Below, piece by piece: positions 1 to 64,000 of a stretch of 64,000 nucleotides of DNA. The stretch comes from Escherichia phage 55. The notes under the pieces are model-generated. The model was not told the origin of the DNA. It saw only the letters and a list, made by a program, of their open reading frames with translations, and made no database searches. A program made the translations under genes and the position numbers. How positions within the stretch are numbered: the stretch's first letter is position 1; every line of letters starts with the position of its first letter. The stretch is taken from sequence record OQ599310, one strand, 5' to 3'.

Positions 1-402
1 AGTATGTACTTGAACACCGGGCATTATTCTCACGGTGATGCAGGATTCATTGCGCCTAATGATGTGTTGATTCATATTAGTCGTTCTGGTAAAACTGAAG
101 AAATGATAGGCGTGGCTAAGCATCTTAAAATGATTCGACCGAACGTCAAACAGATTCTGTTGCATTGTAACCCAGACATTCCACAAGAAAATGAAGCCCT
201 TTTTGATTACTCTTTCTGTACAGGCATCGCGGTAGAGGTTGATGAGAATTCTCTGGCTCCGACCATGTCCACTACATTGTTGTTAGCGCTTATCGATACG
301 TTTGCTATCAACCTTTCGTCTGAACGTGGATTTACCTCTAATGACTTCCTTAAGTTCCATCCAGGCGGTGCACTAGGTGCCATGTTACGAGGCGAGCAAT
401 GA
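1..402 (+). CDS. SIS-domain sugar-phosphate isomerase, KpsF/KdsD-like (arabinose-5-phosphate isomerase family); 5' end lies outside the window
   Basis: Translation aligns to the C-terminal half of the KdsD SIS domain (HGD.G, ISRSG, APT.STT, HPGGALG motifs); no CBS domains follow; the Met at 4 is internal to the alignment so the gene starts upstream. Confidence 0.7.
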   Translation, partial: SMYLNTGHYSHGDAGFIAPNDVLIHISRSGKTEEMIGVAKHLKMIRPNVKQILLHCNPDIPQENEALFDYSFCTGIAVEVDENSLAPTMSTTLLLALIDTFAINLSSERGFTSNDFLKFHPGGALGAMLRGEQ

Positions 403-542
403 AAGCAATAACAATAGGACTTTTACTATTGATGCTTGCCATGACTATCTACTGGAGCTTAACGGCTCCAGTAATGATTCCAACACTTGTAATTGGATGG
501 ATTATGATTGGTCTACAGGCAAAGTATGAATGCTTTAACTAG
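399..542 (+). CDS. small hydrophobic protein (47 aa, two predicted TM helices)
   Basis: ATG overlaps the stop of the upstream gene (ATGA); continuous ORF with strongly hydrophobic translation; below the ORF-track length cutoff. Confidence 0.3.
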   Translation: MKAITIGLLLLMLAMTIYWSLTAPVMIPTLVIGWIMIGLQAKYECFN

Positions 543-555
543 AATAGTGTACAAT
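531..555 (+). promoter_or_regulatory. candidate MotA-dependent middle promoter (MotA box TGCTTTA, then TACAAT -10 about 12 bp downstream)
   Basis: TGCTTTA at 531-537 and TACAAT at 550-555 upstream of the 584 ORF. Confidence 0.3.
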
Positions 556-583
556 ACACCTACTTACCAATGAGGACTTCAAC

Positions 584-2269
584 ATGAAAAAAGCTGTTAT
601 TCTTGGTGCTGGATTAGCAACTCGTTTATATCCAATTACTCACCATATTCCTAAGGTGCTTGTTAACTATAAACAAGACACTATTCTGAGCAATTTGTAT
701 ACAATTTATTCTGACCTTGGCGCAGATGAAATTATTGTAGTAGTTCATTCAAAATTTGCTGAAACTGTTCGAGCTTATTGTGAGCAAGAAGGGTTCAATG
801 TGACTATTCGTACAGTTGATGAAGCGTATGGATCTGCTTATGCTCTTGCTAAATTACACAAAGATTTAGACGGCCATAATGTAATTGTTAACTGGTGTGA
901 TATTATTCCTGATTTTGGTTCATGGTCTTGGAATGTCAACGCAATCTATGTTAAGGGTGATGAATGTCGATATAATTTCGACGGTGAAAATATCACTAAC
1001 GTAGGTTCAACAGGCGGTAATGTTGTAGGAATTTATCAGTTCAAAGACTGGGAATTCTATATGGGTTCTACCGATGAGGAAATTCATGAATACTGCAAAG
1101 GACGTGATTTCGTAGAATTCCTTTACAGCGGCGCATTCAATAAATCAGAGCTTATGAATATAATTGATTTAGGTGATATGCCTAAACTTGAAAAAGCTCA
1201 TGAAGTTCGTGAACTTAATCGTAGTTTTAATGCAGTTGAAATTGGTGAAGAAACTGTAACTAAATTCGCATTAACCGAACAGGGACGAGCTCTTCAGAAA
1301 GATGAGATTTCATGGTATTTGAAAGTGAAATCAGATTCAGTTCCTCAGTTAGTTTCTGTTAATGAAAACAATTTTGAAATGGAACGTATTAAAGGTAAGC
1401 CGGCATTTGAATATATTAAATCCAAATCAAGTCTTGCTCGTCCACAAATTGTTGATGCAATTTTAGATGCACTGAAATTCAGCACAGACACGTATTTTGT
1501 AAGTCCTGAAACTGTTCGTCGTGATTTCACTAAAGAATTCTATACGAAAGTTATTGATCGTTGTGAAAGCATTCAACCATTGATTGATTCATTTGGTAAA
1601 ATCACACATGTGAACTACACTAAGATTGGACGTCTGAAGCCAATGTTGAAACAAGCTTTAGAACATCTTATTCGTTATCATAACCGTTCTCAGGGACAGT
1701 ACTCTGTTATTCATGGTGACCCGAACTTCAGTAATACTATGATTACTGATAACGGCGAAGTCAAGTTTATCGACCCTCGTGGATATTTTGGCGAAACCAA
1801 GATTTACGGGCCAAAATTGTATGACGAAGCTAAAGTGCTTTATGCTGTTTCAGGTTATGATGAATTCAATGCTAATCCGACCTGGGGACAGTTTACTATT
1901 GATGAAACAACTTGTAATGTGACTATTAACATCAATCCATTAATTTACAAATATGGAAAGATGAGTTCGTTTAACGAGTATCATCATTTGGCGGTGGCAA
2001 TTATCTGGATTGCATTAGGTGGTTATTTCAAGAATAATCCACTTAAAGCGGTAGCCGCATATTATAAAGGTATGGAACTTCTGACTAAGCAATTACGTAA
2101 CATGGGCCGTGTACTTCAAGACGGCTCTATTAGTTATGACGTAGCAGAACCTGTAACGGCTACTCTGATTACAAAAAATCCTGGTAAATGGGTACTAACT
2201 GATAAAGAAACTGGTGTTTCCTATCGTCCAATCGGTGGCGATATCACTCACCAATGGGAACGAATCTAA
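584..2269 (+). CDS. bifunctional sugar-1-phosphate nucleotidyltransferase (N-terminal, RmlA/GalU-like) fused to APH/NahK-like anomeric sugar kinase (C-terminal)
   Basis: N-terminus ILGAGLATRLYPIT..PKVLV matches the G-x-G-T-R-L-Y-P-I-T nucleotidyltransferase signature; C-terminal region has HGDPNFSN catalytic loop and FIDPRG typical of aminoglycoside-phosphotransferase-fold kinases; GAGGA RBS upstream. Confidence 0.65.
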   Translation: MKKAVILGAGLATRLYPITHHIPKVLVNYKQDTILSNLYTIYSDLGADEIIVVVHSKFAETVRAYCEQEGFNVTIRTVDEAYGSAYALAKLHKDLDGHNVIVNWCDIIPDFGSWSWNVNAIYVKGDECRYNFDGENITNVGSTGGNVVGIYQFKDWEFYMGSTDEEIHEYCKGRDFVEFLYSGAFNKSELMNIIDLGDMPKLEKAHEVRELNRSFNAVEIGEETVTKFALTEQGRALQKDEISWYLKVKSDSVPQLVSVNENNFEMERIKGKPAFEYIKSKSSLARPQIVDAILDALKFSTDTYFVSPETVRRDFTKEFYTKVIDRCESIQPLIDSFGKITHVNYTKIGRLKPMLKQALEHLIRYHNRSQGQYSVIHGDPNFSNTMITDNGEVKFIDPRGYFGETKIYGPKLYDEAKVLYAVSGYDEFNANPTWGQFTIDETTCNVTININPLIYKYGKMSSFNEYHHLAVAIIWIALGGYFKNNPLKAVAAYYKGMELLTKQLRNMGRVLQDGSISYDVAEPVTATLITKNPGKWVLTDKETGVSYRPIGGDITHQWERI

Positions 2270-2655
2270 TGCACCGTGTAGAAAACATGCTTAATCTTTG
2301 TTTTGATGTCGATGATTGTATAACAGAGTGGAATAACAATCGTGATTACGTGAACTTCAAACCAGACGTCGAAATGGTGTCTGCCATTAATGCCTTGTAT
2401 GATGCAGGGCATACCATAACGCTTTACACTGCTCGCGGTATGAAGTCAGTAGGTCCCGGTCGTATAGCAATTGACATTCTCCCGAGTCTGATTCAGAACT
2501 TGGAAAACATTGGCTTGAAGTACCATAATTTGCTAACACATAAACCAGTATATGATTGGATTATCGACGACAAAGCTATGCGTCCTGACGAATTCAAAGC
2601 TCTTATGAATAAAGGCGAATTCGAAACATTTAAATCATATAAACCGAATCTATAA
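2254..2655 (+). CDS. HAD-superfamily phosphatase (small, resembling the phosphatase domain of polynucleotide kinase)
   Basis: Motifs CFDVDDCIT (motif I), AGHTITLYTARG, YDWIIDDKA parallel the pseT phosphatase-domain motifs [21 protein letters not shown] in the same window; alternative start at 2269 (TAATG overlap). Confidence 0.55.
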   Translation: MGTNLMHRVENMLNLCFDVDDCITEWNNNRDYVNFKPDVEMVSAINALYDAGHTITLYTARGMKSVGPGRIAIDILPSLIQNLENIGLKYHNLLTHKPVYDWIIDDKAMRPDEFKALMNKGEFETFKSYKPNL

Positions 2656-2709
2656 TAATTTAAGTAAGACCTGCAAAAACCATCGCATCAATTAACGCGA
2701 GATGCAAAA

Positions 2710-3870
2710 ATGAACACTTTTAAAATCGGAACGAATTTTGATTTAGCTCTTCTTGATAAAATCGTAGAGCTCAATAAAACCTATCCTAATAGCTTGATAA
2801 ACGAAGTATATGGCTCTACAAGAGAAATGGCTTTTGTAGCAGCCAGACCTGATTTTAGGCTTCCTGACGTTGACAAAAAGATGTTAGAAGACTACGTTAA
2901 ACGTTGTAACGAATTAGGTATTTGCTTTAACTATACACTCAACACGATAAATCCTGGTTCAAAAAGAGAACTAGTTGAGTGGAAGAAGAAAGCTATTCAG
3001 GATTATGTTCAGTATCTTTGGTCAATAGGCGTATGGCGTATTACTATCGCTAACCCTGTTGTTATGGAAATTGTTCGTGAAGTCAATAAAGATATTGAGA
3101 TTGAAGTTTCAACAATTCTACATGTCGATGCTGTAACTCAAATCAAATACTTGCACGACCAATATAACATCAAAAAAGTCTGTTGCGGAATTCATAAGAA
3201 CCGTTCAGTTTCTTTCCTGAAGCGTGCAGCAGAGTTTTGCAATAAGAACAATATAATATTTGAAGTTCTTGTAAATGAGTTCTGTTCTAATGCTGGTAAA
3301 GGGTATACAACACATTGTAGTTATCGTGACTCTTGCTATATTTTCCATAGTACTGATGTTACCGCTGATGATGCTAAATCCTTAAATGGATATCCAATGC
3401 AGCACTGTATTAAAGCTCGTGATACAGATCCATTTAACTGGTTGAGAACTCGTTTTGTTCGTCCTCAAGATTTGAAACTTTATAATGATATTGGTATCAC
3501 TCAATTCAAAGTTTCAGGACGTACAGGTAGCACAGACTACATTTTGAAAGTTCTTGAAGCATACGCTTCTGAAAAGTTTGAAGGTAATTTGTTAGAACTG
3601 TGGAAGCCTTTAGAGACTATTTTCACTCTTGAAAACGAAACTGAGTTTTCACATACAGTAAATATTGAAACCTCTTTGTTAGATGGCTTTTTAGAAAAAA
3701 GGTGGTTCAGACATCCAGATTTTGATTGTGCTAATGAAATCTGTGGGTCAACGTGTACATATTGTGAAAGGTATTATAAACGTCAATTATCTAAAAACGG
3801 GTTAGCAGAAAACTCCATATCTATTATTGATATAACTAGCTCTGATGACGCTTTGAGATACCCGGAATGA
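2710..3870 (+). CDS. Cys-rich protein with divergent peptidase-U32-like motifs (family that includes Fe-S dependent hydroxylases RlhA/TrhP/UbiU-V); function unknown
   Basis: Segments FNYTLNTI, EVLVNEFCSNAGKGYTTHCSYRDSC and FKVSGRTGSTDY resemble the U32 core and GR motifs; assignment is from memory of the family signature and is tentative. Confidence 0.4.
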   Translation: MNTFKIGTNFDLALLDKIVELNKTYPNSLINEVYGSTREMAFVAARPDFRLPDVDKKMLEDYVKRCNELGICFNYTLNTINPGSKRELVEWKKKAIQDYVQYLWSIGVWRITIANPVVMEIVREVNKDIEIEVSTILHVDAVTQIKYLHDQYNIKKVCCGIHKNRSVSFLKRAAEFCNKNNIIFEVLVNEFCSNAGKGYTTHCSYRDSCYIFHSTDVTADDAKSLNGYPMQHCIKARDTDPFNWLRTRFVRPQDLKLYNDIGITQFKVSGRTGSTDYILKVLEAYASEKFEGNLLELWKPLETIFTLENETEFSHTVNIETSLLDGFLEKRWFRHPDFDCANEICGSTCTYCERYYKRQLSKNGLAENSISIIDITSSDDALRYPE

Positions 3871-4106
3871 TTTCTAGAAAAAGTTTTAATTATAAACTTA
3901 ACGAAGAGATTTTGACTATGAAACTGAACACTAACGAACAAATTCTTAAAAAGGCCCTTATGGGCCTGTTTGAAACCAAAGCGGCTAAAGTGATTAAAGA
4001 ACCTGTTCAATTGGAATACTACACTGATGCATTCCTTCATAGTGTTCTTGGAAGTATAGATTCTGAAGCTTTACGTTATATCAACATTGCCAAGAAATTC
4101 AAATAA
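3867..4106 (+). CDS. hypothetical protein (79 aa)
   Basis: ORF with ATGA start overlap to upstream gene. Confidence 0.4.
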   Translation: MISRKSFNYKLNEEILTMKLNTNEQILKKALMGLFETKAAKVIKEPVQLEYYTDAFLHSVLGSIDSEALRYINIAKKFK

Positions 4107-4148
4107 GCTTTATGAATTGAGTATATAATAAATTGTATTGAGGTAAAC

Positions 4149-4865
4149 ATGGGAAAACATAACACAATGAAATATATCAAAGCCGCAGATTTTCAAACCG
4201 CATTTAAAGCAGTCAATCGTGAAATTTTAGAAAACCCGGAATTCGTAACCGATTCTCGTATTGGACGTTGTAATGAAATTGGGTCTATGACAGTAGTTGT
4301 TGACAATCCATCATCATTCAAAATGACCGACCCACGTATTAACCGCATCTCTTATGAATATGCCGAAGACTTCTGGAAGTTTATGATTTCTGGTGGTACT
4401 GATGCAGAAGAAGCGTTTAAGGCATATCCTAATGTCGCTAAATTTATTTCTAAACCTAAATCAGACGCTTTGCCTGCAAACTTCAACACTTTCTACGGTC
4501 CTCGCATTGCGGCCCAATTACCAGCTCTTCTAAAAGAACTTAAAGAGAAACCTAACTCTCGAAGAGTTGTGTTCCAAATTCTAGAAAGTTCTGATCAGGC
4601 TTTGCTTGATTCGGACGAAACACTTGAATATCCATGTACTGACTCAGTAACTTATTATATTCGTGATGGTAAGCTTTATACCCACTGCCATATGCGTTCT
4701 CAGAACTGTGCTGTTGTTATGCAGTTGGATTTTTATCTCCAAGGAAAATTACTTCATTATATCGCTAACGAATGCGGTGTAGAAGTTGGTGATTATACTC
4801 ATACCATGGTAAGTGCCCATGTGTTTGAACGTGATTTTGATTATGTTAAAGGATTCCTTGACTAA
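4149..4865 (+). CDS. 42: dCMP hydroxymethylase (thymidylate-synthase-fold), gene 42
   Basis: TS-family core YPCTD...GKLYTHCHMRSQN with Cys nucleophile; size 238 aa; sits upstream of uvsX as gene 42 does in T4. Confidence 0.7.
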   Translation: MGKHNTMKYIKAADFQTAFKAVNREILENPEFVTDSRIGRCNEIGSMTVVVDNPSSFKMTDPRINRISYEYAEDFWKFMISGGTDAEEAFKAYPNVAKFISKPKSDALPANFNTFYGPRIAAQLPALLKELKEKPNSRRVVFQILESSDQALLDSDETLEYPCTDSVTYYIRDGKLYTHCHMRSQNCAVVMQLDFYLQGKLLHYIANECGVEVGDYTHTMVSAHVFERDFDYVKGFLD

Positions 4866-5764
4866 TGGCTATTTTCCGCGTACCAATCTTGAGTATGCGG
4901 TCTTATGAAACTGGACAGTATGCTATCCTTAAGGATGGCAACTTCCAACTTCATTTGCACCGTGCTAATCCAGGTGATGTGATTACATATCCACGTAATG
5001 CATCTGATATTAAAGAATGCGAACGTCTTTTCCCAGAATTTAAGTTTGTTCCATTATGGTATAAAGATAACGCGTATAACACTCGTAAATATTTCTGGTC
5101 TGAAAATGAATTTGTGGTTGATTCATTAATTGCTTATTATGATTGTGATTTTCTAATCACAGATATCACCGGATATGACGGCGCTTTTGATGTTGAATTC
5201 AATTTCAATATCACTGCAGACCCTAATAAACCACGTTTTTATATTGACGAATTCTTAAAAACCGATATGTTGTCGGTTAATCGTTCACTTCAAACTACTG
5301 TGTTGAATGAACGTCAAAAAGAAGTGCTGGTTAACGCAGGTGCAGATGGTAATAAGATTATCGTAACGCAGAAAGTTATACGTCCTTCCATCATGCAGCG
5401 TCTTGTAGGTGATTTGGCCCCTATTCATCTAGATGGTATTTTTCATCCATTTCGAATTAGTGACCCATGCTATCGTTTTGAACAAGTGGTTGAATGTGCA
5501 ATTCAATTAGGTCAACCGCTTTATATAACCGATCCAAATAATAGTTTCGACAGAAATAAGTATCCTGAAGAAGCGCTGATTCGAATTTTTAAACCAACTA
5601 AAACTGAGTACTATCAAATTCTTAAAGGACGACCGAAGATTCAATATTTCGAAAATCCTGAAGAAGTATTCCATCCAGGTCTTGGCGAGTTCATCTACTT
5701 TAATGCTTTAATTTCTTCGCCGTATAATATACCTAAATACGAAGATGTCGTAATCGAGGAATAA
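4865..5764 (+). CDS. hypothetical protein occupying the locus of T4 beta-glucosyltransferase; candidate DNA-modifying transferase
   Basis: 299-aa ORF, TAATG overlap with gene 42; no similarity I can recognise to T4 beta-gt. Confidence 0.45.
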   Translation: MAIFRVPILSMRSYETGQYAILKDGNFQLHLHRANPGDVITYPRNASDIKECERLFPEFKFVPLWYKDNAYNTRKYFWSENEFVVDSLIAYYDCDFLITDITGYDGAFDVEFNFNITADPNKPRFYIDEFLKTDMLSVNRSLQTTVLNERQKEVLVNAGADGNKIIVTQKVIRPSIMQRLVGDLAPIHLDGIFHPFRISDPCYRFEQVVECAIQLGQPLYITDPNNSFDRNKYPEEALIRIFKPTKTEYYQILKGRPKIQYFENPEEVFHPGLGEFIYFNALISSPYNIPKYEDVVIEE

Positions 5765-5765
5765 A

Positions 5766-6314
5766 ATGGCTAAAATTATTTTAGTAGATGGCCCAGATAA
5801 TGCCGGTAAAACAACTTTCATTAATGACATAATGGAAATTAGTGAAAGATACGTAAAGATTGATTTCCCTAAACGAACAGTTGATGGACGTTTCGATGTT
5901 AAGTCTCGAAATGAAGTTGGTTGTTTCGAAACGATGTTGAATTATTTAGACCCTACTAAGATTTATCTGTTAGACCGTGGATATATTAGTAACTGGGTTT
6001 ATGGACGTATTCGACAAGATGCGGACTCTGTTCTTGATGTTTATGAGCAGGATTATGTTCGTCTTTGCCAAAACCATGATGTGTTCACAATTATTTTAAC
6101 ACGTAACGAAATGACTGAAAGTTTTGAAGACGACCTTATTACTTTGTCTTCATTCGGTTTTAATACAGTCATTTCACATTTTGAAGAGTTTGCAATTCAT
6201 AACAAAATCCAAACGTATCAATTACTTAATCATGATGGTGCTAACAAAGTTATAGGATTTAATGCAAGCGAACGTAATGGTTTGATTATAGAAATCATCA
6301 AATGGGCTCGTTAA
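5766..6314 (+). CDS. thymidylate-kinase-like P-loop nucleotide kinase
   Basis: P-loop VDGPDNAGKTT and LDRGYISNWVYG resembling the TMK DR(Y/H)..S..AYQ motif. Confidence 0.5.
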   Translation: MAKIILVDGPDNAGKTTFINDIMEISERYVKIDFPKRTVDGRFDVKSRNEVGCFETMLNYLDPTKIYLLDRGYISNWVYGRIRQDADSVLDVYEQDYVRLCQNHDVFTIILTRNEMTESFEDDLITLSSFGFNTVISHFEEFAIHNKIQTYQLLNHDGANKVIGFNASERNGLIIEIIKWAR

Positions 6315-6332
6315 GAGCCATTTAAAGTTTTA

Positions 6333-6359
6333 AATGCTGTATAACCCTTAGTATATAAT
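6333..6359 (+). promoter_or_regulatory. candidate middle (MotA-type) promoter upstream of uvsX
   Basis: TGCTGTA (near MotA box) followed about 12 bp later by TATATAAT. Confidence 0.3.
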
Positions 6360-6412
6360 CATCTTATCTTTTAAACATGAGTAAAATATAATGACGCCTA
6401 TGGAAAAATACA

Positions 6413-7585
6413 ATGTCTGATTTAAAATCTCGTCTGATTAAAGCTTCTACTTCTAAAATGACTGCAGACTTGACTAAGTCTAAGCTGTTTAATAATCGTG
6501 ATGAAGTCCCTACTCGTATTCCGATGTTGAATATCGCACTAGGTGGTGCTCTGAATGCAGGATTGCAATCAGGCTTGACTATTTTTGCTGCACCTTCTAA
6601 ACATTTTAAAACATTGTTTGGACTAACTATGGTTGCAGCGTATATGAAGAAATATAAAGATGCAATCTGTTTGTTCTATGACTCAGAATTTGGTGCTTCA
6701 GAATCTTATTTTCGTTCAATGGGTGTTGATTTAGACCGTGTAGTTCATACACCAATTCAGTCCGTCGAACAACTTAAAGTTGATATGACTAATCAGCTTG
6801 ACGCGATTGAACGCGGTGATAAAGTTATTATCTTTATCGATTCAATCGGTAATACTGCATCTAAGAAAGAAACCGAAGATGCATTGAACGAGAAAGTCGT
6901 AGGTGATATGTCTCGTGCTAAGGCACTTAAATCTCTGTTCCGTATTGTGACCCCGTATCTGACTATTAAAGATATTCCATGTGTTGCAATTAACCATACA
7001 GCAATGGAAATCGGCGGACTATATCCTAAAGAGATTATGGGTGGTGGTACAGGTATTCTTTACTCTGCTAACACTGTATTCTTTATCTCTAAACGTCAGG
7101 TTAAAGAAGGTACAGAATTGACCGGTTATGACTTCACGTTGAAAGCAGAAAAATCTCGTACAGTTAAAGAAAAATCTACTTTCCCAATCACAGTTAATTT
7201 TGATGGTGGTATCGACCCATTCAGTGGCTTGTTAGAAATGGCAACTGAAATTGGATTTGTTGTTAAGCCTAAAGCCGGGTGGTACGCTCGCGAATTCCTT
7301 GACGAAGAAACAGGCGAAATGATTCGTGAAGAGAAATCGTGGCGTGCTAAAGCTACTGATTGTGTAGAATTCTGGGGACCTTTGTTTAAACACAAACCTT
7401 TCAGAGATGCAATTGAAACTAAATATAAACTAGGTGCTATCTCTTCTATTAAAGAAGTTGATGACGCTGTTAACGACCTTATTAATTGCAAAGCAACAAC
7501 TAAAGTTCCTGTTAAAGCTTCTGATGCTCCGTCTGCAGCAGATATTGAAAACGACCTTGACGAAATGGAAGATTTCGATGAATAA
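6413..7585 (+). CDS. uvsX: UvsX RecA-like recombinase
   Basis: 390 aa; near-identity over long stretches with T4 UvsX (MSDLKSRLIKASTSK..., FVVKPK.GWYAREFLDEETGEMIREEKSWRAK). Confidence 0.95.
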   Translation: MSDLKSRLIKASTSKMTADLTKSKLFNNRDEVPTRIPMLNIALGGALNAGLQSGLTIFAAPSKHFKTLFGLTMVAAYMKKYKDAICLFYDSEFGASESYFRSMGVDLDRVVHTPIQSVEQLKVDMTNQLDAIERGDKVIIFIDSIGNTASKKETEDALNEKVVGDMSRAKALKSLFRIVTPYLTIKDIPCVAINHTAMEIGGLYPKEIMGGGTGILYSANTVFFISKRQVKEGTELTGYDFTLKAEKSRTVKEKSTFPITVNFDGGIDPFSGLLEMATEIGFVVKPKAGWYAREFLDEETGEMIREEKSWRAKATDCVEFWGPLFKHKPFRDAIETKYKLGAISSIKEVDDAVNDLINCKATTKVPVKASDAPSAADIENDLDEMEDFDE

Positions 7586-7919
7586 TCTCGATGATTTAAA
7601 TCTAGAAATCGTTGATGAATCCCCTTCTTCGGAAGGGGAAGACATTCGCAAAGAACGAGTGTTTAATGAATCTCTTAAAATTATCCGTTCAGCAATGGAA
7701 AATGTCATTCAAGAGATTCTGATTACACTTGAAGATGGTTCTCATCATATAGTCTATATTACAAAACTAGACTGGGTTGATGGTAAAATCGTAATGGACT
7801 TTGCAGTTCTTGACCAGGACAGAAAAGCAGAACTTGCACCGCATGTTGAAAAATGTGTTACAATGCAAGTACAACAAGCTTTTAATGAACGGGCCAAGAA
7901 AAAATTTAAATTCTTTTAA
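7578..7919 (+). CDS. 40: gp40 head vertex assembly chaperone
   Basis: 114-aa ORF starting at ATG overlapping uvsX stop (ATGAATAA); position between uvsX and 41 as in T4. Confidence 0.55.
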   Translation: MNNLDDLNLEIVDESPSSEGEDIRKERVFNESLKIIRSAMENVIQEILITLEDGSHHIVYITKLDWVDGKIVMDFAVLDQDRKAELAPHVEKCVTMQVQQAFNERAKKKFKFF

Positions 7920-7928
7920 GGAGTTATC

Positions 7929-9371
7929 GTGGTAGAAATTATTTTGTCTCATCTAGTATATGACCAGGCTTATTTTTCTAAGGTCTGGCCTTATATGGAT
8001 TCTGATTACTTTGAGCGTGGACCGGCAAAAAACGTCTTTAAAATTATAAAGAGCCACGTTAACGAATATAATGCAATGCCATCTATCAATGCATTAAAGG
8101 TGGCTTTAGATAACAGTTCTTTAACTGAAGCTGAATATAAAGGAACTTCAGACCTAATTGAAAAATTGGCTGATACTCCTGAAGACCATGAATGGCTGGT
8201 TAAAGAAACTGAGAAATATGTCCAGCAAAAAGCGATGTATAATGCTACATCCAAAATCATTGAGATTCAGTCTAATGCTGAACTACCTCCAGAACAACGT
8301 AACAAGAAAATGCCTGACGTAGGAGCTATTCCTGATATTATGCGTCAAGCACTTTCAATTTCGTTCGATAGTTATGTTGGACATGACTGGATGGAAGACT
8401 ACGAAGCACGCTGGCTTTCTTATCTAAATAAAGCACGTAAGGTCCCGTTCAAATTAAACATTTTGAATAAAATCACCAAAGGCGGTGCAGAAACAGGTAC
8501 ACTAAACGTTTTAATGGCTGGTGTTAACGTTGGTAAATCTTTAGGCCTTTGTTCACTTGCTGCAGATTATCTTCAAACAGGACATAATGTTCTTTATATT
8601 TCCATGGAAATGGCTGAAGAAGTTTGTGCTAAGCGTATAGATGCAAATATGCTTGACGTATCGCTCGATGATATCGATGATGGTAACGTATCTTATGCTG
8701 AATATAAAGCCAAGATGGAAAAATGGCGTTCAAAATCCACATTAGGACGTTTAGTAGTTAAACAGTATCCTACCGGCGGAGCTAATGCTAATACATTCCG
8801 TGCATTGCTTAATGAATTGAAACTCAAGAAGAACTTTGTGCCATCTGTAATCATGGTTGATTACTTAGGTATTTGTGGGTCTTGTCGTATCAGAGTTTAC
8901 ACTGAAAATAGCTACACATTAGTTAAAGCTATCGCAGAAGAACTTCGTGCATTAGCAGTAGAATCTGAAACAGTTCTATGGACTGCAGCTCAAGTAGGAC
9001 GTGCAGCATGGGATGCTTCGGACATGAACATGAGTGATATCGCAGAATCAGCAGGTTTACCAGCAACGGCAGATTTCATGTTGGCCGTAATTGAAACCGA
9101 AGAACTTGCACAAGCTGAACAACAACTTATCAAACAAATCAAATCACGATATGGCGATAAGAATAAGTGGAACAAGTTCTTGATGGGTGTACGTAAAGGC
9201 AACCAGAAATGGATTGAGATTGAGCAAGAAGGCGTGAACACCCCTAACACCGTAAATGAAAACGCAGGTGCTCAGATGCGTCAGGCAGAGGTGAATCGTA
9301 CGGAACGCGTAGGTAAAGCCAAAGCAACACGTGCTGACCTAGATAGCTTAGCCAATGAGTTAAAATTTTAA
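7929..9371 (+). CDS. 41: gp41 replicative DnaB-like helicase
   Basis: N-terminus MVEIILSHL..DQAYFSKVWPYMDS matches T4 gp41; Walker A GVNVGKS. Confidence 0.95.
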   Translation: MVEIILSHLVYDQAYFSKVWPYMDSDYFERGPAKNVFKIIKSHVNEYNAMPSINALKVALDNSSLTEAEYKGTSDLIEKLADTPEDHEWLVKETEKYVQQKAMYNATSKIIEIQSNAELPPEQRNKKMPDVGAIPDIMRQALSISFDSYVGHDWMEDYEARWLSYLNKARKVPFKLNILNKITKGGAETGTLNVLMAGVNVGKSLGLCSLAADYLQTGHNVLYISMEMAEEVCAKRIDANMLDVSLDDIDDGNVSYAEYKAKMEKWRSKSTLGRLVVKQYPTGGANANTFRALLNELKLKKNFVPSVIMVDYLGICGSCRIRVYTENSYTLVKAIAEELRALAVESETVLWTAAQVGRAAWDASDMNMSDIAESAGLPATADFMLAVIETEELAQAEQQLIKQIKSRYGDKNKWNKFLMGVRKGNQKWIEIEQEGVNTPNTVNENAGAQMRQAEVNRTERVGKAKATRADLDSLANELKF

Positions 9372-9376
9372 TAAAA

Positions 9377-9396
9377 AGGAGACTTCGGTCTCCTTT
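9377..9396 (+). terminator. stem-loop GGAGACTTCGGTCTCC after gene 41 (weak U-run)
   Basis: perfect hairpin with UUCG loop. Confidence 0.4.
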
Positions 9397-9400
9397 CGGG

Positions 9401-9430
9401 GTTTACATCTTCCTCTAGGCATGATATGAT
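9401..9430 (+). promoter_or_regulatory. T4-type early promoter
   Basis: GTTTAC then TATGAT with about 18 bp spacer. Confidence 0.45.
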
Positions 9431-9458
9431 GAACTTACACAAACCAAGAGGAAACATT

Positions 9459-9833
9459 ATGAATATGTCTCAAGCAATTTTTACTGCAATCACCGAAAAC
9501 ACAACTGTTGAAGTAGTTTCTCCGCTGGCAACCTACGTTATTCTTGCTCCTAAAACTATTGTATCTCGTATGGAAAACATGGGCAAACGTATCGTACAAA
9601 TCGTTGGAGCCGGAAATCAAAAACTTGATTATCTGCGAACCATCAAAGCTTATGAACATTTCCAACTCGAAAAAGGTTCTCCTATCCAGGTAGAACTCGT
9701 AAATGGTGATATCGTTCGAGCAATGTTCCATCATTTCTATGCATTGAATGACCCATCTAAAGCGGTTCGTTTAATTGCATACGACGCAAACCAAAACGAA
9801 ATCAATGCAGATATATCTAAATTACGTTTTTAA
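9459..9833 (+). CDS. hypothetical protein
   Basis: ORF with AGAGGAAA RBS. Confidence 0.5.
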   Translation: MNMSQAIFTAITENTTVEVVSPLATYVILAPKTIVSRMENMGKRIVQIVGAGNQKLDYLRTIKAYEHFQLEKGSPIQVELVNGDIVRAMFHHFYALNDPSKAVRLIAYDANQNEINADISKLRF

Positions 9834-9866
9834 GTTTACTTCTCCAGTAGTTGTGTTATTATAGAC
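9834..9866 (+). promoter_or_regulatory. T4-type early promoter with flanking 10-bp inverted repeat (CCAGTAGTTG / CAACTACTGG)
   Basis: GTTTAC at 9834-9839, TATTAT -10 at 17 bp; inverted repeat 9844-9853 and 9871-9880. Confidence 0.5.
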
Positions 9867-9888
9867 CTATCAACTACTGGAGAACAAA

Positions 9889-10206
9889 ATGAAAACCATC
9901 GATTGTAAAGCAGAATTTAAGATTTTTTATCACGGTTCAAGTAGTTCAGTTAACATCGAAAACATGCTTTGTCCTCCTGAAGAAACAGGAGTTCTGTCTG
10001 AAACTGGACGTAAGAAAAACTTGGATCGTGTATTCTTTACTGAAGATATCGGTTTAGCAAAGATTTATGCAGGACGAGCAGCACGCTCTTATGGAGGTGA
10101 ACCACGTCTCTATCGAGTAATTTCTCCGGTAGACGTAGTTCAAATGAATGATACTAAAGGTGCTACAGTTTATCACGCTGAATGGGCCTTCTGTGAGGAA
10201 ATCTAA
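9889..10206 (+). CDS. hypothetical protein
   Basis: ORF downstream of early promoter. Confidence 0.5.
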   Translation: MKTIDCKAEFKIFYHGSSSSVNIENMLCPPEETGVLSETGRKKNLDRVFFTEDIGLAKIYAGRAARSYGGEPRLYRVISPVDVVQMNDTKGATVYHAEWAFCEEI

Positions 10207-10207
10207 A

Positions 10208-10411
10208 ATGGAAAATATGGCTAAAGTGTTGTTTATTGGTTGGTTTGAAAATGGGAATATGTTTACCAAAGAAGTTACCATGGACGTGTCTGATAAAGAC
10301 CAAATCCTACGGGCCACTTCTCAATTTGCTGAAGTAAATAAAGCTTTAGTTGAAGCATTTGTTGATGATAAGAAAGTTTTTGAATCCGATTGGCGTAAAG
10401 AGGAAATCTAA
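10208..10411 (+). CDS. hypothetical protein
   Basis: ORF; start inside repeated junction GAGGAAATCTAAAATGGAA. Confidence 0.45.
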   Translation: MENMAKVLFIGWFENGNMFTKEVTMDVSDKDQILRATSQFAEVNKALVEAFVDDKKVFESDWRKEEI

Positions 10412-10412
10412 A

Positions 10413-10553
10413 ATGGAAGAAGTAGAATGTGTAGTGTGTGGTTGTAGCGTCTATGAAGACGAAGCTGTTTTCGATGCATATGATAATGCGACTTGTTTAG
10501 ACTGCGACCGTGAATCTGAAGAACATGCTTACGAGCATGAAGACGAGGAATAA
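10413..10553 (+). CDS. small acidic Cys-x-x-Cys protein (putative zinc ribbon)
   Basis: CVVCGC...CLDC motif pair; same repeated junction context as previous gene. Confidence 0.35.
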   Translation: MEEVECVVCGCSVYEDEAVFDAYDNATCLDCDRESEEHAYEHEDEE

Positions 10554-10565
10554 AATAAAATAATT

Positions 10566-10598
10566 GTTTACAGGGGTCTATGGTAGTGATACTATAGA
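10566..10598 (+). promoter_or_regulatory. T4-type early promoter (with GGTCTAT/ATAGACC inverted repeat)
   Basis: GTTTAC at 10566-10571, TACTATAG -10 region. Confidence 0.5.
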
Positions 10599-10623
10599 CC
10601 TATCAACTATAGAGGAAATTGAA

Positions 10624-10992
10624 ATGAAAAAATTAATCGCTTTAGCAATGGTATTTGGATTAACCGGATGTGGTGCTCATGGCTTTATCCCTAATAACGT
10701 TGGCCAATTGATTTATAACCCGAATGTTAAACAGTATAACCAACCTAAAGTTGAAGTGGAAGACCCGGTTACTGTAGGTAATCGAATGATTCAAGCTGAT
10801 GCTCATGCTCAACGTTATCGTGACTCTGATACTGTAGCTATGTCAAAAGAACAACGCGTTAAAGAACATTGTCTACAGGCTACTGAAATCGCATTTATTC
10901 GCTATGTTGAAACAACTGGTAAAGAGCCTACCCAGAAACAAATCGCGAATAACTACGTCCAGTGTATTGAACGTTTAAACAAATTTAATTAA
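10624..10992 (+). CDS. putative lipoprotein
   Basis: N-terminus MKKLIALAMVFGLTGC has signal peptide plus lipobox. Confidence 0.5.
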   Translation: MKKLIALAMVFGLTGCGAHGFIPNNVGQLIYNPNVKQYNQPKVEVEDPVTVGNRMIQADAHAQRYRDSDTVAMSKEQRVKEHCLQATEIAFIRYVETTGKEPTQKQIANNYVQCIERLNKFN

Positions 10993-10995
10993 TTG

Positions 10996-11028
10996 GTTTA
11001 CACCAAAGTTAAACCAAGATACTATAAA
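10996..11028 (+). promoter_or_regulatory. T4-type early promoter
   Basis: GTTTAC then GATACTATAAA. Confidence 0.45.
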
Positions 11029-11053
11029 CATAACAAATCAAGAGGAAATTAAC

Positions 11054-11302
11054 ATGGAATTATTCGTGGCTAGTTCAGTAGCAGTTTTAATCGCAGGTAT
11101 TGGTTCAATCATCATTTACATGTTGCCTTGGGTAATCGCACTTATTCGTGGCACAAAAAGCACAACAGCAATCTTCTTTGTATCTTTACTCTTTAACTGG
11201 ACGATGGTTGGTTGGATTGGAACTTTAATTTGGTCTATCGTTGCCGAAAAGAAATCGGCTCAGCAGCCTCAACAAGTAATTATTATTCGCGAAAAAGAAT
11301 AA
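11054..11302 (+). CDS. small integral membrane protein (two TM helices)
   Basis: strongly hydrophobic 82-aa translation. Confidence 0.5.
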   Translation: MELFVASSVAVLIAGIGSIIIYMLPWVIALIRGTKSTTAIFFVSLLFNWTMVGWIGTLIWSIVAEKKSAQQPQQVIIIREKE

Positions 11303-11306
11303 ACTT

Positions 11307-11340
11307 GTTTACATTATAGATGGACTATAGTATAGTAGTC
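11307..11340 (+). promoter_or_regulatory. T4-type early promoter
   Basis: GTTTAC then TATAGTATAGTAG. Confidence 0.45.
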
Positions 11341-11365
11341 CTATCAAATCAACTAAGGAGTTAAA

Positions 11366-11659
11366 ATGAAAAAGTTATCATTGGCAGCAATCCTACTTGC
11401 AGTATCATGTGCACCGGCTCCAGTTACGGCAGGTTATGATAAAGACCTCTGTGAGTGGTCAATGACTGCAAATCAAGAAGATGTTGAACAACAAATCTTC
11501 TCTGATATCATGAACATCACTAAACGAGACCGTCCTAATATGGTTAATAAAGTTGTTGAACAACTTAAGTCTGGCGGTATCATGCAGTACAACTATGTTT
11601 TGTATTGTGACCCTAATTTCGATAACAAAGATATCGTAACCGAAATCACAGGTGAATAA
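11366..11659 (+). CDS. secreted or lipoprotein-like small protein
   Basis: signal peptide MKKLSLAAILLAVSCAPAP. Confidence 0.5.
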   Translation: MKKLSLAAILLAVSCAPAPVTAGYDKDLCEWSMTANQEDVEQQIFSDIMNITKRDRPNMVNKVVEQLKSGGIMQYNYVLYCDPNFDNKDIVTEITGE

Positions 11660-11660
11660 T

Positions 11661-12311
11661 ATGATTTATTATATGCACAAAAACGCACCATTTAAATATG
11701 GTAAATTTCCTAATGCACAATGTTATAATATAACGCCGAATGAAAATAATAACGGATACCATATTGGTGTAATTTTTGTAATTGTTAAAGATAACGAAAT
11801 TGTTGCCTGGGCAGATTTTAAAGGTACAACATATGATGTTAATCCAGTGCCTTTCACATATTATAATTTAATGGATTTAGCATACGACTATAATTGGTTT
11901 ACTCATGATACTCTAGCACATGTTGAAGGCGTAGGATTTGACATCTCTTATTCTAGTTATTCATTATGTCCTATGAGCCGAGCTCACGGTAAAGATGTAT
12001 CATATCTTTCAATTCGGAAACGTGTAAACTTCAAACGTAGTACAGAGTATGTTGGTGGACTCTTTGTTAAAGATAATAAAATAACTCGTATTAGTTATCC
12101 TTTAAGTGTAGGTCAAAAAGATGTTGATGTTGATTTAGACTTAACTGAAAGTAACATTAATCGTATTGCTTCTGTATATTTTGATATCGATGAAAAAATT
12201 GTAGTGTGTGGATACGAATTACCACCTGAAGAAAAGGTTGAAGCAATTGAAGTCGAATTAGAAATTTCTGTTGATGACCAAATATTTAATGCATTTATGA
12301 ATCGAGGTTAA
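11661..12311 (+). CDS. hypothetical protein
   Basis: ORF; TAATATG junction with AGGTGA RBS. Confidence 0.45.
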   Translation: MIYYMHKNAPFKYGKFPNAQCYNITPNENNNGYHIGVIFVIVKDNEIVAWADFKGTTYDVNPVPFTYYNLMDLAYDYNWFTHDTLAHVEGVGFDISYSSYSLCPMSRAHGKDVSYLSIRKRVNFKRSTEYVGGLFVKDNKITRISYPLSVGQKDVDVDLDLTESNINRIASVYFDIDEKIVVCGYELPPEEKVEAIEVELEISVDDQIFNAFMNRG

Positions 12312-12312
12312 A

Positions 12313-12510
12313 ATGACTACTGCAATTTGCACTGGTTCTAAAATTAGTGTTTTTACAAGTTTTGAAGATTATGAAGTTGTTTCAAAACACCAATACAATA
12401 TTAGCGTAAAAGCTAATGATGGTGTAATTTGGAATATTCCACACTATGAAGACACTACATATGAAGTCACAGATGCGAACGGTGATAAAGCGATCTTTGT
12501 GATTGATTAA
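12313..12510 (+). CDS. hypothetical protein
   Basis: ORF tightly packed after previous gene. Confidence 0.4.
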   Translation: MTTAICTGSKISVFTSFEDYEVVSKHQYNISVKANDGVIWNIPHYEDTTYEVTDANGDKAIFVID

Positions 12511-12529
12511 ATATACTCAGGAGGTACCT

Positions 12530-12997
12530 ATGGGTATTATTAACACTGCAATAGATTCTGTTTACGCATATAAGTTTATTCGACTAATGCAAAAACCTTT
12601 TACCGAATGGAAAGCGTACGAAGCCAAAATAATCGACGAACGTGGAAGTGTTCTTAAACGTCCTTCTACTCCCGAAGAGAAAGCGGCTTATACACCTTTT
12701 CATGCTTCAGTTCGTTCAATGAAGCGAATGATGAGTACTGTTCCAGGTCTTAATGGAATGGCCTCAATGATGTCTGCCTGGAGTGCTGTAGCTTCACGCT
12801 ATAACATTACTGAAGAACAACAGAAAGAAATATTTAAAGAACTCCCTTTATTTGAGGATATGGTTGCTGGTGATTCAGGTGGCAGTCCTCAAGCTATTGC
12901 ATCAGGAACAACTACAGGTGCAGTCGTAAATAAAGGTCCAGAACAAATTCCTTCCAAGAAAAGAAAGCGAATTAAAGTAAATATTAATAAGTTGTGA
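12530..12997 (+). CDS. hypothetical protein
   Basis: ORF with AGGAGG RBS. Confidence 0.5.
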   Translation: MGIINTAIDSVYAYKFIRLMQKPFTEWKAYEAKIIDERGSVLKRPSTPEEKAAYTPFHASVRSMKRMMSTVPGLNGMASMMSAWSAVASRYNITEEQQKEIFKELPLFEDMVAGDSGGSPQAIASGTTTGAVVNKGPEQIPSKKRKRIKVNINKL

Positions 12998-13036
12998 TAA
13001 GATGGCCTTATTAATTTAAGGCCTCTGGAGAATACT

Positions 13037-14059
13037 ATGGCTGAATGGATAGATAATGAATTTGCTTATCGTGCGTTTTCTCACCTACCTCGTTTTAGAC
13101 AAATCAATAATTCAAGCACATTTAAATTAACATTTCGATGCCCAGTTTGTGGCGACTCTCAGACAGATGCAATGAAAGCCCGCGGATGGTATTATGGCGG
13201 TACTCCAGGTAATGTGCATTGCTATAACTGTCAATATCATAATACAATTTCTGGATACTTAAAAGAGTACGATGAAGAGCTTTATCGCGAGTATCTAATG
13301 GAAGTTCGTAAAGAAAAAGCTAGAATGGAACCAAAGATTGAAAAGGTTCCTGAAGCTAAGCCGGAGCCAGAGAAAAAGACTATAAATTCTTTGCCGTCTT
13401 GTTCTCGTCTGGACAAGCTGCCTGAAGAGCATCCTATTGTGAAATATGTTAAGTCTCGGTGTATTCCTAAAGAATCGTGGAACAGATTATGGTTCACATT
13501 AGAATGGCCCAAATTGGTCAACAAGATTCAACCTGGTACGTATAAGAAAGAGATTCCCGAACCACGTTTAGTGATTCCTATTTTTAATAAAGACGGGAAG
13601 GCCGAGTCATTCCAAGGACGTGCACTTCGTAAAGATGCTCCTCAGAAATATATCACTATTAAAGCGTTTGAGTCTGCAACAAAAATTTATGGTGTTGAAC
13701 GTGTTAAGGAAGGGGACGTCTGGGTAATGGAAGGCCCTATTGATAGTTTATTCATACCCAATGCAATCGCTATTACAGGCGGCTCAATAGATTTAGATGT
13801 GGTACCATTTAAAGAACGTCGGGTATGGGTAATGGATAATGAACCTAGGCATCCGGATACTATAGCTCGTATGAAGCGATTAGTTGATGCAGGCGAACGT
13901 GTCATGTTCTGGGACCGAGCTCCATGGAGATCAAAGGATGTGAATGATATGGTAATGAAAGAAAATGCAACACCACAAGAAATTTTAGAATATATGAAAC
14001 AGAATATTTCAAGTGGGTTGCATGCTAAAATGAGATTATCTCGTTATTCGAAGATTTAA
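13037..14059 (+). CDS. 61: gp61 DNA primase
   Basis: 340 aa; N-terminal zinc ribbon CPVCGDS...CYNCQ; TOPRIM-like EGPIDSL and DNEPRHPD motifs; position next to 41. Confidence 0.9.
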   Translation: MAEWIDNEFAYRAFSHLPRFRQINNSSTFKLTFRCPVCGDSQTDAMKARGWYYGGTPGNVHCYNCQYHNTISGYLKEYDEELYREYLMEVRKEKARMEPKIEKVPEAKPEPEKKTINSLPSCSRLDKLPEEHPIVKYVKSRCIPKESWNRLWFTLEWPKLVNKIQPGTYKKEIPEPRLVIPIFNKDGKAESFQGRALRKDAPQKYITIKAFESATKIYGVERVKEGDVWVMEGPIDSLFIPNAIAITGGSIDLDVVPFKERRVWVMDNEPRHPDTIARMKRLVDAGERVMFWDRAPWRSKDVNDMVMKENATPQEILEYMKQNISSGLHAKMRLSRYSKI

Positions 14060-14253
14060 ACAAGCCCTATAATAGCAAAGGCCAAATCAACTACAGTATC
14101 CAATGGAACAGAAGGAACCATAACACCATGGGCAACTAACAATGGTGCAATCCCGAAGTTCCATGAAATAATGCCACCTACAACTATTGCAGCGATAGCA
14201 GTTTTCTTTTTATTGCCTTTAATAGCGTTGATTAACGATGGAAGTTTAAACAT
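14056..14253 (-). CDS. small hydrophobic membrane protein on the opposite strand to the surrounding early genes
   Basis: 65-aa ORF, mostly hydrophobic (AIAAIVVGGIISWNFGIAPLLVAHGV); fills the gap between 61 and 56. Confidence 0.35.
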   Translation of the reverse strand: MFKLPSLINAIKGNKKKTAIAAIVVGGIISWNFGIAPLLVAHGVMVPSVPLDTVVDLAFAIIGLV

Positions 14254-14341
14254 AATATCTCCTTAGTTACCTATTATTTATTACGCTTTATAAAATTAAT
14301 GGTAGAATTAACTTTCTTATACTGAATTGAAAGGAAAAATA

Positions 14342-14863
14342 ATGGCACACTTTAACGAATGTTCACAACTTATTTCTGGTGTTGATAAAGCAGAAGAAGC
14401 TTATTTTAATGCTCTGATTCACGAAGATAAAGACCCACTGCAGGTAATGCTTGATATGCAGAAATCTTTACAGGTTCGTCTGGCAAATGACAAGCCTGAA
14501 CATAACAAACATCCTGATGAATTGGCTACTGCTGGTGATGTTGTTGATTGGCTGCGTAATCAGAAAGATTATATTGATGATGAATTCCGTGAACTGCTGA
14601 CTTCACTTGGTGGTATGAGCAATGGTGAAAAAGCCGCTAGCTCTGTATGGAAGCCATGGAAAGCACAACATGCTGAATATCGTAATCGTCGTATTGATGA
14701 ACTGTCTCCTGAAGACCAACTGGAAATTAAGTTTGAAATGATTGATATTCTCCATTTCGTTCTGAACATGTTCCAAGGTCTTGGTCTTACAGCAGAAGAA
14801 ATCTTTAAACTTTATTACCTGAAAAATGCTGAAAATTTCGCACGTCAAGACCGAGGTTATTAA
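14342..14863 (+). CDS. 56: dCTP pyrophosphatase (dCTPase-dUTPase), gene 56
   Basis: MAHFNEC...PLQVMLDMQ...ETAGDVVDW...EIFKLYYLKN..NFARQDRGY matches T4 gp56. Confidence 0.85.
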   Translation: MAHFNECSQLISGVDKAEEAYFNALIHEDKDPLQVMLDMQKSLQVRLANDKPEHNKHPDELATAGDVVDWLRNQKDYIDDEFRELLTSLGGMSNGEKAASSVWKPWKAQHAEYRNRRIDELSPEDQLEIKFEMIDILHFVLNMFQGLGLTAEEIFKLYYLKNAENFARQDRGY

Positions 14864-15030
14864 TGGCTCGTTTAAATAAACGCCAGCTCAAGAAAGCCCA
14901 TAAGAAACGTATTGACCAGCTATTTAAAGATTATAACAAAGAGCTCGTGTGTGAGCTCTTAACTAATCAACTTCGTATGGTTGAAGTTATAGAAGGTCCT
15001 GACGAAATTTTGTCAGTGAAGAAGCTTTAA
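14863..15030 (+). CDS. small basic hypothetical protein (55 aa)
   Basis: TAATG overlap with gene 56 stop; below ORF-track cutoff. Confidence 0.3.
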   Translation: MARLNKRQLKKAHKKRIDQLFKDYNKELVCELLTNQLRMVEVIEGPDEILSVKKL

Positions 15031-15052
15031 AATTAATTATAGAGCATTCAAA

Positions 15053-15277
15053 ATGAAATTTGATTTCTACGCATGGCAAAAAGCCGGGAGACCGGCTAAT
15101 AAAGCATTCGGCTCTGATGGATATAATACTAGACTCCACTGGAAATTTAATACTCCAGATGATTATTCTCCGGTAATAATTAACGGCGGTGTTGTTATAT
15201 TAGCTAAATTCGGATATTTTATTGTCCCGAAGAAATTCATTATAAATACACCTGTAATTAAACAACAAAGGAGTTAA
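15053..15277 (+). CDS. hypothetical protein
   Basis: ORF. Confidence 0.4.
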   Translation: MKFDFYAWQKAGRPANKAFGSDGYNTRLHWKFNTPDDYSPVIINGGVVILAKFGYFIVPKKFIINTPVIKQQRS

Positions 15278-15279
15278 TT

Positions 15280-15516
15280 ATGGGTGGTTATGTAAACATC
15301 AAAACCTTTACGCATCCTGCTGGTGAAGGTAAAGAAGTTAAAGGTATGGAAGTTTCTGTGCCGTTTGAGATTTATTCAAACGAACATCGGATCGCAGATT
15401 CTCATTACCAAATCTTTCCATCAGAAAAGGCAGCTTATTCTACTGTAGTTTCTGATGCAGCTGACTGGAAAACTAAGAACGCTGCAATGTTTACCCCTAC
15501 ACCAGTAAGTGGTTAA
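15280..15516 (+). CDS. soc: small outer capsid protein Soc
   Basis: GYVNIKTF...HYQ.FPSEKAAYSTV matches T4 Soc; 78 aa. Confidence 0.8.
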   Translation: MGGYVNIKTFTHPAGEGKEVKGMEVSVPFEIYSNEHRIADSHYQIFPSEKAAYSTVVSDAADWKTKNAAMFTPTPVSG

Positions 15517-15523
15517 ATAATTT

Positions 15524-15552
15524 AAGGAATCCTTCGGGATTCCTTTTTTTTG
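15524..15552 (+). terminator. rho-independent terminator after soc
   Basis: AAGGAATCCTTCGGGATTCCTT hairpin then 8 T. Confidence 0.7.
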
Positions 15553-15560
15553 TTTATACA

Positions 15561-15590
15561 GTTTACAACCACTAAAAACTGTGTTAAGAT
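15561..15590 (+). promoter_or_regulatory. T4-type early promoter
   Basis: GTTTAC then TAAGAT at 18 bp. Confidence 0.45.
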
Positions 15591-15618
15591 ATTCTTACTT
15601 ACTCAAGAGGAGAACAAT

Positions 15619-15846
15619 ATGTTAAATCGTTGGATTAAACCTAATAACACATTAGGTGCTTTGATTGCTCAAGAAGTTTCGTTGAAATACGGTCTTGGAT
15701 ATTACGATGATGTAGTCATACACTCATTCATGATGGATGGTGAAGACGTCAAATTTAATGCTGAAATCCGTTGGGATGATGGTGGTGTTCGTTTTGTTCG
15801 AGGAACAATTAATGCTTACGATACTGAAGAAGTTATTTGCTGTTAA
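15619..15846 (+). CDS. hypothetical protein
   Basis: ORF with AGAGGAG RBS. Confidence 0.45.
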   Translation: MLNRWIKPNNTLGALIAQEVSLKYGLGYYDDVVIHSFMMDGEDVKFNAEIRWDDGGVRFVRGTINAYDTEEVICC

Positions 15847-15859
15847 ACCAGGCGAAGGG

Positions 15860-16048
15860 ATGATGCCTATTCCTGATACACACGAAAAAAGTTGGGAATA
15901 CATTGGTGACGGCATGATGGAAGAAGTTATTCGTCCTAAGTCTGCTTCAAGCTCTTCAAGTTATAATCATTCATACGTATCGTCTTGGCCTGGTGATTCC
16001 GGGTCAAGTTATTCTGATTGTGGTTCAAGCTCAGGGAGCTGCGAATGA
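15860..16048 (+). CDS. hypothetical Ser-rich small protein
   Basis: ORF; start chosen at internal Met after GAAGGG. Confidence 0.3.
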   Translation: MMPIPDTHEKSWEYIGDGMMEEVIRPKSASSSSSYNHSYVSSWPGDSGSSYSDCGSSSGSCE

Positions 16049-16224
16049 ACAAGTTAGTTAAATGGTTTAAAAGCTGGGACGATGGTGTCGGTCCAGAAGA
16101 TTGGCTGGATGTTCTTGAAGAGAATATGGCTAAAGAATTCCAGAAACATGAAGAAAAGCTCGTCGAAGATGAAGGCGAACGTATTGTAAAACTTTATATG
16201 GGTGAACCATCGAGGAAATTATAA
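16045..16224 (+). CDS. hypothetical protein
   Basis: ATGA overlap start. Confidence 0.35.
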   Translation: MNKLVKWFKSWDDGVGPEDWLDVLEENMAKEFQKHEEKLVEDEGERIVKLYMGEPSRKL

Positions 16225-16688
16225 TGGATGCTATGCTATTTAAAATGTATTTGCTTGAAGCCAAGTCATTTAAACATATACCAGTAGAAGATAAGACTCC
16301 ACTAGAAATAGCTATTCTCATTAACAAAAGTCTAAATAATCCGCAATATATCGTAGAAGAATTCTGCAAATTGCAGATTCCTAAAGGTTACAAAATTCGT
16401 GTAGAGCGAGTTGGAGCTATTACTCGTTCTAAAAATTCTCCGTTTAGTCTTGAAGAAGGCATAAAGGACTTAGGTTATGAATCCACGGAAAATGCTGTTT
16501 ATGTGAATCCTGAAAAGCGTTTAGACCTGTTTGAAAAGCGGGACCATAAGTATTTTGCCAAAAAATACTTTATTACATCATTAGCAGATTTAGTCCATTT
16601 GCAACGAGCTATTTGGAAATTTTTTAAGACAAAAGGTGTAGCGCTAGAAACATTCTCCGAGCAGCCTAGTTTTTATTTAGGTGAATAA
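16224..16688 (+). CDS. hypothetical protein (in the position of T4 mrh)
   Basis: 154-aa ORF; assignment by position only. Confidence 0.4.
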   Translation: MDAMLFKMYLLEAKSFKHIPVEDKTPLEIAILINKSLNNPQYIVEEFCKLQIPKGYKIRVERVGAITRSKNSPFSLEEGIKDLGYESTENAVYVNPEKRLDLFEKRDHKYFAKKYFITSLADLVHLQRAIWKFFKTKGVALETFSEQPSFYLGE

Positions 16689-16689
16689 T

Positions 16690-16869
16690 ATGGACCTTAT
16701 GAGTATGTTTGACGAGCCTGAAGTTGAGGCTCCTAAAGTGCATCGTAGTGAACTTGTTGATGAACTAGATAGTATTATACAACGACACGGCTTTAGTTTA
16801 CCTGTTGAAGCCCTGAAAGACCTTGCCTCTTATTATGACGACCCTCCGCCATGGAGTCCTTGGAAATGA
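16690..16869 (+). CDS. hypothetical protein
   Basis: TAATATG junction. Confidence 0.4.
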   Translation: MDLMSMFDEPEVEAPKVHRSELVDELDSIIQRHGFSLPVEALKDLASYYDDPPPWSPWK

Positions 16870-17029
16870 AAGAGAAATTTAAAGAGAAATTCTTACTAGA
16901 AATCAAGGAAAAAGACTTTGAGACATGGTATCGAATGGTGAAAGGGTTGACATTGCTTTTTAAAGCATCTTTATTCATGTTAGAACAACCCGGTCCTGAT
17001 GGTCCTTTAGTAGGAAAGCTTAAAAAGTA

Positions 17030-17058
17030 GTTTACATTCCCTCCTCTCGTGTTATGAT
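17030..17058 (+). promoter_or_regulatory. T4-type early promoter
   Basis: GTTTAC then TATGAT at 17 bp. Confidence 0.5.
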
Positions 17059-17085
17059 AGGCTTATCTTTAAATGGAGGTCTATC

Positions 17086-17667
17086 ATGACATGTCAATCT
17101 GAACTTCAAGAACGCGAGTATCTCGCAGCACTAATTAACGATAAATTCACTAAACAAGAACAAAACATTCTCTGGGCTTGCACCGATTCTAAGGAAGACC
17201 CGGATTTCCACTATGAATTAGACCATCTTGTTCGTAAGCATATGACTTCTACAGTACCAGTAGAACTCTACCGTGGTGTAACTCCAGAAGAAGTAGAACA
17301 TCTTTCCCTTCTTTCTGTTGGATGCCATTGGTCTCCTGGACGAGTAACATCGTTCACAACTGATTTCAGTACGGCTCGTCAATTCTCTGGGAGATGGGAA
17401 TATCAGACGTACACTATTCTTAGTCTCAGGAATGCTCCATTCATTTTTGATTACTACCAAAACATGGTTAACATTGTACTCGCCGGAAAGAATCCTAAGC
17501 ATGTTATGGAAGAAACGCGCGTTGACGTCCTAGATATGATTGAATCTGAACAAGAGTACATGGTCTCAGGCATCTCTAGATTTGAGATTGTGGAAATTGA
17601 AGACTTAGAATATGACCCTTTATCTCGATTATACAAAATCATTCATTTGAAAATGTTGAATTTTTAG
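17086..17667 (+). CDS. modB: ADP-ribosyltransferase, ModA/ModB family (first of two paralogs)
   Basis: R-S-E type motifs (YRG, TTDFS, E-x-E); order relative to dda matches T4 modB. Confidence 0.55.
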   Translation: MTCQSELQEREYLAALINDKFTKQEQNILWACTDSKEDPDFHYELDHLVRKHMTSTVPVELYRGVTPEEVEHLSLLSVGCHWSPGRVTSFTTDFSTARQFSGRWEYQTYTILSLRNAPFIFDYYQNMVNIVLAGKNPKHVMEETRVDVLDMIESEQEYMVSGISRFEIVEIEDLEYDPLSRLYKIIHLKMLNF

Positions 17668-17698
17668 TGTACAAACTCTTCCTATGATGATACTATAC
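17667..17698 (+). promoter_or_regulatory. possible early promoter
   Basis: GTGTAC then TATGAT/TACTAT. Confidence 0.35.
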
Positions 17699-17724
17699 CT
17701 TTATCAACAACAGGAGAAACCAAA

Positions 17725-18333
17725 ATGTTTATGCCGTATAACGAGTGTGAAATTGAAGAAATGGTTCGTCGTGCTCAAAACCCCGAATATCAAGATGTAT
17801 TGCAGTACGAAATTGATAGTCAATTCAGCGACATTGAACAAAGTGTACTGTGGCAGTGTATGGAAAACAAGCCAGACTGTATTCAACAGGAGTTAAGTTC
17901 AATCGTTCGTAGAAATTGGACGTCTTCTGTTCCTGAGACAATGTATCGTGGAATCTCTAAGAAAACTATGGCCACACTTGATGATAAAGGCATCGGTAGT
18001 ATTATTAAATTTGACAGAGTAATGAGCTTCAGTCCAGTGTTCGGTGTAGCACGTAACTTTGCTTCGTATAATTTTTACGGAACATTTAATATGTTCTGCA
18101 TCAAAGATGCACCATTTGCTTTCAACTTCCGTGAACATATGCTTAACATGATTCTGGCTGCGCCATCTTGTGAGTTCAATGGAGCTTTCCCTGAAGCGAC
18201 AAGACGGTCTAATGCTAGACTTATATCTGACGAATGTGAATTTATGCTCCCTATAGGGACTACACTGCGTGTAGATTCTATTATTCAAGATGGACGTTAT
18301 ACAATCTGGAATCTGTCTATTGTCGGTTACTGA
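17725..18333 (+). CDS. modA: ADP-ribosyltransferase, ModA/ModB family (second paralog)
   Basis: YRG, S-x-S (MSFSPV), ECEF motifs; paralogous to previous gene. Confidence 0.55.
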   Translation: MFMPYNECEIEEMVRRAQNPEYQDVLQYEIDSQFSDIEQSVLWQCMENKPDCIQQELSSIVRRNWTSSVPETMYRGISKKTMATLDDKGIGSIIKFDRVMSFSPVFGVARNFASYNFYGTFNMFCIKDAPFAFNFREHMLNMILAAPSCEFNGAFPEATRRSNARLISDECEFMLPIGTTLRVDSIIQDGRYTIWNLSIVGY

Positions 18334-18407
18334 CTGGATTGGAATAACCGGATGGAACTCAGAACCATTATAACACATAAAAAATTAAAGCATTTTATGA
18401 AAAAAGA

Positions 18408-18438
18408 GTGTACACTACCTGAGGGCATGATATTATAA
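18408..18438 (+). promoter_or_regulatory. T4-type early promoter
   Basis: GTGTAC then TATTATAA at 17 bp. Confidence 0.45.
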
Positions 18439-18486
18439 GCTTATCAGCTAAATGACCTTAACGTCCGTAAGACAGAGGAAAATATT

Positions 18487-19233
18487 ATGTTATCAAATAA
18501 TAAAATTAACAAAATCAATCGTCGTCTTGACCACACCAGAGCTTCTGCGAAGAGACGCTCTAAGGATTTTAACTTAGACTTTAATTACCTTAAAAACATT
18601 CTTGATCAAAAGGTCTGCGCTTACTCAGGTGAATCTTTTAATAACTCTGTTGAAGGTGAGAAATTATCCTTAGAACGTTTTAATAATGATATAGGCTACA
18701 TTAAAGGTAATGTTATCCCAGTTAAGAAAAAATATAACACGGCTCGTTCTGATTTAACACTAGAAGAACTTATTGAGAAACGTGACGCTGTTGCAAGACG
18801 TATTGCTAATCCTTCTGCCCGTAAAGTAGAGAAACTTAATCTCGACGAGAAGAAATGGGCCCAAATTAAAAAGGTTTATGATACTATTTTAAAAATCCGA
18901 GCAAAACGTGAAAATCGTGTTAAGCATATGGCGAACATGATGAAAAATCAACCTTTATCTAACGAATCTAAACTTAGAATTGTTGCTTTGAAAGCACGCA
19001 TTAATGGCTCACATCAAGCAGAAGGCCATGAACTTACTAAACTCAACGTTCTTCTTAAAGGCTCTGACTGGAAAACTAAAACTAAATTAACTGACGCTGA
19101 ATCGCTTTTCGATACATATGATAAAGTTATCCAAGGTCTGCGACGTTTTGAAAAGATTGGTTTCATTGGTAAATTAAAATTGAAACGTGGCTTACCACTT
19201 AGCGCATCATTATTCCAACTGATTAAAGGTTAA
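18487..19233 (+). CDS. hypothetical basic protein in the position of T4 srd
   Basis: 248-aa ORF between modA and dda; assignment by position only. Confidence 0.4.
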   Translation: MLSNNKINKINRRLDHTRASAKRRSKDFNLDFNYLKNILDQKVCAYSGESFNNSVEGEKLSLERFNNDIGYIKGNVIPVKKKYNTARSDLTLEELIEKRDAVARRIANPSARKVEKLNLDEKKWAQIKKVYDTILKIRAKRENRVKHMANMMKNQPLSNESKLRIVALKARINGSHQAEGHELTKLNVLLKGSDWKTKTKLTDAESLFDTYDKVIQGLRRFEKIGFIGKLKLKRGLPLSASLFQLIKG

Positions 19234-19235
19234 TT

Positions 19236-19547
19236 ATGGTTTATGTATATGCAATAGTTTATCGAGATATGGAAGGATTTACTGTCCCGGTTCCACTTGA
19301 TGAGCATCGTCCTGCAGTATTTTTTAGAAAGGATATTGCAGATAAAGTTTTCGATACTTTGAAAACACAGTATAAAACAGATTTAAAAATGGGAGTTCTA
19401 AGAATGGTCGAAACTCCGCGTAAGTTCTGGTTTAATAAGCTTGAAATGAAACACGTTAAACTAGATGCGGAGACGCAAAGATTGTATCAACGAATTCTGG
19501 ACACAGGCCGTATTGTTAGTATTCCAATTGCAGGGACTTTACGATGA
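19236..19547 (+). CDS. hypothetical protein (dda.1 position)
   Basis: ORF overlapping dda start. Confidence 0.4.
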   Translation: MVYVYAIVYRDMEGFTVPVPLDEHRPAVFFRKDIADKVFDTLKTQYKTDLKMGVLRMVETPRKFWFNKLEMKHVKLDAETQRLYQRILDTGRIVSIPIAGTLR

Positions 19548-20857
19548 CATTTGATGATTTGACTGAAGGCCAGAAAAACGCCTTCAACGTTGTTATGAAC
19601 GCTATTAAAGAAAAGAAACATCACGTAACTATTAATGGGCCTGCTGGTACAGGTAAAACAACCCTTACTAGATTCATCGTTGAAGCTCTTATTTCTGCCG
19701 GAGAATCAGGTATTATTTTAGCAGCCCCTACACATGCTGCTAAAAAGGTTCTAAGCAAACTTGCGGGTCAAGAAGCATCGACTATTCATAGCATTCTTAA
19801 AATCAACCCAACTACATACGAAGAAAACGTATTGTTTGAACAGAAAAAGGTTCCCGACTTAGCCTTGTGTCGTGTACTGTTATTTGATGAAGCGTCAATG
19901 TGTGACCGTTCTCTGTTTAAAATAATGTTAGCTAGTATCCCTAAATGGTGCACAGTAATTGGAATTGGTGACCGATGTCAGATTCGACCGGTAGACCCAG
20001 GCGAATCAACTGCGTATCTAAGTCCTTTCTTCACTCACAAAGACTTTGTGCAATGCGACCTTACAGAAGTTAAACGTAGCAATGCACCAATTATTGATGT
20101 TGCGACTGATATTCGTAATGGCAAATGGATTTATGATAAAGTAGTTGATGGGCATGGTGTTCATGGATATACAGACCTTAAATCGTATATGATGAATTAT
20201 TTTAATGTCGTTAAAACTCCTGAAGACCTTTTCGAAAATCGAATGATGGCATTCACAAATAAGTCAGTAGATAAGTTGAATTCAATTATTCGCCGAAAAC
20301 TTCTTGAAACAGAAAAACCATTTATTAAAGACGAAGTCATTGTTCTACAAGAGCCGTTTACCAAGACATATAAGCTAGATGGCAAAAATATGACCGAAAT
20401 GCTTTTCAATAACGGGCAGTTCGTTCGTATTCGAGACGCTGTAGAAACGTCTACATTCGTTAAAGCACGTGGTGTTTCAGGCGAATATATGATACGATAC
20501 TGGAATCTTACAGTAGAAACATATGGCGATGATGAAGAATACGTCCGCGAGGATATAAAGGTTATTTCTTCTGAAGAAGAGCTTTATAAATTCAATTTGT
20601 TTTTGGCTAAGACCGCAGAAACATATAAATTCTGGAATAAAGGCGGTAAAGCTCCATGGAGCGAATTCTGGGATGCTAAACGTATGTTCACTAAGGTGAA
20701 GGCATTACCAGTATCAACCTTCCATAAGGCCCAGGGTATGTCTGTTGACACGGCCTTTGTTTATACACCGTGTATCCATTATGCCGATTCAGAATTAGCC
20801 AAACAATTACTATATGTCGGCACAACTCGTGGTCGTTTTGACGTCCATTTTATTTGA
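19544..20857 (+). CDS. dda: Dda SF1 DNA helicase
   Basis: 437 aa; Walker A GPAGTGKTT; SF1 motifs; T4 Dda-like length. Confidence 0.9.
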   Translation: MTFDDLTEGQKNAFNVVMNAIKEKKHHVTINGPAGTGKTTLTRFIVEALISAGESGIILAAPTHAAKKVLSKLAGQEASTIHSILKINPTTYEENVLFEQKKVPDLALCRVLLFDEASMCDRSLFKIMLASIPKWCTVIGIGDRCQIRPVDPGESTAYLSPFFTHKDFVQCDLTEVKRSNAPIIDVATDIRNGKWIYDKVVDGHGVHGYTDLKSYMMNYFNVVKTPEDLFENRMMAFTNKSVDKLNSIIRRKLLETEKPFIKDEVIVLQEPFTKTYKLDGKNMTEMLFNNGQFVRIRDAVETSTFVKARGVSGEYMIRYWNLTVETYGDDEEYVREDIKVISSEEELYKFNLFLAKTAETYKFWNKGGKAPWSEFWDAKRMFTKVKALPVSTFHKAQGMSVDTAFVYTPCIHYADSELAKQLLYVGTTRGRFDVHFI

Positions 20858-20866
20858 GAGAAAATT

Positions 20867-21544
20867 ATGAGCACTGATGTTATTATAGATTTTGAAACAT
20901 TCGGCAATACATCAAAAGCGGCTGTTATTGACCTTGCGGTTATTGCATATAATTCGGACCCTGAAGTTGTTGAAACATTTGAAGAACTTGTTCAACGAGG
21001 TAAGCGAATTAAATTTAATTTAGCTTCTCAAAAAGGGAAGCGAGTTTTCGCTAAATCCACTATGAAATGGTGGAAAGAACAATCAGCAGAAGCACGTAAA
21101 AACCTGGCTCCGTCTGAAGACGATGTCACTACGCTTGAAGGCATTAAAATCTTTTTAGACTATTGCCGAGCTAATAAAGTTGACCAATGGAAATCACAGA
21201 TGTGGTGCCGTGGTATGAGCTTTGACTTCCCGATCTTGGTCGATTTGATTCGTGACCTCTATCGTGATGAAGGTGTTCTTGAACCAGATATTGATACTGA
21301 TAAATTAGAACCTGTTAAATTCTGGGCTCAACGTGATATTCGTACGGCAATCGAAGCTTACTCGTTGACACGAGGATTAAGTATGTGTCCATTACCGATG
21401 GGTACGCTAAAAGGATTCGTTGCCCATGATAGTATTCATGATTGTGCTAAAGATATTTTGATGTTAAAATATGCTCAGCGTTATGCGCTTGGCCTTGAAG
21501 ATGTCCCTGAGAATCCTGACCCGTTAAGTGTAAAACAGCGATAA
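20867..21544 (+). CDS. dexA: exonuclease A (DnaQ-like 3'-5' exonuclease)
   Basis: N-terminal IIDFETFG, WCRGMSFDFPILVDLIRD resemble T4 DexA; 225 aa. Confidence 0.75.
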   Translation: MSTDVIIDFETFGNTSKAAVIDLAVIAYNSDPEVVETFEELVQRGKRIKFNLASQKGKRVFAKSTMKWWKEQSAEARKNLAPSEDDVTTLEGIKIFLDYCRANKVDQWKSQMWCRGMSFDFPILVDLIRDLYRDEGVLEPDIDTDKLEPVKFWAQRDIRTAIEAYSLTRGLSMCPLPMGTLKGFVAHDSIHDCAKDILMLKYAQRYALGLEDVPENPDPLSVKQR

Positions 21545-21549
21545 AACCA

Positions 21550-21579
21550 GTTTACAACCAAGGATGGTTGGAGTATAAT
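21550..21579 (+). promoter_or_regulatory. T4-type early promoter with inverted repeat (ACAACCA/TGGTTGG)
   Basis: GTTTAC then TATAAT at 18 bp. Confidence 0.55.
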
Positions 21580-21609
21580 CTTTCTATCTTAACCAAACAG
21601 GAAAACATT

Positions 21610-22104
21610 ATGAATATCAATACTACGGCTACTTACATCCTGAAAGATGAAAAACAAATCAACTGGTATGGTGCTTCAGTGCGAGCTTATGAAAAGTTTT
21701 GTGAAATTTTAGGTGCCACTCAAGGTAATAGTTTCACTATTGTTAACTTCATCAAACAAGTTGAAGGCCCTTGGTTATTCTTAGAAATTAAAAATTCATA
21801 TGGTACAATTTCTACTACCGCCCTTCCAAGCACCGACTTTGAACTGCTGATTGAAGAAGTAGAACCCGTTAAAGATATCTGTATTGATATGGATATCGCT
21901 TGTATGTACGGTACTCTTATTAAGCCTATTGAGCCTACTGATTTGCTGTGTAAATATGTTTCAATTCGACGCCCATTCGCTGGTCCAGTAAATGGATGGG
22001 TAACTGATCAGTGGATTGAAGACGGTGTTGAACTTCTGAACGTTGTTCATGCCGGTGATTTTAGTGTGGTTCCACGTAGTGCAGTAGTTAATATTCTAAA
22101 TTAA
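21610..22104 (+). CDS. hypothetical protein, member of a three-gene tandem paralog family
   Basis: C-terminus TDQWIEDGVELLNVVHAGDFSVV shared with the next two ORFs. Confidence 0.45.
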   Translation: MNINTTATYILKDEKQINWYGASVRAYEKFCEILGATQGNSFTIVNFIKQVEGPWLFLEIKNSYGTISTTALPSTDFELLIEEVEPVKDICIDMDIACMYGTLIKPIEPTDLLCKYVSIRRPFAGPVNGWVTDQWIEDGVELLNVVHAGDFSVVPRSAVVNILN

Positions 22105-22105
22105 T

Positions 22106-22136
22106 GTTGTACATCCAAGGATGGATGGAGTATAGT
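22106..22136 (+). promoter_or_regulatory. early promoter with inverted repeat (CATCCA/TGGATG)
   Basis: TTGTAC then TATAGT. Confidence 0.45.
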
Positions 22137-22168
22137 GAATTCAATTTAAACAAAGAGAGAGAGAAATT

Positions 22169-22624
22169 ATGATTACTATTGGTGAAATTAAGCGTGTATC
22201 GTCTGCATCTCGTTCTAAAGCTGCAGGTCGTCTAGTTGAAGTGGTAGGACTTCGTACTAATGGTACTGGACGTGTTAAAGAAGTTAAAGTTCGAATCATT
22301 CCTAGTTCTGGAAAAACTGAAACTCAGTACGCTTACGTAAGTCCTAAATTCTTGGAAACTCATGTGAGCGCTCATTTTGCTTCTACTGAACCTAATGTAC
22401 AGTTCAAATGGGCCCTTTGCAAAGGCGTTGAATTCCGGACTGATAAAGAATTTGATTTCATCGACGAATATGGTTATCCAAACAAAACTGATATTATGTG
22501 CGGCTTCATCACTGACCAATGGGTTGAAGATGGTGAAAAGTTATACAATATCGTATTCTTAGGTGACTTCCGAGTTGTTAAAGAATCTGAAATCACTCGC
22601 TATGTGTCTCCTCGTAAAGCTTAA
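22169..22624 (+). CDS. hypothetical protein, tandem paralog
   Basis: SASRSKAAGRLVEV... and DQWVEDGEKLYNIVFLGDFRVV shared with neighbours. Confidence 0.5.
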   Translation: MITIGEIKRVSSASRSKAAGRLVEVVGLRTNGTGRVKEVKVRIIPSSGKTETQYAYVSPKFLETHVSAHFASTEPNVQFKWALCKGVEFRTDKEFDFIDEYGYPNKTDIMCGFITDQWVEDGEKLYNIVFLGDFRVVKESEITRYVSPRKA

Positions 22625-22633
22625 GGAATTATT

Positions 22634-23053
22634 ATGAATATTGTAAATCTCTCTACAGGTGATTACGTATATGTATCTGTTGCTTCTCGCTCTAAAGTTG
22701 CCGGGAAGTTGGTTGAAGTTCTTTCTGTGAGTGATCCGGTTTTTGGTCGTAACCAAGTTAAAGTTCGTGATGCTAATGGTAATATTGGCTACGTCTCAAG
22801 CCAGTTCATTGAGCCAGAAGAAAAAGCGTTCAAATGGGGACTATGCAGATCAGTTTCTGTTGAAAAAGACCATGAATTCACTATTGCCGCGGCAACTGAT
22901 GGAACGCCATGGAAAACTAAGCAAATCGCCGGATTTATTAGCGACCGTTGGGTAGAAGATGGTGTTAAGCTTTATAACATCGTTTTCGCTGGTCAGTTCA
23001 TGGTAGTTCCTGAATTCCAAATTAAAAAATATAGCCCAGCTGCTTTCGCATAA
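22634..23053 (+). CDS. hypothetical protein, tandem paralog
   Basis: VASRSKVAGKLVEV... and DRWVEDGVKLYNIVFAGQFMVV. Confidence 0.5.
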   Translation: MNIVNLSTGDYVYVSVASRSKVAGKLVEVLSVSDPVFGRNQVKVRDANGNIGYVSSQFIEPEEKAFKWGLCRSVSVEKDHEFTIAAATDGTPWKTKQIAGFISDRWVEDGVKLYNIVFAGQFMVVPEFQIKKYSPAAFA

Positions 23054-23057
23054 AGTT

Positions 23058-23089
23058 GTTTACTTCTCCTCTGGTTTTGATATTATAAC
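23058..23089 (+). promoter_or_regulatory. T4-type early promoter with 11-bp inverted repeat (CTCCTCTGGTT / AACCAGAGGAG)
   Basis: GTTTAC, TATTAT at 17 bp; repeat arms 23066-23076 and 23096-23106. Confidence 0.5.
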
Positions 23090-23112
23090 CATATCAACCA
23101 GAGGAGAATAAT

Positions 23113-23637
23113 ATGTTAGTTTACCGCGTAGAACGTAGTTTTTGTACTCAACGTGAATCATTACCAGGAATTGTTATCGAAGACGGTAAAGCCGTCAGAA
23201 TTTGGGAAACCTCTTGGAATAAAGAACCTCGCTCACCTTACGGTTGGTCTGGCACTGACAACTCTGAAGAAACATGGGAGTTCCTTGATAAGCATGGAAT
23301 ACTCTCAGGTAACTTCTACCATCACGGCGACAACTATAATGTCCCTAATCGTCCTACTGTAAATGAGGACAAACTTCTTGAACAAAATATCTTAAGATAC
23401 TACAGAATTGAGCACACATTTGAATTGAACGAAGATTGGGCTCAAGGGTTCTATTTTGGATTTGAAAGTGTTGACGCGGTTTATGCATGGTTTGATGACC
23501 AGGTGGATGTTGAACTCTTGAAAGCTAAAGGATACTACATCGCGGTCTATGAAGCACCTGATTTCATCCTCGGAAGTTGTCAATTAATGTTTAGACGTTC
23601 ATTGGCAGAACAAGTTGATTTTATTTTGCTAAAATGA
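23113..23637 (+). CDS. hypothetical protein
   Basis: 174-aa ORF. Confidence 0.5.
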   Translation: MLVYRVERSFCTQRESLPGIVIEDGKAVRIWETSWNKEPRSPYGWSGTDNSEETWEFLDKHGILSGNFYHHGDNYNVPNRPTVNEDKLLEQNILRYYRIEHTFELNEDWAQGFYFGFESVDAVYAWFDDQVDVELLKAKGYYIAVYEAPDFILGSCQLMFRRSLAEQVDFILLK

Positions 23638-23668
23638 TGTACAACAACTATGGTCTATGATACTATAG
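23636..23668 (+). promoter_or_regulatory. possible early promoter with GGTCTAT/ATAGACC inverted repeat
   Basis: ATGTAC then TACTATAG. Confidence 0.4.
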
Positions 23669-23694
23669 ACCTATCAAAACAAGAGGAGAATATT

Positions 23695-23922
23695 ATGAAA
23701 CGTCAAATCATTAAAAACGTAACTACTGATTCAAACATCGATGAGTTTGAAGATGTTCTGTTTAATCCTGATTTAGTTGTTGTACAGAAAAACTGGACCG
23801 AATTTTTATGCTACACTGAAGTGGTTTACGTTTACGAAAAACTCGGCGATGAAATGCCTATCTACGGTATCTTCCGTGAAATCACTGAAAACGGTACAAC
23901 TTATTGGAAGGAAACTTACTAA
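23695..23922 (+). CDS. hypothetical protein
   Basis: ORF with AAGAGGAG RBS. Confidence 0.45.
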
Positions 23923-24332
23923 TGGCTAATAAATTCCGCATTAACTCATGGTACCAATTTAAAGATAAACGTGCCCAAGAAGAGTTTATTAAAGACCATA
24001 CTGATAATGGGATTTATGCACGACGTCTTGGCCTGGAACCATTTAAAGTATTAGATGTTGACCATCTTGGTCGTCCTACTAAAATTGTGACATCTACTGG
24101 CATGGTTGGATACGCAACAGGCGGTGATATCCTTGATGAAAACTTTATCTGGCTCTCCACGAATGAAGCAGAGTTCTTTGACGAAGTTGGAAATCCATAT
24201 CAAGAGTCTGAAGAGCAAGATTCTAGTGAACTTGGTGAATTGTCTGAATTTCCGGTGATGTCGATTACTATCGAAAATAACGACCAGGCATGGTCTTTGT
24301 ATCAAATGTTGAAAGCACATTTTAAGGAATAA
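23922..24332 (+). CDS. hypothetical acidic protein
   Basis: TAATG overlap. Confidence 0.45.
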
Positions 24333-24337
24333 TAATA

Positions 24338-24517
24338 ATGCCGTTATACGACTATAAATGTCAATCTGAAGATTGTGGTCATGAATATGAAAAAATTAAA
24401 AGAATTTCTGAACGAGAAAACGATGTTTGCCCTGAATGTCATCGTCTGTCTACTCGTCGGGTTTCTGCTCCTAAACATGTGAACGGTGGTTTTTACGACT
24501 TACTTAAGAAGGGATAA
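24338..24517 (+). CDS. FmdB-like zinc-ribbon protein (59 aa)
   Basis: MPLYDYKC..CGH...CPEC pattern; below ORF-track cutoff. Confidence 0.45.
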   Translation: MPLYDYKCQSEDCGHEYEKIKRISERENDVCPECHRLSTRRVSAPKHVNGGFYDLLKKG

Positions 24518-24519
24518 TT

Positions 24520-24942
24520 ATGGCTTTTAAAGGTTTTGAAGTTGGTAAGAAATATCGTATTATCAAAGGTCAAGAAGATAATTTCTTGAGAATTCTTAAT
24601 ACAACTGGTAAACGTCTTAACACTACTCTGCATACAGTTTTATTATCAAGAGATTTTATTGTAGAAGAGATGATTGGTTACGGTGTTTCAATGATTGCCG
24701 CTGAAACCGATGGACCTGGACGTACAATCATTAGTATGCAAGGTGATATTCTGCTTTATGGTGCAGAATTTAAATTCTTTGAAGAAGTTAAGGAACCAGA
24801 TACAGCTGTCGATTTCAAAAAAGGCTCTATAGAATTTGTTGATGGTTCGGTTATCGTATCAGGCGATGTGGTCATTACAGTTAAAAGTGAACAAGGGCGT
24901 TTGGCTGCAATTGATGCACTTCAGAAAATTAAATTTAAATAA
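24520..24942 (+). CDS. hypothetical protein
   Basis: 140-aa ORF followed by terminator. Confidence 0.5.
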   Translation: MAFKGFEVGKKYRIIKGQEDNFLRILNTTGKRLNTTLHTVLLSRDFIVEEMIGYGVSMIAAETDGPGRTIISMQGDILLYGAEFKFFEEVKEPDTAVDFKKGSIEFVDGSVIVSGDVVITVKSEQGRLAAIDALQKIKFK

Positions 24943-24960
24943 GGGCTTCGGCCCTTTTTG
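24941..24960 (+). terminator. rho-independent terminator
   Basis: GGGCTTCGGCCC then TTTTT. Confidence 0.7.
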
Positions 24961-25005
24961 CTTTAGATTTCGGATGATAGAATACCTTCATAACGAGGAG
25001 ACAAC

Positions 25006-26823
25006 ATGATTAAAAATGAAATTAAGGTATTGTCAGATGTAGAACATATTAAGAAACGTAGTGGTATGTATATTGGTTCTTCTGCTAAAGAAGCCCACGA
25101 GCGTTTTTTGTTTGGTAAATATCAACAAGTTGAATATGTTCCTGGCCTGGTTAAATTAATCGATGAGATTATTGACAACTCGGTTGATGAAGCTATTCGT
25201 ACATCATTTAAGTTTGCAAATAAAATTGATGTGCAAATTAAAAATAATCAAGTTTCGGTGGAAGATAACGGACGTGGTATTCCTCAAGGTTTAGTTACCG
25301 ACCAAACAGGTGAACAAATTCCTGGGCCTGTAGCAGCCTGGACTATTCCAAAGGCCGGTGGTAACTTTGGTGATGATTCTGAACGCAAGACTGGTGGTAT
25401 GAACGGCGTCGGGAGTAGTTTAACTAATATCTTCTCTACGTTGTTTACAGGCATCACGTCAGATGGCGAAAATGAAATCACTGTTAACTGTTCAAACGGA
25501 ATGGAAAACAAATCATGGTCTTCTAAGAAATCTAAAGGTAAAGGCACTAAAGTAATCTTCACTCCTGATTTCACTTCATTTGAAGAGCATAATTTATCTC
25601 AAATTTATTTAGATATTACTTTAGACCGACTTCAAACATTGGCAGTCGTTTATCCTGATATCAAGTTCACATTTAATGGTAAAAAGGTTGATGGTAATTT
25701 TAAACGATTTGCTAAACAATTTGGTGAAGATAACATCATTCAAGAAAATGATAAAGTCTCTATAGCATTCACAACATCACCAGATGGCTTCCGTCATTTA
25801 ACTTATGTGAATAACATCCATACTAAAAATGGTGGTCATCATGTTGAATGTGTAATGGATGATATCTGCGAACATCTTTTGCCGGGTATTAAAAAGAAAT
25901 ATAAGGGTATTGAAGTCACTAAAGCTCGTGTTAAAGAATGTCTCACAATGTTGATGTTTATTAGAGACATGAGCAACATGCGTTTTGATTCTCAGACTAA
26001 AGAACGTTTAACGTCAACGTATGGTGATATTCGTAATCATATCCAATTAGATACTAAGAAAATTGCTCAGGCACTTCTTAAAAACGAAGCCTTGATTATG
26101 CCTATTGTTGAAGCAGCATTAGCTCGTAAATTGGCGGCAGAAAAGGCTGCAGAAACTAAAGCAGCTAAAAAGGCAACTAAAGCTAAGGTTCATAAGCATA
26201 TTAAAGCTAACCAATGTGGTAAAGATGCAGATACGACATTGTTTTTAACAGAAGGTGATTCGGCAATTGGTTATCTCATTGATGTTCGTGACCGTGAACT
26301 ACACGGTGGATTCCCATTACGTGGTAAGGTGATGAATAGCTGGGGTATGTCATATGCTGATATGATGAAGAACAAAGAGCTCTTTGATATCTGTGCTATC
26401 ACGGGTCTTATTCTTGGTGAAAAGGCAGAGAATACGAACTATCGTAATATTGCAATTATGACTGATGCCGATCATGACGGTCTTGGAAGCATTTATCCGG
26501 CTTTGCTTGCTTTCTTTAGTAATTGGCCTGAATTGTTTGAACAAGGACGTATTCGCTTTGTTAAAACACCTGTAATTATTGCACAAATTGGCAAAACTCA
26601 AAAATGGTTTTATACTGTAGCTGAGTATGAAGAAGTTAAAGATACACTGCCTAAGCATAGTATTCGATACATCAAGGGATTAGGCTCACTTGAAAAGTCA
26701 GAATATCGTGAAATGATTCAGAACCCTGTGTACGACGTAGTTAAACTTCCTGAAAATTGGAAAGAACTCTTTGAAATGTTGATGGGTGATGATTCAGAAC
26801 TTCGTAAAGAATGGATGTCCTAA
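25006..26823 (+). CDS. 39: topoisomerase II large (ATPase, GyrB-like) subunit, uninterrupted gene 39 (covers T4 39+60)
   Basis: 605 aa; GHKL ATPase motifs IDNSVDEA, GRGIP; TOPRIM region; single continuous ORF. Confidence 0.9.
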   Translation: MIKNEIKVLSDVEHIKKRSGMYIGSSAKEAHERFLFGKYQQVEYVPGLVKLIDEIIDNSVDEAIRTSFKFANKIDVQIKNNQVSVEDNGRGIPQGLVTDQTGEQIPGPVAAWTIPKAGGNFGDDSERKTGGMNGVGSSLTNIFSTLFTGITSDGENEITVNCSNGMENKSWSSKKSKGKGTKVIFTPDFTSFEEHNLSQIYLDITLDRLQTLAVVYPDIKFTFNGKKVDGNFKRFAKQFGEDNIIQENDKVSIAFTTSPDGFRHLTYVNNIHTKNGGHHVECVMDDICEHLLPGIKKKYKGIEVTKARVKECLTMLMFIRDMSNMRFDSQTKERLTSTYGDIRNHIQLDTKKIAQALLKNEALIMPIVEAALARKLAAEKAAETKAAKKATKAKVHKHIKANQCGKDADTTLFLTEGDSAIGYLIDVRDRELHGGFPLRGKVMNSWGMSYADMMKNKELFDICAITGLILGEKAENTNYRNIAIMTDADHDGLGSIYPALLAFFSNWPELFEQGRIRFVKTPVIIAQIGKTQKWFYTVAEYEEVKDTLPKHSIRYIKGLGSLEKSEYREMIQNPVYDVVKLPENWKELFEMLMGDDSELRKEWMS

Positions 26824-26846
26824 GCTCCTTCGGGAGCTTCATTTTA
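26823..26846 (+). terminator. stem-loop AGCTCCTTCGGGAGCT after gene 39
   Basis: hairpin with UUCG loop, T-rich tail. Confidence 0.5.
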
Positions 26847-26865
26847 ATTTTAATAAGGCTTAATT

Positions 26866-27966
26866 ATGAAAGTTATGTTTATCCCATCTCGTGCAGTCCC
26901 ATTTAATCCTGACCGTGTACAAGGTGGTCTTGAAGCAGTACATTTAAATGTGTTGAAATATTTAGTTTCTATCGGTGCCGATATTGATTATATTGGTTTT
27001 GATAATGACACATTTGGTGATTGGAAGGTTAATCATCATCCTGTTGGTCATCTGACTAAATTCAGTCTAGGTATGAGTTATACTATGGCTCGTAAGATTG
27101 TTGAACTAGCCGGCATCCATGAATACGATTTTGTTGTTACTATGGAACCGACTAAACTAACCGTTCAGGCAATTAAAGACGCAGGTCTCTCTAAAGTTCA
27201 TAAGAATTTTATGGCAACACCATTTGAACCGGTATCTCGTGGCATTGTTCAAATTTGGGACCAGACTATTCAAATTCATAAGAACGGTGGTAAGAGTTAT
27301 GCTCCTACTAAAGCCTTCCGTGAATTTGAACGTAAATATTGTTATATGACTTCAGGTCTGACTGACAAAATTGATTATGATTATTGGCGAGCAAATCCGT
27401 TGTTTGAAGCCGAAGATTATCCGGTTATTTGTTTGAATGAGAAACCTGAAGTTCTTCCGGCGACTGATCTGATTATTAGTGCACAACGTTATGACACTAA
27501 AATGCGTCGTACTGATGTTGCTCTTGAAGCGATTAAAGCACTAGGCGAAAATGGTGCAGGATACTGTCCTAGTAAATGGGCACCACCAGCTAAATATCCT
27601 GTTATTATTGATGCTCCACACAGTGAAATTATGGAACGTCTTAAAACAGCTAAAGCACTTATTAATACGTGTCCTGACACAGGTACGGTAGAGAATAGTT
27701 CTATTGAAGCCATCTCTAAAGGTGTCCCTGTAATCCAGCTAGTTTTTAAGGATTATCCTCATGCGACATTTGAATACGACCCAGATACTGTGCGTGTAGA
27801 AATTGATTCCTCTACTCCTAAGAAAGAAGTAGTTGCGCTTTACACAAAAGCTGTATTAGAATTCACTGACACATACGAAGCTCGAGTTAAACGTGCTGAA
27901 GCAGTATGGAAGAAGTATAACCGAGATGCGGTTGTTGCGATGTGGGATAAAATCTTCACAGCGTAA
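26866..27966 (+). CDS. candidate GT-B fold glycosyltransferase (possible DNA hmC glycosyltransferase)
   Basis: N-terminus MKVMFIPSRA...GG and C-terminal GTVENSSIEAISKGVPVIQ resemble GT4-type motifs; lies between gene 39 and rIIA. Confidence 0.5.
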   Translation: MKVMFIPSRAVPFNPDRVQGGLEAVHLNVLKYLVSIGADIDYIGFDNDTFGDWKVNHHPVGHLTKFSLGMSYTMARKIVELAGIHEYDFVVTMEPTKLTVQAIKDAGLSKVHKNFMATPFEPVSRGIVQIWDQTIQIHKNGGKSYAPTKAFREFERKYCYMTSGLTDKIDYDYWRANPLFEAEDYPVICLNEKPEVLPATDLIISAQRYDTKMRRTDVALEAIKALGENGAGYCPSKWAPPAKYPVIIDAPHSEIMERLKTAKALINTCPDTGTVENSSIEAISKGVPVIQLVFKDYPHATFEYDPDTVRVEIDSSTPKKEVVALYTKAVLEFTDTYEARVKRAEAVWKKYNRDAVVAMWDKIFTA

Positions 27967-28058
27967 ATCCTGAATCGCCTGAGGCACTATTACACATAAG
28001 ATGATAGATTATATGGTCTTTAGTAATAGTGCCCTAGGAATCTACTGAAGAGAATATT

Positions 28059-28259
28059 ATGAGAACATATAACGTGGACTTGGAACTTTTTGATAAAGCA
28101 GTGCTCCGGGAATTCCGGCTTATCCAAAGATTTTTTGATATCGAGTCAGCAGAGTCCTTTAAAGAACGCTTTAAAGAAATTCGATATAAAATACAAACCG
28201 ATACAGCTACTAAAGAAGAACTTCTTGAAGTAGCAGAAATTTTTAAACGTAACTTGTGA
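28059..28259 (+). CDS. hypothetical small protein
   Basis: 66-aa ORF. Confidence 0.35.
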   Translation: MRTYNVDLELFDKAVLREFRLIQRFFDIESAESFKERFKEIRYKIQTDTATKEELLEVAEIFKRNL

Positions 28260-28271
28260 TGAGAGAAAAAT

Positions 28272-30485
28272 ATGATTATTGAAACGGCTAAAGAAACGAT
28301 TATTGGTTCAGGCGGTAAGAGCACAGCATTCACTATTCAAGGCAATAGCAAAGTTTATAAGATTTTGTCTAATGACCTTTATACAAACAAAGAATTGGCT
28401 TGTGTACGTGAATTAATTACAAACTGTATCGATGGACAAATTCTTAACGGTTGCACTGATAAGTTTATTGTTCAGGCTCCAGGTCGTTTAGACCCACGTT
28501 TTGTAGTTCGTGATTTTGGACCTGGTATGAGCGATTTCACCATTCGAGGTAATGACGAAGAGCCAGGAATTTATAACTCATATTTTGCTTCAACTAAAAC
28601 ATCGAGTAACGATTTCATTGGTGGATTCGGACTCGGCTCTAAAGCTCCATTAGCATATACCGATACGTTTAACCTTACGTCTTATCACAACGGTGAAGTT
28701 CGTGGTTACGTAATCTACCAAGATGACACAGGTCCACAAATTAAGCCGACCTTTGTAGATAAGATGGGTCCTGATGACCGTACGGGTGTAGAAGTAGTTG
28801 TACCGGTTAACCCGGAAGATTTTGAAAAGTTTGCATCCGAAATTGCATATGTTATGCGTCCTCTAGGTGATATTGCAGAAGTTCGTGGTGTTAAAGATAT
28901 TAAATACTTCCCAGAATTTGATGATGTATATTTGGCCAAGGAAGCTCCATGGGGTGAACGTGGTAATATCATGGCTGTTTATGGTGGTATTGTATATCCA
29001 ATCGGAAGTGTTATTAAAGAACAAACATGGATGATGACGCGATGCACTACAGCTTATATTAAATTCCCTATGGGTGAACTAGACGTAGCTCCGTCTCGTG
29101 AAGCATTGTCATTTGATAAACGTACAGTAGCAAATATCCATAAACGCGTTGCAGAAATCGATGCTAAATTGTTCGCTGAAGATTCTAAGAAATGGATTGA
29201 TTGTAAATACCCACGTCATGTGTTCCGTGAAATTGATTCTCTTGGCTATACCGCTCGTAAATACATGGAAAAGGCCGGGTCTAATATTGAATCACTGAAA
29301 TACTCTAAAGAACAACTAACTTATTCTGAGTTGTACAAACGTTTTAAAATGGGGCCTGAGTGGTGTAATCTTGGCGTCGTATATGATATCGTTGAATCCC
29401 CTCGTCTTCGTCGTATTCGTGAAAGTGGTAGCTCAACGGCAACCATTTCAATTAACAGTCTGATTGGCATTAACATTAAAAATGTTGAAATTGTTATTGA
29501 CGACGTTAAGGGACGCGTTCCATTAATGCGAGCTCTTAATTCAATTGAAATGTCTAAAGACGAGGTTAAATTAACTGGTAAAGTTCCACGCGGTTTTGGT
29601 AAAAGTGTACTATTCGTTGACCCTACAGACGAAGATGCAATGAAACTTCTGGAACGCCTTAAAGTTATCTTTGATGGCGACAACATTAACATGTACAAGA
29701 CTTCAGAGCTTTTACAAATCGTTAAGCCATGGATTGAAGTCAGGAAACGAACTAATGAGCCTCGTCCTAAATCCCCAAGTGCTCATCGGTTCTTTAAGAA
29801 TGAAAACGATGTTTGGGTATCAGAAGATCTCTTTATTCCAGCGAGTGAAGCAGATGAAATCCAAGGTTATGCTGTAATTCGTAATCGTTCTAATGCTGAA
29901 TGTCTTGACGCAGATAAAGGTTGGTTGAACTATGACTCCAATTTCTTGACCCGTATTGCTGATTTGTCAGGTATTAAAGAGTTCACTGTAGTTCGTCCAC
30001 AGATTGCTAAGAAAGTTCGTAAACTTGGTGAAGTAGAATGCTTGTTCGAAAAATCAATTAATGACTATATTACGCTAATCGATAAAGTGGATTATGATGA
30101 GTATGTATCACCAAGTCGTAGAGCACAGCCTTATTTGAATCATATTACTCGTAACGAAGAGCTTAACTTCCTTAGTAAGTATTTTAGCTCTAAGAACAAA
30201 GAAATCAGTAAAGACTTTGCAAAACTCTCAACAGTAAATAATCGTTGGGGATGGAATCGATTCGCAGGTGCTACTAATACAGACCTGAATAAGAAGTTAG
30301 AATTGTGTGCTAAAATTTTCGATAAGCTTAAAGATAATGCTTACGATAATGATGATAAAATGGTTATTGAATTCGAAACCAATTATCATATTGTGTCAGA
30401 CTACATGGGACGACGTGGTACTCTTTCTAAAGAACAAGTCGCTCAAATCGTTAAATTCATGAAGGCCGTGGAAGCGGCCAAATAA
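28272..30485 (+). CDS. rIIA: rIIA protein
   Basis: 737 aa; N-terminal GHKL-like ATPase motifs (ELITNCIDG, DFGPGMS, GGFGLGSK); followed by rIIB. Confidence 0.85.
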   Translation: MIIETAKETIIGSGGKSTAFTIQGNSKVYKILSNDLYTNKELACVRELITNCIDGQILNGCTDKFIVQAPGRLDPRFVVRDFGPGMSDFTIRGNDEEPGIYNSYFASTKTSSNDFIGGFGLGSKAPLAYTDTFNLTSYHNGEVRGYVIYQDDTGPQIKPTFVDKMGPDDRTGVEVVVPVNPEDFEKFASEIAYVMRPLGDIAEVRGVKDIKYFPEFDDVYLAKEAPWGERGNIMAVYGGIVYPIGSVIKEQTWMMTRCTTAYIKFPMGELDVAPSREALSFDKRTVANIHKRVAEIDAKLFAEDSKKWIDCKYPRHVFREIDSLGYTARKYMEKAGSNIESLKYSKEQLTYSELYKRFKMGPEWCNLGVVYDIVESPRLRRIRESGSSTATISINSLIGINIKNVEIVIDDVKGRVPLMRALNSIEMSKDEVKLTGKVPRGFGKSVLFVDPTDEDAMKLLERLKVIFDGDNINMYKTSELLQIVKPWIEVRKRTNEPRPKSPSAHRFFKNENDVWVSEDLFIPASEADEIQGYAVIRNRSNAECLDADKGWLNYDSNFLTRIADLSGIKEFTVVRPQIAKKVRKLGEVECLFEKSINDYITLIDKVDYDEYVSPSRRAQPYLNHITRNEELNFLSKYFSSKNKEISKDFAKLSTVNNRWGWNRFAGATNTDLNKKLELCAKIFDKLKDNAYDNDDKMVIEFETNYHIVSDYMGRRGTLSKEQVAQIVKFMKAVEAAK

Positions 30486-30494
30486 GGAAACATT

Positions 30495-31430
30495 ATGTAC
30501 AATATCAAATGCTTGTCCCAAGAAGAACAGTTAGAAGCTTACGGCCTGGTTGAATCAGGCAAATGGACTCGTAAAGAAATTGCCGATTACTTCAATATTT
30601 CTACTGACACTCTTCGTAAGATTGTTAAGAACTTTAAAGCTGAAGAGAAAGCAGCTGAATTTGAAGACGAAGAACAGGTCCAAGAAAATGATGAACCTAT
30701 TATCGGCGGACATCGTCCTGAAATCGTATGGAACGCGTCATCTAAATTTATTTCAATCATTGAAGGACGCGTAGCATACAATGCGACCCCATCAAGTCAT
30801 GCAAATTTTGAAGAAATTAAAGCTAATCTGGTCGCAGGAAACCTTAGTAAAGCTGTCGAACTTATTAACATCAAGAAAGCTATTACTAAGTTTGTTGATG
30901 GTAATGTTACTATTGAAGGTGGTAGTTTATTTTATCAAGGTATAGAGATTCGTTCAGGGCTGGTTAACCGTATTATTGATTCCATGGAAAAAGGCGAAGA
31001 CTTTAAATTCTATCTGCCATTCCTTGAAAACTTGTTAGAAAACCCAAGCGAAAAAGCTGTACAACGTTTATTCGACTTCTTGGTTGCAAACGATATTGAA
31101 ATCACTGAAGATGGGTATTTCTATGCGTGGAAAGTAGTTCGTAAGGACTATTTAGACTGCTATAGTGGTACATTTGATAACTCCCCAGGTAAAGTTGTTT
31201 CAATGCCTCGTACTCGAGTTAACGACGATGATACTCAAACCTGTTCTCGCGGTCTCCACGTTTGTGCTAAATCTTATATTCGCCACTTTGGTTCAAGCTC
31301 AGATAAAGTTGTTAAGGTTAAAGTTCATCCACGTGATGTTGTATCCATCCCGGTTGACTATGGTGATGCTAAGATGCGTACTTGTCGTTATGAAGTAATT
31401 TCAGACGTTACTGAATTATTTGCAGAATAA
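30495..31430 (+). CDS. rIIB: rIIB protein
   Basis: 311 aa, adjacent to rIIA. Confidence 0.8.
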   Translation: MYNIKCLSQEEQLEAYGLVESGKWTRKEIADYFNISTDTLRKIVKNFKAEEKAAEFEDEEQVQENDEPIIGGHRPEIVWNASSKFISIIEGRVAYNATPSSHANFEEIKANLVAGNLSKAVELINIKKAITKFVDGNVTIEGGSLFYQGIEIRSGLVNRIIDSMEKGEDFKFYLPFLENLLENPSEKAVQRLFDFLVANDIEITEDGYFYAWKVVRKDYLDCYSGTFDNSPGKVVSMPRTRVNDDDTQTCSRGLHVCAKSYIRHFGSSSDKVVKVKVHPRDVVSIPVDYGDAKMRTCRYEVISDVTELFAE

Positions 31431-31434
31431 TAAT

Positions 31435-31460
31435 TGGGGACTTCGGTCCCCTTTTTTTCT
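31435..31460 (+). terminator. rho-independent terminator after rIIB
   Basis: GGGGACTTCGGTCCCC then TTTTTTT. Confidence 0.75.
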
Positions 31461-31472
31461 TTAGGGGTAATT

Positions 31473-31760
31473 ATGATTCATCCATTTGACGTATCAGAAT
31501 CCAAAATTGCTAATCTTCGTGGTCATCATAAGTGTAAATCAGTTTATTGTGCTAAATTGGTAAAACATCCTGGTGATGCACACTATGGCTGGTTAGAATG
31601 CGACGAAGTTGTTAATGAAATTCCACCGGTAGATGCTAACTATCTTGAAGAAGGAGACCGCATTTATTTTGGCGAACTACACATCAGAGGTATCTATGGT
31701 AAAGACGAACTTGGGACTGTTGAGACTGAAGAATCTTCCGACATTTATCCTGTCGAATGA
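31473..31760 (+). CDS. hypothetical protein
   Basis: ORF. Confidence 0.4.
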   Translation: MIHPFDVSESKIANLRGHHKCKSVYCAKLVKHPGDAHYGWLECDEVVNEIPPVDANYLEEGDRIYFGELHIRGIYGKDELGTVETEESSDIYPVE

Positions 31761-31776
31761 GTTTTTGACTAGTGAA

Positions 31777-32253
31777 ATGAAAGTGAAGATTGCTAACACC
31801 GCTCGGTATTCCCTGAGCCAAAATCCAGACCAAAACAAAGAAGATGTAGTTCGACGTTGTAAGGTTGCAGTCTTTGCAGAGTATGTAGTAGCAAATTGGC
31901 TAGACGGATATGTTAATAAAGGTATTGAAGATGTAGAAGACCCGTATACGTATGCATGGGACGTGTTAGCTCATCCTAAGTACTGTGGTCTACGCGTAGA
32001 AGTAAAGACCCATCAGATGGGTTCTAAATGGATTTCTGTTACCACAGGATACAGTGGTGATTATCCAGGCGGCAACGGAATCAACATAGGGCCCTTCTTG
32101 AACCATCGAGTCGCAGATTGCATTATTATATTAGATGTCAAAGAAACCTCACCTGACGTCTTCTCTTATTCTATAAAGTTCGTGGGAGACCATGAAGACC
32201 TAAAGAAAATCGTCCGCAAGAGCAACTACAACGGGTGGTATCTTCATCTTTAA
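31777..32253 (+). CDS. hypothetical protein (position of T4 denB; not verifiable from sequence)
   Basis: ORF; start uncertain (in-frame ORF opens at 31633). Confidence 0.35.
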   Translation: MKVKIANTARYSLSQNPDQNKEDVVRRCKVAVFAEYVVANWLDGYVNKGIEDVEDPYTYAWDVLAHPKYCGLRVEVKTHQMGSKWISVTTGYSGDYPGGNGINIGPFLNHRVADCIIILDVKETSPDVFSYSIKFVGDHEDLKKIVRKSNYNGWYLHL

Positions 32254-32265
32254 TTTCACAAAAGT

Positions 32266-32296
32266 GTTTACAACTAAGTAGGACTATGATATAGTA
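32266..32296 (+). promoter_or_regulatory. T4-type early promoter with TAGGACTAT/ATAGTAGTCCTA inverted repeat
   Basis: GTTTAC then TATGATATAGT. Confidence 0.45.
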
Positions 32297-32321
32297 GTCC
32301 TATCTAAAAGAGGATAACATC

Positions 32322-32585
32322 ATGAAATTTAAATTTTTCTACGCAAAACATAAAGTAACAGGCGAATTTGTTTCAATGTACAACACTGCAGATGACGAAG
32401 GGATGATTTATACCCATTTGGGTCTATCTCATTGGGACTCAGACGTGCCTTATATGTCATCTGAAGCCGAAATAACTCGTTTAGTTAATGGACATATGAA
32501 TGACCATTTTGGTGTTATTCTTTCTAAAGACCTTAAAGAGGTTATCAACAAAGGATATATGGAACTCGCGGAAGTTGAGATATGA
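32322..32585 (+). CDS. hypothetical protein
   Basis: 87-aa ORF. Confidence 0.45.
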   Translation: MKFKFFYAKHKVTGEFVSMYNTADDEGMIYTHLGLSHWDSDVPYMSSEAEITRLVNGHMNDHFGVILSKDLKEVINKGYMELAEVEI

Positions 32586-32777
32586 GCTCTAAAATGTGGA
32601 TAGGAATATGGTTGCTTAGTATCCCAATGATTTGTATAATATTTTCAATTGTGTTGAGGTACTTATGAAAAATGCACTTCTTATTGTACTAAGAACAATT
32701 TGTGATACGGGTTTTTACATTGCATGTTCGTTCACTGGAACATGGTTGGCTTTAACATATTTTAATGTAATTTAATT

Positions 32778-32808
32778 GTTTACAACAAGGTAGGATTATG
32801 GTATAGTA
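32778..32808 (+). promoter_or_regulatory. T4-type early promoter with GTAGGA/TCCTAC inverted repeat
   Basis: GTTTAC then TATAGT. Confidence 0.45.
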
Positions 32809-32835
32809 GTCCTACTGAAACATGAGGAACACAAA

Positions 32836-33036
32836 ATGGCTAAGCTTTTTAAAGATGTTGAAATTGGTGAAAAATTTGTTCTGAATAATGGTCAGCAGCT
32901 TATTCGTGTAGCTTCTATCACCGGACAAACTCATAACTGTATCGCCCCAACGTGTTGGACTCGATTCTTTATTGAGGATGACACTGAATGTTTAACTGTT
33001 GAAGAGCTTTTTGAACGTTCTGATATAACCGAATAA
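32836..33036 (+). CDS. hypothetical protein
   Basis: 66-aa ORF. Confidence 0.4.
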   Translation: MAKLFKDVEIGEKFVLNNGQQLIRVASITGQTHNCIAPTCWTRFFIEDDTECLTVEELFERSDITE

Positions 33037-33038
33037 AA

Positions 33039-33068
33039 TTGTACAAACTCTTGAGAGCAGAGTATAAT
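33039..33068 (+). promoter_or_regulatory. early promoter; -10 TATAAT inside GAGAGCA/TGCTCTC inverted repeat
   Basis: TTGTAC at 33039-33044, TATAAT at 33063-33068. Confidence 0.55.
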
Positions 33069-33112
33069 GCTCTCATGGATTACAAAAACATTAATCAATT
33101 GAGGAAATTAGC

Positions 33113-33559
33113 ATGTCCAAATATTTAACTCGTAAAGACCTTCTAGCAGTTGGCGGTGAAGTTGTTGCAGTAGTTCGTAATGGTGAATACGGTTCTGAAG
33201 TTTCTAAAGAGTTTCGTTCTCGTGAAGGTTTTTACTTCTTTGTTAAAGGTTCATCTGATTGGCGACAAGTAGCAGCACGATTCTTTGTAGGACGTCAACG
33301 TTCTAAACAAGGGTTGGATGCAATTCTTTCTCACATTCGTCAAGGCCGTTCGCAACTAGCCCGTACCATGGGCACTAACAATATTGAATATGATGTAATC
33401 TTTGTTGCAGCTAAGAACATGAAACCACTGACTACTGGTTATGGTAAAGGACAATTGGCTCTGGCATTCACTCGCAACCATACATCAGAATATCAAACAC
33501 TCACTGAAATGAACCGTCTTCTGGCTGATAATTTCAAATTCATTCTGCAGAGTTACTAA
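33113..33559 (+). CDS. ndd: nucleoid disruption protein Ndd-like
   Basis: 148 aa; position between rIIB and 52; recalled similarity to T4 Ndd ([37 protein letters not shown]). Confidence 0.5.
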
Positions 33560-33611
33560 TTTATACGGGCCTATTAAGTTGGGCCTTTAATTTATTTTTG
33601 AGGTAATTAAA

Positions 33612-33758
33612 ATGATAGCATGGATTATTGCATTGCTGTGTTGGTCGTTTTTATTCGTTAACACTTTAGTTACAGGCGAAACAACAGTATTTCAACAGGC
33701 TGTATCACAAGGCACCTTAGCGGTCTTAGCTCTTCTTAACGTGTTAAAAGGCGAGTAA
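33612..33758 (+). CDS. small membrane peptide (48 aa)
   Basis: GAGGT RBS; hydrophobic translation. Confidence 0.35.
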   Translation: MIAWIIALLCWSFLFVNTLVTGETTVFQQAVSQGTLAVLALLNVLKGE

Positions 33759-33898
33759 TGATTAAGAAAATCTTAGCAGGAGCCTTAGGGCTCTTGTTGT
33801 TGCTTACGGTTCTGTACTATGGTGTGATGTTTGGACTAATCCAAGTAGTGCTTTTCATTTCAGATGTTATAATGGTTATTCGTTCATTAATATGGTGA
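33758..33898 (+). CDS. small membrane peptide (46 aa)
   Basis: TAATG overlap; hydrophobic translation. Confidence 0.35.
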   Translation: MIKKILAGALGLLLLLTVLYYGVMFGLIQVVLFISDVIMVIRSLIW

Positions 33899-33902
33899 AA
33901 AT

Positions 33903-35228
33903 ATGCAATTGAATTCTCGTAATCTAAAAAGTATTATTGATAACGAAGCCTTAGCATATGCGATGTACACCGTTGAAAACCGTGCAATCCCAAACATGAT
34001 TGATGGATTTAAGCCGGTTCAACGTTTTGTGGTTCATCGTGCGTTAGATTTGGCTCGTGGTAATAAAGAAAAATTTCATAAACTTGCGTCAATTGCAGGC
34101 GGTGTTGCAGATTTAGGTTATCATCATGGCGAATCTTCTGCACAAGATGCAGGTGCATTGATGGCTAATACGTGGAACAACAACTATCCACTGTTAGACG
34201 GCCAAGGTAACTTTGGTTCTCGAACAGTCCAAAAAGCTGCAGCATCTCGTTATATTTTTGCTCGTGTAAGTAAAAATTTCTATAATGTCTATAAAGATAC
34301 TGAATATGCTCCAGTACATGAAGATAAAGAACACGTTCCACCAAAATTCTATCTTCCTATTATTCCGACAGTTCTTTTGAATGGCGTCTCTGGTATTGCA
34401 ACCGGTTACGCAACAAATATTCTGCCTCATAGTTTCAAATCAGTCAAAAAGGCTGTGTTACAAGCTCTTCAAGGTAAAAATGTCACTAAGCCAAAAGTTG
34501 AATTCCCGGAATTCCGCGGTGAAGTGCATGAAGTTGATGGGCGTTATGAGATTCACGGAACATATAAGTTCACATCTCGCACTCAAATGCAGATAACTGA
34601 AATCCCGTATAAATTCGACCGTGAAACATATGTGAGTAAGGTTCTTGACCCGTTGGAAGACAAAGGTCTAATCTCGTGGGAAGATGATTGCGGTGAACAC
34701 GGCTTTGGGTTTAAGGTGAAGTTCCGTAAAGAGTACTCGCTTCCTGATGATGAAGAGCTACGTCATGAAAAAATCATGAAAGATTTTAGTCTCATCGAAC
34801 GTCGTTCACAAAACATCACAGTGATTAATGAAAAGGGTAAATTAGCTGTCTACGATAACGTAGTGGACTTAATCAAAGATTTTGTTGAAGTCCGTAAGAC
34901 TTACGTTCAGAAACGTATTGACAACAAAATCCTTGAATCTGAAAAAGCATTTAAACTTGCTTTTGCTAAGGCACACTTCATCAAAAAAGTTATCAGTGGC
35001 GAAATTGTGATTCAAGGCAAGACTCGTAAAGCTTTGACCGAAGAGCTAGCACAAATCGAAATGTATAAAGAACATGTCGATAAACTGGTAGGTCTTAACA
35101 TCTTCCATATCACTTCCGATGAAGCACGTAAACTAGCAGAAGAAGCTAAAGCTAAGAAAGAAGAAAATGAGTATTGGAAGTCTACTGATGTTGTGACAGA
35201 GTACACTAAAGACTTGGAGGCACTTTGA
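33903..35228 (+). CDS. 52: topoisomerase II medium subunit (GyrA-like cleavage domain), gene 52
   Basis: 441 aa; GFKPVQRFVVH and GyrA-like core. Confidence 0.9.
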   Translation: MQLNSRNLKSIIDNEALAYAMYTVENRAIPNMIDGFKPVQRFVVHRALDLARGNKEKFHKLASIAGGVADLGYHHGESSAQDAGALMANTWNNNYPLLDGQGNFGSRTVQKAAASRYIFARVSKNFYNVYKDTEYAPVHEDKEHVPPKFYLPIIPTVLLNGVSGIATGYATNILPHSFKSVKKAVLQALQGKNVTKPKVEFPEFRGEVHEVDGRYEIHGTYKFTSRTQMQITEIPYKFDRETYVSKVLDPLEDKGLISWEDDCGEHGFGFKVKFRKEYSLPDDEELRHEKIMKDFSLIERRSQNITVINEKGKLAVYDNVVDLIKDFVEVRKTYVQKRIDNKILESEKAFKLAFAKAHFIKKVISGEIVIQGKTRKALTEELAQIEMYKEHVDKLVGLNIFHITSDEARKLAEEAKAKKEENEYWKSTDVVTEYTKDLEAL

Positions 35229-35304
35229 GTGCCCTAGCCTTAGGATTTCTCAGTGCAATAGCTGCACTAGTGATTTGGCTGTATTGGTTGGACAAACATG
35301 ATTA

Positions 35305-35330
35305 GGGAGCCGAAGCTCCCTTTTGTGCAT
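35305..35330 (+). terminator. stem-loop GGGAGCCGAAGCTCCC followed by T-run
   Basis: hairpin then TTTTGTGCATTTTT. Confidence 0.55.
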
Positions 35331-35339
35331 TTTTCCTCA

Positions 35340-35414
35340 CAAAACAGTTTACATGTGCTTCAAACATGATATTATAGACCTATCAAAACAAAACAACCAA
35401 ATTGGAGAAATAAA
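35340..35414 (+). repeat. promoter/5'UTR cassette, copy 1 (GTTTAC..GCTTCAAACATGATATTATAGACCTATCAAAA..TTGGAGAAATAAAATG)
   Basis: near-identical to 35660-35733. Confidence 0.6.
35347..35376 (+). promoter_or_regulatory. T4-type early promoter
   Basis: GTTTAC, TATTAT at 17 bp. Confidence 0.5.
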
Positions 35415-35630
35415 ATGTCTAAAATGAAATTAACCCAAAACACAACTACTCGTTTCGGTAAAGTTAAACCTGGTATGAATGCTCCCCGTAAAGCACTTGT
35501 TGAAGAATTAAATTTCTTAGAAGTTGAAATCAATTCTTTAGTTGTTCGCGGTTCAAACGGGTATCATTTAGAAAAGCTTCGTTCTAAAAAGGCAAAACTT
35601 ATTAGCCTTATTAAAGAAATGAGTTTGTAA
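35415..35630 (+). CDS. hypothetical basic protein
   Basis: 71-aa ORF behind duplicated promoter cassette. Confidence 0.45.
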   Translation: MSKMKLTQNTTTRFGKVKPGMNAPRKALVEELNFLEVEINSLVVRGSNGYHLEKLRSKKAKLISLIKEMSL

Positions 35631-35659
35631 ATTTTACCAGGGCTTTTGAAAAAGAGCCC

Positions 35660-35733
35660 AAAATAAAGTTTACTTTTGCTTCAAACATGATATTATAGAC
35701 CTATCAAAAAAAATACTAATTTGGAGAAATAAA
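35660..35733 (+). repeat. promoter/5'UTR cassette, copy 2
   Basis: near-identical to 35340-35414. Confidence 0.6.
35668..35697 (+). promoter_or_regulatory. T4-type early promoter (motA)
   Basis: GTTTAC, TATTAT at 17 bp. Confidence 0.5.
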
Positions 35734-36366
35734 ATGTCTAAAGTTACTTACATCATCAAAGCTTCTGAAAACACTCTGAATGAAAAAACTGCTGCAATAA
35801 TGGTTTATATCATTAAGAACAACTTCACCACTGCTGCCAATGTCCGTGAAGCTCTGGAAGCAGAATACAGCGCATCAGTTGTTAACTCTAACATTGGTGT
35901 ATTGATTAAGAAAGGTTTAGTCGAAAAATCCGGTGATGGACTTATAGCAACAGGCGAAGCAATGGATATTATCCAAAAAGCTGCAGACCTCTTTGCCCAA
36001 GAAAATGCTCCAGAACTTCTTCAGAAACGTAACACCAGAAAAGCACGTGGAGTTACTCCTGAAATGCATGAATTAGCAAACTTTGTTTTTGAAAATATTA
36101 AAGATAAAGTTGAAGTTAAAGAAATTGGTGAAAACCGTAGTAACTTAGAAGTTCGATTCGCTAAACGAGTTCTAGGCATTCGCCAAATTGAAATTCGACG
36201 AAATGGCGCTCTTAGAATCTTTGCATACAACATGTCAGAAACTGAATCAAAGCTGTTTACTTCTCTTGAAAATGATGTTAAGATTAAGATCGGTGGTAAA
36301 TATACTTACATTGACTTCCCTAATGTGTCCAAAGAAATCATTACCCTTGTAACTAACGTACTGTGA
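35734..36366 (+). CDS. motA: MotA middle-transcription activator
   Basis: MSKVTYIIKAS...LNEKTA, NSNIGVLIKKGLVEKSGDGLI match T4 MotA; 210 aa. Confidence 0.9.
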   Translation: MSKVTYIIKASENTLNEKTAAIMVYIIKNNFTTAANVREALEAEYSASVVNSNIGVLIKKGLVEKSGDGLIATGEAMDIIQKAADLFAQENAPELLQKRNTRKARGVTPEMHELANFVFENIKDKVEVKEIGENRSNLEVRFAKRVLGIRQIEIRRNGALRIFAYNMSETESKLFTSLENDVKIKIGGKYTYIDFPNVSKEIITLVTNVL

Positions 36367-36376
36367 GGAATACATA

Positions 36377-36706
36377 ATGAATAAGCTGAATATTATTAAC
36401 GAACTTCGTAAATGTGCAGAACCTACTCAGGAAGGATGGGATATTTGGTACCACGGGGCTTATTTAGGGACAATTGTAAAGATTAAAGCAGGCCAATATA
36501 TGGTTATTCGTGAAAATAATGACGCGCCATTTGGCCTTCGTAAAAACTACATGGCAGCGATCAGTTCATTTGTTGATGCAGCTTACGAAATCTATAAAGA
36601 AGATTATAAAGAATATCAGCAGTCACAACCGGTTATTCGTTCGATTGGTGTAAATAAACAAGCACAAAAATCTATTTGGCAACGTATTAAGGAATGGTTT
36701 AAATGA
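36377..36706 (+). CDS. hypothetical protein
   Basis: ORF. Confidence 0.45.
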
Positions 36707-37164
36707 AATCATTTAAAGAACGTTTAGAGCTATTAGATTTGGCCTTGTCTCGTGAGACTCCTGAAAGTTTAGCAGAAAAATTCCAGTCCTACGGTTATAA
36801 TTATTCTGCTGATGATATAATGAATGAAGTTCCTGAAATCTGTTGGCAAACGTGCTATTGGAATAATGACCAAAAAGTTCAACGTGTTATAGTATGTGCA
36901 GCTAATAGGTTTAAATTGAAGAGCGGTGGAACTCTGGTTATTCCTGGAGTTCGTCATTACTCTAAAGATATGGCTGAAGTACTTGATATAGTTGGTCCTC
37001 AATTAGTCTCGCAACAAGTTTGTGGCGATGACCAAGGCTTTATCGACCAATACTCTAATTACTGGACTCGTGAAGAAGCAATGATTATTGCAACATATGC
37101 TGGACAGGTACGTATTGAACGTGGCGGAAGTGAGAAAGAACTTTATTCAGAGGACCTTTATTAA
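36703..37164 (+). CDS. hypothetical protein
   Basis: ORF with ATGA overlap. Confidence 0.45.
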
Positions 37165-37445
37165 TGAATATTAAACAACTCCAGAAAGATGCTATTGAAT
37201 CACGTATCCAAGATATCAAACGTCTTAATCATATGATGGAAGAAAACTATGGTATGTATGCTAATCAGCCTGGTTGGGATGCTTTAGACCATCCTTATTT
37301 GGTTAATTTATGTAAAGGTGATACGTTAGCAATTATTCGTGACGGGTTAAAACCTTTCTTGCGCGACATGTATATTAAAATGAACGAAGAAATTATTAGC
37401 TCGTTGCAGTATCAATTAAGGAAATTAGATGATGAGAATAATTGA
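37164..37445 (+). CDS. hypothetical protein
   Basis: ORF. Confidence 0.4.
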   Translation: MNIKQLQKDAIESRIQDIKRLNHMMEENYGMYANQPGWDALDHPYLVNLCKGDTLAIIRDGLKPFLRDMYIKMNEEIISSLQYQLRKLDDENN

Positions 37446-37656
37446 TTCTAAAGCAGATTATTTTAATTCTGTTAATGATAAGAATAAAGCTTTAATTCGT
37501 CACTTTATTACTGAGATGGGTTATACCGACCCTAAAGATTTGAAAGAACACATTATCGAATGTTCTGTGGCTAAAAAGTTTTCTTTCACAGACAAATGTT
37601 TAAACGAGGTTATAAATCATTATGAACAATCTTGTAGCAAAACACGATTTCAATAA
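37429..37656 (+). CDS. hypothetical protein
   Basis: ORF. Confidence 0.35.
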   Translation: MMRIIDSKADYFNSVNDKNKALIRHFITEMGYTDPKDLKEHIIECSVAKKFSFTDKCLNEVINHYEQSCSKTRFQ

Positions 37657-37730
37657 GGCTTCTGTCCATAAGGACAAGAAGAAATCAGAACTTCAATCTA
37701 AACGCAAACAAAAACATAAGGGTAAAGACT

Positions 37731-38030
37731 ATGTTTACTAAAATCAAAGAAAATCCTGCCACTGAACTTGTTATTCGTTGTGAAGAACTTGCAGAGCTTT
37801 ATCAGGTTAACCGAGAAGTGTGTCGTAGTGTTATCGTAGATATGGCAGACGAAGTATGTTCTCGTATTCCTTTTAGTGTCGATTTCAATCATATGAAGCC
37901 CGGTGAAATCACTATCGTCTTTGGTTCTGACTATACTGAAGAACGGGCTCTTAATGTCCTAGAATATGAAATGTCATTCTTCGACATACAGGACTACATT
38001 GATAGTTATAAGGAACAATATGAGTCATAA
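37731..38030 (+). CDS. hypothetical protein
   Basis: ORF. Confidence 0.4.
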   Translation: MFTKIKENPATELVIRCEELAELYQVNREVCRSVIVDMADEVCSRIPFSVDFNHMKPGEITIVFGSDYTEERALNVLEYEMSFFDIQDYIDSYKEQYES

Positions 38031-38181
38031 TCTTCAGAACGTAGTAGAGGCCGAACGTGAGCGTGAGGCTTTAGTCTATAATGAACTATTAGCTCCGTTC
38101 TTAGCCTTACACTCGTACGAACAGGAAGACTACATTGATTATGTTAAAAGCGTAGAAAAAGCCGTTTACAATCAACACTGA
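38020..38181 (+). CDS. hypothetical small protein
   Basis: AAGGA RBS; overlaps previous ORF end. Confidence 0.3.
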   Translation: MSHNLQNVVEAEREREALVYNELLAPFLALHSYEQEDYIDYVKSVEKAVYNQH

Positions 38182-38227
38182 TAATGGTACTATATCCATA
38201 TCAACTAAGTGGAATGAATAAAACGTT

Positions 38228-38500
38228 ATGAATAAAGACATTGAAATCGTACGCGAAATTATTACTATTGCTTCTATTTTGATTAAATTCTCTAGGGAAG
38301 ATATTGTTGAAGACCGAGCAAGTTTTATCGGTTTCTTGAATGAGATTGGAATTAAAAAAGATGGTCGGCAGCTAAATCAGAATTCTTTTAGAAAACTAAT
38401 TACAAATTTAACTGCCGAAGAAAAGAAAACACTGATTAGTGAATTCAATGAAGGTTTTGAAAATATTTATCGTCATTTAGCGATGTATTCTAACAACTAA
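38228..38500 (+). CDS. asiA: AsiA anti-sigma-70 factor
   Basis: 90 aa; VREIIT.ASILIKFSREDIVE..A.FI.FLNEIG...NQNSFRK match T4 AsiA. Confidence 0.9.
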   Translation: MNKDIEIVREIITIASILIKFSREDIVEDRASFIGFLNEIGIKKDGRQLNQNSFRKLITNLTAEEKKTLISEFNEGFENIYRHLAMYSNN

Positions 38501-39160
38501 TTATTTAGCCCTTCCTAGTATTCGGACCGCTTGGTTGCATATAGCTGCTAAGCGATCTTCCTCAAGTATATTACTCCCCTTATACCAATACATCGTCACA
38601 GTTCCAGCGTAGATGTTATCCAAATTAAAGTATGGACAACTATACATATAAGAAAGTTCGGCAGTCTTAGATTTTGTAGGCAAAAATGCAAATTCTGATT
38701 TAGATGAGAAATGACGGCCACTTAAATGAATTATATATTCATTGGCCGTTTTATCCACTGGGAATCCGCCAAGGGACTTTTCAGAAATTGTGCTAGGTAG
38801 TTTGCCTTCATAAGCTATAAGGTCGACAAAATAATTTAAGTTTTTAGGTCTGAAAGAATACACAGCACTAAAATCTGCACCAGATGAGATATGAACTATT
38901 TGCAGTTGTTCTAGAGCCGCAGATTCAAAACGTAAAGCTCGTTCTTTTTGGATTATTTCAGTATAAGTATCATACTTAGCTCTTACATAATAATCCAGCA
39001 AAATACTTCCTTTGTACCATATTAGTGCCATTAGGAACAAAAGAATAATTACCGCTACTCGGGACATTAAAACCTTTCCAGTAGCGTTATCTTTGAAAAT
39101 ACGATCTAGCAACCCAAATAGAATATCACTAAGCGAAAATGATACTTTTGGTGTTGCCAT
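38501..39160 (-). CDS. t: holin T
   Basis: 219 aa; SDILFG.LDR.FKDNATGKVL.SRVAV, YMYSCPYFNLDNIYAGT.TMYWY match T4 holin. Confidence 0.9.
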   Translation of the reverse strand: MATPKVSFSLSDILFGLLDRIFKDNATGKVLMSRVAVIILLFLMALIWYKGSILLDYYVRAKYDTYTEIIQKERALRFESAALEQLQIVHISSGADFSAVYSFRPKNLNYFVDLIAYEGKLPSTISEKSLGGFPVDKTANEYIIHLSGRHFSSKSEFAFLPTKSKTAELSYMYSCPYFNLDNIYAGTVTMYWYKGSNILEEDRLAAICNQAVRILGRAK

Positions 39161-39169
39161 AATACCTCC

Positions 39170-39721
39170 TTACTTAAAGATATTTATAATCGCTTTGATA
39201 ATAGATTTGTTTTCAAGGTCAGGGAATTTAGGGAATTCGCCGCCAAGATGTTCATGTTTTTCTAAAAGGGCAAAGAATTTTTTGAGCTCTTTAAATTTTC
39301 GTTTTTCTTCTCTATTAGCAACCTCTGCGTCAATAAGAGAACTTAAAACACTGAATAATTTATAGAGTTCATGAATTTTCTTATCACGTTGAACTACGCG
39401 TTTATATGCTTCATCTTCCTTCCACCCGTCGTCGGTCCAAAGGTCAAATTCACCAGGTTCTTCTGTAGTAACATTTTGAAGAGCACCTGGAGTGTCAATA
39501 ACAATTTTTTGCTTATCATATGTCCATACTGTTTTTCCTCGATGGTCTTCAACATATACCCATTCTTGCTCGCGTTCGTCAAATATAACAGCATAGCCTT
39601 CTTTAGGGTCTAAAGGTTTTTTTGGTGTCGAATGAGCCGGAAATCCTACGCCTTTTAATGGTTTATAATTTTCTTCTTTGTAAAATTCTTTAGTGTCAAA
39701 ATAATAGTGATAGAGTTTCAT
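39170..39721 (-). CDS. 38: gp38 tail-fibre assembly chaperone / adhesin
   Basis: 183 aa; M..YHYYFDTKEFYKEENYKP...FFALLEKHEHLGGEFP match T4 gp38. Confidence 0.85.
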   Translation of the reverse strand: MKLYHYYFDTKEFYKEENYKPLKGVGFPAHSTPKKPLDPKEGYAVIFDEREQEWVYVEDHRGKTVWTYDKQKIVIDTPGALQNVTTEEPGEFDLWTDDGWKEDEAYKRVVQRDKKIHELYKLFSVLSSLIDAEVANREEKRKFKELKKFFALLEKHEHLGGEFPKFPDLENKSIIKAIINIFK

Positions 39722-39751
39722 ATTATAAAAAGGGACCGAAGCCCCTTCTCC
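39722..39751 (-). promoter_or_regulatory. hairpin between Shine-Dalgarno and start codon of gene 38 (split ribosome-binding site); may also terminate gene 37 transcripts
   Basis: minus strand reads GGAG-AA-GGGGCUUCGGUCCC-UUUUUAUAAU-AUG. Confidence 0.5.
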
Positions 39752-42700
39752 TTATGCTAAACGAACGATATAGTTAAAAGCAACGTTTTTAACTGTGTTT
39801 TCTGTATTTCCTGTGGCATTTACAGTTATTGTATGTCCATGGGAACCAATTGCAACAGTATGAGAATGAGCACCAATACCTACCGAATGGGTATGAGCAC
39901 CAATACCTACCGTATGAGCATGGTTACCCGTAGAGCTAGTAGTTCCTGACCAACTATGGGTGTGGGCACCGTCATTTGATGTTTTACCGACCTTAGTTGC
40001 TAAAGTCGAACCAGTGATACCTGAGTTAATTTTAGCATATGAGTTTGCACCTATCGTAGTAACCCCGTCTCTAAACAAACCGTCTGCCCATGCAGCAATG
40101 ACCTGTGGACCTGAACGCGCGTGTTGGTGAGCTCCTGCGGAACTAGTATTACCACTCACTGTATGGGTATGGTTACCAGTGGTATTACTGGTCTTAGTAC
40201 CATAATCAAATCTTGAAGTCGTTTTGCTACCGTAATCAAAACTAGAAGTGGTCTTAGTACCCAAATCTGTGCTTGATGCACTTGCACTATGGCTATGTGA
40301 CTTAACACCGTCTGCTTCTGTACTTAATACAGCGCGCCCAGATGGTTTACCCTTGATAGTTTGACCACGCATATCAGGCAGAGCGCCAGAAGGATACACC
40401 GCAGCTAACTTAGGATACAAGCCAGTATCAAATGTTTGGCCTTCCATTATGGCATAACCTTCAGGAGGTGTATCAGTAGGCCAAGGAATCGGAGCACCAA
40501 TTGGATAACTTGAGACAATATCAGTTTTAAGTGATTCAATTGTACTATTTAAGTTGGCAAAATTACCAGAACCACCAGTAATGTTACCGTCTGTACCTAA
40601 ATAAACTGAACCCCCAGCAGAAATGCGCTTAGGAGATATAAAATCACCAGAACGTGTAAATTCCCAGCCTAAATCTTTTATAGTTGCGCCTGTTGAACTT
40701 CCGTCTCCACCTTCATGATAATGAACTCTGAAGTTACCGCCATTTATTAAAGTACCTAAAGAATAACAGCTATTTCCTTGAACATAACGTTGTTTTAAAA
40801 TAGGAACGTAAGTACTTGTATCTGTGCGATTAATATTCATATAGAACGGAGCACGAACGTTTTCATTATTTTGTGAAGCAAAAGACCCTGCACCAGCCGG
40901 GCGAACGGTGTCAGTACATTCAGCATCAATATAAGCTGCTTGTCCTACCTGCATACGGTAATTAGGAGAAATACGACTATGACTAGTAACAACAACAAGT
41001 TTGTTATCATTGTCCACAGTAATCATATTACCGCCAGCGCCATCATCGCCTAACGTGACAGAATGGCGCATTTGTACCATACCATTATTAAGACTAATAC
41101 TTAATGGACGGAGATTGCTTATTCCACCTGATTCTCCAGCATCTTTAGGAGTCGGGATAATATGCAATGCCGCCTCTGAACGACGGAAAATAGCACCATA
41201 TTCAGCATTCCAAATTCTTAACGCATCTGCAGTTCCGCCAAACTTAGCCTGGCCATTTACTGTCATGCCATTATTAACACTCAAAGAAGATTCAGTTGTA
41301 ATAGAACCAGAAGCAACAATACTACCTGAAGTTAATAAACCGCCATTAACTCGGAATTGAATAGGTCCGACAGTAGAACCTACACCAGGAGCAACTCGTT
41401 GAGAATAAAAATGGTAACCTTGTCCATCTGATACTTCAAAAACTGTTTCACGGGAATGATCGCCAGATGCGTTAAAGGCATTACCCCATGCTTTAACAGT
41501 TACATAACTCTTATTCTGGCCTGCTCGAGTGCCGCCTTCCCAAAGGATTTGTTTGGTGCCATCAATCGTGGTAGTTGCTGAAAAAGTCAAACCTGCTGTT
41601 GAGTTATTAGCTGCTAAATATACGCCGTTATATATTGAAAGCTGCTTAACAGATGTAATACCGCCATCAGCATAAAACCTTACATTATTAGCGCCTGTTA
41701 CTAGTTTAAGAACACCGGGGTTAATTTCCATACCTTCTTGGGTATTAATATTCATTTGGCCTTTACCGCGGAAATAGTGCGACATTTTTCCACCAGAGTT
41801 ATAGCCAATATGCGTCCGACCGTCCCCTGCGTTATTCACATCCGCTTGAGTTTGGACTGATAAAAATGCAGCATTAGTACCAGGCATAATCCATGTAGTG
41901 CCTTGGTCTTCTGAACGTCCAAATAACGCTTTACGAGTACTACGGAAACTGTCAGGAGTAATAGAAGCAACAGAATAACCACCGCCAACTAAATCATAAA
42001 CTCCTTGTTTAATATATTTCAGACCTGTTACAGTGTCACCGAGAACAAGATACTTATCGCCCATTACACCGACGTTACCATAATCGCTAGACGGGAAATC
42101 TGTAGTGAATGTACCTAATGCAAGGCTATTACGGCCAGCCATTCGACCATCATTACGAATACCATACTGTTTTGACTGTGGAGTATTACCTGTCCACCAA
42201 GACATTTCATCAGCTTGGCCTAATTGAGCAGTACAAAGCTCATGCCACATAGTGCCACCGGATTTGGCACGAACTCTACGAAGATAGTTTACACCATTCG
42301 TTTCACCGGTGCCTGGGTATACATAGTTAACTAATGAATCCGTATCATATACACCAAAGGCTTTTCCACCGTGAATAACTGTATCAACTGCAATGCGTTT
42401 AGTTACTAACGAATCTGATGCTAAAATACGGTTAGCCTGAAATTCGCCTCCATTTATAGAACGGAAATAGAATTCACTATTAGTAGTGCTTCCTGTTCCT
42501 TGTCTAACCCTAAGGCGTATTTCACCATCAGTTGTAGTTTGAGGACGAGCATATATAACGCCTCGTTCAGTGCCATCGGCATTTTCAAACCATAAATGGG
42601 CATTTGCAGTATCGTTTGTTGCTCTTGTATAAAATGAACCCTGTGTAGATCTGAAAACTTTTGCAGTTACGCCATCAGTAGAACCAATTGGTCCGTTTAC

Positions 42701-42943
42701 AGTCATTCCACCTGTTTGTACATAATCGCCATTTAATCTCAAAAGTCCGTTAATAGTAACGTTGCCGTCAACTTGCCCGCCCTTAGCAAAGCCTAGGCTA
42801 ATAATATTACCGAGGTCATCTTTAGTAAAAAGAGTTCGATCCTTTAAGTTTATCGCTAATTCGCCTTCGGCTAATTGTGCTGCAGTAGGATTAACTCCTG
42901 CCACTTTGCTTCTTTTAAATTGTATCTGTTTTAATGTAGCCAT
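39752..42943 (-). CDS. 37: gp37 long tail fibre distal subunit
   Basis: 1063 aa; C-terminal His-x-His repeat region ([24 protein letters not shown]) typical of the gp37 tip. Confidence 0.9.
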
Positions 42944-42951
42944 AAGTCCTC

Positions 42952-43617
42952 TTAATAATAGCCGAAATCTTGAACAGAATCTTTAATTACAATCTGGTCG
43001 AAACGAGGAACATGATTAGCCTCAGACGCCGGATTCTGTGAGAAAAAGTTTGGTGCTGTTAAAGTACCAGTCATGGTATCGCCTTTACGCAATACACGGG
43101 AATTTGCGTTATCCGTAACAATATTTATTCGTCCATCAACATAGTCCTTTCTAGTAAGGTCATTCGCTGCTATAGGAGCAGCTGCATCACTTCTTACTTG
43201 ACCTGCCGCAGACACAACACCTTTTGTATTAATATCACCATTACGTGCATTAATTACAACAGTTCGGGCTGCTGAACCTTGCGATGATTTAAAACCAATA
43301 CCATTCCATGAAACAATATCGATATTTGCTACAGCAAAAGTAGCATTATCACCGTTACCTGGATAAATACCGCACGGGTTTGTGTTGTTTACAGCATACG
43401 GGACTTGAACGCCGCCGTTAAATGTTACCTTTGATGCATACGTACCACCATTAGCTTTAGAAACGAAATCGTTATCAGCCGCTTGTGGTTTATTATATTC
43501 TGAATAGAGTTTAAACGTTTTATACAGGACGTCATCACCTGCTGGCATTAAAGGGAAATTACCTTGATGCCATATAACAGCACCGCCAGTTGTACTACCA
43601 GCTTTTAAATCGGCCAT
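42952..43617 (-). CDS. 36: gp36 long tail fibre hinge connector
   Basis: 221 aa, between 35 and 37. Confidence 0.8.
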
Positions 43618-43641
43618 AGTTGTCTCCTTATATGTATACCA

Positions 43642-43649
43642 TATTTATA
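43642..43649 (-). promoter_or_regulatory. late promoter TATAAATA upstream of gene 36
   Basis: plus strand TATTTATA equals TATAAATA on minus. Confidence 0.5.
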
Positions 43650-43674
43650 CAAAAATGGGAGACCGAAGTCTCCC
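43650..43674 (-). terminator. terminator hairpin after gene 35
   Basis: GGGAGACTTCGGTCTCCC on minus strand followed by T-run. Confidence 0.55.
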
Positions 43675-43679
43675 TAAAT

Positions 43680-44807
43680 TTATTCTGATGCTTCTTTAAA
43701 TTCTTGTCCAAATACCTTACCAGTATTAGTTGAAGATTGAGTAGGTAATGTCATTATGTCTGGAGCACTTAAAGATTCTGAAACATAATTTACACGAATA
43801 CCATTTATACCAAACTCAGCAGGTTTTGAAACGCTTCCATTGCATGATACTTCAGTGAATATAACGTTTCTTAATCCACCTTGCCCGACTGGAGCTGTAC
43901 GATAACAATAAATCGTGAACCCGTCAGCACCAGCAGGAATTTCTATGTAGTCTTCATATATCTTCCATTCACCTGCAGCCCCATCAAAGTTTGTATCCTT
44001 AAATGAAATAGGTGAAGTAGAAGGAGATTTAAAGAAACGAATAGAAAGTCGTGTCGTCCCTTGTGCTAACAAATCGGCATCAGCCATTAGTTGGAATTTC
44101 ATATAAAGGAAATCTCCAGGCTTCAATTTATACCCAGCGAGAGGTGTAATAACGGACGTTGTAGGCATCCTTTTAATTTCGTTATTAGTACCTCCAATGG
44201 CAGATAAAAATGTGTCTGACGATTCATATGTACGTCTAGGGAAGCCGGTCGCACCAATATCATCGATCGTGTCGTACACAACATCAAGTGGTGTACTATA
44301 GTCGGTTGAAGTTTTCTTATTACTATACTTAATATGTTCTAGCGCTATAGCATTCTTACCAGAAATATAAAATGCAGAATAAGAAATGTCCACTATATTT
44401 AAAACTTGTTGAGCTAATGGAATAGCAGAACTCCCAGCTTTAGTAAACCATGCAAGAACTTCTGGTGGAAAGTTTGTTTTAGCGTTAGTAACAAGAGCAA
44501 ATATAAAATTTGAAGCATATGTGTCCATGAAAGTAACAAATGCACTTGACGTGGCGTCGTTTTCAGTAGAGAAATTATATGACTTAGATTCAACTACTGC
44601 ACCTGTTGTAGGATTTATTACACGAACGTTTAATCCAACGGAAAAAACCTGGGACCCAAGTGGATTATCTTGGAACTTAATATAAGTAGGAGATGTTGAT
44701 AGCGGACAAGAGCCCGCTATGCTTAATTTAAATCGTACTGAATTGCTTTCCGATAAAAATGGCGTTTGGACGTATCCTTGTCCAAACTTAGCCATAAATT
44801 TTTCCAT
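43680..44807 (-). CDS. 35: gp35 long tail fibre hinge
   Basis: 375 aa, between 34 and 36. Confidence 0.8.
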   Translation of the reverse strand: MEKFMAKFGQGYVQTPFLSESNSVRFKLSIAGSCPLSTSPTYIKFQDNPLGSQVFSVGLNVRVINPTTGAVVESKSYNFSTENDATSSAFVTFMDTYASNFIFALVTNAKTNFPPEVLAWFTKAGSSAIPLAQQVLNIVDISYSAFYISGKNAIALEHIKYSNKKTSTDYSTPLDVVYDTIDDIGATGFPRRTYESSDTFLSAIGGTNNEIKRMPTTSVITPLAGYKLKPGDFLYMKFQLMADADLLAQGTTRLSIRFFKSPSTSPISFKDTNFDGAAGEWKIYEDYIEIPAGADGFTIYCYRTAPVGQGGLRNVIFTEVSCNGSVSKPAEFGINGIRVNYVSESLSAPDIMTLPTQSSTNTGKVFGQEFKEASE

Positions 44808-44815
44808 AATACCTC

Positions 44816-47800
44816 TTATTCAATCCACTCAAATTTAACAGATTTATTCACAGGGTCTGGAATAATGCGGACATTACCAATCCTTAAGAAATCCCTTATT
44901 GTCAAGTTTCCGATTGTTGCATTATCAGAAGGTAAAGCACCAATATCAGAAGGTTGAGGAGGGTTTCCACCATCAAATACCTGAACAAAACTTGACCAAG
45001 AATTTTTAGTTTTCTGCCATGTACGAGTCCAACGGGTTGTACGTGCTTCCGGTGTCGTTGGATAAGTAATCCAATCTTGGTAAAGAGAATCAAGCGTATT
45101 ACCAAATTGAGTCAAAGTACCAGGAGATTTAACTTCTTCACCACGTTCTAAATATGGAAGCCCAGTCACTTCATTAGTTTTTTCAACCATTTTAAAATAA
45201 CCCGGGAACTGGTTATAAGTGGCTGAATCGTTAATATCGATTGACCAGAATCCTACATTATCAGATGTTGGCGCACGGGTATATAAATCGGATGTTTTAG
45301 TACCCTGAGAACGAATTCTCGAGTTAACAGTCAAACCGCCAGAATTTATAGTAGCACCATTGGCAATGATTAAGCCTTCACCAATTGTAATCTGACCGGA
45401 TTTGTTATTAATTGATAATGGACGTAATCCATTAAATCCACCAGTCTGATCACCAGATGCAGTAAGCATAAAATATGTGCTGCCGCCATCATTGCGAATA
45501 AAGAATCCGTAATCACCACTAATTACTCTGAAAGCATTTGCAGACTTGCTAATGAATTCACCATTGGCTGTAACTGAACGACCAAATGTTGCAACGCCAT
45601 TCGCATTTAACGTGCCTGAAGCGTTAACATTTATTGGCATCACAGTACCATTGATACTAAACGTTATATTCCCAGCTTTATTACGTTGAGAATAAAAGTG
45701 ATTAGATGTTTCATCGCCGACTTCAAATACAGTAGAACGCGTTGTATCTGAACCACCACCAAATTCATTTCCCCAAACTCTGATAGTCATCGTTTGAGCA
45801 GGATTTGTTCCAGTTTGAGGTCCTTTCTCAAAAATCAGACGAGTTGCCGTTCCAGTATTAGAAATAGTTAATGTACTATTTGCCGAAACTGAACCACCAA
45901 ACGTAGCAGTACTAGATGATACAAGAGGGGCACTCAGATTCGTTTGTTGGGTTAAGGTTAGTGAACCATTAACCGTCTGTGCAATGTCCCTACGAATGAA
46001 CTGAGATGAATCTAGACCATCTAATAAATTACTATCTACGGCTTTAGCTTTCAATGGCAAATAGTTAGCAAGTACACGGTTTAATTCATATGGAGATATA
46101 GCATAGCTATTTTTTTCATATGATTCTAAAGGTTGTGTTGAACCAACTGTATCATTACCAACGAATGTAATAGAACCAGATGAAGTTTTAACGAATCCAC
46201 GAATCGCCGTAGTAGCAGCCCATGTTGGTTCAGACTGGACAATCCATTTTAAATTCTTAGGAGATACAGCAGTATTAGCAGAAGTTCCTGTTACAGTTTC
46301 AGCCCGAGTAGCAACCTTAATTACGCCTTCAGACGTTTCAGTGGACTTAGTCCCTAAAAGCTTTTTAGGAGTAATAAGAACATCATCTAAAGTTCCTGCA
46401 TTAGATTCTGCCTGGGTCGCTACGCGAAGCGTACCACGTTGTGTTTCATTTGCTTTAGAAATATCAAGAGTATAATGGTTCCACAAGGTTCCTTCTTCAA
46501 TAAGTCCGGAATCAGAATTAACACTGGTACGGTCAGAAGAATCAAAATGAGTTTTAATTTTCAGTGGAGTTGAGATACGAGTATCGTCAGTTCCAGTATC
46601 AAATTCAACTTGCGTAGCAAGTTCGGCTATGCCGGATAATCCTTCCGTAGCTTTCCTATCATTTAATGTCTTAGGCGTTACTGCACGTGTATAATCAGTC
46701 CCAGCATTAGTTTCTGCTTGCGTAGCAATTTCAATTAAACCAATACGTCCATCAGTAGAAGTTTTCTTATGTAGTGTTTCAGGAGTTACTACAGCGTGAG
46801 AATAACCTGCTTGTGATTGACCAGCAATTACTTCACTATCAACAGCTAAAATTACTGCACCTTGTTGAGCATAAGTTGCTTTATATTGGTCAAGGGCTTT
46901 AGGAGAAATAGTTAACGTGGTTGTGTCTTTATTATAAACATTAGTGCCTGCAGCTCCACGAGTCGCGGCAGGTGTAGCAGAAGTAGTTGATACATATTTA
47001 ACTATACCAGATAGTGTTTCAGAACCCTGACGTGCCTGTAATTTCTTAGGTGTAATAATCGTTGTGTCATCAAGACCAGCATCTGTTTCAACCTGAGTAG
47101 CAATTTCAGCAAGACCGCGACGAGTTTCAGTTGCTGTACGCTCATTTAGTTTTTTAGGCGTAACAATAGTATCATCTACAAATGTTGCTGTGGAATTCTG
47201 GTTAACTTGTGCTGTTGTAGCAATTTTAGCGATACCACGTCGAGCTTCAGTTGCTGTACGATTTGCCAATGTTTCAGGAGTAATAGCCACTTCTTTAGCT
47301 GGAGTATTCTCTAAATCAACATTTGCTTGCGCTTGAGTAGCAAGAGCAATAACACCTAAACGAGCTCGTGTAGCATCAGTTCCAGCATCAACACGTTCTA
47401 CCGTAGGGACATTCTGTTGCACAACCCAATAACGTGTACCAGCAACGGTGTCTTCGATATACGCTAATTCTAATACAGGAACATATGAAGTAGTGCCATT
47501 GAATTCTAGTTCAGTAACAGAGACCCATTGAGCATCAGGTGGATATTCAGAACGTTTAGGGAACTGAAGCAATGCAACAGTGGAAGCAATTGTATCACCT
47601 TCGGCAGCTTTAATTTTTACTGTTTGGCCTTTACGCATGTAGTTCATTGAAATTTTAACAGTGTCACCACTCAAAATTCCGGTAGGCAGCGTAAGATTAA
47701 TAGTTCCGGTTGTAGCGTTATTTGTGCCAAAGATAAGAACTTCTTCATTTGGACGAATATTTGAATCCGCACGGATAATACGAAGACGCGATTTCTGGTC

Positions 47801-48691
47801 GCCTTCCCATATACGCCATAAACTATTTGCAGCATCAAAAACAAAAAACGCGTCAGAGTCATTTCTGCCTTCGGCAATATGAGTCCCGACTTCACCAATA
47901 GACGTTGTATCATCAAATGTTTTAACAATTGTATGATACAGTGGGTTTAATCTATCTAAATCGACTAGGCTGATTATATCACCATTGTTAGCATTACGTG
48001 GAAGTGTAATGTTGATTGGTGCTGCACTAGTAAAACGACGAACGATAAAATCATTTGCTTGTGCTTGATATGGTGTCGCAGGTGTAACAGTGATTGATTC
48101 TTTACCATAATCGGTAATATACATCTGCCACAAACGATTACTAAACACAAACAATAGTTGTGAACGTGGGCGCGTCATTAAAACCGTACGAACTTGTTCA
48201 CCTCTAAAGTTTAAAATACTCTGTACAGACGCGTTAATCTGTACTTTAACTGTCCCGGTTCGTCCACCAATATCAGCCAAAACAACAGTATCACCATCAA
48301 CTGGAGTATTTGGCAATGTAAAAACCATATCATTGCCGGCACCAGTGTTAACCGAAATCGATTCACCTGAAGAAAGTTGACAAGTCCCAGAAGCGACAGT
48401 TATCCATTGTGCATCAGTACGAACTGCACGCCATTGTAAAAGGTTAAATGCCCCGGAAGGAGACACGATATCATTTATTGCTTGATATAAACGGTTGTCA
48501 TAAAGAACAACAAATCCTTTGTTATATCCACGCGTAGAATCATATACTTGAACGGTGTTTTCTTGTACCAGGAAGTCAACGTTTACGCCATCAGTACCTA
48601 CTGTACGGTCGGCTAATGCTACGTTAACAATCTTGTCGCCACCGGCGTCCAGACCGTCTTCGGCTCTGAACTTACGTTTGATGTCGGCCAT
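44816..48691 (-). CDS. 34: gp34 long tail fibre proximal subunit
   Basis: 1291 aa, first gene of the tail fibre block. Confidence 0.9.
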   Translation of the reverse strand: MADIKRKFRAEDGLDAGGDKIVNVALADRTVGTDGVNVDFLVQENTVQVYDSTRGYNKGFVVLYDNRLYQAINDIVSPSGAFNLLQWRAVRTDAQWITVASGTCQLSSGESISVNTGAGNDMVFTLPNTPVDGDTVVLADIGGRTGTVKVQINASVQSILNFRGEQVRTVLMTRPRSQLLFVFSNRLWQMYITDYGKESITVTPATPYQAQANDFIVRRFTSAAPINITLPRNANNGDIISLVDLDRLNPLYHTIVKTFDDTTSIGEVGTHIAEGRNDSDAFFVFDAANSLWRIWEGDQKSRLRIIRADSNIRPNEEVLIFGTNNATTGTINLTLPTGILSGDTVKISMNYMRKGQTVKIKAAEGDTIASTVALLQFPKRSEYPPDAQWVSVTELEFNGTTSYVPVLELAYIEDTVAGTRYWVVQQNVPTVERVDAGTDATRARLGVIALATQAQANVDLENTPAKEVAITPETLANRTATEARRGIAKIATTAQVNQNSTATFVDDTIVTPKKLNERTATETRRGLAEIATQVETDAGLDDTTIITPKKLQARQGSETLSGIVKYVSTTSATPAATRGAAGTNVYNKDTTTLTISPKALDQYKATYAQQGAVILAVDSEVIAGQSQAGYSHAVVTPETLHKKTSTDGRIGLIEIATQAETNAGTDYTRAVTPKTLNDRKATEGLSGIAELATQVEFDTGTDDTRISTPLKIKTHFDSSDRTSVNSDSGLIEEGTLWNHYTLDISKANETQRGTLRVATQAESNAGTLDDVLITPKKLLGTKSTETSEGVIKVATRAETVTGTSANTAVSPKNLKWIVQSEPTWAATTAIRGFVKTSSGSITFVGNDTVGSTQPLESYEKNSYAISPYELNRVLANYLPLKAKAVDSNLLDGLDSSQFIRRDIAQTVNGSLTLTQQTNLSAPLVSSSTATFGGSVSANSTLTISNTGTATRLIFEKGPQTGTNPAQTMTIRVWGNEFGGGSDTTRSTVFEVGDETSNHFYSQRNKAGNITFSINGTVMPINVNASGTLNANGVATFGRSVTANGEFISKSANAFRVISGDYGFFIRNDGGSTYFMLTASGDQTGGFNGLRPLSINNKSGQITIGEGLIIANGATINSGGLTVNSRIRSQGTKTSDLYTRAPTSDNVGFWSIDINDSATYNQFPGYFKMVEKTNEVTGLPYLERGEEVKSPGTLTQFGNTLDSLYQDWITYPTTPEARTTRWTRTWQKTKNSWSSFVQVFDGGNPPQPSDIGALPSDNATIGNLTIRDFLRIGNVRIIPDPVNKSVKFEWIE

Positions 48692-48721
48692 TCGTTTTTC
48701 CTTTATTGTTTCAATAATACT

Positions 48722-48729
48722 TATTTATA
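48722..48729 (-). promoter_or_regulatory. late promoter TATAAATA for gene 34
   Basis: plus strand TATTTATA at 48722-48729. Confidence 0.5.
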
Positions 48730-48733
48730 CCAG

Positions 48734-48762
48734 TTTACGCTTTCAAATGAGTGTGTTACTAT
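48734..48762 (+). promoter_or_regulatory. T4-type early promoter for rnh (divergent from the gene 34 late promoter)
   Basis: GTTTAC then TACTAT at 17 bp. Confidence 0.45.
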
Positions 48763-48794
48763 AGTCAAGTTGACTAACTGAACAAGAGGTTCAT

Positions 48795-49712
48795 ATGGAT
48801 TTAGAAATGATGTTGGATGAAGATTACAAAGAAGGTATTGCACTTGCTGACTTTAGTAACATTGCATTGGCAGCCGCATTAAACAACTTTGAAGACGGCG
48901 ATAAAATTACTGTTCCAATGGTTCGACATGTAATCTTGAACTCAATTCGTAAAAACGTAGTGATGTTCCGTAAGCAAGGCTACACAAAATTTGTATTGTG
49001 TATGGATAATGCTACTTCAGGTTATTGGCGTCGTGACTTTGCTTACTATTACAAGAAAAATCGTAAAACCGATCGTGAAGCTTCAAAGTGGGATTGGGAA
49101 GGATATTTTACTGCACTCCATCAAGTTGTTGATGAGATTAAGAAATACATGCCATACGTTGTAATGGATATTGACAAGTATGAAGCGGATGACCATATTG
49201 GTGTATTAACTAAATATTTGTCATTAGCTGGTCATAAGGTATGTATTGTTGCATCAGATGGTGACTTTACACAATTACACAAATATCCTAACGTTAAACA
49301 GTGGTCGCCACCACAGAAAAAATGGGTTAAAATTAAGAACGGTTCTGCTGAAATTGATTGCATGACTAAAATTCTTAAAGGTGACCGTAAGGATGGTGTT
49401 GCATCTGTTCGAGTTCGTGGCGACTTCCGGTTTACCAGAGTTGATGGTGAACGAACTCCAAGCATGAAAACATCAATTATTGAAGCAATTGCTAATGACC
49501 GTTCTCAAGCTGAAGTATTATTAAGTGCAGAAGAATATAAACGGTATCAAGAAAATTTGGTTCTCATTGATTTTGATTATATCCCTGATAATATTGCTTC
49601 AACCATTATAGAGTATTATAACTCATATAAACAACAACCTAAAGGCAAGATTTATTCATACTTTGTAAAATCTGGTCTTTCTAAATTAACAAGTGTAATT
49701 AATGAATTCTGA
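48795..49712 (+). CDS. rnh: RNase H (FEN-like 5'-3' exonuclease)
   Basis: 305 aa; MDLEMMLDEDYKEGI, SDGDFTQLHKYPNVKQWSP match T4 RNase H. Confidence 0.9.
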   Translation: MDLEMMLDEDYKEGIALADFSNIALAAALNNFEDGDKITVPMVRHVILNSIRKNVVMFRKQGYTKFVLCMDNATSGYWRRDFAYYYKKNRKTDREASKWDWEGYFTALHQVVDEIKKYMPYVVMDIDKYEADDHIGVLTKYLSLAGHKVCIVASDGDFTQLHKYPNVKQWSPPQKKWVKIKNGSAEIDCMTKILKGDRKDGVASVRVRGDFRFTRVDGERTPSMKTSIIEAIANDRSQAEVLLSAEEYKRYQENLVLIDFDYIPDNIASTIIEYYNSYKQQPKGKIYSYFVKSGLSKLTSVINEF

Positions 49713-49719
49713 GGTAAAC

Positions 49720-49989
49720 ATGGCTAAGAAAGAAGCAGTTGAATTTAATCAAGATGTGCATGGTGAAGAACTGGCTAAACTAGTCAAGGAAGCTTCCGAT
49801 AACAAACTTAAAATTTCTGGTTATAATGAACTGATTAAAGACATTCGTACTCGTGCTAAAGAAGAGCTTGGCGTCGATGGAAAAATGTTTAATCGTTTGT
49901 TAGCTCTTTATCATAAAGACGCTCGTGACCAATTTGAAGCTGAAAACGAAGAGGTAGTCGAGCTTTATGACACAGTTTTCACTAAGTGA
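49720..49989 (+). CDS. dsbA: DsbA dsDNA-binding late transcription protein
   Basis: 89 aa from internal ATG with GAGGT RBS; position after rnh. Confidence 0.65.
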   Translation: MAKKEAVEFNQDVHGEELAKLVKEASDNKLKISGYNELIKDIRTRAKEELGVDGKMFNRLLALYHKDARDQFEAENEEVVELYDTVFTK

Positions 49990-50305
49990 TATTAAACCGG
50001 TTGATGAGGCCGGTTTATCTGAACAAGAATTAGCAGTAAAACACGATAAAGATGATATCGCTAAATTGCTTGACCGACAAGAAAACGGATTCATTATCGA
50101 ATCCATGGTTGAACAATTTGGTATGTCTTATTTAGAAGCAACAACTGCTTTCTTGGAAGAAAATTCTATTCCAGAAACACAATTTGCTAAATTTATTCCT
50201 ACAGGAATTGTTGAAAAAATTACAAGCGAAGCAATTGACGAAAACATGCTTCGCCCATCAGTTGCTCGTGGTGAAAAAACTAATACGTTAGATTTCTTAT
50301 TATGA
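49967..50305 (+). CDS. 33: gp33 late-transcription co-activator
   Basis: 112 aa; position between dsbA and 59. Confidence 0.6.
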   Translation: MTQFSLSDIKPVDEAGLSEQELAVKHDKDDIAKLLDRQENGFIIESMVEQFGMSYLEATTAFLEENSIPETQFAKFIPTGIVEKITSEAIDENMLRPSVARGEKTNTLDFLL

Positions 50306-50985
50306 AATACGTTGTGTATAAAACTACCAATAAAATAAATGGTAAAATTTATATAGGCGTACACAAAAAACATAAAGAGAAAGATTGGTATATTGGATCA
50401 GGCCGCGCTATATTAGCGGCCAAAGCTAAATATGGACTAAAAAATTTTTATACCGAAATTCTTTATGAATATGATAATGACAAGGACGCCTATAAAAAAG
50501 AAGCAGAATTGGTTAACGAAGATTTTGTTTTGCGAGATGATACTTATAACTTAGTTCCCGGTGGTAAAGGTGGTCCTGGTAAAAAACAAAGTGATGAAGC
50601 TAAAAGGTCTATTTCACTTTCTAAATTAGGTAAACCTAGATCTGAAGAGACTAAGGCTAAAGTATCTAAAACAAGACTAGAAAGAAAAATACCGTCACCT
50701 AATAAGGGTAAGAAACTATCTGAAGCTCACAAATTGGCCTTGAGTAAAGTCCGAAAAGGGCGAAAAACGAATAAGCCGATGCCTGATTCAACCAAAGAAG
50801 CTCTTAGAATAGCAAATTCAAAGCCGCATTCTAAAGAAAGAACTATTAAAAAACAAAAACCTATAATTATTGATGGTATAAAATACGCCTCGTGTAAAGA
50901 AGTTTCAAATGTTTTTAATATTTCTGCGTCTTTAGTTACATATAGACTTAAATCTTCAAAATGGTCCGGATGGAAATATGATTAA
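50302..50985 (+). CDS. free-standing GIY-YIG homing endonuclease (Seg-like)
   Basis: N-terminal VVYKTTNKINGKIYIGV GIY-YIG motif; basic C-terminal half with NUMOD-like repeats; overlaps both neighbours. Confidence 0.7.
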   Translation: MKYVVYKTTNKINGKIYIGVHKKHKEKDWYIGSGRAILAAKAKYGLKNFYTEILYEYDNDKDAYKKEAELVNEDFVLRDDTYNLVPGGKGGPGKKQSDEAKRSISLSKLGKPRSEETKAKVSKTRLERKIPSPNKGKKLSEAHKLALSKVRKGRKTNKPMPDSTKEALRIANSKPHSKERTIKKQKPIIIDGIKYASCKEVSNVFNISASLVTYRLKSSKWSGWKYD

Positions 50986-51631
50986 AATACGCATGCCTCC
51001 TGATGGAGAACGTTATATTAATGGAAAATCGGTATATAAACTATACTTGATGTGCAAAAACCATTTTGGTGGTCGGTATGACGTAATCAAATATAACTGG
51101 TGCATGCGTGTTTCGGATAATGCGTATCAAAAACGCCGAGATAAATATTTCTTTGAGAAACTAGCAGAGAAATATAAGTTAAAGGAACTCACCTTGATAT
51201 TCATCAGTAACTTAGTTGCTAACCAAGATGCATGGATTGGTGAGATATCAGACGCTGATGCATTAGTTTTCTATAGGGAATATATTGGACGTCTCAAACA
51301 AGCCAAGGAGACGTTTGCCGAAGACATACGTAACATCTACTATTTCAGTAAGAAAGTGGAAGTTAGTGCGCTTCAAGAGATATTTGATTATAATAATAAA
51401 GTTCAGTCGAGCTACATATTTAAATTGCTACAAAGCAATATAATTTCATTTGAAACCTTCTTGTTGTTGGATTCATTCTTGAATATTATAGATAAGCATG
51501 ACGAACTTACTGACAATTTAGTCTGGCAAAATTATTCTACCAAATTAAAGGCATATCGAAAAATACTTCAAATCGATGGAAATGCTGCTAAGAAATTGTT
51601 CATAGAAACAATCAAATCATGTAAGTATTAA
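50978..51631 (+). CDS. 59: gp59 helicase loader
   Basis: 217 aa; strong match to T4 gp59 (YKLYLM.K, DVIKYNWCMRVSD, SYIFKLLQSNIISFETF). Confidence 0.85.
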   Translation: MIKIRMPPDGERYINGKSVYKLYLMCKNHFGGRYDVIKYNWCMRVSDNAYQKRRDKYFFEKLAEKYKLKELTLIFISNLVANQDAWIGEISDADALVFYREYIGRLKQAKETFAEDIRNIYYFSKKVEVSALQEIFDYNNKVQSSYIFKLLQSNIISFETFLLLDSFLNIIDKHDELTDNLVWQNYSTKLKAYRKILQIDGNAAKKLFIETIKSCKY

Positions 51632-51660
51632 GCTTTATTTCTTGTGTGTTAAAATTACTT

Positions 51661-51668
51661 TATAAATA
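51661..51668 (+). promoter_or_regulatory. possible late promoter TATAAATA upstream of gene 32
   Basis: exact TATAAATA about 80 bp upstream of gene 32 start. Confidence 0.35.
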
Positions 51669-51747
51669 AATCATACCAGCTACGAGGTATAAGTGTCGTA
51701 GCAACCAACTGTAAATAAATTAAATAATCTAAATAAAGGTAAATATA

Positions 51748-52695
51748 ATGTTTAAACGTAAATCTACTGCTGACCTCGCTGCTCAAATGGCTAAACTGAA
51801 CGGTAACAAAGGTTTCTCTTCAGAAGATAAAGGCGAATGGAAGCTGAAGCTAGATGCATCCGGTAATGGTCAAGCGGTAATTCGTTTCTTGCCAGCAAAA
51901 ACTGATGATGCACTACCATTTGCAATTCTTGTTAACCATGGTTTCAAGAAAAATGGTAAATGGTATATTGAAAATTGCTCTTCTACACATGGTGATTATG
52001 ACTCTTGTCCTGTATGTCAGTACATTATTAAAAATGACCTGTACAATACCAACAAAACTGAATATTCTCAACTGAAACGTAAAACTTCTTATTGGGCTAA
52101 TATTCTGGTTGTTAAAGACCCTCAAGCTCCAGATAATGAAGGTAAAGTATTTAAATATCGTTTCGGTAAAAAGATTTGGGACAAAATCAATGCAATGATT
52201 GCAGTTGATACCGAAATGGGTGAAACTCCAGTTGATGTTACTTGTCCGTTTGAAGGTGCTAACTTCGTTCTGAAAGCTAAGCAGGTTTCTGGTTTTAGCA
52301 ACTATGACGAATCTAAATTCTTGGGTCAATCTGAAATTCCTCGTATTAATGACGAAGCATTCCAGAAAGAACTATATGACCAGATGGTAGACCTTACTAC
52401 TTTGACGGCTAAAGACCAGTTCAAATCCTTTGAAAAATTAAATGAATCTTTCGCTAAGGTTCTTGGTACTGCCGCTCTTGGTGGTGCAGCAGCTGCAGCA
52501 GCTTCTGTTGCAGCAGCTGCAGCAGCTTCTGTTGCAGCTGCTGCAGCTTCTGTTGCAGATAAAGTTGCTTCTGACCTTGACGATTTTGATAAAGACATGG
52601 AAGCCTTTAGTTCTGCAAAAACTGAAGACGACTTCATGAGCTCTACCTCATCTTCTGATGACGGCGACCTCGATGACCTGTTAGCTGGTCTATAA
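51748..52695 (+). CDS. 32: gp32 single-stranded DNA-binding protein
   Basis: 315 aa; N-terminal [23 protein letters not shown]; zinc site [15 protein letters not shown]. Confidence 0.9.
52486..52560 (+). repeat. in-frame tandem repeat (about 27 bp, roughly three copies) encoding [23 protein letters not shown] inside gene 32
   Basis: GCAGCAGCTGCAGCAGCTTCTGTTGCA repeated. Confidence 0.7.
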
Positions 52696-52701
52696 TAAAT
52701 T

Positions 52702-52724
52702 GGGAGACTTCGGTCTCCCTTTTG
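52702..52724 (+). terminator. rho-independent terminator after gene 32
   Basis: GGGAGACTTCGGTCTCCC then TTTT. Confidence 0.7.
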
Positions 52725-52751
52725 AGTATCTGTAAATTGCCGAAAAAAGTT

Positions 52752-52781
52752 GTTTACTTCTTTCCTAGATGTGTTACTATA
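52752..52781 (+). promoter_or_regulatory. T4-type early promoter
   Basis: GTTTAC then TACTAT at 17 bp. Confidence 0.5.
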
Positions 52782-52810
52782 GACCTATCAAAACAAATGA
52801 GGAAATCATA

Positions 52811-53173
52811 ATGGAAACCGGAAAAACGTACATCATCAACCCTGCATTTAAAGCTACCTTCGCTAACGAATGCCCACAAAATGCTGAAATGCTGTCTTTG
52901 ATTGAGCTTCATGGCCCTAGTTTTGTTGTAAAAGACATGAACACAGAGTACGACGATGATAAATGTGTAACACGTGTAACTATGCGAGACGGCACTGAAT
53001 TGGGTTTTGACGGTAAGCCGGGTTCATATTTTGAGCTTTATGACGATGAGTTCAAATACTTCATCGAGGTATCCCCAGAGTCTATTTCTAAACAGTCACT
53101 CATCTTTGAAGTTACTGAAGATAACGCCCGTGATGTGATTGCAGAAATTAAAGAAATTTTTGGAATAAAATAA
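52811..53173 (+). CDS. hypothetical protein, tandem paralog A
   Basis: METGKTYIINPAFK...LIELHGPSFVV...EFKYFIE shared with next ORF; identical RBS context. Confidence 0.5.
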   Translation: METGKTYIINPAFKATFANECPQNAEMLSLIELHGPSFVVKDMNTEYDDDKCVTRVTMRDGTELGFDGKPGSYFELYDDEFKYFIEVSPESISKQSLIFEVTEDNARDVIAEIKEIFGIK

Positions 53174-53198
53174 GTACAGCACAAATGAGGAAATCAAA

Positions 53199-53603
53199 AT
53201 GGAAATCGGAAAATCTTATATCATTAGCCCTTTATTTAAAGACGACTTTGTTCAAGAAGCACCACATAATAACGCTAAGATGTTAAAACTGATTGAACTC
53301 CATGGGCCTAGTTTTGTTGTAAACGGAATGGAACCTGATTATGATAGCGATACGTCAAACGTAGTAAGTGTAACTATGGAAGATGGTACTGTATGTTCTG
53401 CCGGTGGTGGAATTGAAACTTATTTTGAGATTTATCCTGACGAGTTTAAATACTTTATTGAGTACTTTACTGAGGTAGATTTAGTAAAGCCTCAACCTAC
53501 TAACGAAGGTATAACTTTAGGTGTAACAAAAATCCATTGTATCGTAGATGAAACCAACGTCGACGAAATCATCAAACTTTTGCAAAAAACTTTTAAAAAG
53601 TAG
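53199..53603 (+). CDS. hypothetical protein, tandem paralog B
   Basis: MEIGKSYIISPLFK...LIELHGPSFVV...EFKYFIE. Confidence 0.5.
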   Translation: MEIGKSYIISPLFKDDFVQEAPHNNAKMLKLIELHGPSFVVNGMEPDYDSDTSNVVSVTMEDGTVCSAGGGIETYFEIYPDEFKYFIEYFTEVDLVKPQPTNEGITLGVTKIHCIVDETNVDEIIKLLQKTFKK

Positions 53604-53632
53604 TGTACAATCAGATAGGGCTATGTTATAGT
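53604..53632 (+). promoter_or_regulatory. early promoter with TAGGGCTA/TAGCCCTA inverted repeat
   Basis: GTGTAC then TATAGT at 17 bp. Confidence 0.45.
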
Positions 53633-53665
53633 AGCCCTATCAAATCAAAAGTGAAGGAGAATAAA

Positions 53666-53914
53666 ATGAGATTGCAACGACAGAGCATCAAAGATTCTGA
53701 AGTTAGAGGTAAATGGTACTTCAACGTCATTGGTAAAGATGCTGAACTCCTTGAACAAGCTGAAGAAGCTTTACGTGAAATGGGATGGAATGAAGAATGT
53801 GATGGATGTCCGCTCTACGAAGATGGTGAAAGCGCAGGATTCTGGATTCACCATTCTGATGTTGAATCGTTTAAAGCCGATTGGAAAGTTGTTAAGAAAA
53901 ATCTGAGGAAATAA
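53666..53914 (+). CDS. hypothetical protein
   Basis: AAGGAG RBS. Confidence 0.4.
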   Translation: MRLQRQSIKDSEVRGKWYFNVIGKDAELLEQAEEALREMGWNEECDGCPLYEDGESAGFWIHHSDVESFKADWKVVKKNLRK

Positions 53915-53916
53915 TT

Positions 53917-54109
53917 ATGATTAACTGTCTATTTTTCCGTTATCTTAGAACTTTGCTTTCAGAAATAGAAAAGAAACAATATCATGAACTTGCGTTTGGA
54001 TGTTCAGCTGTACGATTAAATGAATGCCCAAGAAAACAAATTTTTGTTATTGATTCAAGAATGTTTGAATTCCAATACTATATGATCAAAAAATATCTGA
54101 GGAAACAAT

Positions 54110-54126
<17 letters not shown>
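53917..54126 (+). CDS. hypothetical protein (questionable)
   Basis: ORF between two copies of a repeated junction sequence. Confidence 0.25.
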
Positions 54127-55792
<1,666 letters not shown>

Positions 55793-55794
55793 AA

Positions 55795-56048
55795 TGATTT
55801 TACGTTTTATTAATTCATATGGCACCACAATTTTTGAAATGAAAAATCCAAGTGAACTGGATATCCCTTCACCGAATAGTGAAATCACAGTTAAAGGTGA
55901 ACGATTCATTTGCCATTCACATGAACGAATTTATGAATATCGTGAATTCTGTGGTGGATTCGGTATGGAAAAAGAGCCTCTGGTTTATTTCGATATTACA
56001 GTCTTGACTCCTAAAGAATATGAAGAAATTATTGCTGAGGATAATTAA
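55795..56048 (+). CDS. hypothetical protein
   Basis: ORF starting just after td stop. Confidence 0.4.
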
Positions 56049-56135
56049 CGCTTCAGTTTAAAAGTGTATAATAAATTAACGGGATAAATACTATCCCGTT
56101 TGGAGTAATGTCTATCAACCTATACTGAGGAATAT

Positions 56136-58391
56136 ATGCAAGTAACTAAGAGCAGTGGTGTATCCCAAAATTTTGATGCACAGAAAATTATTCAAGTCTT
56201 AACTTGGCAATGTGAAGGAACACAAATTGACCCATATGAATTGTACGAAGAAATTAAGACCCATCTTGTCGACGGGATGAGCACCAAAGATATCCAGAAG
56301 ATTTGTATTAAAGTTGCAGCTAACTTGATTTCTGTCGAAGAACCTGACTATCAATATGTTGCCGCTAAAGGATTAATGTTTGCACTTCGTAAAGATGTGT
56401 ATGGGCAGTTTGAACCGCCTGCTTTTATCGACCATATTTCTTATTGTGTTAATGAAGGCAAATACGACCCTGAGCTGTTGTCTCAATATTCAGCAGAAGA
56501 AATCATTTATCTCGATTCACAGATTAAACATGAACGAGACTTTGACCTGACTTATGCTGGTGCTATGCAGCTTAAAGAAAAATATCTAGTTAAAGATAAA
56601 ACAACTGGGAAGATTTATGAAACTCCACAGTTTGCTATCATGGCTATTGGCATGGCCTTACATCAAGACGAAACTCATGACCGTTTGAAACATATTATTC
56701 GTTTTTATGATGCCGTTTCTACTCATCAAGTTTCATTGCCAACCCCAATTATGGCAGGTGCTCGTACTCCAACTCGCCAGTTCTCTAGTTGTGTAGTTAT
56801 TGAAGCCGGTGATTCGTTAAAATCTATTAACAAAACTTCAGCATCAATTATTGAATATATTTCTAAACGAGCTGGTATTGGTATCAACGTTGGTATGCTT
56901 CGTGCAGAAGGTTCTAAGATTGGTATGGGTGAAGTTCGACATACAGGTGTTATTCCATTCTGGAAACATTTCCAAACTGCAGTAAAATCTTGTTCTCAAG
57001 GTGGTATTCGTGGTGGTGCTGCTACAGCATATTATCCGATGTGGCACTTAGAAGTAGAGAACCTATTAGTTCTGAAAAATAACAAAGGTGTGGATGAAAA
57101 CCGTATTCGACATATGGACTACGGAATTCAGATTAATGACCTTATGATGGAACGCCTTGGTAAAAATGATTATATTACTTTATTTAGCCCTCACGAAATG
57201 TCAGGCGAACTATACTACTCGTTCTTTGAAGATCAAGATAAATTCCGTGAGCTTTATGAGAAAGCTGAAAAAGACCCAACAATCAGAAAGAAAAGAATCA
57301 AAGCACTAGAACTCTTTGAATTGTTCATGACTGAACGCTCTGGTACTGCTCGAATTTATCCACAATTCGTTGATAACACGAACAACTACACTCCATTTAT
57401 TCGTGAAAAAGCTCCAATTCGACAGAGTAACTTATGTTGTGAAATCGCTATTCCAACTAATGATGTGAATGGTCCTGATGCTGAAATTGGTTTATGCACA
57501 TTATCTGCATTCGTGTTAGATAAATTTGATTGGCAAGACCAAGATAAAATTAATGAACTTGCTGAAGTACAAGTACGTGCACTTGATAACCTGTTAGACT
57601 ATCAAGACTATCCGGTTCCAGAAGCTTTAAAAGCTAAAAAGCGTCGTAATCTTGGTATTGGTGTTACGAACTATGCTGCATGGTTAGCTTCTAACTTTGC
57701 TTCATATGAAGACGCTAACGATTTGACTCATGAATTGTTTGAGAGATTGCAATATGGCCTTATCAAAGCATCAATCAAACTCGCCAAAGAAAAAGGACGT
57801 TGCGAGTATTATTCAGACACTAAATGGTCTAGAGGCGAATTACCTATCGACTGGTACAATAAAAAGATTGACCAAATCGCAGCCCCAAACTATGTCTGTG
57901 ACTGGGAAGAACTTCGAGCTGAACTCAAAGAACATGGAATTCGTAACTCAACGTTATCTGCACTCATGCCTTGTGAGTCAAGCAGTCAAGTATCAAACTC
58001 TACAAACGGGATTGAACCGCCGCGTGGTCCAGTAAGTATTAAAGAATCTAAAGAAGGCAACTTCCGACAAGTAGTTCCTAATATTGAACACAACATGGGT
58101 CTTTATGACTATGCGTGGAAACTCGCTAAGAAAGGTAATAAGCCTTATCTGACACAAGTTGTTATCATGTTAAAATGGGTGTGCCAATCTGCTTCTGCTA
58201 ATACATACTACGACCCTTCAGTCTTTGAGAAAGGCAAAGTGCCAATGTCTGTAATGCTTGATGACTTGCTTTACTTCTGGTACTTTGGTGGTAAGAACCT
58301 TTACTATCATAACACTCGAGATGGTTCTGGTACAGATGACTATGAGTTAGAAACGCCTAAAGCTGAAGATTGCTCCGCTTGTAAGCTTTAA
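56136..58391 (+). CDS. nrdA: ribonucleotide reductase class Ia alpha subunit
   Basis: 751 aa; NLCCEIAIP active-site motif; C-terminal CSAC-like tail. Confidence 0.95.
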   Translation: MQVTKSSGVSQNFDAQKIIQVLTWQCEGTQIDPYELYEEIKTHLVDGMSTKDIQKICIKVAANLISVEEPDYQYVAAKGLMFALRKDVYGQFEPPAFIDHISYCVNEGKYDPELLSQYSAEEIIYLDSQIKHERDFDLTYAGAMQLKEKYLVKDKTTGKIYETPQFAIMAIGMALHQDETHDRLKHIIRFYDAVSTHQVSLPTPIMAGARTPTRQFSSCVVIEAGDSLKSINKTSASIIEYISKRAGIGINVGMLRAEGSKIGMGEVRHTGVIPFWKHFQTAVKSCSQGGIRGGAATAYYPMWHLEVENLLVLKNNKGVDENRIRHMDYGIQINDLMMERLGKNDYITLFSPHEMSGELYYSFFEDQDKFRELYEKAEKDPTIRKKRIKALELFELFMTERSGTARIYPQFVDNTNNYTPFIREKAPIRQSNLCCEIAIPTNDVNGPDAEIGLCTLSAFVLDKFDWQDQDKINELAEVQVRALDNLLDYQDYPVPEALKAKKRRNLGIGVTNYAAWLASNFASYEDANDLTHELFERLQYGLIKASIKLAKEKGRCEYYSDTKWSRGELPIDWYNKKIDQIAAPNYVCDWEELRAELKEHGIRNSTLSALMPCESSSQVSNSTNGIEPPRGPVSIKESKEGNFRQVVPNIEHNMGLYDYAWKLAKKGNKPYLTQVVIMLKWVCQSASANTYYDPSVFEKGKVPMSVMLDDLLYFWYFGGKNLYYHNTRDGSGTDDYELETPKAEDCSACKL

Positions 58392-58441
58392 GAATTTTGT
58401 TTATAATTGACTCATGGATGAGTCACTATTGAGAGAATATA

Positions 58442-59620
58442 ATGAGTACAGTTTTTAATACCCAAAAAGTTGATGTTTTGAATGAACCAATGTTCTTTGG
58501 TTCCGGTCTTGGCCTTGCGCGTTACGATATTCAACGCCATAAAGTTTTTGAAGAGCTTATTGAAAAGCAATTGTCGTTTTTTTGGCGCCCTGAAGAGGTA
58601 AACTTGATGTTGGACTCTGCGCAGTTCAATAAGCTTCCACAGTTCCAACAGAACATCTTTACGAACAACCTTAAGTATCAATCATTATTGGATTCTATCC
58701 AAGGCAGGGCACCATCTGCGGTACTTATGGCATTGCTTTCCGACCCTTCATTAGATACATGGGTTGCTACATGGACATTCAGTGAAACCATTCACTCTCG
58801 TTCATATACTCATATCATGCGAAATCTTTATACTGATCCATCGAAGGTATTTGATGAGATTGTATTAGATGAAGCAATTATGAAACGTGCGGAATCAATC
58901 GGCAAATATTATGATGATGTTCTAGTTAAAACACGTGAATGGGAAAATGCTAAAGAAATTTTTAAATGTTTTTCCGAAAATGAATATGATTTGGATGCAT
59001 ATTCAAATAGTCTTATGCATGTGGAAGAATGTAAACGTGCATTAATGAAGTCTCTTTATCTCTGCTTACACGTTATTAACGCCTTAGAAGCTATTCGTTT
59101 TTACGTATCATTTGCATGTACTTTCAACTTCCATAAGAACATGGAAATCATGGAAGGTAATGCAAAGATTATGAAGTTTATCGCTCGTGACGAACAACTC
59201 CACCTTAAAGGCACTCAGTACATTATTCGACAGCTCCAACTTGGTGTTGATGGGGATGAATGGGTTCAAATTGCTAAAGAGTGTGAGCAAGAAGCAGTAG
59301 ATATCTTTATGGAAGTAAATAGTCAAGAGAAGGAATGGGCTGCACACCTCTTTAAAGACGGTACATGTCCAGGTATCAATACGCAGAGTATGTGTGCTTT
59401 TGTTGATTACTTGACTGTGTCTCGTATGAAACAGTGCGGTTTGCCATGCCCAATCACTGATGCTCCGACCAAGCATCCGTATCCTTGGATTCGTGAATAT
59501 CTGAACTCTGATTTAGTTCAAGCAGCTCCTCAGGAAGTTGAAATCAGTTCTTATCTTGTCGCACAAATTGATAATGATGTAGACCAAAATGTAATCAATT
59601 CATACAAAAAATATTTCTAA
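58442..59620 (+). CDS. nrdB: ribonucleotide reductase class Ia beta subunit, uninterrupted
   Basis: 392 aa ferritin-like diiron protein (SETIHSRSYTHI); continuous ORF. Confidence 0.95.
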   Translation: MSTVFNTQKVDVLNEPMFFGSGLGLARYDIQRHKVFEELIEKQLSFFWRPEEVNLMLDSAQFNKLPQFQQNIFTNNLKYQSLLDSIQGRAPSAVLMALLSDPSLDTWVATWTFSETIHSRSYTHIMRNLYTDPSKVFDEIVLDEAIMKRAESIGKYYDDVLVKTREWENAKEIFKCFSENEYDLDAYSNSLMHVEECKRALMKSLYLCLHVINALEAIRFYVSFACTFNFHKNMEIMEGNAKIMKFIARDEQLHLKGTQYIIRQLQLGVDGDEWVQIAKECEQEAVDIFMEVNSQEKEWAAHLFKDGTCPGINTQSMCAFVDYLTVSRMKQCGLPCPITDAPTKHPYPWIREYLNSDLVQAAPQEVEISSYLVAQIDNDVDQNVINSYKKYF

Positions 59621-59624
59621 GGAC

Positions 59625-59646
59625 GGGACTTCGGTCCCACTTTATT
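59625..59646 (+). terminator. stem-loop GGGACTTCGGTCCC after nrdB
   Basis: hairpin with UUCG loop, weak T tail. Confidence 0.45.
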
Positions 59647-60057
59647 ATGAAAGATATTGCCGCCGAATATTCCTTTATTAAATATACAGAATTGGAGCTA
59701 TTAGAAGATGCAACAATTAAAACAGTTGATGTCCCTAATAAGAAAAATGTCATATATGCTATTGCTATAGACGATGAACTTGTGTATATTGGTAAAACCA
59801 AGAATTTAAAGAAACGCATTAACTATTATCGAACAGCCATAAATCGAAAAGACCAGACTTCAGATTCAAGAAAATCACTTATGATTTTGGATGCCTTAAT
59901 GCAAGGCAAAAAGGTTGAATTCTGGGCCCGCCAATGTTTTGACCTTTCAGTCACCAACGAACTTGGTTCAATGACCATCGCAACAATGGACCTTGAAGAA
60001 CCGCTTTTTATCAAAAAGTTCAACCCGCCTTGGAATATCCAACATAAGAAAAAGTAG
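59647..60057 (+). CDS. denA: endonuclease II (GIY-YIG family)
   Basis: 136 aa; position after nrdB; VIYAIAIDDELVYIGKT GIY-YIG-like. Confidence 0.75.
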   Translation: MKDIAAEYSFIKYTELELLEDATIKTVDVPNKKNVIYAIAIDDELVYIGKTKNLKKRINYYRTAINRKDQTSDSRKSLMILDALMQGKKVEFWARQCFDLSVTNELGSMTIATMDLEEPLFIKKFNPPWNIQHKKK

Positions 60058-60086
60058 TTTACACACCACAAGGATTGTGGTACAAT
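60057..60086 (+). promoter_or_regulatory. T4-type early promoter with CCACAA/TTGTGG inverted repeat
   Basis: GTTTAC then TACAAT at 18 bp. Confidence 0.5.
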
Positions 60087-60102
60087 TTAAAAAACTAACT
60101 GA

Positions 60103-61236
<1,134 letters not shown>

Positions 61237-61238
61237 TG

Positions 61239-61268
61239 GTTTACAAACACCAAGGAAGGTGTTACTAT
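61239..61268 (+). promoter_or_regulatory. T4-type early promoter with ACACC/GGTGT inverted repeat
   Basis: GTTTAC then TACTAT at 18 bp. Confidence 0.5.
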
Positions 61269-61298
61269 GGCTTTTATCAATAACACGAGGAGAAAATT

Positions 61299-61799
61299 AT
61301 GAATATGCAATTGATTACTAACGATATGGTCGTAACCGCTTTTGGAGACACAACTGACGGAATCCGGGTCTTTAAGAAAGGACGTCCAGTTGGTTATCTT
61401 ACTGACCTACGTGTTACACTGGCCAAAAATCTTAAAAAGAAAGTAAAACAAAAAGAGTATTCCACCCGATACGTTGAAGAGAAACGTGAAGCAATGCCGG
61501 AAGCAGTTAATGCTATGGTAGAATTTCTTCAAAACAATTTGACTAAATATGACGCTAATGTGTTCATTAATATTAGTCAACCAAACGTACATATCGCAGG
61601 TATAAAATTCTACATTATTTGCGACCCTCTTACTGACAAATTTAATCGTCTTGGAATCTCAAGTCCATATCATACAGCAGAAGAGTTGTGTGTATTGTTT
61701 GAATCATACAAAATCCAGTGTGATGGGCCTAAAACGGTTCTTATCAATGGATTATCCCGAGACGAAATCATTGAGATTATTCAAACATGCTTAAAGTAA
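61299..61799 (+). CDS. alc: Alc-like protein (assignment by position)
   Basis: 166 aa directly after gene 63 as alc is in T4; no motif-level confirmation. Confidence 0.45.
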   Translation: MNMQLITNDMVVTAFGDTTDGIRVFKKGRPVGYLTDLRVTLAKNLKKKVKQKEYSTRYVEEKREAMPEAVNAMVEFLQNNLTKYDANVFINISQPNVHIAGIKFYIICDPLTDKFNRLGISSPYHTAEELCVLFESYKIQCDGPKTVLINGLSRDEIIEIIQTCLK

Positions 61800-62143
61800 A
61801 TGCATCATATATTGTAGTGGCAGCTTTTGCGGTTGTTGCTACTGTAACAATAGCATTTCTGAACCATAAAGTCGATTCGCTGAATACCGAATTGGCTACA
61901 GTAAAAGAGACTGCTAATAACAACGCTAAAGCGTTAGATGACTTCAAAGCTCAATATCAGTCAATCGAAGAAATGACTTATAAGAATCGTGTTTTAGTTG
62001 ACCAACTTAAGGCTGAAAATGAAAAGCTCCGTAAGGATTCGAAGAAGAAGAACGTGGTGGCAAGTAAACCAGGATTGGTCGAAAAACAAATCAACAAGTC
62101 CTTCGATTCCTTTGCAGAAGACCTCAGGAAGCTCTCAGAATGA
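61787..62143 (+). CDS. membrane-anchored coiled-coil protein
   Basis: N-terminal hydrophobic helix then charged helical region. Confidence 0.4.
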   Translation: MLKVNASYIVVAAFAVVATVTIAFLNHKVDSLNTELATVKETANNNAKALDDFKAQYQSIEEMTYKNRVLVDQLKAENEKLRKDSKKKNVVASKPGLVEKQINKSFDSFAEDLRKLSE

Positions 62144-62430
62144 TTAAATTAACCGCAGTTGTATTATCTATTGGTATTTTGGCTGGATGTGCCCAGGCTG
62201 TGCCCTTAAGCCCTAAAGAAACTTTACATCCGCCATGGCCTGAATCTATTGTTGAATATAACCAGAAATGGCAAGTAAAGGTTATTGATGGTAATCCATG
62301 GGTTGGAATGCCATTTGAAGACTCTCAAGAATTTCGTATCTGGTTAAACGACGTAAAAAGATATGTACATGACCAGAAGACTATGTTATGTTATTATCGT
62401 AGTGGTTTAAAAGAGGAAAAATGCCAATGA
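62140..62430 (+). CDS. putative lipoprotein
   Basis: MIKLTAVVLSIGILAGC signal peptide plus lipobox. Confidence 0.5.
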   Translation: MIKLTAVVLSIGILAGCAQAVPLSPKETLHPPWPESIVEYNQKWQVKVIDGNPWVGMPFEDSQEFRIWLNDVKRYVHDQKTMLCYYRSGLKEEKCQ

Positions 62431-62645
62431 CTAAAGAACAGCATGAATACATTAAAGGGCTTATCTATGAATCTGAAATGGCGGCTATGATTTATGGGCG
62501 CCAGATTCAACGATTAGAATCTTTGCCTCCGACTAATGACCGATTGTTAGTTCAGTCTCGTGCTAATCTGAAAAATGAATATCAGAATAAGTGGGCAGTA
62601 GCGACTAAAGCTCTTCACGAGTATATTGAATCTTTAGTAAAATAG
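62421..62645 (+). CDS. hypothetical protein
   Basis: ORF. Confidence 0.4.
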   Translation: MPMTKEQHEYIKGLIYESEMAAMIYGRQIQRLESLPPTNDRLLVQSRANLKNEYQNKWAVATKALHEYIESLVK

Positions 62646-62674
62646 TTTACAAACTCTCAGGAGCAGAGTATAAT
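62645..62674 (+). promoter_or_regulatory. early promoter; -10 TATAAT inside AGGAGCA/TGCTCCT inverted repeat (paralog of the 33039 promoter)
   Basis: GTTTAC at 62645-62650, TATAAT at 62669-62674. Confidence 0.55.
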
Positions 62675-62702
62675 GCTCCTATGGATAATTGAGGAAATCT
62701 AA

Positions 62703-63001
62703 ATGAAAACATTACTAGAGAATTACATCAAACGGTCTGATGAGTATATTGTTATCTGTCGTGGAATGTCACTTGGCAATTATGACAAAGATGCAGCAAA
62801 GGCACTAGATGAAGCAGGTAAAGCTCTTCGTAAAGCTGCTAAAGAAAAAGGGTTGGATTTGCAACAACTCAAAAGTCATATGATTAAATTTATTTCTTCA
62901 AACGTTAGAAGTACGTCAATTAATAAAAACGTTGCTGAAATTAATAAAGACCGGCGCGAGCATAACATTCGTATTCTTGAAATTTTCTTAGGAATAAAAT
63001 A

Positions 63002-63002
<1 letters not shown>
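62703..63002 (+). CDS. hypothetical protein
   Basis: ORF. Confidence 0.4.

Positions 63003-64000
<998 letters not shown>

Follow-up and report, generated by a model that had tools for sequence, protein, structure and literature searches.

Within a 64,000-nt stretch of the genome of Escherichia phage 55 (sequence record OQ599310; hereafter, the window, always meaning the whole stretch), two nearly identical sequences precede two adjacent genes, a small open reading frame for a 71-aa protein (ORF71) and motA, which raises the question of what kind of element is repeated here and how the two copies came to resemble each other so closely. Over the 2 kb around the repeat locus, the window is 97–99% identical to Mosigvirus phages, that is, the RB69 group of T4-type phages, which includes many Escherichia and Shigella phages; by this similarity, the source genome is that of an RB69-like T4-type phage of Mosigvirus. 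The gene order is ndd, ac, 52.1, gene 52, a 26-aa hydrophobic ORF, ORF71, motA, and the arn genes. Gene 52 (33903–35228, + strand, as are all features of the locus described below) encodes the medium subunit of DNA topoisomerase II in a 441-aa ORF that is annotated as gp52 in all relatives, whereas motA (35734–36366) encodes the 210-aa activator of middle transcription, as identified by Pfam and PHROG matches (MotA_activ, 1e-39; MotCF, 5e-9; phrog_1345, 1.1e-89). Judging from the genome comparisons described below, these two genes are the conserved left and right flanks, respectively, of a variable slot. The 26-aa ORF (MSALALGFLSAIAALVIWLYWLDKHD; 35225–35305), which was read from the sequence and gave no PHROG match, begins with a TTG that overlaps the stop codon of gene 52 (TTGA) and occupies the position of motA.1 in T4. 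An NTGA overlap between the stop codon of gene 52 and a small ORF is also present in T4 (motA.1) and in Dhakavirus (a 34-aa ORF). In ATK47, WFK, and RB69, the 26-aa ORF at 35225–35305 is unannotated.

The first-pass annotation had judged by eye that the regions 35340–35414 and 35660–35733 are near-identical. Self-alignment bears this out, except that these boundaries fell slightly short at the 3′ end: in a global alignment, copy 1 (P1, 35338–35423) and copy 2 (P2, 35659–35742) are identical in 76 of the 86 columns (88%), with two 1-nt gaps, so that the similarity is not weaker than it had appeared. Both copies were also recovered by pattern search and by a repeat search, the latter resolving the pair into two blocks, 35338–35392/35659–35713 (89%) and 35387–35423/35706–35742 (86%), with a 2-nt indel between them. 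The copies share a perfectly identical block of 36 nt, and the similarity extends from about 9 nt upstream of the −35 element to past the third codon of the downstream gene (ATG TCT AAA); neither the hairpins upstream nor the coding sequences downstream could be aligned between the copies. With up to 3 mismatches allowed, a 42-nt core pattern matches the 64-kb window at exactly two places and is absent from 100 shuffled sequences. For comparison, 13 candidate early promoters were collected from the + strand of the window (TTTAC, 16–18 nt, TAYHAT). Their other 77 pairs have a mean identity of 59% (sd 3.7) and a maximum of 68%, compared with 85% for P1 and P2 in the same 87-nt frame. Thus, the similarity of P1 and P2 goes well beyond a shared promoter consensus. 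The block TATAGACCTATCAA, which comprises the −10 element and the start region, is also found at the early promoters at 9835, 10567, and 52753 and is generic to the early promoters of this phage.

A composite element of this kind has been described in T4-type phages under the name PeSL (promoter-early stem-loop), consisting of a stem-loop, an AT-rich tract, a sigma-70-like early promoter, and an SD with a start codon, all within about 100 bp (Arbiol 2010, PMC2839356; Comeau 2014, PMC4122927). PeSLs of the T4/PST group have the promoter consensus TTTACW...TAYWAT and a stem-loop just upstream of the promoter (PMC2839356; PMC4122927). Both copies analyzed here are promoter-plus-5′UTR cassettes, one for the 71-aa ORF and one for motA, exactly as the first reading of the sequence had claimed. 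P1 comprises the −35 element GTTTAC (35347–35352), a TG (35367–35368), the −10 element TATTAT (35370–35375), the SD GGAG (35404–35407), and the ATG at 35415, followed by TCT AAA, with a predicted transcription start near 35382. In P2, GTTTAC is located at 35668–35673, TATTAT at 35691–35696, GGAG at 35723–35726, and the ATG, again followed by TCT AAA, at 35734, with a predicted start near 35703. The two copies agree fully in their −35, −10, start region, SD, and spacing, with 7 nt between GGAG and ATG in both cases, so that both elements end in an SD and a start codon, as PeSLs do. The PeSL consensus is matched by TTTACA/TATTAT in P1 and TTTACT/TATTAT in P2, both with a TG at −15/−14; the spacing from TTTACW to TAYWAT is 16 nt (17 nt from GTTTAC), compared with N17 in the published consensus, and lies within the sigma-70 range. 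An A/T-rich tract lies upstream of each −35 element (TTTTGTGCATTTTTCCTCACAAAACA in P1, and AAAATAAA in P2, directly past the hairpin). From the consensus match, P1 and P2 are predicted to function as promoters. Generic sigma-70 and terminator scans yielded no enrichment over shuffled sequence and are uninformative alone, and a search for known RNA families (Rfam) in 35200–35800 returned nothing above noise.

In both copies, the spacer between the −35 and −10 elements includes the MotA box core, TGCTTCA (35356–35362 and 35677–35683), at which position the Dhakavirus copies carry TTCTGCTTTA. In the T4 middle promoters, the MotA box, (a/t)(a/t)(a/t)TGCTTtA, is located 12 ± 1 bp from the −10 element, whereas here TGCTTCA ends 7 bp before TATTAT and is accompanied by a full −35. 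A MotA-dependent middle promoter, and with it MotA autoregulation, was rejected on account of this distance, the absence of a TAnnnT 11–13 bp downstream of TGCTTCA, and the presence of a consensus −35; by their geometry, P1 and P2 would be early, not middle, promoters. A MotA-box-like core nevertheless lies inside the spacer of P2, the promoter for motA itself, and the spacer of the T4 motA promoter contains AAGCA, the reverse complement of TGCTT. In ATK47, a change that looked compensatory hinted at a hairpin under selection within the spacer of P1 (CATGT-GCTTCAA-ACATG). Counted by exact match in the phage collection, the haplotypes numbered 69 for T/A, 4 for C/G, 7 for the T/G wobble, and 12 for the C/A mismatch. 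This hairpin was rejected because all four haplotypes exist and the disruptive one is more common than the compensated one.

Each promoter is preceded by a GC-rich stem-loop. Hairpin A (35304–35324; AGGGAGC-CGAA-GCTCCCT, then TTTT) has a 7-bp stem and a stability of −14.6 kcal/mol (z = −4.1), and hairpin B (35640–35659; GGGCTTTT-GAAA-AAGAGCCC) has a stability of −12.3 kcal/mol (z = −4.0); for either hairpin, 0 of 200 shuffles were as stable. Relative to TTTAC, hairpin A is located at −44 to −27 and hairpin B at −29 to −10, as expected for the stem-loops of a first and a second PeSL, respectively. Hairpin A runs into TTTT GTGCATTTTT and carries a terminator annotation in ATK47 and WFK, and the terminator scan of the window made no + strand call here; hairpin A is probably where the gene 52 transcript terminates. 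Past hairpin B comes AAAATAAAG, an A-run, and because this hairpin lacks the T-run that would give an intrinsic terminator its U-run, a terminator role of hairpin B appears doubtful. It is kept in JS98, UP19, and G4498 as GAGCTCTT-GAAA-AAGAGCTC, with one compensatory change from G-C to A-T and one change from T-G to C-G across genera. The loop of hairpin A (35305–35320) is inverted among relatives: the window and RB69 have GGGAGC-CGAA-GCTCCC, and ATK47, HX01, and WFK have the exact reverse complement, GGGAGC-TTCG-GCTCCC.

Taken together, the composite anatomy over about 100 bp, the T4/PST promoter consensus, the stem-loop just upstream, the tandem copies flanking an ORFan, and the existence of relatives with a single chimeric element or a different ORF (see below) make P1 and P2, as judged from these features, a clear instance of the already described PeSL kind, at a new locus and in new genera. 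Indeed, motA, gene 52, RB69, JS98, Mosigvirus, and Dhakavirus are not mentioned in the two PeSL papers (PMC2839356; PMC4122927). Two differences stand out, namely, that the gene driven by the right-hand element, motA, is a conserved regulator and not an ORFan, and that the repeat is unusually long and well preserved, reaching into the coding sequence. The published elements are further characterized by promoter and terminator or attenuator activity and by ORF-plus-PeSL mini-circles that form during infection. T4 offers a second comparison. In this phage, motA is an early gene with an mRNA that is cut by RegB inside the SD (reviewed in PMC2988021 and PMC3014915), and P2 occupies the position that the early promoter of motA has in T4. 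Hairpin A and the P1 upstream tract have recognizable orthologues in the hairpin and upstream tract of T4, CACAAAAC(G/A)GTTTAC. However, T4 has one element and no cargo gene besides motA.1, and its spacer and leader are different in sequence. The pattern of strong RegB sites is GGAGRAYARAA, with which GGAGAAATAAA, the sequence of both leaders in the window, agrees at 9 of the 11 positions. With GGAG and an A-rich tail as in strong RegB sites, the mRNAs of both ORF71 and MotA may be cut by RegB at GGAG.

The gene between the two elements, ORF71 (35415–35630), encodes a 71-aa basic protein that belongs to phrog_6200 (1.6e-39), a PHROG of unknown function. It had no Pfam match, and its matches to PDB sequences were at E ~0.9 or worse. 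With only 8 clusters, all from phages, among 5.8 billion proteins, ORF71 is a narrow ORFan. The AlphaFold model (pLDDT 76.6) consists of a disordered basic N-terminus and a two-helix hairpin, a generic helical fold for which the fold search returned a single significant match, the protein's own Dhakavirus homologue in phage Bp7. Compared with the Dhakavirus phages JS98, VR5, and C6, ORF71 has omega values of 0.19–0.23 at dS of 1.2–1.3 (for JS98, 74.6% aa identity, omega 0.19, dS 1.31); the corresponding values for motA against JS98 are 0.24 and 1.02. By these ratios, ORF71 is a real gene under purifying selection. It was found in 93 phage records, 76 of the Mosigvirus type and 17 of the Dhakavirus type. 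The P1-type promoter is present in 129 records, so that, compared with the 76 Mosigvirus-type records of ORF71, approximately 50 of about 130 Mosigvirus records lack the cassette. In ATK47 and ATK48 (KT184309 and KT184310), no feature is annotated over ORF71.

How old, then, is the pair? The first-pass annotation had suggested a recent cassette duplication or recombination. However, a homologue of ORF71 lies between two near-identical elements in four Dhakavirus genomes (JS98, VR5, C6, and ABTNLsp5), and ORF71 is as diverged from JS98 as its flanks are (71.4% versus 72.4% nt identity). The cassette is thus as old as its neighbors, and a recent duplication fails to account for it. The position-specific signatures in the flanks of P1 and P2 are stable across Mosigvirus genomes. 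On this evidence, the pair either predates the split of Mosigvirus and Dhakavirus or was transferred along with its flanks. The 42-nt core behaves differently from the flanks: P1 and P2 of the same genome share 39.25 of the 42 positions, compared with 37.25 and 37.75 for orthologues between the genera and 37.6 for cross-paralogues, so that the core, by this measure, carries no orthology signal. Both Mosigvirus copies have TGCTTC and both Dhakavirus copies have TGCTTT; the −10 element is TATTAT in both Mosigvirus copies and TACTAT in most Dhakavirus copies, with the exceptions of P1 of ABTNLsp5 and P2 of C6; and VR5 has TTA in both copies. These shared states point to gene conversion on top of functional constraint, partly homogenizing the copies, with the signal coming from about three variable sites in a 42-nt core that is itself under functional constraint. 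ABTNLsp5, C6, and ATK47 each have 4 differences between their own two copies. The Dhakavirus repeat extends only to CTATCAAA, with leaders that differ between the two copies, and in Mosigvirus, the identity of P1 and P2 continues through the SD and the first three codons. This Mosigvirus-specific extension suggests later conversion events.

The first-pass annotation had also proposed comparing the locus in related phages, and this comparison revealed the full pair, single chimeric elements, and alternative cargos; altogether, the slot exists in four states in 15 genomes and 4 metagenome or IMG/VR contigs. The gap between gene 52 and motA is 185 nt in RB69 versus 505 nt in the window, a difference of 320 nt or exactly one period, and the corresponding interval is 331 nt in WFK, phiC120, HY126, and the typing phages (including typing phage 6) versus 651 nt in the window. 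In the alignments, the single elements of RB69 and of the metagenome contig L019 are of the P1 type upstream and of the P2 type in the UTR, which places the RB69 crossover, as far as these alignments tell, inside the identical core. The single elements of WFK, HY126, L021, and L018 are of the P1 type through the UTR, and the WFK-type junction lies inside the 22-nt TTGGAGAAATAAAATGTCTAAA block (SD/ATG). These two crossover points imply at least two independent events, and both RB69/L019 and the WFK type have a single chimeric element at an empty site, as described for PeSLs. WFK-type junctions are present at ≥98.9% identity in many cassette-less Mosigvirus records; the junction BLAST for empty sites is not discriminating, given that P2-motA also aligns end to end, and these counts are approximate. 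Pattern scans yielded one IMG/VR contig and three metagenome contigs, which reproduced both empty types and the full type; four contigs are too few for statistics. The direction of each event, deletion or insertion, was assigned by parsimony, not by phylogeny.

The cargo is exchanged as well, so that the slot also shares with PeSL regions an ORFan that differs between close relatives by insertion, deletion, or replacement. G4498 (Tequatrovirus) and UP19 (Dhakavirus) both carry a 75-aa ORF in the slot, AnYang has an unrelated 73-aa ORF there, and the slot of T4 is empty, containing motA.1 only; all slot cargos fall into PHROGs without a known function. Between G4498 and UP19, the 75-aa cassette, which takes in hairpin B and P2, has 97.4% identity, and the flanking genes have 69.6% (gene 52) and 64.8% (motA). 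Its boundaries are located at CTATCAA on the left, in two genera, and near the motA ATG on the right. By these identities, the 75-aa cassette moved horizontally between genera, almost unchanged. HY126 (L006) is a chimera in which the end of gene 52, the small ORF, and the hairpin are of the Dhakavirus type, followed by a P1-type element and motA of Mosigvirus; this third junction lies next to the position of hairpin A, right past the T-run of the hairpin. Upstream of motA in AnYang (L007), the element past the 73-aa cargo has neither hairpin B nor a good −35 but an inverted repeat, AGGTCTAT...ATAGACCT, over the −10, resembling the promoter at 10567 of the window. Thus, of the two possibilities that the first reading had left side by side, recombination is supported by the one-period indels and the chimeric elements, whereas the recent date is contradicted by the Dhakavirus pair and by the cargo dS of 1.2–1.3.

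Related architectures are found elsewhere. Two early promoters of the window, at 9840–9884 and 23064–23108, contain perfect inverted repeats of 14 bp and 13 bp, TTCTCCAGTAGTTG...CAACTACTGGAGAA and TTCTCCTCTGGTT...AACCAGAGGAGAA, with the same architecture and different stem sequences. In both, the promoter spacer contains the 5′ arm, and the SD of the downstream gene is part of the 3′ arm; read-through transcripts would therefore sequester the SD, and locally started ones would not. Candidate early promoters form two clusters of three, at 9835, 10567, and 10997 (1.2 kb) and at 60058, 61240, and 62646 (2.6 kb), each promoter being located upstream of a small ORF, and both clusters are probably further PeSL-rich variable regions. 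The same type of promoter and leader, …TTTAC…TG(C/T)TT(C/T)AAACATGTTATTATAG…GGAGAA…ATG, recurs in other genera at unrelated loci: in UFV13 (L008, ~700–790, between goF and spackle), it includes ATGTCTAAAGT and drives a 60-aa ORFan, and in Serratia phage CHI14 (L010, ~700–810), it precedes nrdC.10.

We consider it very probable that P1 and P2 are a tandem PeSL pair that brackets ORF71 in the variable slot flanked by gene 52 and motA, and that this pair recombines, is old, and has been partly homogenized. The host sigma-70 RNA polymerase would start at each element right after infection, as it does at the early promoters of T4, which are very strong (UP/−35/TGn/−10) and are used immediately after infection. 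Hairpin A would end or attenuate the gene 52 transcript, and part of the P1 transcript would probably read through hairpin B, which has no U-tract, into motA. With the same leader, GGAG SD, and spacing on both mRNAs, the same early kinetics would be expected for ORF71 and MotA, and co-regulation of the two genes is plausible, given that the copies do not differ in the −35, −10, start region, SD, or spacing. General recombination is very active in T4-type phages. By the genome comparisons above, the 86-nt direct repeats, 320 nt apart, are substrates for homologous recombination; a crossover between P1 and P2 deletes exactly one period (ORF71, hairpin B, and one promoter) and leaves one chimeric element, and exchange with other phages via the same conserved blocks inserts or replaces a cargo together with the downstream PeSL. 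Gene conversion would have partly homogenized the pair, in Mosigvirus over a tract running through the SD and the first three codons.

Several other explanations have to be weighed against this one. A tandem duplication of the motA promoter cassette that arose recently, and in this particular phage, would fit the 36-nt perfect block and the identity through the SD and ATG, which look young, but it is extremely improbable in view of the pair around an ORF71 homologue in four Dhakavirus genomes, the cargo dS of 1.2–1.3, and the stability of the P1- and P2-specific flanks across Mosigvirus; moreover, a conserved gene, not duplicated sequence, lies between the copies. Alternatively, selection for an optimal early promoter and leader could by itself have made the copies converge, with no role of the elements in recombination. 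The early promoters of T4 are known to share a consensus beyond the −35 and −10 elements, TATAGACCTATCAA recurs at unrelated early promoters of the window, and the same promoter type is used at other loci in UFV13 and CHI14. However, other early promoter pairs reach at most 68% identity, and convergence would account neither for length differences of exactly one period, nor for chimeric junctions at two different points inside the repeat, nor for the boundaries of the G4498/UP19 cassette at conserved blocks; we regard it as very unlikely. Identity through the SD and first codons in Mosigvirus might instead have been selected because ORF71 acts together with MotA and is made in step with it. 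This explanation draws on the position of ORF71 directly upstream of motA in two genera, where it is under purifying selection, on the identical leader, SD, and spacing in Mosigvirus, and on the small, basic, and helical nature of the protein. It appears improbable, given that ~50 of roughly 130 Mosigvirus records, including RB69, are devoid of ORF71, that unrelated ORFs take its place in other phages, that the two leaders differ in Dhakavirus, and that ORF71 has no homology to any transcription factor.

The remaining alternatives concern the mode of movement. Tandem PeSLs have been proposed to recombine, giving rise to an ORF mini-circle and a single chimeric PeSL, or to the insertion or exchange of a cassette (PMC2839356; PMC4122927), and PeSL mini-circles were detected in phi1 and RB49 (Arbiol et al., PMC2839356). 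ORF-plus-PeSL mini-circles could integrate at a fixed core such as TATAGACCTATCAA, which would be a dedicated, site-specific movement. In two genera, the 75-aa cassette has CTATCAA as its left boundary, which agrees with this, as does the period itself, which corresponds to the predicted circle (ORF, hairpin B, and one promoter). Nevertheless, such movement is unlikely: the crossovers are located in at least two places in the repeat, with the third junction of HY126 near hairpin A, as expected from exchange driven by homology; the locus has no associated recombinase gene; and general recombination is very active in T4-type phages. A broader version, in which the gene 52–motA junction is a dedicated cassette-capture site where circles of ORF and PeSL, travelling between T4-type genera, integrate in a directed, att-like manner at the invariant TATAGACCTATCAA block and the cargo is expressed immediate-early and limited by RegB, like MotA, seems to us decidedly unlikely. 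We thus retain homologous recombination within an old tandem PeSL pair as the preferred explanation.

The locus leaves the current understanding of T4-type phages unchanged. It is, however, an unusually clean natural example of the PeSL gene-shuffling model in these phages: a single site shows the tandem arrangement, two independent deletion products with mapped crossovers, two alternative cargos, and the exchange of a cassette between genera. PeSL elements thus operate beside a core regulatory gene, motA, and not only within ORFan blocks. In addition, the locus accounts for a polymorphism of 320 nt in length across roughly 130 Mosigvirus genomes, flags a real gene, ORF71, that some annotations have missed, and offers a simple system in which recombination between short repeats can be measured in the course of infection.

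Follow-up and report, generated by a model that had tools for sequence, protein, structure and literature searches.

The window analysed here, the whole 64,000-nucleotide stretch of Escherichia phage 55 (OQ599310), belongs to a Tequatrovirus and is 100% identical to phage Aplg8 in the region where gene 37 meets gene 38. The genes are ordered as g34-35-36-37-38-t-asiA. Gene 37, encoding the 1063-aa long tail fibre distal subunit, occupies 39752..42943 on the minus strand according to the ORF list and the annotation of matching phage records, and ends in a TAA stop codon (UAA in the RNA; 39754-39752). Gene 38 lies downstream on the same strand (39170..39721) and encodes a 183-aa tail fibre assembly chaperone of the T4 type, identified by 66.5% identity to T4 gp38 and by a match to Pfam Caudo_TAP at the curated threshold. 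It is followed by gene t, whose product was assigned as a holin by Pfam Phage_holin_T (E 1e-90). A pattern search for the late-promoter consensus TATAAATA on the minus strand found it only before genes 34, 36, and t, in the window as in T4. The copy upstream of gene 36 (43642..43649), placed as in the T4 layout, is the nearest upstream consensus late promoter able to supply gene 38 mRNA, while the copy serving gene t sits inside the 3' end of gene 38 (39181..39188). A separate late promoter for gene 38 was considered and rejected, as no TATAAATA occurs from 43649 to gene 38; within gene 37, sites with one mismatch were fewer than expected by chance and none was near gene 38.

Between the two genes the minus strand reads GGAG-AA-GGGGCUUCGGUCCC-UUUUUAUAAU-AUG after the gene 37 stop, an arrangement that an earlier sequence-only reading had described with exact sequence and coordinates. 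GGAG (39751-39748) and two adenines (39747-39746) precede a core hairpin at 39732..39745, GGGGC-UUCG-GUCCC, with its 5' arm at 39745-39741, its loop at 39740-39737, and its 3' arm at 39736-39732. The 10-nt A/U-rich tail UUUUUAUAAU (39722..39731) then leads from the hairpin core to the AUG of gene 38 (39721-39719). The stretch complementary to 16S rRNA is the 7-mer UAAGGAG (39748..39754) rather than GGAG alone, so that the gene 37 stop codon is part of this Shine-Dalgarno sequence (SD). With the 16S rRNA 3' end, UAAGGAG makes a 7-bp duplex of -9.3 kcal/mol, as strong as that of the conventional SD of gene 36 in the window. The distance from GGAG to AUG is 26 nt at gene 38, and the spacing at the gene 36 site is 6 nt. 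We searched for an alternative in-frame start with a conventional SD and found none: codon 1 is the only in-frame ATG, GTG, or TTG in the gene 38 ORF, no in-frame start codon lies between the in-frame gene 37 TAA (33 nt upstream) and the AUG, and the 10-nt UUUUUAUAAU directly ahead of the AUG has no purine run resembling an SD. A TAA in frame with the gene 38 ATG is present both in the window (33 nt) and in T4 (30 nt). A read-through fusion of gp37 to gp38 was rejected, since the frame is not conserved, with a stop-to-start spacer of 28 nt in LF82-41 and 26 nt in TuIa.

Folding predicted a stable structure at the junction. The core stem comprises five pairs (G-C, G-C, G-C, G-U, and C-G) closed by a C(UUCG)G tetraloop, and in minimum free energy structures it can be extended through A-U and G-U pairs to at most 10 bp (39750..39727). 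The 22-nt hairpin folded at -11.4 kcal/mol (z -2.74), a stability reached by 0 of 200 shuffled sequences, and the 39-nt segment from stop to start at -14.0 kcal/mol in the gene-sense RNA (z -2.81), with 3 of 200 shuffles equally stable. The instability that would have spoken against the earlier proposal was thus not found. Since the complementary strand of the 39-nt segment reached only -5.8 kcal/mol (z -0.56), the junction hairpin is predicted to form in gene-sense RNA only. The core alone accounts for -6.9 kcal/mol, and its pair probabilities did not fall below 0.996 even when the SD was kept open. In the extended helix, GAGAA is paired with UUUUU and its three bottom pairs involve the final three SD nucleotides, which had an unpaired probability of 0.01–0.08 in free RNA by thermodynamic folding (more than 90% paired); freeing UAAGGAG from structure costs 3.7 kcal/mol. 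With the SD held open a 7-bp helix remained (pair probability 0.73–0.998), ending 8 nt before the AUG. Folding is thus predicted to reduce the GGAG-to-AUG spacing to about 6–8 nt, and the sequence-only reading, which held that the SD is too far from the AUG unless the hairpin folds, is borne out by the modelled change from 26 nt to about 8 nt after the 7-bp helix. An Rfam scan of 38400-44900 at E values up to 10 placed no family over the junction element.

The element is conserved among relatives. As IMG/VR yielded just 2 gp38 loci and metagenomes 3, junction diversity was sampled from 16 GenBank phage records. The hairpin was present in every relative examined, spanning the genera Tequatrovirus, Mosigvirus, and Gaprivervirus, in a common layout of TAAGGAG, 1–2 nt, a 14-nt hairpin, 8–10 A/U-rich nt, and ATG. 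TAAGGAG is invariant and the ATG AAA start is kept throughout. A raw spacing of 22–26 nt in these relatives becomes 6–7 nt when folded, counted as in the T4 literature with the last G of GGAG included in the helix. Pairs were counted in an ungapped, hand-trimmed alignment, MAFFT having mis-gapped the LF82-41 hairpin. The fourth stem pair varies, being GC in 5 cases, AU in 3, CG in 1, and GU in 1, the last being the form in the window. Altogether, 98.6% of stem cells were paired, and the observed covariation was reached in 4 of 500 shuffles, a signal that comes from a single stem position in closely related (DNA identity 82–100%) and probably recombining sequences. The helix thus appears to have been kept by compensatory change, for which one variable pair gives modest support. 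In the window type, an additional A on the 5' side is matched by an additional U on the 3' side; within the window's subgroup, 9 phage records have the exact G-U form and 40 the A-U form. The U run varies, reading UUCU in T4-type phages, UUU in LF82-41, and UUUU in SP18 and TH54.

At the same junction T4 carries TAAGGAGA-GGGGCUUCGGCCCC-UUCUAAAU-AUG, and the gene 38 element of the window is the ortholog of the T4 gene 38 split ribosome-binding site (RBS), already known rather than new. The T4 SD and AUG are described as parted by a stable hairpin that joins them (PMC3014915; PMC7297116). Its structure is reported to cut the spacing from 22 nt to 5 nt, with destabilising mutations lowering initiation (PMC3014915), while the other source states only that a positive role of the gene 38 structure 'was suggested' (PMC7297116). 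The two phages share the gene order (gene 37 stop, SD, hairpin, gene 38 AUG, then t), the TAAGGAG SD, the C(UUCG)G tetraloop hairpin, the A/U-rich tail, and a gene 38 lacking a separate consensus late promoter. They differ in the stem, which is GGGGC/GCCCC in T4 and GGGGC/GUCCC in the window, with a G-U wobble. Because one additional A precedes the stem in the window and the tail is longer there (UUUUUAUAAU versus UUCUAAAU), its GGAG-to-AUG distance is 26 nt compared to 23 nt in T4 by our count (22 nt in the literature); its additional A-U pair is predicted to hold the folded spacing within about 1 nt of that of T4. This synteny with T4 g37-g38-t, the shared element, and the two papers uphold the earlier comparison of the site with the split RBS of T4 gene 38.

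A second split RBS is known from T4. PMC7297116 cites reports of split RBSs for T4 genes 38 (Gold 1988, also cited in PMC3014915) and 25 (Nivinskas 1999). PMC3014915 describes, at the T4 gene 26-25 junction, a stem-loop between SD and AUG that shortens the spacing from 27 to 11 nt, and summarises the work of Nivinskas et al. 1999 and of Malys and Nivinskas 2009, in which the gene 25 site was found to be kept in close T-even phages and was studied by mutagenesis and DMS probing. The gene 25 site differs from the element described here in that it lies at another junction, has another hairpin sequence, and is absent from the window, and its experiments concern gene 25. The mutational evidence that can be traced with certainty is that for T4 gene 25, not gene 38.

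The window contains 11 C(UUCG)G hairpins whose stems have 5 bp or more, among them that of gene 38. Such hairpins in the intercistronic regions of T4 were reportedly treated by Tuerk et al. in PNAS in 1988. The others that precede an ORF (at least 50 codons, within 60 nt) lie 21–55 nt upstream of the start, enough for a separate SD to fit in between; several of them have long U runs. Only two, those of gene 38 and denA, have a start codon at most 10 nt away and the SD on the opposite side of the hairpin. The gene 38 architecture of SD, hairpin, and AUG recurs at the nrdB-denA junction (59618-59649, plus strand), where covariation is stronger.

We consider it probable, at roughly 0.72, that the gene 38 element acts as a split (non-contiguous) RBS orthologous to that of T4. 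In the proposed mechanism, gene 38 would be transcribed within the late 36-37-38 message, and its only SD, the UAAGGAG that shares the gene 37 stop and stands 26 nt before the AUG, would be too distant for normal initiation. The C(UUCG)G hairpin with two flanking A-U pairs would form a 7-bp helix that loops out 18 nt, and a 30S subunit paired with UAAGGAG would then find about 8 unpaired nt (UUUAUAAU) from the helix to the AUG, a folded spacing comparable with the 6 nt of the gene 36 site. The three weak pairs between the SD and the U run would be displaced by the much stronger SD:anti-SD duplex. From the T4 literature and this geometry, we infer that the ribosome accommodates the helix and that the helix promotes initiation instead of reducing it. 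In the window variant, the hairpin and its U5 run may also terminate a fraction of transcripts after gene 37.

In a first rival account, the hairpin would serve chiefly as a leaky intrinsic terminator (attenuator) and would protect the 3' end of the abundant 36-37 message, and the SD and AUG simply had to flank it. Partial termination would then give a low ratio of gp38 to gp37, in keeping with a chaperone on one side and a structural protein on the other, and such a role could coexist with a split RBS. Like intrinsic terminators, the element has a GC-rich stem-loop directly followed by a U run (U5) and preceded by a complementary A-rich stretch. Its d'Aubenton-Carafa-type score is 20.7 (tail score 4.95), mid-range for the 11 C(UUCG)G hairpins of the window (-22 to 56); 12.7 was obtained for the hairpin that follows gene 35 and 11.0 for the T4 gene 38 hairpin, the U5 run making the window variant more terminator-like than that of T4. 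The hairpin is moreover annotated as a terminator in the GenBank records of phages G53, NBG1, and KAW3E185. On the other hand, the core stem has just 5 bp (-6.9 kcal/mol), and a simple terminator scan did not report the hairpin because its stem extends into the U run. Across orthologs the U run changes (UUCU in T4-type phages, UUU in LF82-41) whereas the SD, hairpin, and spacing are invariant, and the window's denA hairpin, its analogue, lacks a U run and scores -19.6. As gene 38 lacks its own consensus late promoter, transcription must pass the hairpin and any termination has to be leaky. A search of the available literature found no T4 3'-end mapping study. We regard attenuation as the main function as unlikely, though as the strongest of the alternatives. 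The suggestion in the sequence-only reading that the same structure could serve as the gene 37 terminator remains plausible and partly supported: the score and the three annotations speak for it, while the need for read-through and the unconserved U run speak against it.

The remaining explanations differ in what the hairpin would do to translation. Gene 38 could be translated mainly by ribosomes that end at the gene 37 UAA, are held there by the SD, and move 30 nt to the AUG, leaving the hairpin incidental or only a block to independent entry. The stop codon does lie within UAAGGAG, and the hairpin starts 6 nt past the stop, so that a terminating ribosome, given its established footprint, must unfold the 5' arm; by analogy, the nrdB-denA junction of one phage lineage lacks the hairpin and has an ATGA stop-start overlap, a layout classically linked to coupling. 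A gap of 30 nt is long for coupling, however, and coupling alone leaves a compensated, conserved hairpin and a constant folded spacing unexplained, while in the T4 literature the site counts as a split RBS in its own right (PMC3014915; PMC7297116). We hold this account to be improbable. Slightly more doubtful still is a negative element, in which the extended helix would hide the GAG of the SD and keep chaperone synthesis low. The last three SD nucleotides are indeed mostly paired in free RNA (unpaired probability 0.01–0.08), which could equally damp initiation, and in T4, in LF82-41, and at denA the SD is likewise predicted to take part in the lower stem. Yet the pairs that would hide the SD are G-U and A-U only, and their opening costs 3.7 kcal/mol against the -9.3 kcal/mol of the SD:anti-SD duplex. 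Without the hairpin, the SD would stand 26 nt from the AUG, a non-functional spacing, so the net effect of folding is expected to be positive, and destabilising mutations are reported to lower initiation (PMC3014915). That the hairpin arose by chance or is a DNA-level feature without an RNA function we judge very improbable. Short GC-rich palindromes do arise by chance, and CTTCGG is common in the genome (28 occurrences versus about 16 expected), but the predicted stability is strand-specific, the G-U pair being a C-A mismatch on the other strand; none of 200 shuffles folded equally well, and the hairpin is kept across three genera with G-C, G-U, A-U, or C-G at one pair.

As a separate candidate, the junction was considered as a target of the RegB endoribonuclease, taken as an 11-nt single-stranded site with GGA followed by A-rich sequence in an early transcript. 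It was rejected: the GGAG here is followed by AA and a G-rich hairpin arm and does not form a single-stranded, A-rich site, and the message is a late one. Secondary structure is reported to protect from RegB, and all late transcripts to be resistant (PMC1702504; PMC3014915).

Read as a split RBS, the element would represent a classic T4 translational device conserved in a related phage, with a variant that combines a wobble pair and an extra pair, and it should be useful for start-codon annotation and for engineering tail-fibre/chaperone cassettes. Relative to the older literature, the new observations are the series of G-C, G-U, A-U, and C-G at one stem pair and the constancy of the folded spacing despite a raw distance of 22–26 nt. 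The occurrence of the same design before denA and other phage genes suggests that tetraloop-hairpin split RBSs are used by phages in general and are not just two peculiarities of T4, and the denA site, a by-product of this analysis, is a more interesting lead than gene 38 itself. In the searchable literature we found no description of a denA split RBS.

It is conceivable, at somewhat less than even odds, that the gene 38 element is one copy of a recurrent and possibly portable intercistronic module. Such a module may consist of a stop codon with UAAGGAG, 1–2 nt, a GGGNC-tetraloop-GN'CCC hairpin, 7–10 A/U-rich nt, and AUG. If so, it could combine attenuation with read-through, protection of the upstream 3' end, and fixed, moderate translation of a low-demand gene such as a chaperone or nuclease. 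In other viral contigs, an adjacent AAGGAG made a start codon 4–13 nt after the hairpin about 7-fold likelier, a signal seen only by comparison with a set selected for AAGGAG; among unselected GGGGCUUCGGCCCC hairpins of viral contigs, with a strict SD, there was no significant association (3 of 14 versus 12 of 108 near a start, p 0.38). AAGGAG-hairpin-AUG was also found ahead of about a dozen unrelated gene families in these other viral contigs, and the same module precedes denA after nrdB throughout Tevenvirinae. The LF82-41 gene 38 junction and the EnA02 denA junction are identical over 24 nt, TAAGGAGAGGGCCTTCGGGCCCTT.

The element between genes 37 and 38 is supported as the known T4 gene 38 split ribosome-binding site (RBS) at an orthologous locus. 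On the minus strand, the gene 37 ORF (1063 aa, 42943..39752) ends in TAA (39754-39752), followed directly by GGAG (39751-39748) and AA, the hairpin GGGGC-UUCG-GUCCC (39745-39732), UUUUUAUAAU (39731-39722) and the ATG (39721-39719) that opens a 183-aa ORF (39721..39170); the junction as transcribed in the sequence-only reading matched the window exactly. The 501 bp around the site were 100% identical to Enterobacteria phage Aplg8 (Tequatrovirus), and ~200 T4-like phage records matched this region. The gene order 34-35-36-37-38-t-asiA is that of T4, the 183-aa protein shares 66.5% identity with T4 gp38 and reached the Pfam Caudo_TAP threshold, and the ORF after it is the T holin. Immediately 5' of the gene 38 AUG, this variant carries a perfect sigma-70 -10 hexamer, TATAAT (39722-39727, minus strand), where T4 has CTAAAT; it is probably incidental, since a transcript initiated there would begin within gene 38.

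In T4, the corresponding place reads TAAGGAGA-GGGGCUUCGGCCCC-UUCUAAAU-AUG. A review describes how intervening RNA structure brings the long SD-AUG spacing of T4 genes 38 and 25 to a functional distance, from 22 to 5 nt and from 27 to 11 nt, respectively, and reports that destabilising mutations reduce initiation (PMC3014915). A second paper calls such sites non-contiguous or split, credits the gene 38 case to Gold 1988 and states that a positive effect of the gene 38 structure 'was suggested' (PMC7297116). The T4 junction and these descriptions therefore bear out the split-RBS interpretation of the sequence-only reading, and the feature was already known.

RNA folding confirmed that the hairpin is stable. 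The 22-nt hairpin was predicted at -11.4 kcal/mol (z -2.74), with none of 200 shuffles as good, and the 39-nt stop-to-start RNA in gene sense at -14.0 kcal/mol (z -2.81). The complementary strand has a C-A mismatch in place of the G-U pair and for this reason folded at only -5.8 kcal/mol (z -0.56), so the structure belongs to the gene-sense RNA. The core stem of 5 bp is closed by a C(UUCG)G tetraloop, a motif of extra stability, and can be extended to 10 bp by A-U and G-U pairs of GAGAA with UUUUU. No Rfam family was found for the element. The window has eleven C(UUCG)G hairpins whose stems reach 5 bp or more, at 7620, 9375, 15524, 24941, 26822, 31436, 52702 and 59625 on the plus strand and at 35321, 39750 and 43674 on the minus strand; several of these, with their long U runs, are classic terminators. 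CTTCGG itself was observed 28 times against ~16 expected.

The spacing of the signals fits initiation across the folded hairpin. The actual SD, the 7-mer UAAGGAG, takes in the stop codon of gene 37; its duplex with the 16S 3' end (-9.3 kcal/mol) equals that of the gene 36 SD in the window, a conventional UAAGGAG + 6 nt + AUG. In the free RNA, the final three SD nucleotides are predicted to pair with the U run (unpaired probability <0.1), and opening UAAGGAG is predicted to cost only 3.7 kcal/mol. As had been proposed, the SD is too distant from the AUG unless the hairpin folds: the spacing is 26 nt unfolded, and when the SD is kept open in the fold, 7 bp of helix remain (pair probabilities 0.73-0.998) and 8 nt stay unpaired between helix and AUG. 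Codon 1 is the sole in-frame ATG, GTG or TTG of the entire ORF, the in-frame gene 37 stop lies 33 nt 5' of the AUG with no start codon in between, and no purine run was found in the 10 nt 5' of the AUG, so there is no alternative in-frame start with a conventional SD. The gene 35-36 junction (43617-43680, minus strand) offers an internal contrast as a terminator-promoter-RBS cassette, in which the stop codon is followed by a 7-bp C(UUCG)G hairpin (43674-43657) with AUUUUUG, the late promoter TATAAATA (43649-43642) and a conventional UAAGGAG, a 6-nt spacer and ATG (43617).

We compared junctions from T4, 16 further GenBank phage records, IMG/VR and metagenome contigs. All share TAAGGAG, 1-2 nt, a 14-nt hairpin, 8-10 A/U-rich nt and ATG AAA; raw GGAG-to-AUG spacing was 22-26 nt, and folded spacing 6-7 nt in all relatives when counted as in the T4 literature, where the helix includes the last G of GGAG. 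The fourth stem pair is G-C in T4 and most T4-type sequences, G-U in the window, Aplg8 and G53, A-U in NBG1, moskry, SP18 and one metagenome contig, and C-G in Mosigvirus LF82-41. Across ten distinct sequences, 98.6% of cells were paired and slid registers scored far lower; the observed covariation, which is confined to a single variable pair among close relatives that recombine, was attained in just 4 of 500 column shuffles. In the window type, an additional A 5' of the stem is matched by an additional U 3' of it, which lengthens the helix by one pair and so absorbs a 3-nt-longer spacer. Within this subgroup the window is a minority wobble variant (exact G-U form in 9 phage records, A-U form in 40). 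Phage TuIa (X55190) has GGGC-UUCA-GCCC with 4 bp, in a 1990 Sanger sequence in which a compression error is possible, and in phage P896 the loop is UUAG; UUCG is thus preferred, not obligatory. Salmonella phage Lv5cm (MZ150757, 224-301) carries a 77-bp tandem duplication of the hairpin and the first 18 gene 38 codons: the first copy has SD, hairpin and ATG yet stops after 18 codons, and the full-length copy follows a hairpin without SD. The duplication may be an artefact of assembly; otherwise it is a natural reinitiation test.

The hairpin had also been suggested to terminate gene 37. On the minus strand, the late-promoter consensus occurs only before gene 34 (48729), gene 36 (43649) and t (39188), the same layout as in T4; one-mismatch sites in gene 37 were no more frequent than chance, and none lies near gene 38. 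Since gene 38 has no consensus late promoter of its own, its transcription has to pass through the hairpin, and efficient termination there is ruled out. Leaky termination in this variant is possible: the hairpin with its U5 run has a d'Aubenton-Carafa-type score of 20.7, mid-range among the eleven C(UUCG)G hairpins and above that downstream of gene 35 (12.7), and it carries a terminator annotation in three GenBank records. A conserved terminator is harder to reconcile with a U run that becomes UUCU in T4-type sequences and UUU in LF82-41, a core stem of just -6.9 kcal/mol and a simple terminator scan that made no call here; the literature searched yielded no T4 transcript 3'-end data. We read the split RBS as the conserved function, with partial termination a plausible added role in this variant.

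Gene 38 translation could also be coupled to termination on gene 37, whose stop codon lies inside the SD and whose terminating ribosome has to open the hairpin's 5' arm. A purely negative role for the structure is unlikely, because the lower stem is weak and the unfolded spacing is 26 nt. RegB cleavage of the site was considered and rejected, as was a gp37-gp38 read-through fusion, the reading frame differing among relatives.

Though of low interest in itself, the gene 38 finding has a twin at denA and a wider recurrence worth following up. Scanning the window for SD, hairpin and start codon gave two intercistronic cases only, gene 38 and the nrdB-denA junction (59618-59649, plus strand), which shares the architecture: TAA(59618-59620)GGAC-GGGACUUCGGUCCC(59625-59638)-ACUUUAUU-ATG(59647), preceding a 136-aa GIY-YIG protein. 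In T4 this junction reads TAAGGAGU-GGGCCGCAAGGCCC-AUUUUAUU-AUG; its stem differs, and its loop is of the GNRA type. At least five genus-level Tevenvirinae groups (Tequatrovirus, Dhakavirus, Moonvirus, Karamvirus and Klebsiella phages) retain the denA hairpin, with UUCG, GCAA or GUAA loops; it shows compensatory changes at two pairs, and 0 of 500 shuffles reached its covariation. In the window it has no U run and a terminator-type score of -19.6. We found no description of a denA split RBS in the searchable literature. In one lineage (IMGVR_UViG_2974786931_000001) the junction has no hairpin, and the stop of nrdB and the start of denA overlap as ATGA, a classic coupling arrangement in place of the split RBS. 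In phage VR5 (NC_028881, 165), denA is annotated from an in-frame ATG further upstream that arises within SD-AAUG-GGGC, and the annotation thus places the hairpin in coding sequence; translation more likely begins at the conserved ATG AAA, 24 nt downstream. Gene callers can be misled by split RBSs.

Phages may make wide use of split RBSs built on tetraloop hairpins. In IMG/VR, a start codon, counted only if its ORF had at least 60 codons, lay 4-13 nt after the hairpin in 16 of 33 distinct AAGGAG-N-GGGNCUUCGGNCCC contexts (GGGNC-UUCG-GNCCC directly after AAGGAG), compared with 15 of 122 unselected GGGGCUUCGGCCCC hairpins (odds ratio 6.7, p 2e-5, uncorrected for relatedness). The 16 contexts represent 12 different N-termini, mostly not T4-like, and in some phages the gene 38 and denA junctions are identical over 24 nt.

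Follow-up and report, generated by a model that had tools for sequence, protein, structure and literature searches.

Between genes 33 and 59 of Escherichia phage 55, an RB69-like phage (Mosigvirus), lies the gene for a Seg-type free-standing homing endonuclease. Mobile elements of this kind are ordinary in phages and already annotated. The reading that we favour, at a probability of roughly 0.7, is that this GIY-YIG enzyme is expressed from a promoterless, translationally coupled cassette and cuts a sensitive form of gene 59, while carriers are protected by substitutions in that gene. Comparison of carrier and non-carrier genomes points to gene 59 as the probable location of the cut site. Free-standing homing endonucleases shape allele survival when related phages co-infect one cell. 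To our knowledge, few such enzymes outside T4 have a known target.

Gene organization and the empty site

Coordinates refer to the window, the whole stretch of 64,000 nucleotides of phage 55 DNA (record OQ599310) that was analysed. The features of the junction are as follows:

49967..50305, + strand: gene 33, late-transcription co-activator, the upstream neighbour (PF16805, 3.5e-26)
50302..50985, + strand: homing endonuclease ORF, Seg-type / I-TevI family, 227 aa (ORF listing, TIGR01453, PHROG 314)
50978..51631, + strand: gene 59, encoding the helicase loader, which lies downstream and is predicted to be the target (PF08993/PF08994, about 1e-45 to 1e-49)
50301..50976, + strand: insertion relative to the empty 33/59 junction, 676 bp (aligned to LF82-1 plus nine more genomes that lack the endonuclease)
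50301..50305, + strand: left TATGA direct repeat, in which the endonuclease ATG and the gene 33 TGA lie
50977..50981, + strand: right TATGA repeat, containing the gene 59 start codon, with the endonuclease TAA then at 50983-50985

The overlaps with both neighbours that the sequence-only reading had described can be read directly from the DNA. The endonuclease ATG (50302-50304) and the gene 33 stop TGA (50303-50305) run together as ATGA, and the endonuclease TAA stop (50983-50985) falls 8 nt within gene 59, whose ATG is at 50978. Relative to endonuclease-less relatives the indel is precise, a clean 676 bp whose boundary is ambiguous inside the 5-bp repeat TATGA. This exact empty site in close relatives, together with the sporadic distribution of the insert, bears out the earlier proposal that the gene arrived as a mobile-gene insertion. 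Other lineages have a longer repeat, the 8-mer ATGATTAA with which gene 59 begins; this 8-mer contains a start codon and, in each of the two remaining frames, a stop codon.

A search of the base composition of the endonuclease gene gave no sign of foreign origin, its GC content being 32.5% against 33-35% for the adjoining genes. Nothing convincing was found in or beside the cassette that would serve as a late promoter (TATAAATA), a sigma-70-like promoter or a terminator; the closest + strand TATAAATA is at 51661, ahead of gene 32. The promoterless 676-bp cassette sits within the rnh-dsbA-33-59 transcription unit and would be expressed by coupling. In the arrangement that we propose, the endonuclease would take over the former start codon of gene 59, where it overlaps the gene 33 stop, and the 3′ end of the cassette would recreate a gene 59 ATG overlapping the endonuclease TAA. 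By this reuse of one start codon and recreation of the other, translational coupling from gene 33 to the endonuclease and on to gene 59 would be kept.

Protein family, domains and fold

Three parts of the protein can be distinguished:

50302..50571, + strand: GIY-YIG catalytic domain, about residues 1-90 (AF2 model, Foldseek 1mk0/1ln0, invariant residues)
50572..50856, + strand: basic linker with four NUMOD3-like helices, about residues 91-185 (composition, AF2)
50848..50982, + strand: C-terminal I-TevI-type helix-turn-helix DNA-binding domain, residues 183-227 (PF20987, 1i3j)

The ORF product matches the NCBIfam model TIGR01453 ('group I intron endonuclease') across residues 4-226 at 74.7 bits, against a cutoff of 56.05, and PHROG 314 ('homing endonuclease') at 1e-55. 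Its N-terminus reads VVY-x10-YIG (VVY6 ... Y17-I-G19). The GIY-YIG motif that had been noticed there from sequence alone is upheld by TIGR01453 and by the predicted fold, but the Pfam GIY-YIG model on its own (PF19835) remained at 22.4 bits, under its cutoff of 25. The basic repeats noticed alongside it are real: Lys and Arg make up 32% of linker residues 91-185, and four helices are predicted (H98-108, H115-127, H141-153 and H162-173). Here too the HMM fell short, with NUMOD3 (PF07460) scoring 18.0 bits against 20.4 and single stretches all below the gathering score, and 'NUMOD3-like' accordingly denotes a resemblance only, drawn from repeats seen by eye and the four predicted helices.

The AlphaFold2 model of the endonuclease (pLDDT 90.4) has a catalytic domain of beta-beta-alpha-beta-alpha topology (E2-10, E16-23, H35-44, E49-57 and H60-70). 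Its top PDB matches in Foldseek are the I-TevI DNA-binding domain, 1i3j (probability 1.0), and the I-TevI catalytic domain, 1mk0/1ln0, for which the probability was 1.0 and the TM score 0.66 on the target over 96 aligned columns, with an E-value of only 7e-3. The C-terminal domain is also recognized from sequence, by PF20987 (I-TevI DNA-binding domain; 45.7 bits against a cutoff of 27, 5.8e-12) and by phmmer against 1i3j (E=4.4e-4). A PDB sequence search found this domain only and not the catalytic domain, so the catalytic fold is shown via the predicted structure.

Across 51 homologues, Y6, Y17, G19, H21, E67, Y82 and N83 are all invariant. The catalytic Glu and Asn of I-TevI are E75 and N90; N83 aligns with the YN of an I-TevI-like protein, and E67 lies no more than about 2 columns away from the ERE motif's second Glu in that protein, a residue that we take to be E75. 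The canonical GIY-YIG arginine is I-TevI R27. The region that holds it, KRWKRH, is a 6-residue gap in the endonuclease clade, in which no Arg is invariant and R27 has no alignable counterpart; T4 SegC, an enzyme listed as active, shows the same N-terminal pattern. Judged by these profile and model matches, the ORF product is a full-length I-TevI-family GIY-YIG endonuclease, whose cleavage activity we infer.

Distribution, mobility and selection

The endonuclease gene occurs in 28 of ~152 Mosigvirus records, and RB69 is without it. These are counts of GenBank phage records, including RefSeq/GenBank duplicates and near-clonal series, and GenBank was relied on because IMG/VR has just one close Mosigvirus locus. 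Comparison of the junction among relatives, which the sequence-only reading had put forward as a check, thus finds a sporadic gene and not one conserved in all. Presence is polymorphic even within three ICTV species: in shsm521, SHSML-52-1 has the gene and FP43 does not; in JS09, SSE1 has it and JS09 does not; and in mar005p1, WFbE185 has it and mar005P1 does not. Furthermore, endonuclease copies that differ by only 0-2 nt occupy flanks that differ by at least 20 nt, and the nearest relatives of those flanks are endonuclease-less.

The insertion had also been thought specific to this lineage, a claim that has to be given up. Homologues of 46-57% identity, with the same overlaps, lie at exactly the same 33/59 junction in Dhakavirus and in PG7-like Enterobacter phages, and the same holds for a protein attributed by NCBI to Serratia phage vB_SspM_LC53 and for metagenomic T4-like contigs. 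Carriers are again a minority, numbering 4 of ~49 Dhakavirus records and 1 of 33 records of PG7-like phages, and precise empty sites are seen in both groups.

Among 11 intact copies pN/pS is 0.12; by this measure the endonuclease copies are under purifying selection, which argues that the protein is still functional. Decay does occur, as the frameshifted copy of AV116 attests. This copy would suit the idea that a formerly mobile gene is now inactive or domesticated, its distribution owed to vertical descent, repeated loss and ordinary recombination instead of ongoing homing. Conservation of position and overlaps across genera, and the lack of an identifiable counterpart to the catalytic arginine, would suit it as well. 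We nevertheless consider it quite improbable, given the low pN/pS, the near-identical copies in divergent flanks with endonuclease-less neighbours, the low frequency and precise empty sites in every lineage, and the independent protective-looking patches described below.

A carrier-linked patch in gene 59

One carrier-linked difference stands out in the flanks of the cassette:

51037..51069, + strand: carrier-linked substitution patch, gene 59 nt 60-92 (association in Mosigvirus flanks, database 51-mers)

Out of 347 polymorphic sites in the flanks, five show association with the endonuclease gene, and all five fall in 51037-51069, a clustering reached by 0 of 2000 label permutations in statistics that take no account of shared ancestry. 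The changes are TAC>TAT (silent), CAA>AAC (Q28N) and AAT>GGT (N31G). Every one of the 28 carrier records has the carrier-type patch. Database-wide, 59 records contain the carrier-type 51-mer, of which 28 have the endonuclease gene and 31 do not; the RB69-type 51-mer matches 96 records with an identity of at least 95%, and no carrier is among them. Position 51037 had appeared as a 'fixed' difference in a sample of 22 genomes; this fails across the database, where the complete carrier-type 51-mer is present in six endonuclease-less phages (seven records). The claim for the patch was therefore lowered from 'diagnostic' to 'necessary but not sufficient'. In view of the 31 endonuclease-less Mosigvirus records that have it, the patch could predate the gene, or reflect simple linkage at 60-90 bp.

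Comparable patches accompany the gene in the other two lineages. In Dhakavirus, a carrier-type 55-mer that includes a change of codon 25 from ATG to CAA (M25Q) occurs in exactly the 4 carrier records, and the other-type 55-mer in 40 records, 0 of which have the endonuclease gene. Among PG7-like phages, L050 and L007 are 97-100% identical over >2 kb, except at gene 59 nt 24-87, where identity drops to about 68%; the L050 patch is closest to the gene 59 of another lineage (81% to L048). In all three lineages the patch lies downstream only, within gene 59 nt ~24-92, and is the sole carrier-linked difference in the 2-3 kb flanks compared. In each it ends at nearly the same point (gene 59 nt ~81-92) and consists of its own set of substitutions; it includes non-synonymous changes and a three-nucleotide codon change within an otherwise conserved motif.

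The patch probably marks a target site and co-conversion tract, and its Mosigvirus version is predicted to be the recognition or cleavage region in protected form. In a mixed infection, the enzyme would cut the sensitive allele of an endonuclease-less relative in the first ~100 bp of gene 59 (~51000-51072). T4-type recombinational double-strand-break repair would then copy the carrier genome over the break, bringing in the cassette and, with it, a short co-conversion tract on the downstream side. Carriers would escape self-cleavage through the substitutions in the target segment, that is, gp59 Q28N and N31G and the one silent change.

An active enzyme could instead recognize a site that spans the 33/59 junction, much as the site of I-TevI spans its intron insertion site; the insertion itself would then protect carriers, and the patch would be just a scar of co-conversion or hitch-hiking and not the target. 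A DNA-binding domain of I-TevI type fits such a site, as does the junction itself, which along with ATGATTAA is kept in nearly all lineages examined and is duplicated around the cassette. The Mosigvirus records that share the patch without the gene, and the likeness of the L050 patch to L048, as expected of a co-conversion tract, also agree with it. What makes this account unlikely is the form of the patch, which is strictly one-sided and ends near the same point in three lineages by way of different substitutions. Moreover, association with the endonuclease gene is absent from the Mosigvirus sites nearer the cassette (51004-51031) but present in the cluster farther away, and a scar accords poorly with non-synonymous and three-nucleotide codon changes in a motif that is otherwise conserved.

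Beyond Mosigvirus, the chances are about even that these genes constitute a previously unnamed Seg clade of T4-like phages that is specialized on the 33/59 junction, spans at least four lineages and is characterized by 8-nt capture, an unusually close target less than 100 bp into gene 59, invasions that alter gp59, and use as a marker-exclusion weapon. Insertion in such a clade would amount to capture of the first 8 nt of gene 59, sparing the 33/59 translational coupling, and each invasion would leave or select different gene 59 substitutions, including the helicase-loader changes Q28N/N31G and M25Q. In the literature searched, which took in few of the subscription journals, no seg gene at 33/59 is named or characterised.

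Comparison with I-TevI and the Seg endonucleases

The phage 55 endonuclease and I-TevI share the same domain order, with a GIY-YIG domain, an extended linker and a C-terminal helix-turn-helix, and the C-terminal motif LVTYR.KS.KW is common to both. I-TevI is intron-encoded (T4 td), whereas the phage 55 gene is free-standing. Identity to an I-TevI-like protein is about 30%. The phage 55 protein lacks the KRWKRH segment (R27), and it has the four NUMOD3-like helices where I-TevI has its zinc-finger region.

Nothing separates genes 33 and 59 in T4, where the two share a 4-nt overlap. The sequence-only reading was therefore right that T4 has no seg gene at this junction, with the amendment that segG is located at the adjacent 59/32 junction; its presence there makes the neighbourhood a known target for such genes. 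T4 SegG is a free-standing GIY-YIG endonuclease that cuts gene 32 of T2 (PMC2988022). SegG resembles the phage 55 enzyme in lifestyle and flanks gene 59 from the opposite side, but differs in its junction and in its target gene, which is 32 for SegG and predicted to be 59 for phage 55. The possibility that the phage 55 gene is a copy of the neighbouring segG was rejected, as no significant similarity was found (BLASTP E=3.8). The title of the SegG paper, as listed in PMC2988022, speaks of marker exclusion and of co-conversion from a cleavage site distant from the gene, and the mechanism in that title matches the one proposed here. The predicted target in phage 55 lies <100 bp from the insertion, compared with the hundreds to thousands of bp typical of free-standing enzymes (review PMC2988022).

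T4 SegC, a free-standing GIY-YIG endonuclease between 5.1 and 5.3 that is listed as active in Table 1 of the Edgell review (PMC2988022), is the closer of the two named T4 Seg proteins compared, at 33% identity by tblastn and 39% in global alignment. Both genes are free-standing and promoterless, and the N-terminal pattern KIY[IV]GVHK...D.Y.GSG...KYG..NF is common to the two proteins. The insertion site and target are different, however, and SegC has a shorter linker and a divergent C-terminus; at 33-39% identity and a different site, orthology was rejected. The best tblastn match in the T4 record is an unnamed 'homing endonuclease' at 40%, and among phage records no match above 60% identity was found outside the 28 carriers.

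In GenBank, the annotation of Shf125875 calls the ORF 'SegH; similar to RB3 segH'. The segH of phage PP01 does encode a Seg-type GIY-YIG protein, 35% identical over 98% of the length, but the match does not lie at the 33/59 junction: it falls at 42008-42814 of the PP01 record, with no gene 33 or 59 feature beneath it. With only 35% identity to a segH, orthology was rejected here as well, and the GenBank label stands for similarity.

That marker exclusion is cited in the Edgell review, through a reference title, as a consequence of T4 SegG (PMC2988022) raises a further option, namely that the phage 55 protein is not self-propagating and acts mainly as a regulator, for example a repressor in the manner of the I-TevI autorepressor, or as a weapon against other phages or the host. 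Its position, flanked by genes for a transcription factor and a replication protein and coupled to both in translation, might be expected of a regulator. Nonetheless, a separate target is not indicated, the comparative signal is what self-propagation by gene conversion predicts, and any exclusion of competitors would follow from that same cleavage as a side effect. We regard this option as very improbable.

Implications for mixed infections

The endonuclease gene is widespread in sewage and therapy-candidate coliphages (Mosigvirus and Dhakavirus), where its neighbours include replication genes. In cocktails of T4-like phages, the 33-59 region is predicted to be inherited with a bias. Several phages represent the relevant genotypes: Bas45 (PaulHMueller) carries the endonuclease gene, Bas46 (ChristianSchoenbein) is without it and has a sensitive-type gene 59, and phages F2 and mobillu are without it and have a protected-type gene 59. 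LF82-1 is intermediate, with C at 51037 but AAC and GGT at the other two codons. The cytosines of T4-like phage DNA are modified. If the reading as a clade dedicated to 33/59 is true, the element would drive the local evolution of an important replication protein, the loader of the gene 41 helicase, and would act as a marker-exclusion weapon among co-infecting phages. General concepts are unchanged by the finding.

Intron context of td and nrdB

The sequence-only reading had placed the insertion in a genome with uninterrupted td and nrdB genes:

54932..55792, + strand: td, uninterrupted, 286 aa (PF00303 positions 1-266 of 266, single stretch)
58442..59620, + strand: nrdB, uninterrupted, 392 aa (PF00268 positions 9-271 of 281, single stretch)

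That both are intronless agrees with these single-stretch Pfam matches and with a search of 48000-61000 for Rfam families, in which none, and so no group I intron, reached threshold. The intronless state of the two genes is incidental to the endonuclease insertion. In the Mosigvirus phages AV115 and AV116, td is annotated as two pieces around a homing-endonuclease gene, which by annotation looks like an intron.

Structure and family of the endonuclease gene

The endonuclease gene of Escherichia phage 55 sits between genes 33 and 59, in the following order.

48795-49712, +, rnh (T4-type block)
Between rnh and gene 33, +, dsbA (T4-type block)
49967-50305, +, gene 33 (T4-type block)
50302-50985, +, endonuclease ORF, 227 aa
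50978-51631, +, gene 59 (T4-type block)
51748-52695, +, gene 32 (T4-type block)

The ORF overlaps both neighbours, as had been read from the sequence: its ATG shares bases with the TGA stop of gene 33 (ATGA), and its TAA stop lies 8 nt into gene 59. The surrounding 2 kb (49700-51700) shares 99.5% identity with Shigella phage SHSML-52-1 of the genus Mosigvirus (RB69 group), where the counterpart is already annotated as 'homing endonuclease'. No late-promoter motif, convincing promoter or terminator was found in or beside the cassette; we infer that it is promoterless and expressed via translational coupling.

The ORF protein belongs to the I-TevI/Seg GIY-YIG family, bearing out its initial description as a free-standing GIY-YIG homing endonuclease. 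Against the NCBIfam model TIGR01453 ('group I intron endonuclease', I-TevI family), residues 4-226 score 74.7 bits (cutoff 56.05), the Pfam I-TevI-type DNA-binding domain matches residues 183-226 at 45.7 bits (cutoff 27), and PHROG 314 ('homing endonuclease') matches at 1e-55. The Pfam matches to SegE_GIY-YIG and NUMOD3 fell below threshold. An AlphaFold2 model built from 51 homologues (pLDDT 90.4) has an N-terminal beta-beta-alpha-beta-alpha unit, four middle helices within a basic linker (32% Lys+Arg) and a C-terminal helix-turn-helix. Its top PDB matches are both I-TevI domains (1i3j, and 1mk0/1ln0 at probability 1.0 and an on-target TM of 0.66); I-HmuI comes next. Residues Y6, Y17, G19, E67 and N83 are invariant across the 51 homologues. 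The endonuclease has no alignable counterpart of the family's catalytic arginine (I-TevI R27). The same N-terminal pattern is found in T4 SegC, which the Edgell review (PMC2988022) lists as active.

Relationship to the seg genes of T4

T4 Seg endonucleases carry out intronless homing (PMC2988022), and the 33/59 element would, by analogy, work like them. In T4 itself, gene 33 runs 4 nt into gene 59 and no gene intervenes, so the claim that T4 lacks a seg gene here stands, with the correction that segG occupies the adjoining 59/32 junction. Orthology to SegG was rejected for lack of similarity, to SegC because identity is 33-39% and the site differs, and to segH at 35% identity. On these comparisons, the ORF is not orthologous to any named T4 seg gene. 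A literature search found no paper naming or characterizing a seg gene at the 33/59 junction. The element is of a well-known kind, and public records already label it 'homing endonuclease'.

The site where T4 has segG, between genes 59 and 32, is occupied in Dhakavirus-like genomes by an additional ORF of ~205-220 aa, which the LHE83 record annotates as 'homing endonuclease'.

L025 (IME540), 3845-4462
L053 (LHE83), 2700-3335
L051, 3846-4511

Gene 59 of IME540 and L051 thus lies between mobile-looking genes on either side.

A precise and sporadic insertion

In relatives without the endonuclease gene (non-carriers), genes 33 and 59 share the ATGA overlap. Compared with these, the window has an insert of exactly 676 bases, with a 5-bp TATGA repeat at its boundaries. 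The region matches 170 phage records, 152 of them at ≥95% identity; 28 of these 152 have the insert (25 distinct phage names after RefSeq/GenBank deduplication), and RB69 lacks it. Three ICTV species are polymorphic: shsm521 (present in SHSML-52-1, absent from FP43), JS09 (present in SSE1, absent from JS09) and mar005p1 (present in WFbE185, absent from mar005P1).

Eleven intact copies differ pairwise by at most 43 nt, and by at most 39 nt from the window's copy, with a pN/pS of 0.12. The AV116 copy has a +1 frameshift from a one-base insertion near locus position 4900 (~50609 in the window), and just a 3′ fragment of the gene is annotated there; either this copy is decaying or the frameshift is a sequencing error. 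The copies of the window, TH12, OLB35 and SHSML-52-1 differ by 0-2 nt and their left flanks by at least 20 nt, and the nearest left-flank relative is a non-carrier for 11 of 12 carriers (two ties with another carrier). Thus, the gene and its surroundings do not have a single shared history.

The same junction in other lineages

All of the next-best homologues, at 46-57% identity, sit at the 33/59 junction and overlap gene 33 by 4 nt and gene 59 by 8 or 26 nt. They occur in Dhakavirus IME540, in a contig encoding a protein whose source NCBI names Serratia phage vB_SspM_LC53, and in four metagenomic T4-like contigs. The gene is just as sporadic there: 4 of ~49 Dhakavirus records have it, as does 1 of the 33 from PG7-like Enterobacter phages; genes 33 and 59 abut in 20 other T4-like IMG/VR loci. 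The insertion had been proposed as lineage-specific: the mobile-gene reading is supported, but the same junction is also used in Dhakavirus, PG7-like and Serratia-phage loci.

In these other lineages the endonuclease gene starts with ATGATT, and in five of six it opens with the full ATGATTAA, which is also how gene 59 begins; the cassette is thus flanked by a direct repeat of 8 bp. In the locus L052, ATGATTCG opens the endonuclease gene and gene 59 alike. The 8-mer ATGATTAA combines a start codon with TGA and TAA in the remaining two frames, so the upstream gene and the cassette each terminate on the next gene's start. The Mosigvirus copy has 3 nt deleted at either end (MKY versus MIKY, WKYD* versus WKYHD*). 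The present analysis thereby adds that the 33/59 junction has its own dedicated endonuclease clade, with a captured gene 59 start.

A carrier-linked patch in gene 59

Twelve carriers and ten non-carriers were aligned from rnh through gene 32. Only 5 of 347 polymorphic flank sites are associated with the cassette (frequency difference ≥0.8), and all lie within 51037-51069, gene 59 nt 60-92 (TAC>TAT; CAA>AAC, Q28N; AAT>GGT, N31G). Such clustering arose in 0 of 2000 label permutations, a statistic that ignores shared ancestry. The nearer sites at 51004-51031 show no association in this alignment. Database-wide, the carrier-type 51-mer occurs in 59 records, all 28 carriers plus 31 non-carriers (13 of them the LF82-n series), and the RB69-type 51-mer in 96 records at ≥95% identity, none a carrier.

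The differences between Dhakavirus carriers and non-carriers fall mainly in gene 59 nt 57-81, and a changed codon 25 (ATG>CAA, M25Q) is among them; over nt 151-651, IME540 and LHE83, its closest non-carrier comparator, are 99.6% identical. The four carrier records, and no others, have the carrier-type 55-mer; the other type occurs in 40 records and no carrier. Identity between carrier L050 and non-carrier L007 of the PG7-like lineage is 97-100% across 600 nt upstream and 93-100% per 60-nt bin (nearly all ≥97%) for ~1.4 kb from gene 59 nt 88 on, against just ~68% at nt 24-87.

As aligned, these are three independent patches with differing substitutions, each one-sided and ending at gene 59 nt ~81-92. 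On this comparative evidence, uncorrected for shared ancestry, the enzyme's target is most simply predicted to lie within this segment, a testable prediction added by the present analysis. The patch would be a protected allele, or a co-conversion tract between cut and cassette. Because 31 Mosigvirus non-carriers have the carrier-type patch, it would be necessary but not sufficient.

Neighbouring genes and annotation

Neither td (286 aa) nor nrdB (392 aa) is interrupted in the window, as claimed previously, and no Rfam family, hence no group I intron, reached threshold in 48000-61000. In AV115 (8354-10001) and AV116 (8355-10002), both also 33/59 carriers, td is annotated as two pieces around a gene for a 245-aa I-TevI-like endonuclease. 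Judged from annotation, this looks like a putative td intron; if real, intronless td is not genus-wide. In SSE1 (9811-10001) and WFK (9113-9325), an HNH or 'group I intron' endonuclease gene follows nrdA.2 and precedes nrdA. No such gene is present at this position in the window, where nrdA, at 56136, comes after DUF5496 (55731-56048). Directly after nrdB, 59647-60057 encodes another GIY-YIG protein (PF01541, 28 bits), and its counterpart in the closest relative is annotated as 'endonuclease'. By position and size it resembles a homologue of T4 denA (endonuclease II); its role would then be housekeeping rather than homing.

The 3′ part of gene 32 (52482-52558) contains a tandem repeat of 21-24 nt (~3 copies, 91-95% matches) in the Ala-rich C-terminal region of gp32, which therefore has 315 aa in the window versus 299-300 aa in relatives; in LF82-1, 45 bp of the gene (52498-52542) are missing. 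Downstream lies a tandem pair of FRD2-family (frd.2) paralogues (52769-53173 and 53199-53603), at a position where SHSML-52-1, the closest relative, has one 387-bp ORF. The frd.2 region is highly divergent across Mosigvirus genomes. Finally, gene 59 is annotated from an internal start in the RB69 RefSeq record (4729-5256) and in JS09 (4618-5256); the conserved ATGATTAA start lies upstream, at locus position 4603, overlapping the gene 33 stop, and both records look like start-site misannotations.

Follow-up and report, generated by a model that had tools for sequence, protein, structure and literature searches.

An in-frame tandem repeat array at the core/C-domain junction of gp32 in Escherichia phage 55

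Introduction

[quoted passage not shown] The question has a wider background, as engineered changes in the length and composition of SSB linkers alter cooperativity and release. A preliminary description of the locus had assigned the gene to gp32 and proposed that variation in repeat number could tune the linker of this protein. Here, we analyse a stretch of 64,000 nucleotides containing the gene (hereafter, the window), and ask what the array consists of, whether its copy number varies among related phages, where it falls in the protein and how it may have arisen.

Identity of the gene

The assignment to gp32 is borne out by three kinds of matches. The protein matches Pfam family PF08804 (E 2.5e-60, 204.5 bits for a cut-off of 26.8), residues 39-238 being aligned with positions 1-207 of the 208 profile positions. 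It also matches T4 gp32 in PDB entry 8gme (E 4.9e-149) as well as the RB69 gp32 core (2a1k/2atq), and is exactly identical to WEW54176.1, annotated as 'putative single-stranded DNA binding protein [Escherichia phage 55]' and encoded by one 170,393-bp contig; phage 55 is itself a Mosigvirus. A search of the literature turned up no publication on this isolate or on how it was sequenced. The zinc-binding residues H64, C77, C87, and C90 are all present and are invariant in a 57-sequence alignment. The N-terminus, MFKRKST, contains the basic cooperativity motif KRKST, and the acidic C-terminal domain contains the DLDDLL motif, both as defined for T4-type gp32 (PMC12893549, PMC535899). The closest genomes belong to Mosigvirus (RB69-like), in which gp32 (for example, in phages RB69, JN02, UGJNEcP1/2, and PhAPEC2) is the same protein, with the same gene order and the same C-terminal motifs as in the window. 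Gene 59 lies directly upstream of gene 32, and gp59 is likewise followed by gp32 in PECP20 and JS09.

Table 1. Features of the gene 32 region (positions refer to the window).
Feature	Position	Strand	Description
Gene 59, DNA helicase loader	50978-51631	+	PHROG 269, E 3.1e-84
Gene 32, ssDNA-binding protein gp32	51748-52695	+	315 aa; TAA stop, second TAA directly after
Gly245-Gly246	52480-52485	+	GGT GGT; adjoins the 5' end of the array; from the sequence
gp32 tandem array	52486-52554	+	in frame in the gp32 ORF
Repeat copy 1	52486-52509	+	GCAGCAGCTGCAGCAGCTTCTGTT, 24 nt, AAAAAASV, residues 247-254
Repeat copy 2	52510-52533	+	GCAGCAGCTGCAGCAGCTTCTGTT, same as copy 1, residues 255-262
Repeat copy 3	52534-52554	+	GCAGCTGCTGCAGCTTCTGTT, 21 nt, AAAAASV, residues 263-269
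Long hairpin	52507-52547	+	19-pair stem (scan); arises only through expansion
Amphipathic motif ADKVxxDLDxF	52555-52587	+	11 residues, equivalent to T4 A255-F265; from the sequence and alignment to T4 gp32
Acidic Ser/Asp-rich C-terminal tail	52588-52692	+	ends DLDDLLAGL; from the translation and family alignment
Intrinsic-terminator-like hairpin	52702-52723	+	GGGAGAC-TTCG-GTCTCCC then TTTT (scan); just 3' of gene 32

Structure of the array

The array (Table 1) is made of two exact 24-nt copies followed by a 21-nt variant, arranged head-to-tail according to both TRF and a 24-mer search, and totals 69 nt or 8+8+7 residues. Copies 1 and 2 both read GCA GCA GCT GCA GCA GCT TCT GTT, and copy 3 reads GCA GCT GCT GCA GCT TCT GTT, departing from the unit through a synonymous A-to-T change and a missing GCA codon. 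On the 5' side, the array follows two glycines, of which G245 is almost invariant across the gp32 family alignment; on the 3' side, it is followed by unique sequence (GCA GAT AAA), the residue after the array peptide (residues 247-269) being A. Since 24 and 21 are both multiples of three, a change in copy number would not switch the reading frame.

TRF reports a period of 24, 2.8 copies, 95% matches, and a score of 111, which is the top score of the 64-kb window. When up to three mismatches are allowed, the unit 24-mer occurs three times, always inside the array, for 0.00 occurrences expected from 100 dinucleotide-preserving shuffles. The sequence itself, the ORF list, TRF, and the shuffles thus confirm the location and frame of the repeat given in the preliminary description, and TRF, which had been suggested as a check, does recover the array. 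The description of about three copies also holds, as two exact copies plus one shorter variant, but the unit, given as about 27 bp, has an actual period of 24 (sequence and TRF). Similarly, the encoded peptide was correctly described as an Ala/Ser/Val tract, except that its first unit had been given one Ala short.

Copy number among related phages

The expanded allele is a singleton, present on one contig across all collections searched. Among GenBank phages, the best 60 gene-32 matches span 903 or 900 nt, versus 948 nt in the window, and the C-terminal 316 nt of the window gene align to 271 nt in relatives. When collapsed to one array copy, the query aligns end to end and in a single piece in 150 records, and in 60 records sampled across these 150, the span in the record never exceeds that of the collapsed query. 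Judged by length, approximately 150 related GenBank (Mosigvirus) records are single-copy. Relative to RB69/Mosigvirus gp32, which is 299-300 aa long, the 315-aa protein of the window carries the AAAAAASV unit three times, its third occurrence being the shorter one. In the 90% cluster (59 members), listed lengths are 299, 300, 302, and 315.

Searches for further expanded alleles gave the same picture in larger collections. The exact repeat-junction pattern has no match in IMG/VR, and none of the 30 IMG/VR matches to a degenerate version of this pattern encodes gp32 according to tblastn, indicating chance matches. JGI metagenomes and GTDB genomes yielded no match to the repeat-junction pattern either. 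We also modelled nine two-copy alleles on five backgrounds, none of which was found by exact look-up in a collection of 15 billion proteins. As neither a second array nor a two-copy allele was detected in the collections searched (approximately 150 GenBank records; IMG/VR, JGI, and GTDB; the protein collection), no copy-number variation was found among the sequenced isolates. A comparison of gp32 lengths among isolates, as the preliminary description had recommended, leads to the same result, the relatives listed in the cluster being 299-302 aa long and only the window protein reaching 315 aa.

The insertion is otherwise unaccompanied in the protein. Collapsed to one copy, the window gp32 is identical, residue for residue, to gp32 of JN02 and UGJNEcP1/2 (8 contigs), so that nothing but the insertion sets it apart from these phages at the protein level. 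The array is also the sole position at which the window gp32 differs from all 33 non-redundant relatives with more than 90% identity. No other odd residue was noted in the window gp32, S94I and T104 being common to JN02-type alleles.

The protein searches also returned several apparent database artefacts (entries P0001, P0041, P0070, and P0085). Two 'metaclust' entries are scrambled or concatenated T4 gp32 fragments and one ends in HHHHHH, while T4-like gp32 sequences also appear under the names of Enterococcus faecalis (partial) and Acinetobacter baumannii. Such entries probably represent constructs, contaminating phage sequences, or phage contigs within assemblies of bacteria.

Position of the array in the protein

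In T4 gp32, the core comprises residues 22-253 and the C-domain residues 254-301 (PMC5892887, PMC12893549). This C-domain and ssDNA compete for the core cleft, and filament dynamics are also influenced by the C-domain (PMC5892887, PMC12424635, PMC11811875). Residues 250-264 are helical in the complex with the Dda helicase, with V258, L262, and F265 as key contacts, and a peptide spanning residues 248-270 binds Dda, whereas peptides 240-253 and 240-255 do not (PMC11551737). The repeat unit aligns with T4 A247-K254 (AAATAAKK), that is, with the boundary between core and C-domain and with the beginning of the helix that binds Dda. The tract had been placed just before the acidic C-terminal tail; it does immediately precede the region of partner interactions, but this location is too coarse, as the unit corresponds to T4 residues 247-254. 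The single T4 copy, in which the junction unit is aligned and which is followed by the ADKVxxDLDxF motif common to both proteins (8GME; He et al. 2024, PMC11551737), ends in a trypsin-sensitive Lys-Lys.

Downstream of the array, the ADKVxxDLDxF motif is intact and contains the equivalents of the Dda contacts V258, L262, and F265; its A, D, L, and F are almost invariant in the family alignment. Compared with T4 gp32, alignment thus places 15 extra residues between Gly-Gly and the putative contact residues. These 15 Ala-rich residues are inserted behind the Gly-Gly at the end of the last core helix, immediately N-terminal to ADKVxxDLDxF and the acidic tail. Because every known contact residue is intact, the insertion would lengthen the tether that joins the ssDNA-binding core to the C-terminal domain, its position being directly read from the alignment and its effect presumed. 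The C-domain folds back onto the DNA-binding cleft as well as recruiting Dda, gp59, and other replisome proteins. AlphaFold2 assigns a pLDDT below 50 to residues 244-268 in the window protein and keeps a downstream helix (266-288), while the single-copy relative is predicted to form one helix of low to moderate confidence at 247-274 (pLDDT ~48-67). The added residues may extend the helix or form a coil.

Is the length of this segment free to vary in the family? We aligned 195 non-redundant homologues, down to ~36% identity, and counted residues from G240, an invariant anchor of the alignment, to the Phe of LDxF in the 164 homologues in which both anchors were aligned. This spacing is 24 residues in 150 of them and ranges from 18 to 31 in the rest, compared with 39 in the window, the longest of all. 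A spacing count based on regular expressions agrees (12 in 143 sequences, 9 in three, and 27 in the window), and the pattern GTAxxGGAAxxAxxxAD is conserved in gp32 homologues. With both length and sequence well conserved, the gp32 segment does not behave as a free-length linker of the EcSSB IDL type, and with its spacing nearly fixed, a general mechanism of length tuning is hard to support. Together with the approximately 150 single-copy records and the absence of a second array in the collections searched, this leaves the proposal that repeat-number variation tunes linker length unsupported. The near-fixed spacing from G240 to F suggests selection on length, in which case an insertion of 15 residues may not be neutral.

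How the array may have arisen

We consider it probable that the array is a genuine in-frame tandem triplication of codons 247-254 (AAAAAASV) in an RB69-type gp32, generated by slippage or unequal recombination and resulting in a lengthened tether. The replication slippage or unequal recombination would have taken place in a GCA/GCT-rich tract, and a 5-nt microhomology (TGCAG) bounds the repeat at 52485-52489 and 52554-52558. The tract of every relative inspected is interrupted by a GCC codon: PECP20, JS09, and an IMG/VR contig have it as codon 3, and UGJNEcP1, JN02, and PhAPEC2 as codon 4. By contrast, the window tract has no GCC interruption, so that the unit reads (GCAGCAGCT)x2 + TCTGTT, and copies 1 and 2 consist of an uninterrupted GCW tract ahead of the Ser and Val codons. 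Slippage or unequal recombination in this purer repeat would be the simplest origin. Differences from relatives in the tract are all synonymous, and the reading frame is kept.

Copy 3 would have been altered later. Part of it forms with copy 2 a 17-nt inverted repeat that is 94% complementary (pair I6), and as the copy 3 variant is complementary to copy 2, one quasipalindrome-templated event could, speculatively, account for both the A-to-T change and the 3-nt loss. We infer this order of events, since neither a two-copy intermediate nor an uninterrupted single-copy precursor was found: the uninterrupted single-copy 73-mer has no 100% match in GenBank phage records and is absent from IMG/VR.

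Neighbouring features

An ORF of 227 aa for a GIY-YIG-type homing endonuclease (50302-50985, + strand; PHROG 314, E 1.2e-55) is located upstream of gene 59, the start of which it overlaps by 8 nt at its 3' end. This ORF is missing from PECP20, in which gp33 abuts gp59, and is carried by UGJNEcP1, SA79RD, and other relatives, all with a single-copy gp32 tract. A link between the array and this endonuclease, located 1.5 kb upstream, was considered and rejected, because relatives with a single-copy tract have the same endonuclease.

The gene 32 leader contains an A/T-rich 9-nt repeat (TAAATAAAC, 2.9 copies) at 51712-51737 (+ strand), just 5' of the start codon, which matched no Rfam family. In T4 and RB69, the gp32 translational operator has its unstructured part at this leader site (PMC535899). 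At the other end of the gene, PhAPEC2 has an annotated terminator at the position equivalent to the terminator-like hairpin of Table 1. Directly 3' of gene 32 are two adjacent paralogous ORFs (52811-53173 and 53199-53603, + strand), both frd.2-like and belonging to PHROG 622, of which only one is annotated at this location in PECP20 and JS09. The 200 nt 3' of gene 32 show 111 differences from UGJNEcP1 in an ungapped comparison. Within gene 32, an antisense ORF (52326-52637) and an ORF in frame +2 (52442-52639) were discarded as repeat-driven artefacts of the ORF list, without supporting evidence.

Another tandem repeat of the window, detected by TRF at 39858-39922 (27 nt, 2.4 copies, score 102), lies in a - strand ORF (39752-42943) encoding a 1063-aa long-tail-fibre-like protein. 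It falls in the C-terminal part of this protein, where it encodes His-x-His repeats, which presumably resemble the metal-binding HxH repeat of T4-type gp37.

Weighing alternative explanations

A technical concern is that the true genome is single-copy and that the two extra copies were added during assembly or polishing. The allele is known from a single contig and a single source, it is absent from the approximately 150 related genomes and from all other collections searched, and the region is both low-complexity and strongly self-complementary, features that are troublesome for certain sequencing chemistries and polishing programs. On the other hand, at 69 nt the array would fit within a typical short read, and the usual tendency of assemblers is to collapse repeats of this kind, not to expand them. 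Moreover, copy 3 is an imperfect 21-nt variant which still keeps the frame, the differences from relatives in the tract are all synonymous, and the whole downstream C-terminal domain is preserved in frame. Given the array length and the imperfect but in-frame copy 3, an artefact has a lower probability than true slippage, and is improbable overall.

If the triplication is genuine, it could act at the level of RNA, through a stable hairpin in gene 32 mRNA causing translational pausing, attracting an RNase, or partially terminating transcription. RNA of region 52480-52565 folds at -51.4 kcal/mol (z -2.84, with 1 of 200 shuffles as stable), whereas the single-copy relative reaches only -13.3 kcal/mol (z -0.52), and a terminator consensus scan marks the long hairpin as terminator-like. 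However, such a hairpin is the automatic outcome of repeating a self-complementary GCAGCTGC-type unit, and the fold of the array as DNA is ordinary relative to shuffles (-29.6 kcal/mol, z -1.37). Its T tail (TTCTGTTG) is weak, and the hairpin sits inside an essential, heavily translated ORF, the true terminator-like hairpin being that at 52702-52723. It is also devoid of conservation, being found in no other sequence, and an Rfam search of the gene 32 region gave just miRNA-like hairpin matches, far below gathering scores. We thus regard the array hairpin as a by-product of the self-complementary unit and not as a functional element, and a role in RNA is very improbable.

A longer Ala-rich segment may also have been selected in the protein, as it might weaken auto-inhibition of the cleft by the C-domain, alter the reach or geometry with which Dda, gp59, or the polymerase is recruited, or let gp32 evade a host defence that senses it. 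The strong conservation of segment length in other phages implies that a change could have a phenotypic effect, binding kinetics and the recruitment of partners are known to be regulated by the C-domain, and the at least three separate mutational steps in the array hint at some persistence in the lineage. Yet, the expansion has neither spread nor recurred in other sequenced phages, and the rest of gp32 is unremarkable. Some host defence systems sense phage SSBs, which is what the idea of defence evasion builds on. An adaptive origin is thus unlikely, and we are rather doubtful of its specific form, namely that the insertion is a selected change of the core/C-domain tether which retunes auto-inhibition or partner recruitment, or allows escape from a gp32-recognising host system. 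Were it true, phage 55 would represent a naturally occurring mutant in linker length, affecting a segment that otherwise hardly varies in length among T4-like phages.

A genuine triplication by slippage or unequal recombination therefore remains our preferred reading. As the phage was isolated and propagated, the expanded allele is compatible with growth. Most likely, this allele is recent and neutral or mildly deleterious, and is not a regulated or variable device.

Comparison with known systems

Like the linker of EcSSB, the gp32 segment is a low-complexity sequence that connects the OB-fold domain responsible for DNA binding with an acidic C-terminus to which partners bind (PMC11811875). 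The EcSSB linker, however, is poorly conserved in length and sequence, whereas the gp32 segment is of near-fixed length, and the latter is also partly helical when bound to a partner, as seen in T4 (PMC11551737).

The mode of expansion has parallels too. Polyalanine-tract expansions arising from imperfect GCN repeats are known, for example, in vertebrate transcription factors, and give alleles that are stable rather than dynamic. The array resembles them in the in-frame growth of an Ala run encoded by mixed GCA/GCT codons, plausibly through unequal recombination or slippage, but its unit is a 24-nt block including Ser-Val instead of pure Ala, and its host gene encodes a phage replication protein.

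In gene 32 itself, the T4 deletion PR201 removes residues 292-296 of the C-domain and leaves the phage viable, with altered binding kinetics and partner specificity (PMC5892887, PMC535899). PR201 and the phage 55 allele are both small in-frame length changes in the C-terminal region of gp32 in a viable phage, but the former is a deletion in the distal acidic tail and the latter an insertion at the proximal junction. The phage 55 array is thus a one-off allele of a well-known protein, produced by a known kind of event.

Implications

As a single allele of a very well-studied protein, the array matters little alone. Curators of the genome should mark this region for a check against the reads. 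The allele nevertheless provides a natural experiment, since the segment has the same length in ~90% of homologues and a viable phage carries 15 extra residues in it. The 300-aa (JN02-type) and 315-aa (phage 55) forms of gp32, otherwise identical, would allow a direct comparison of the effects of tether length on auto-inhibition, filament dynamics, and helicase recruitment.
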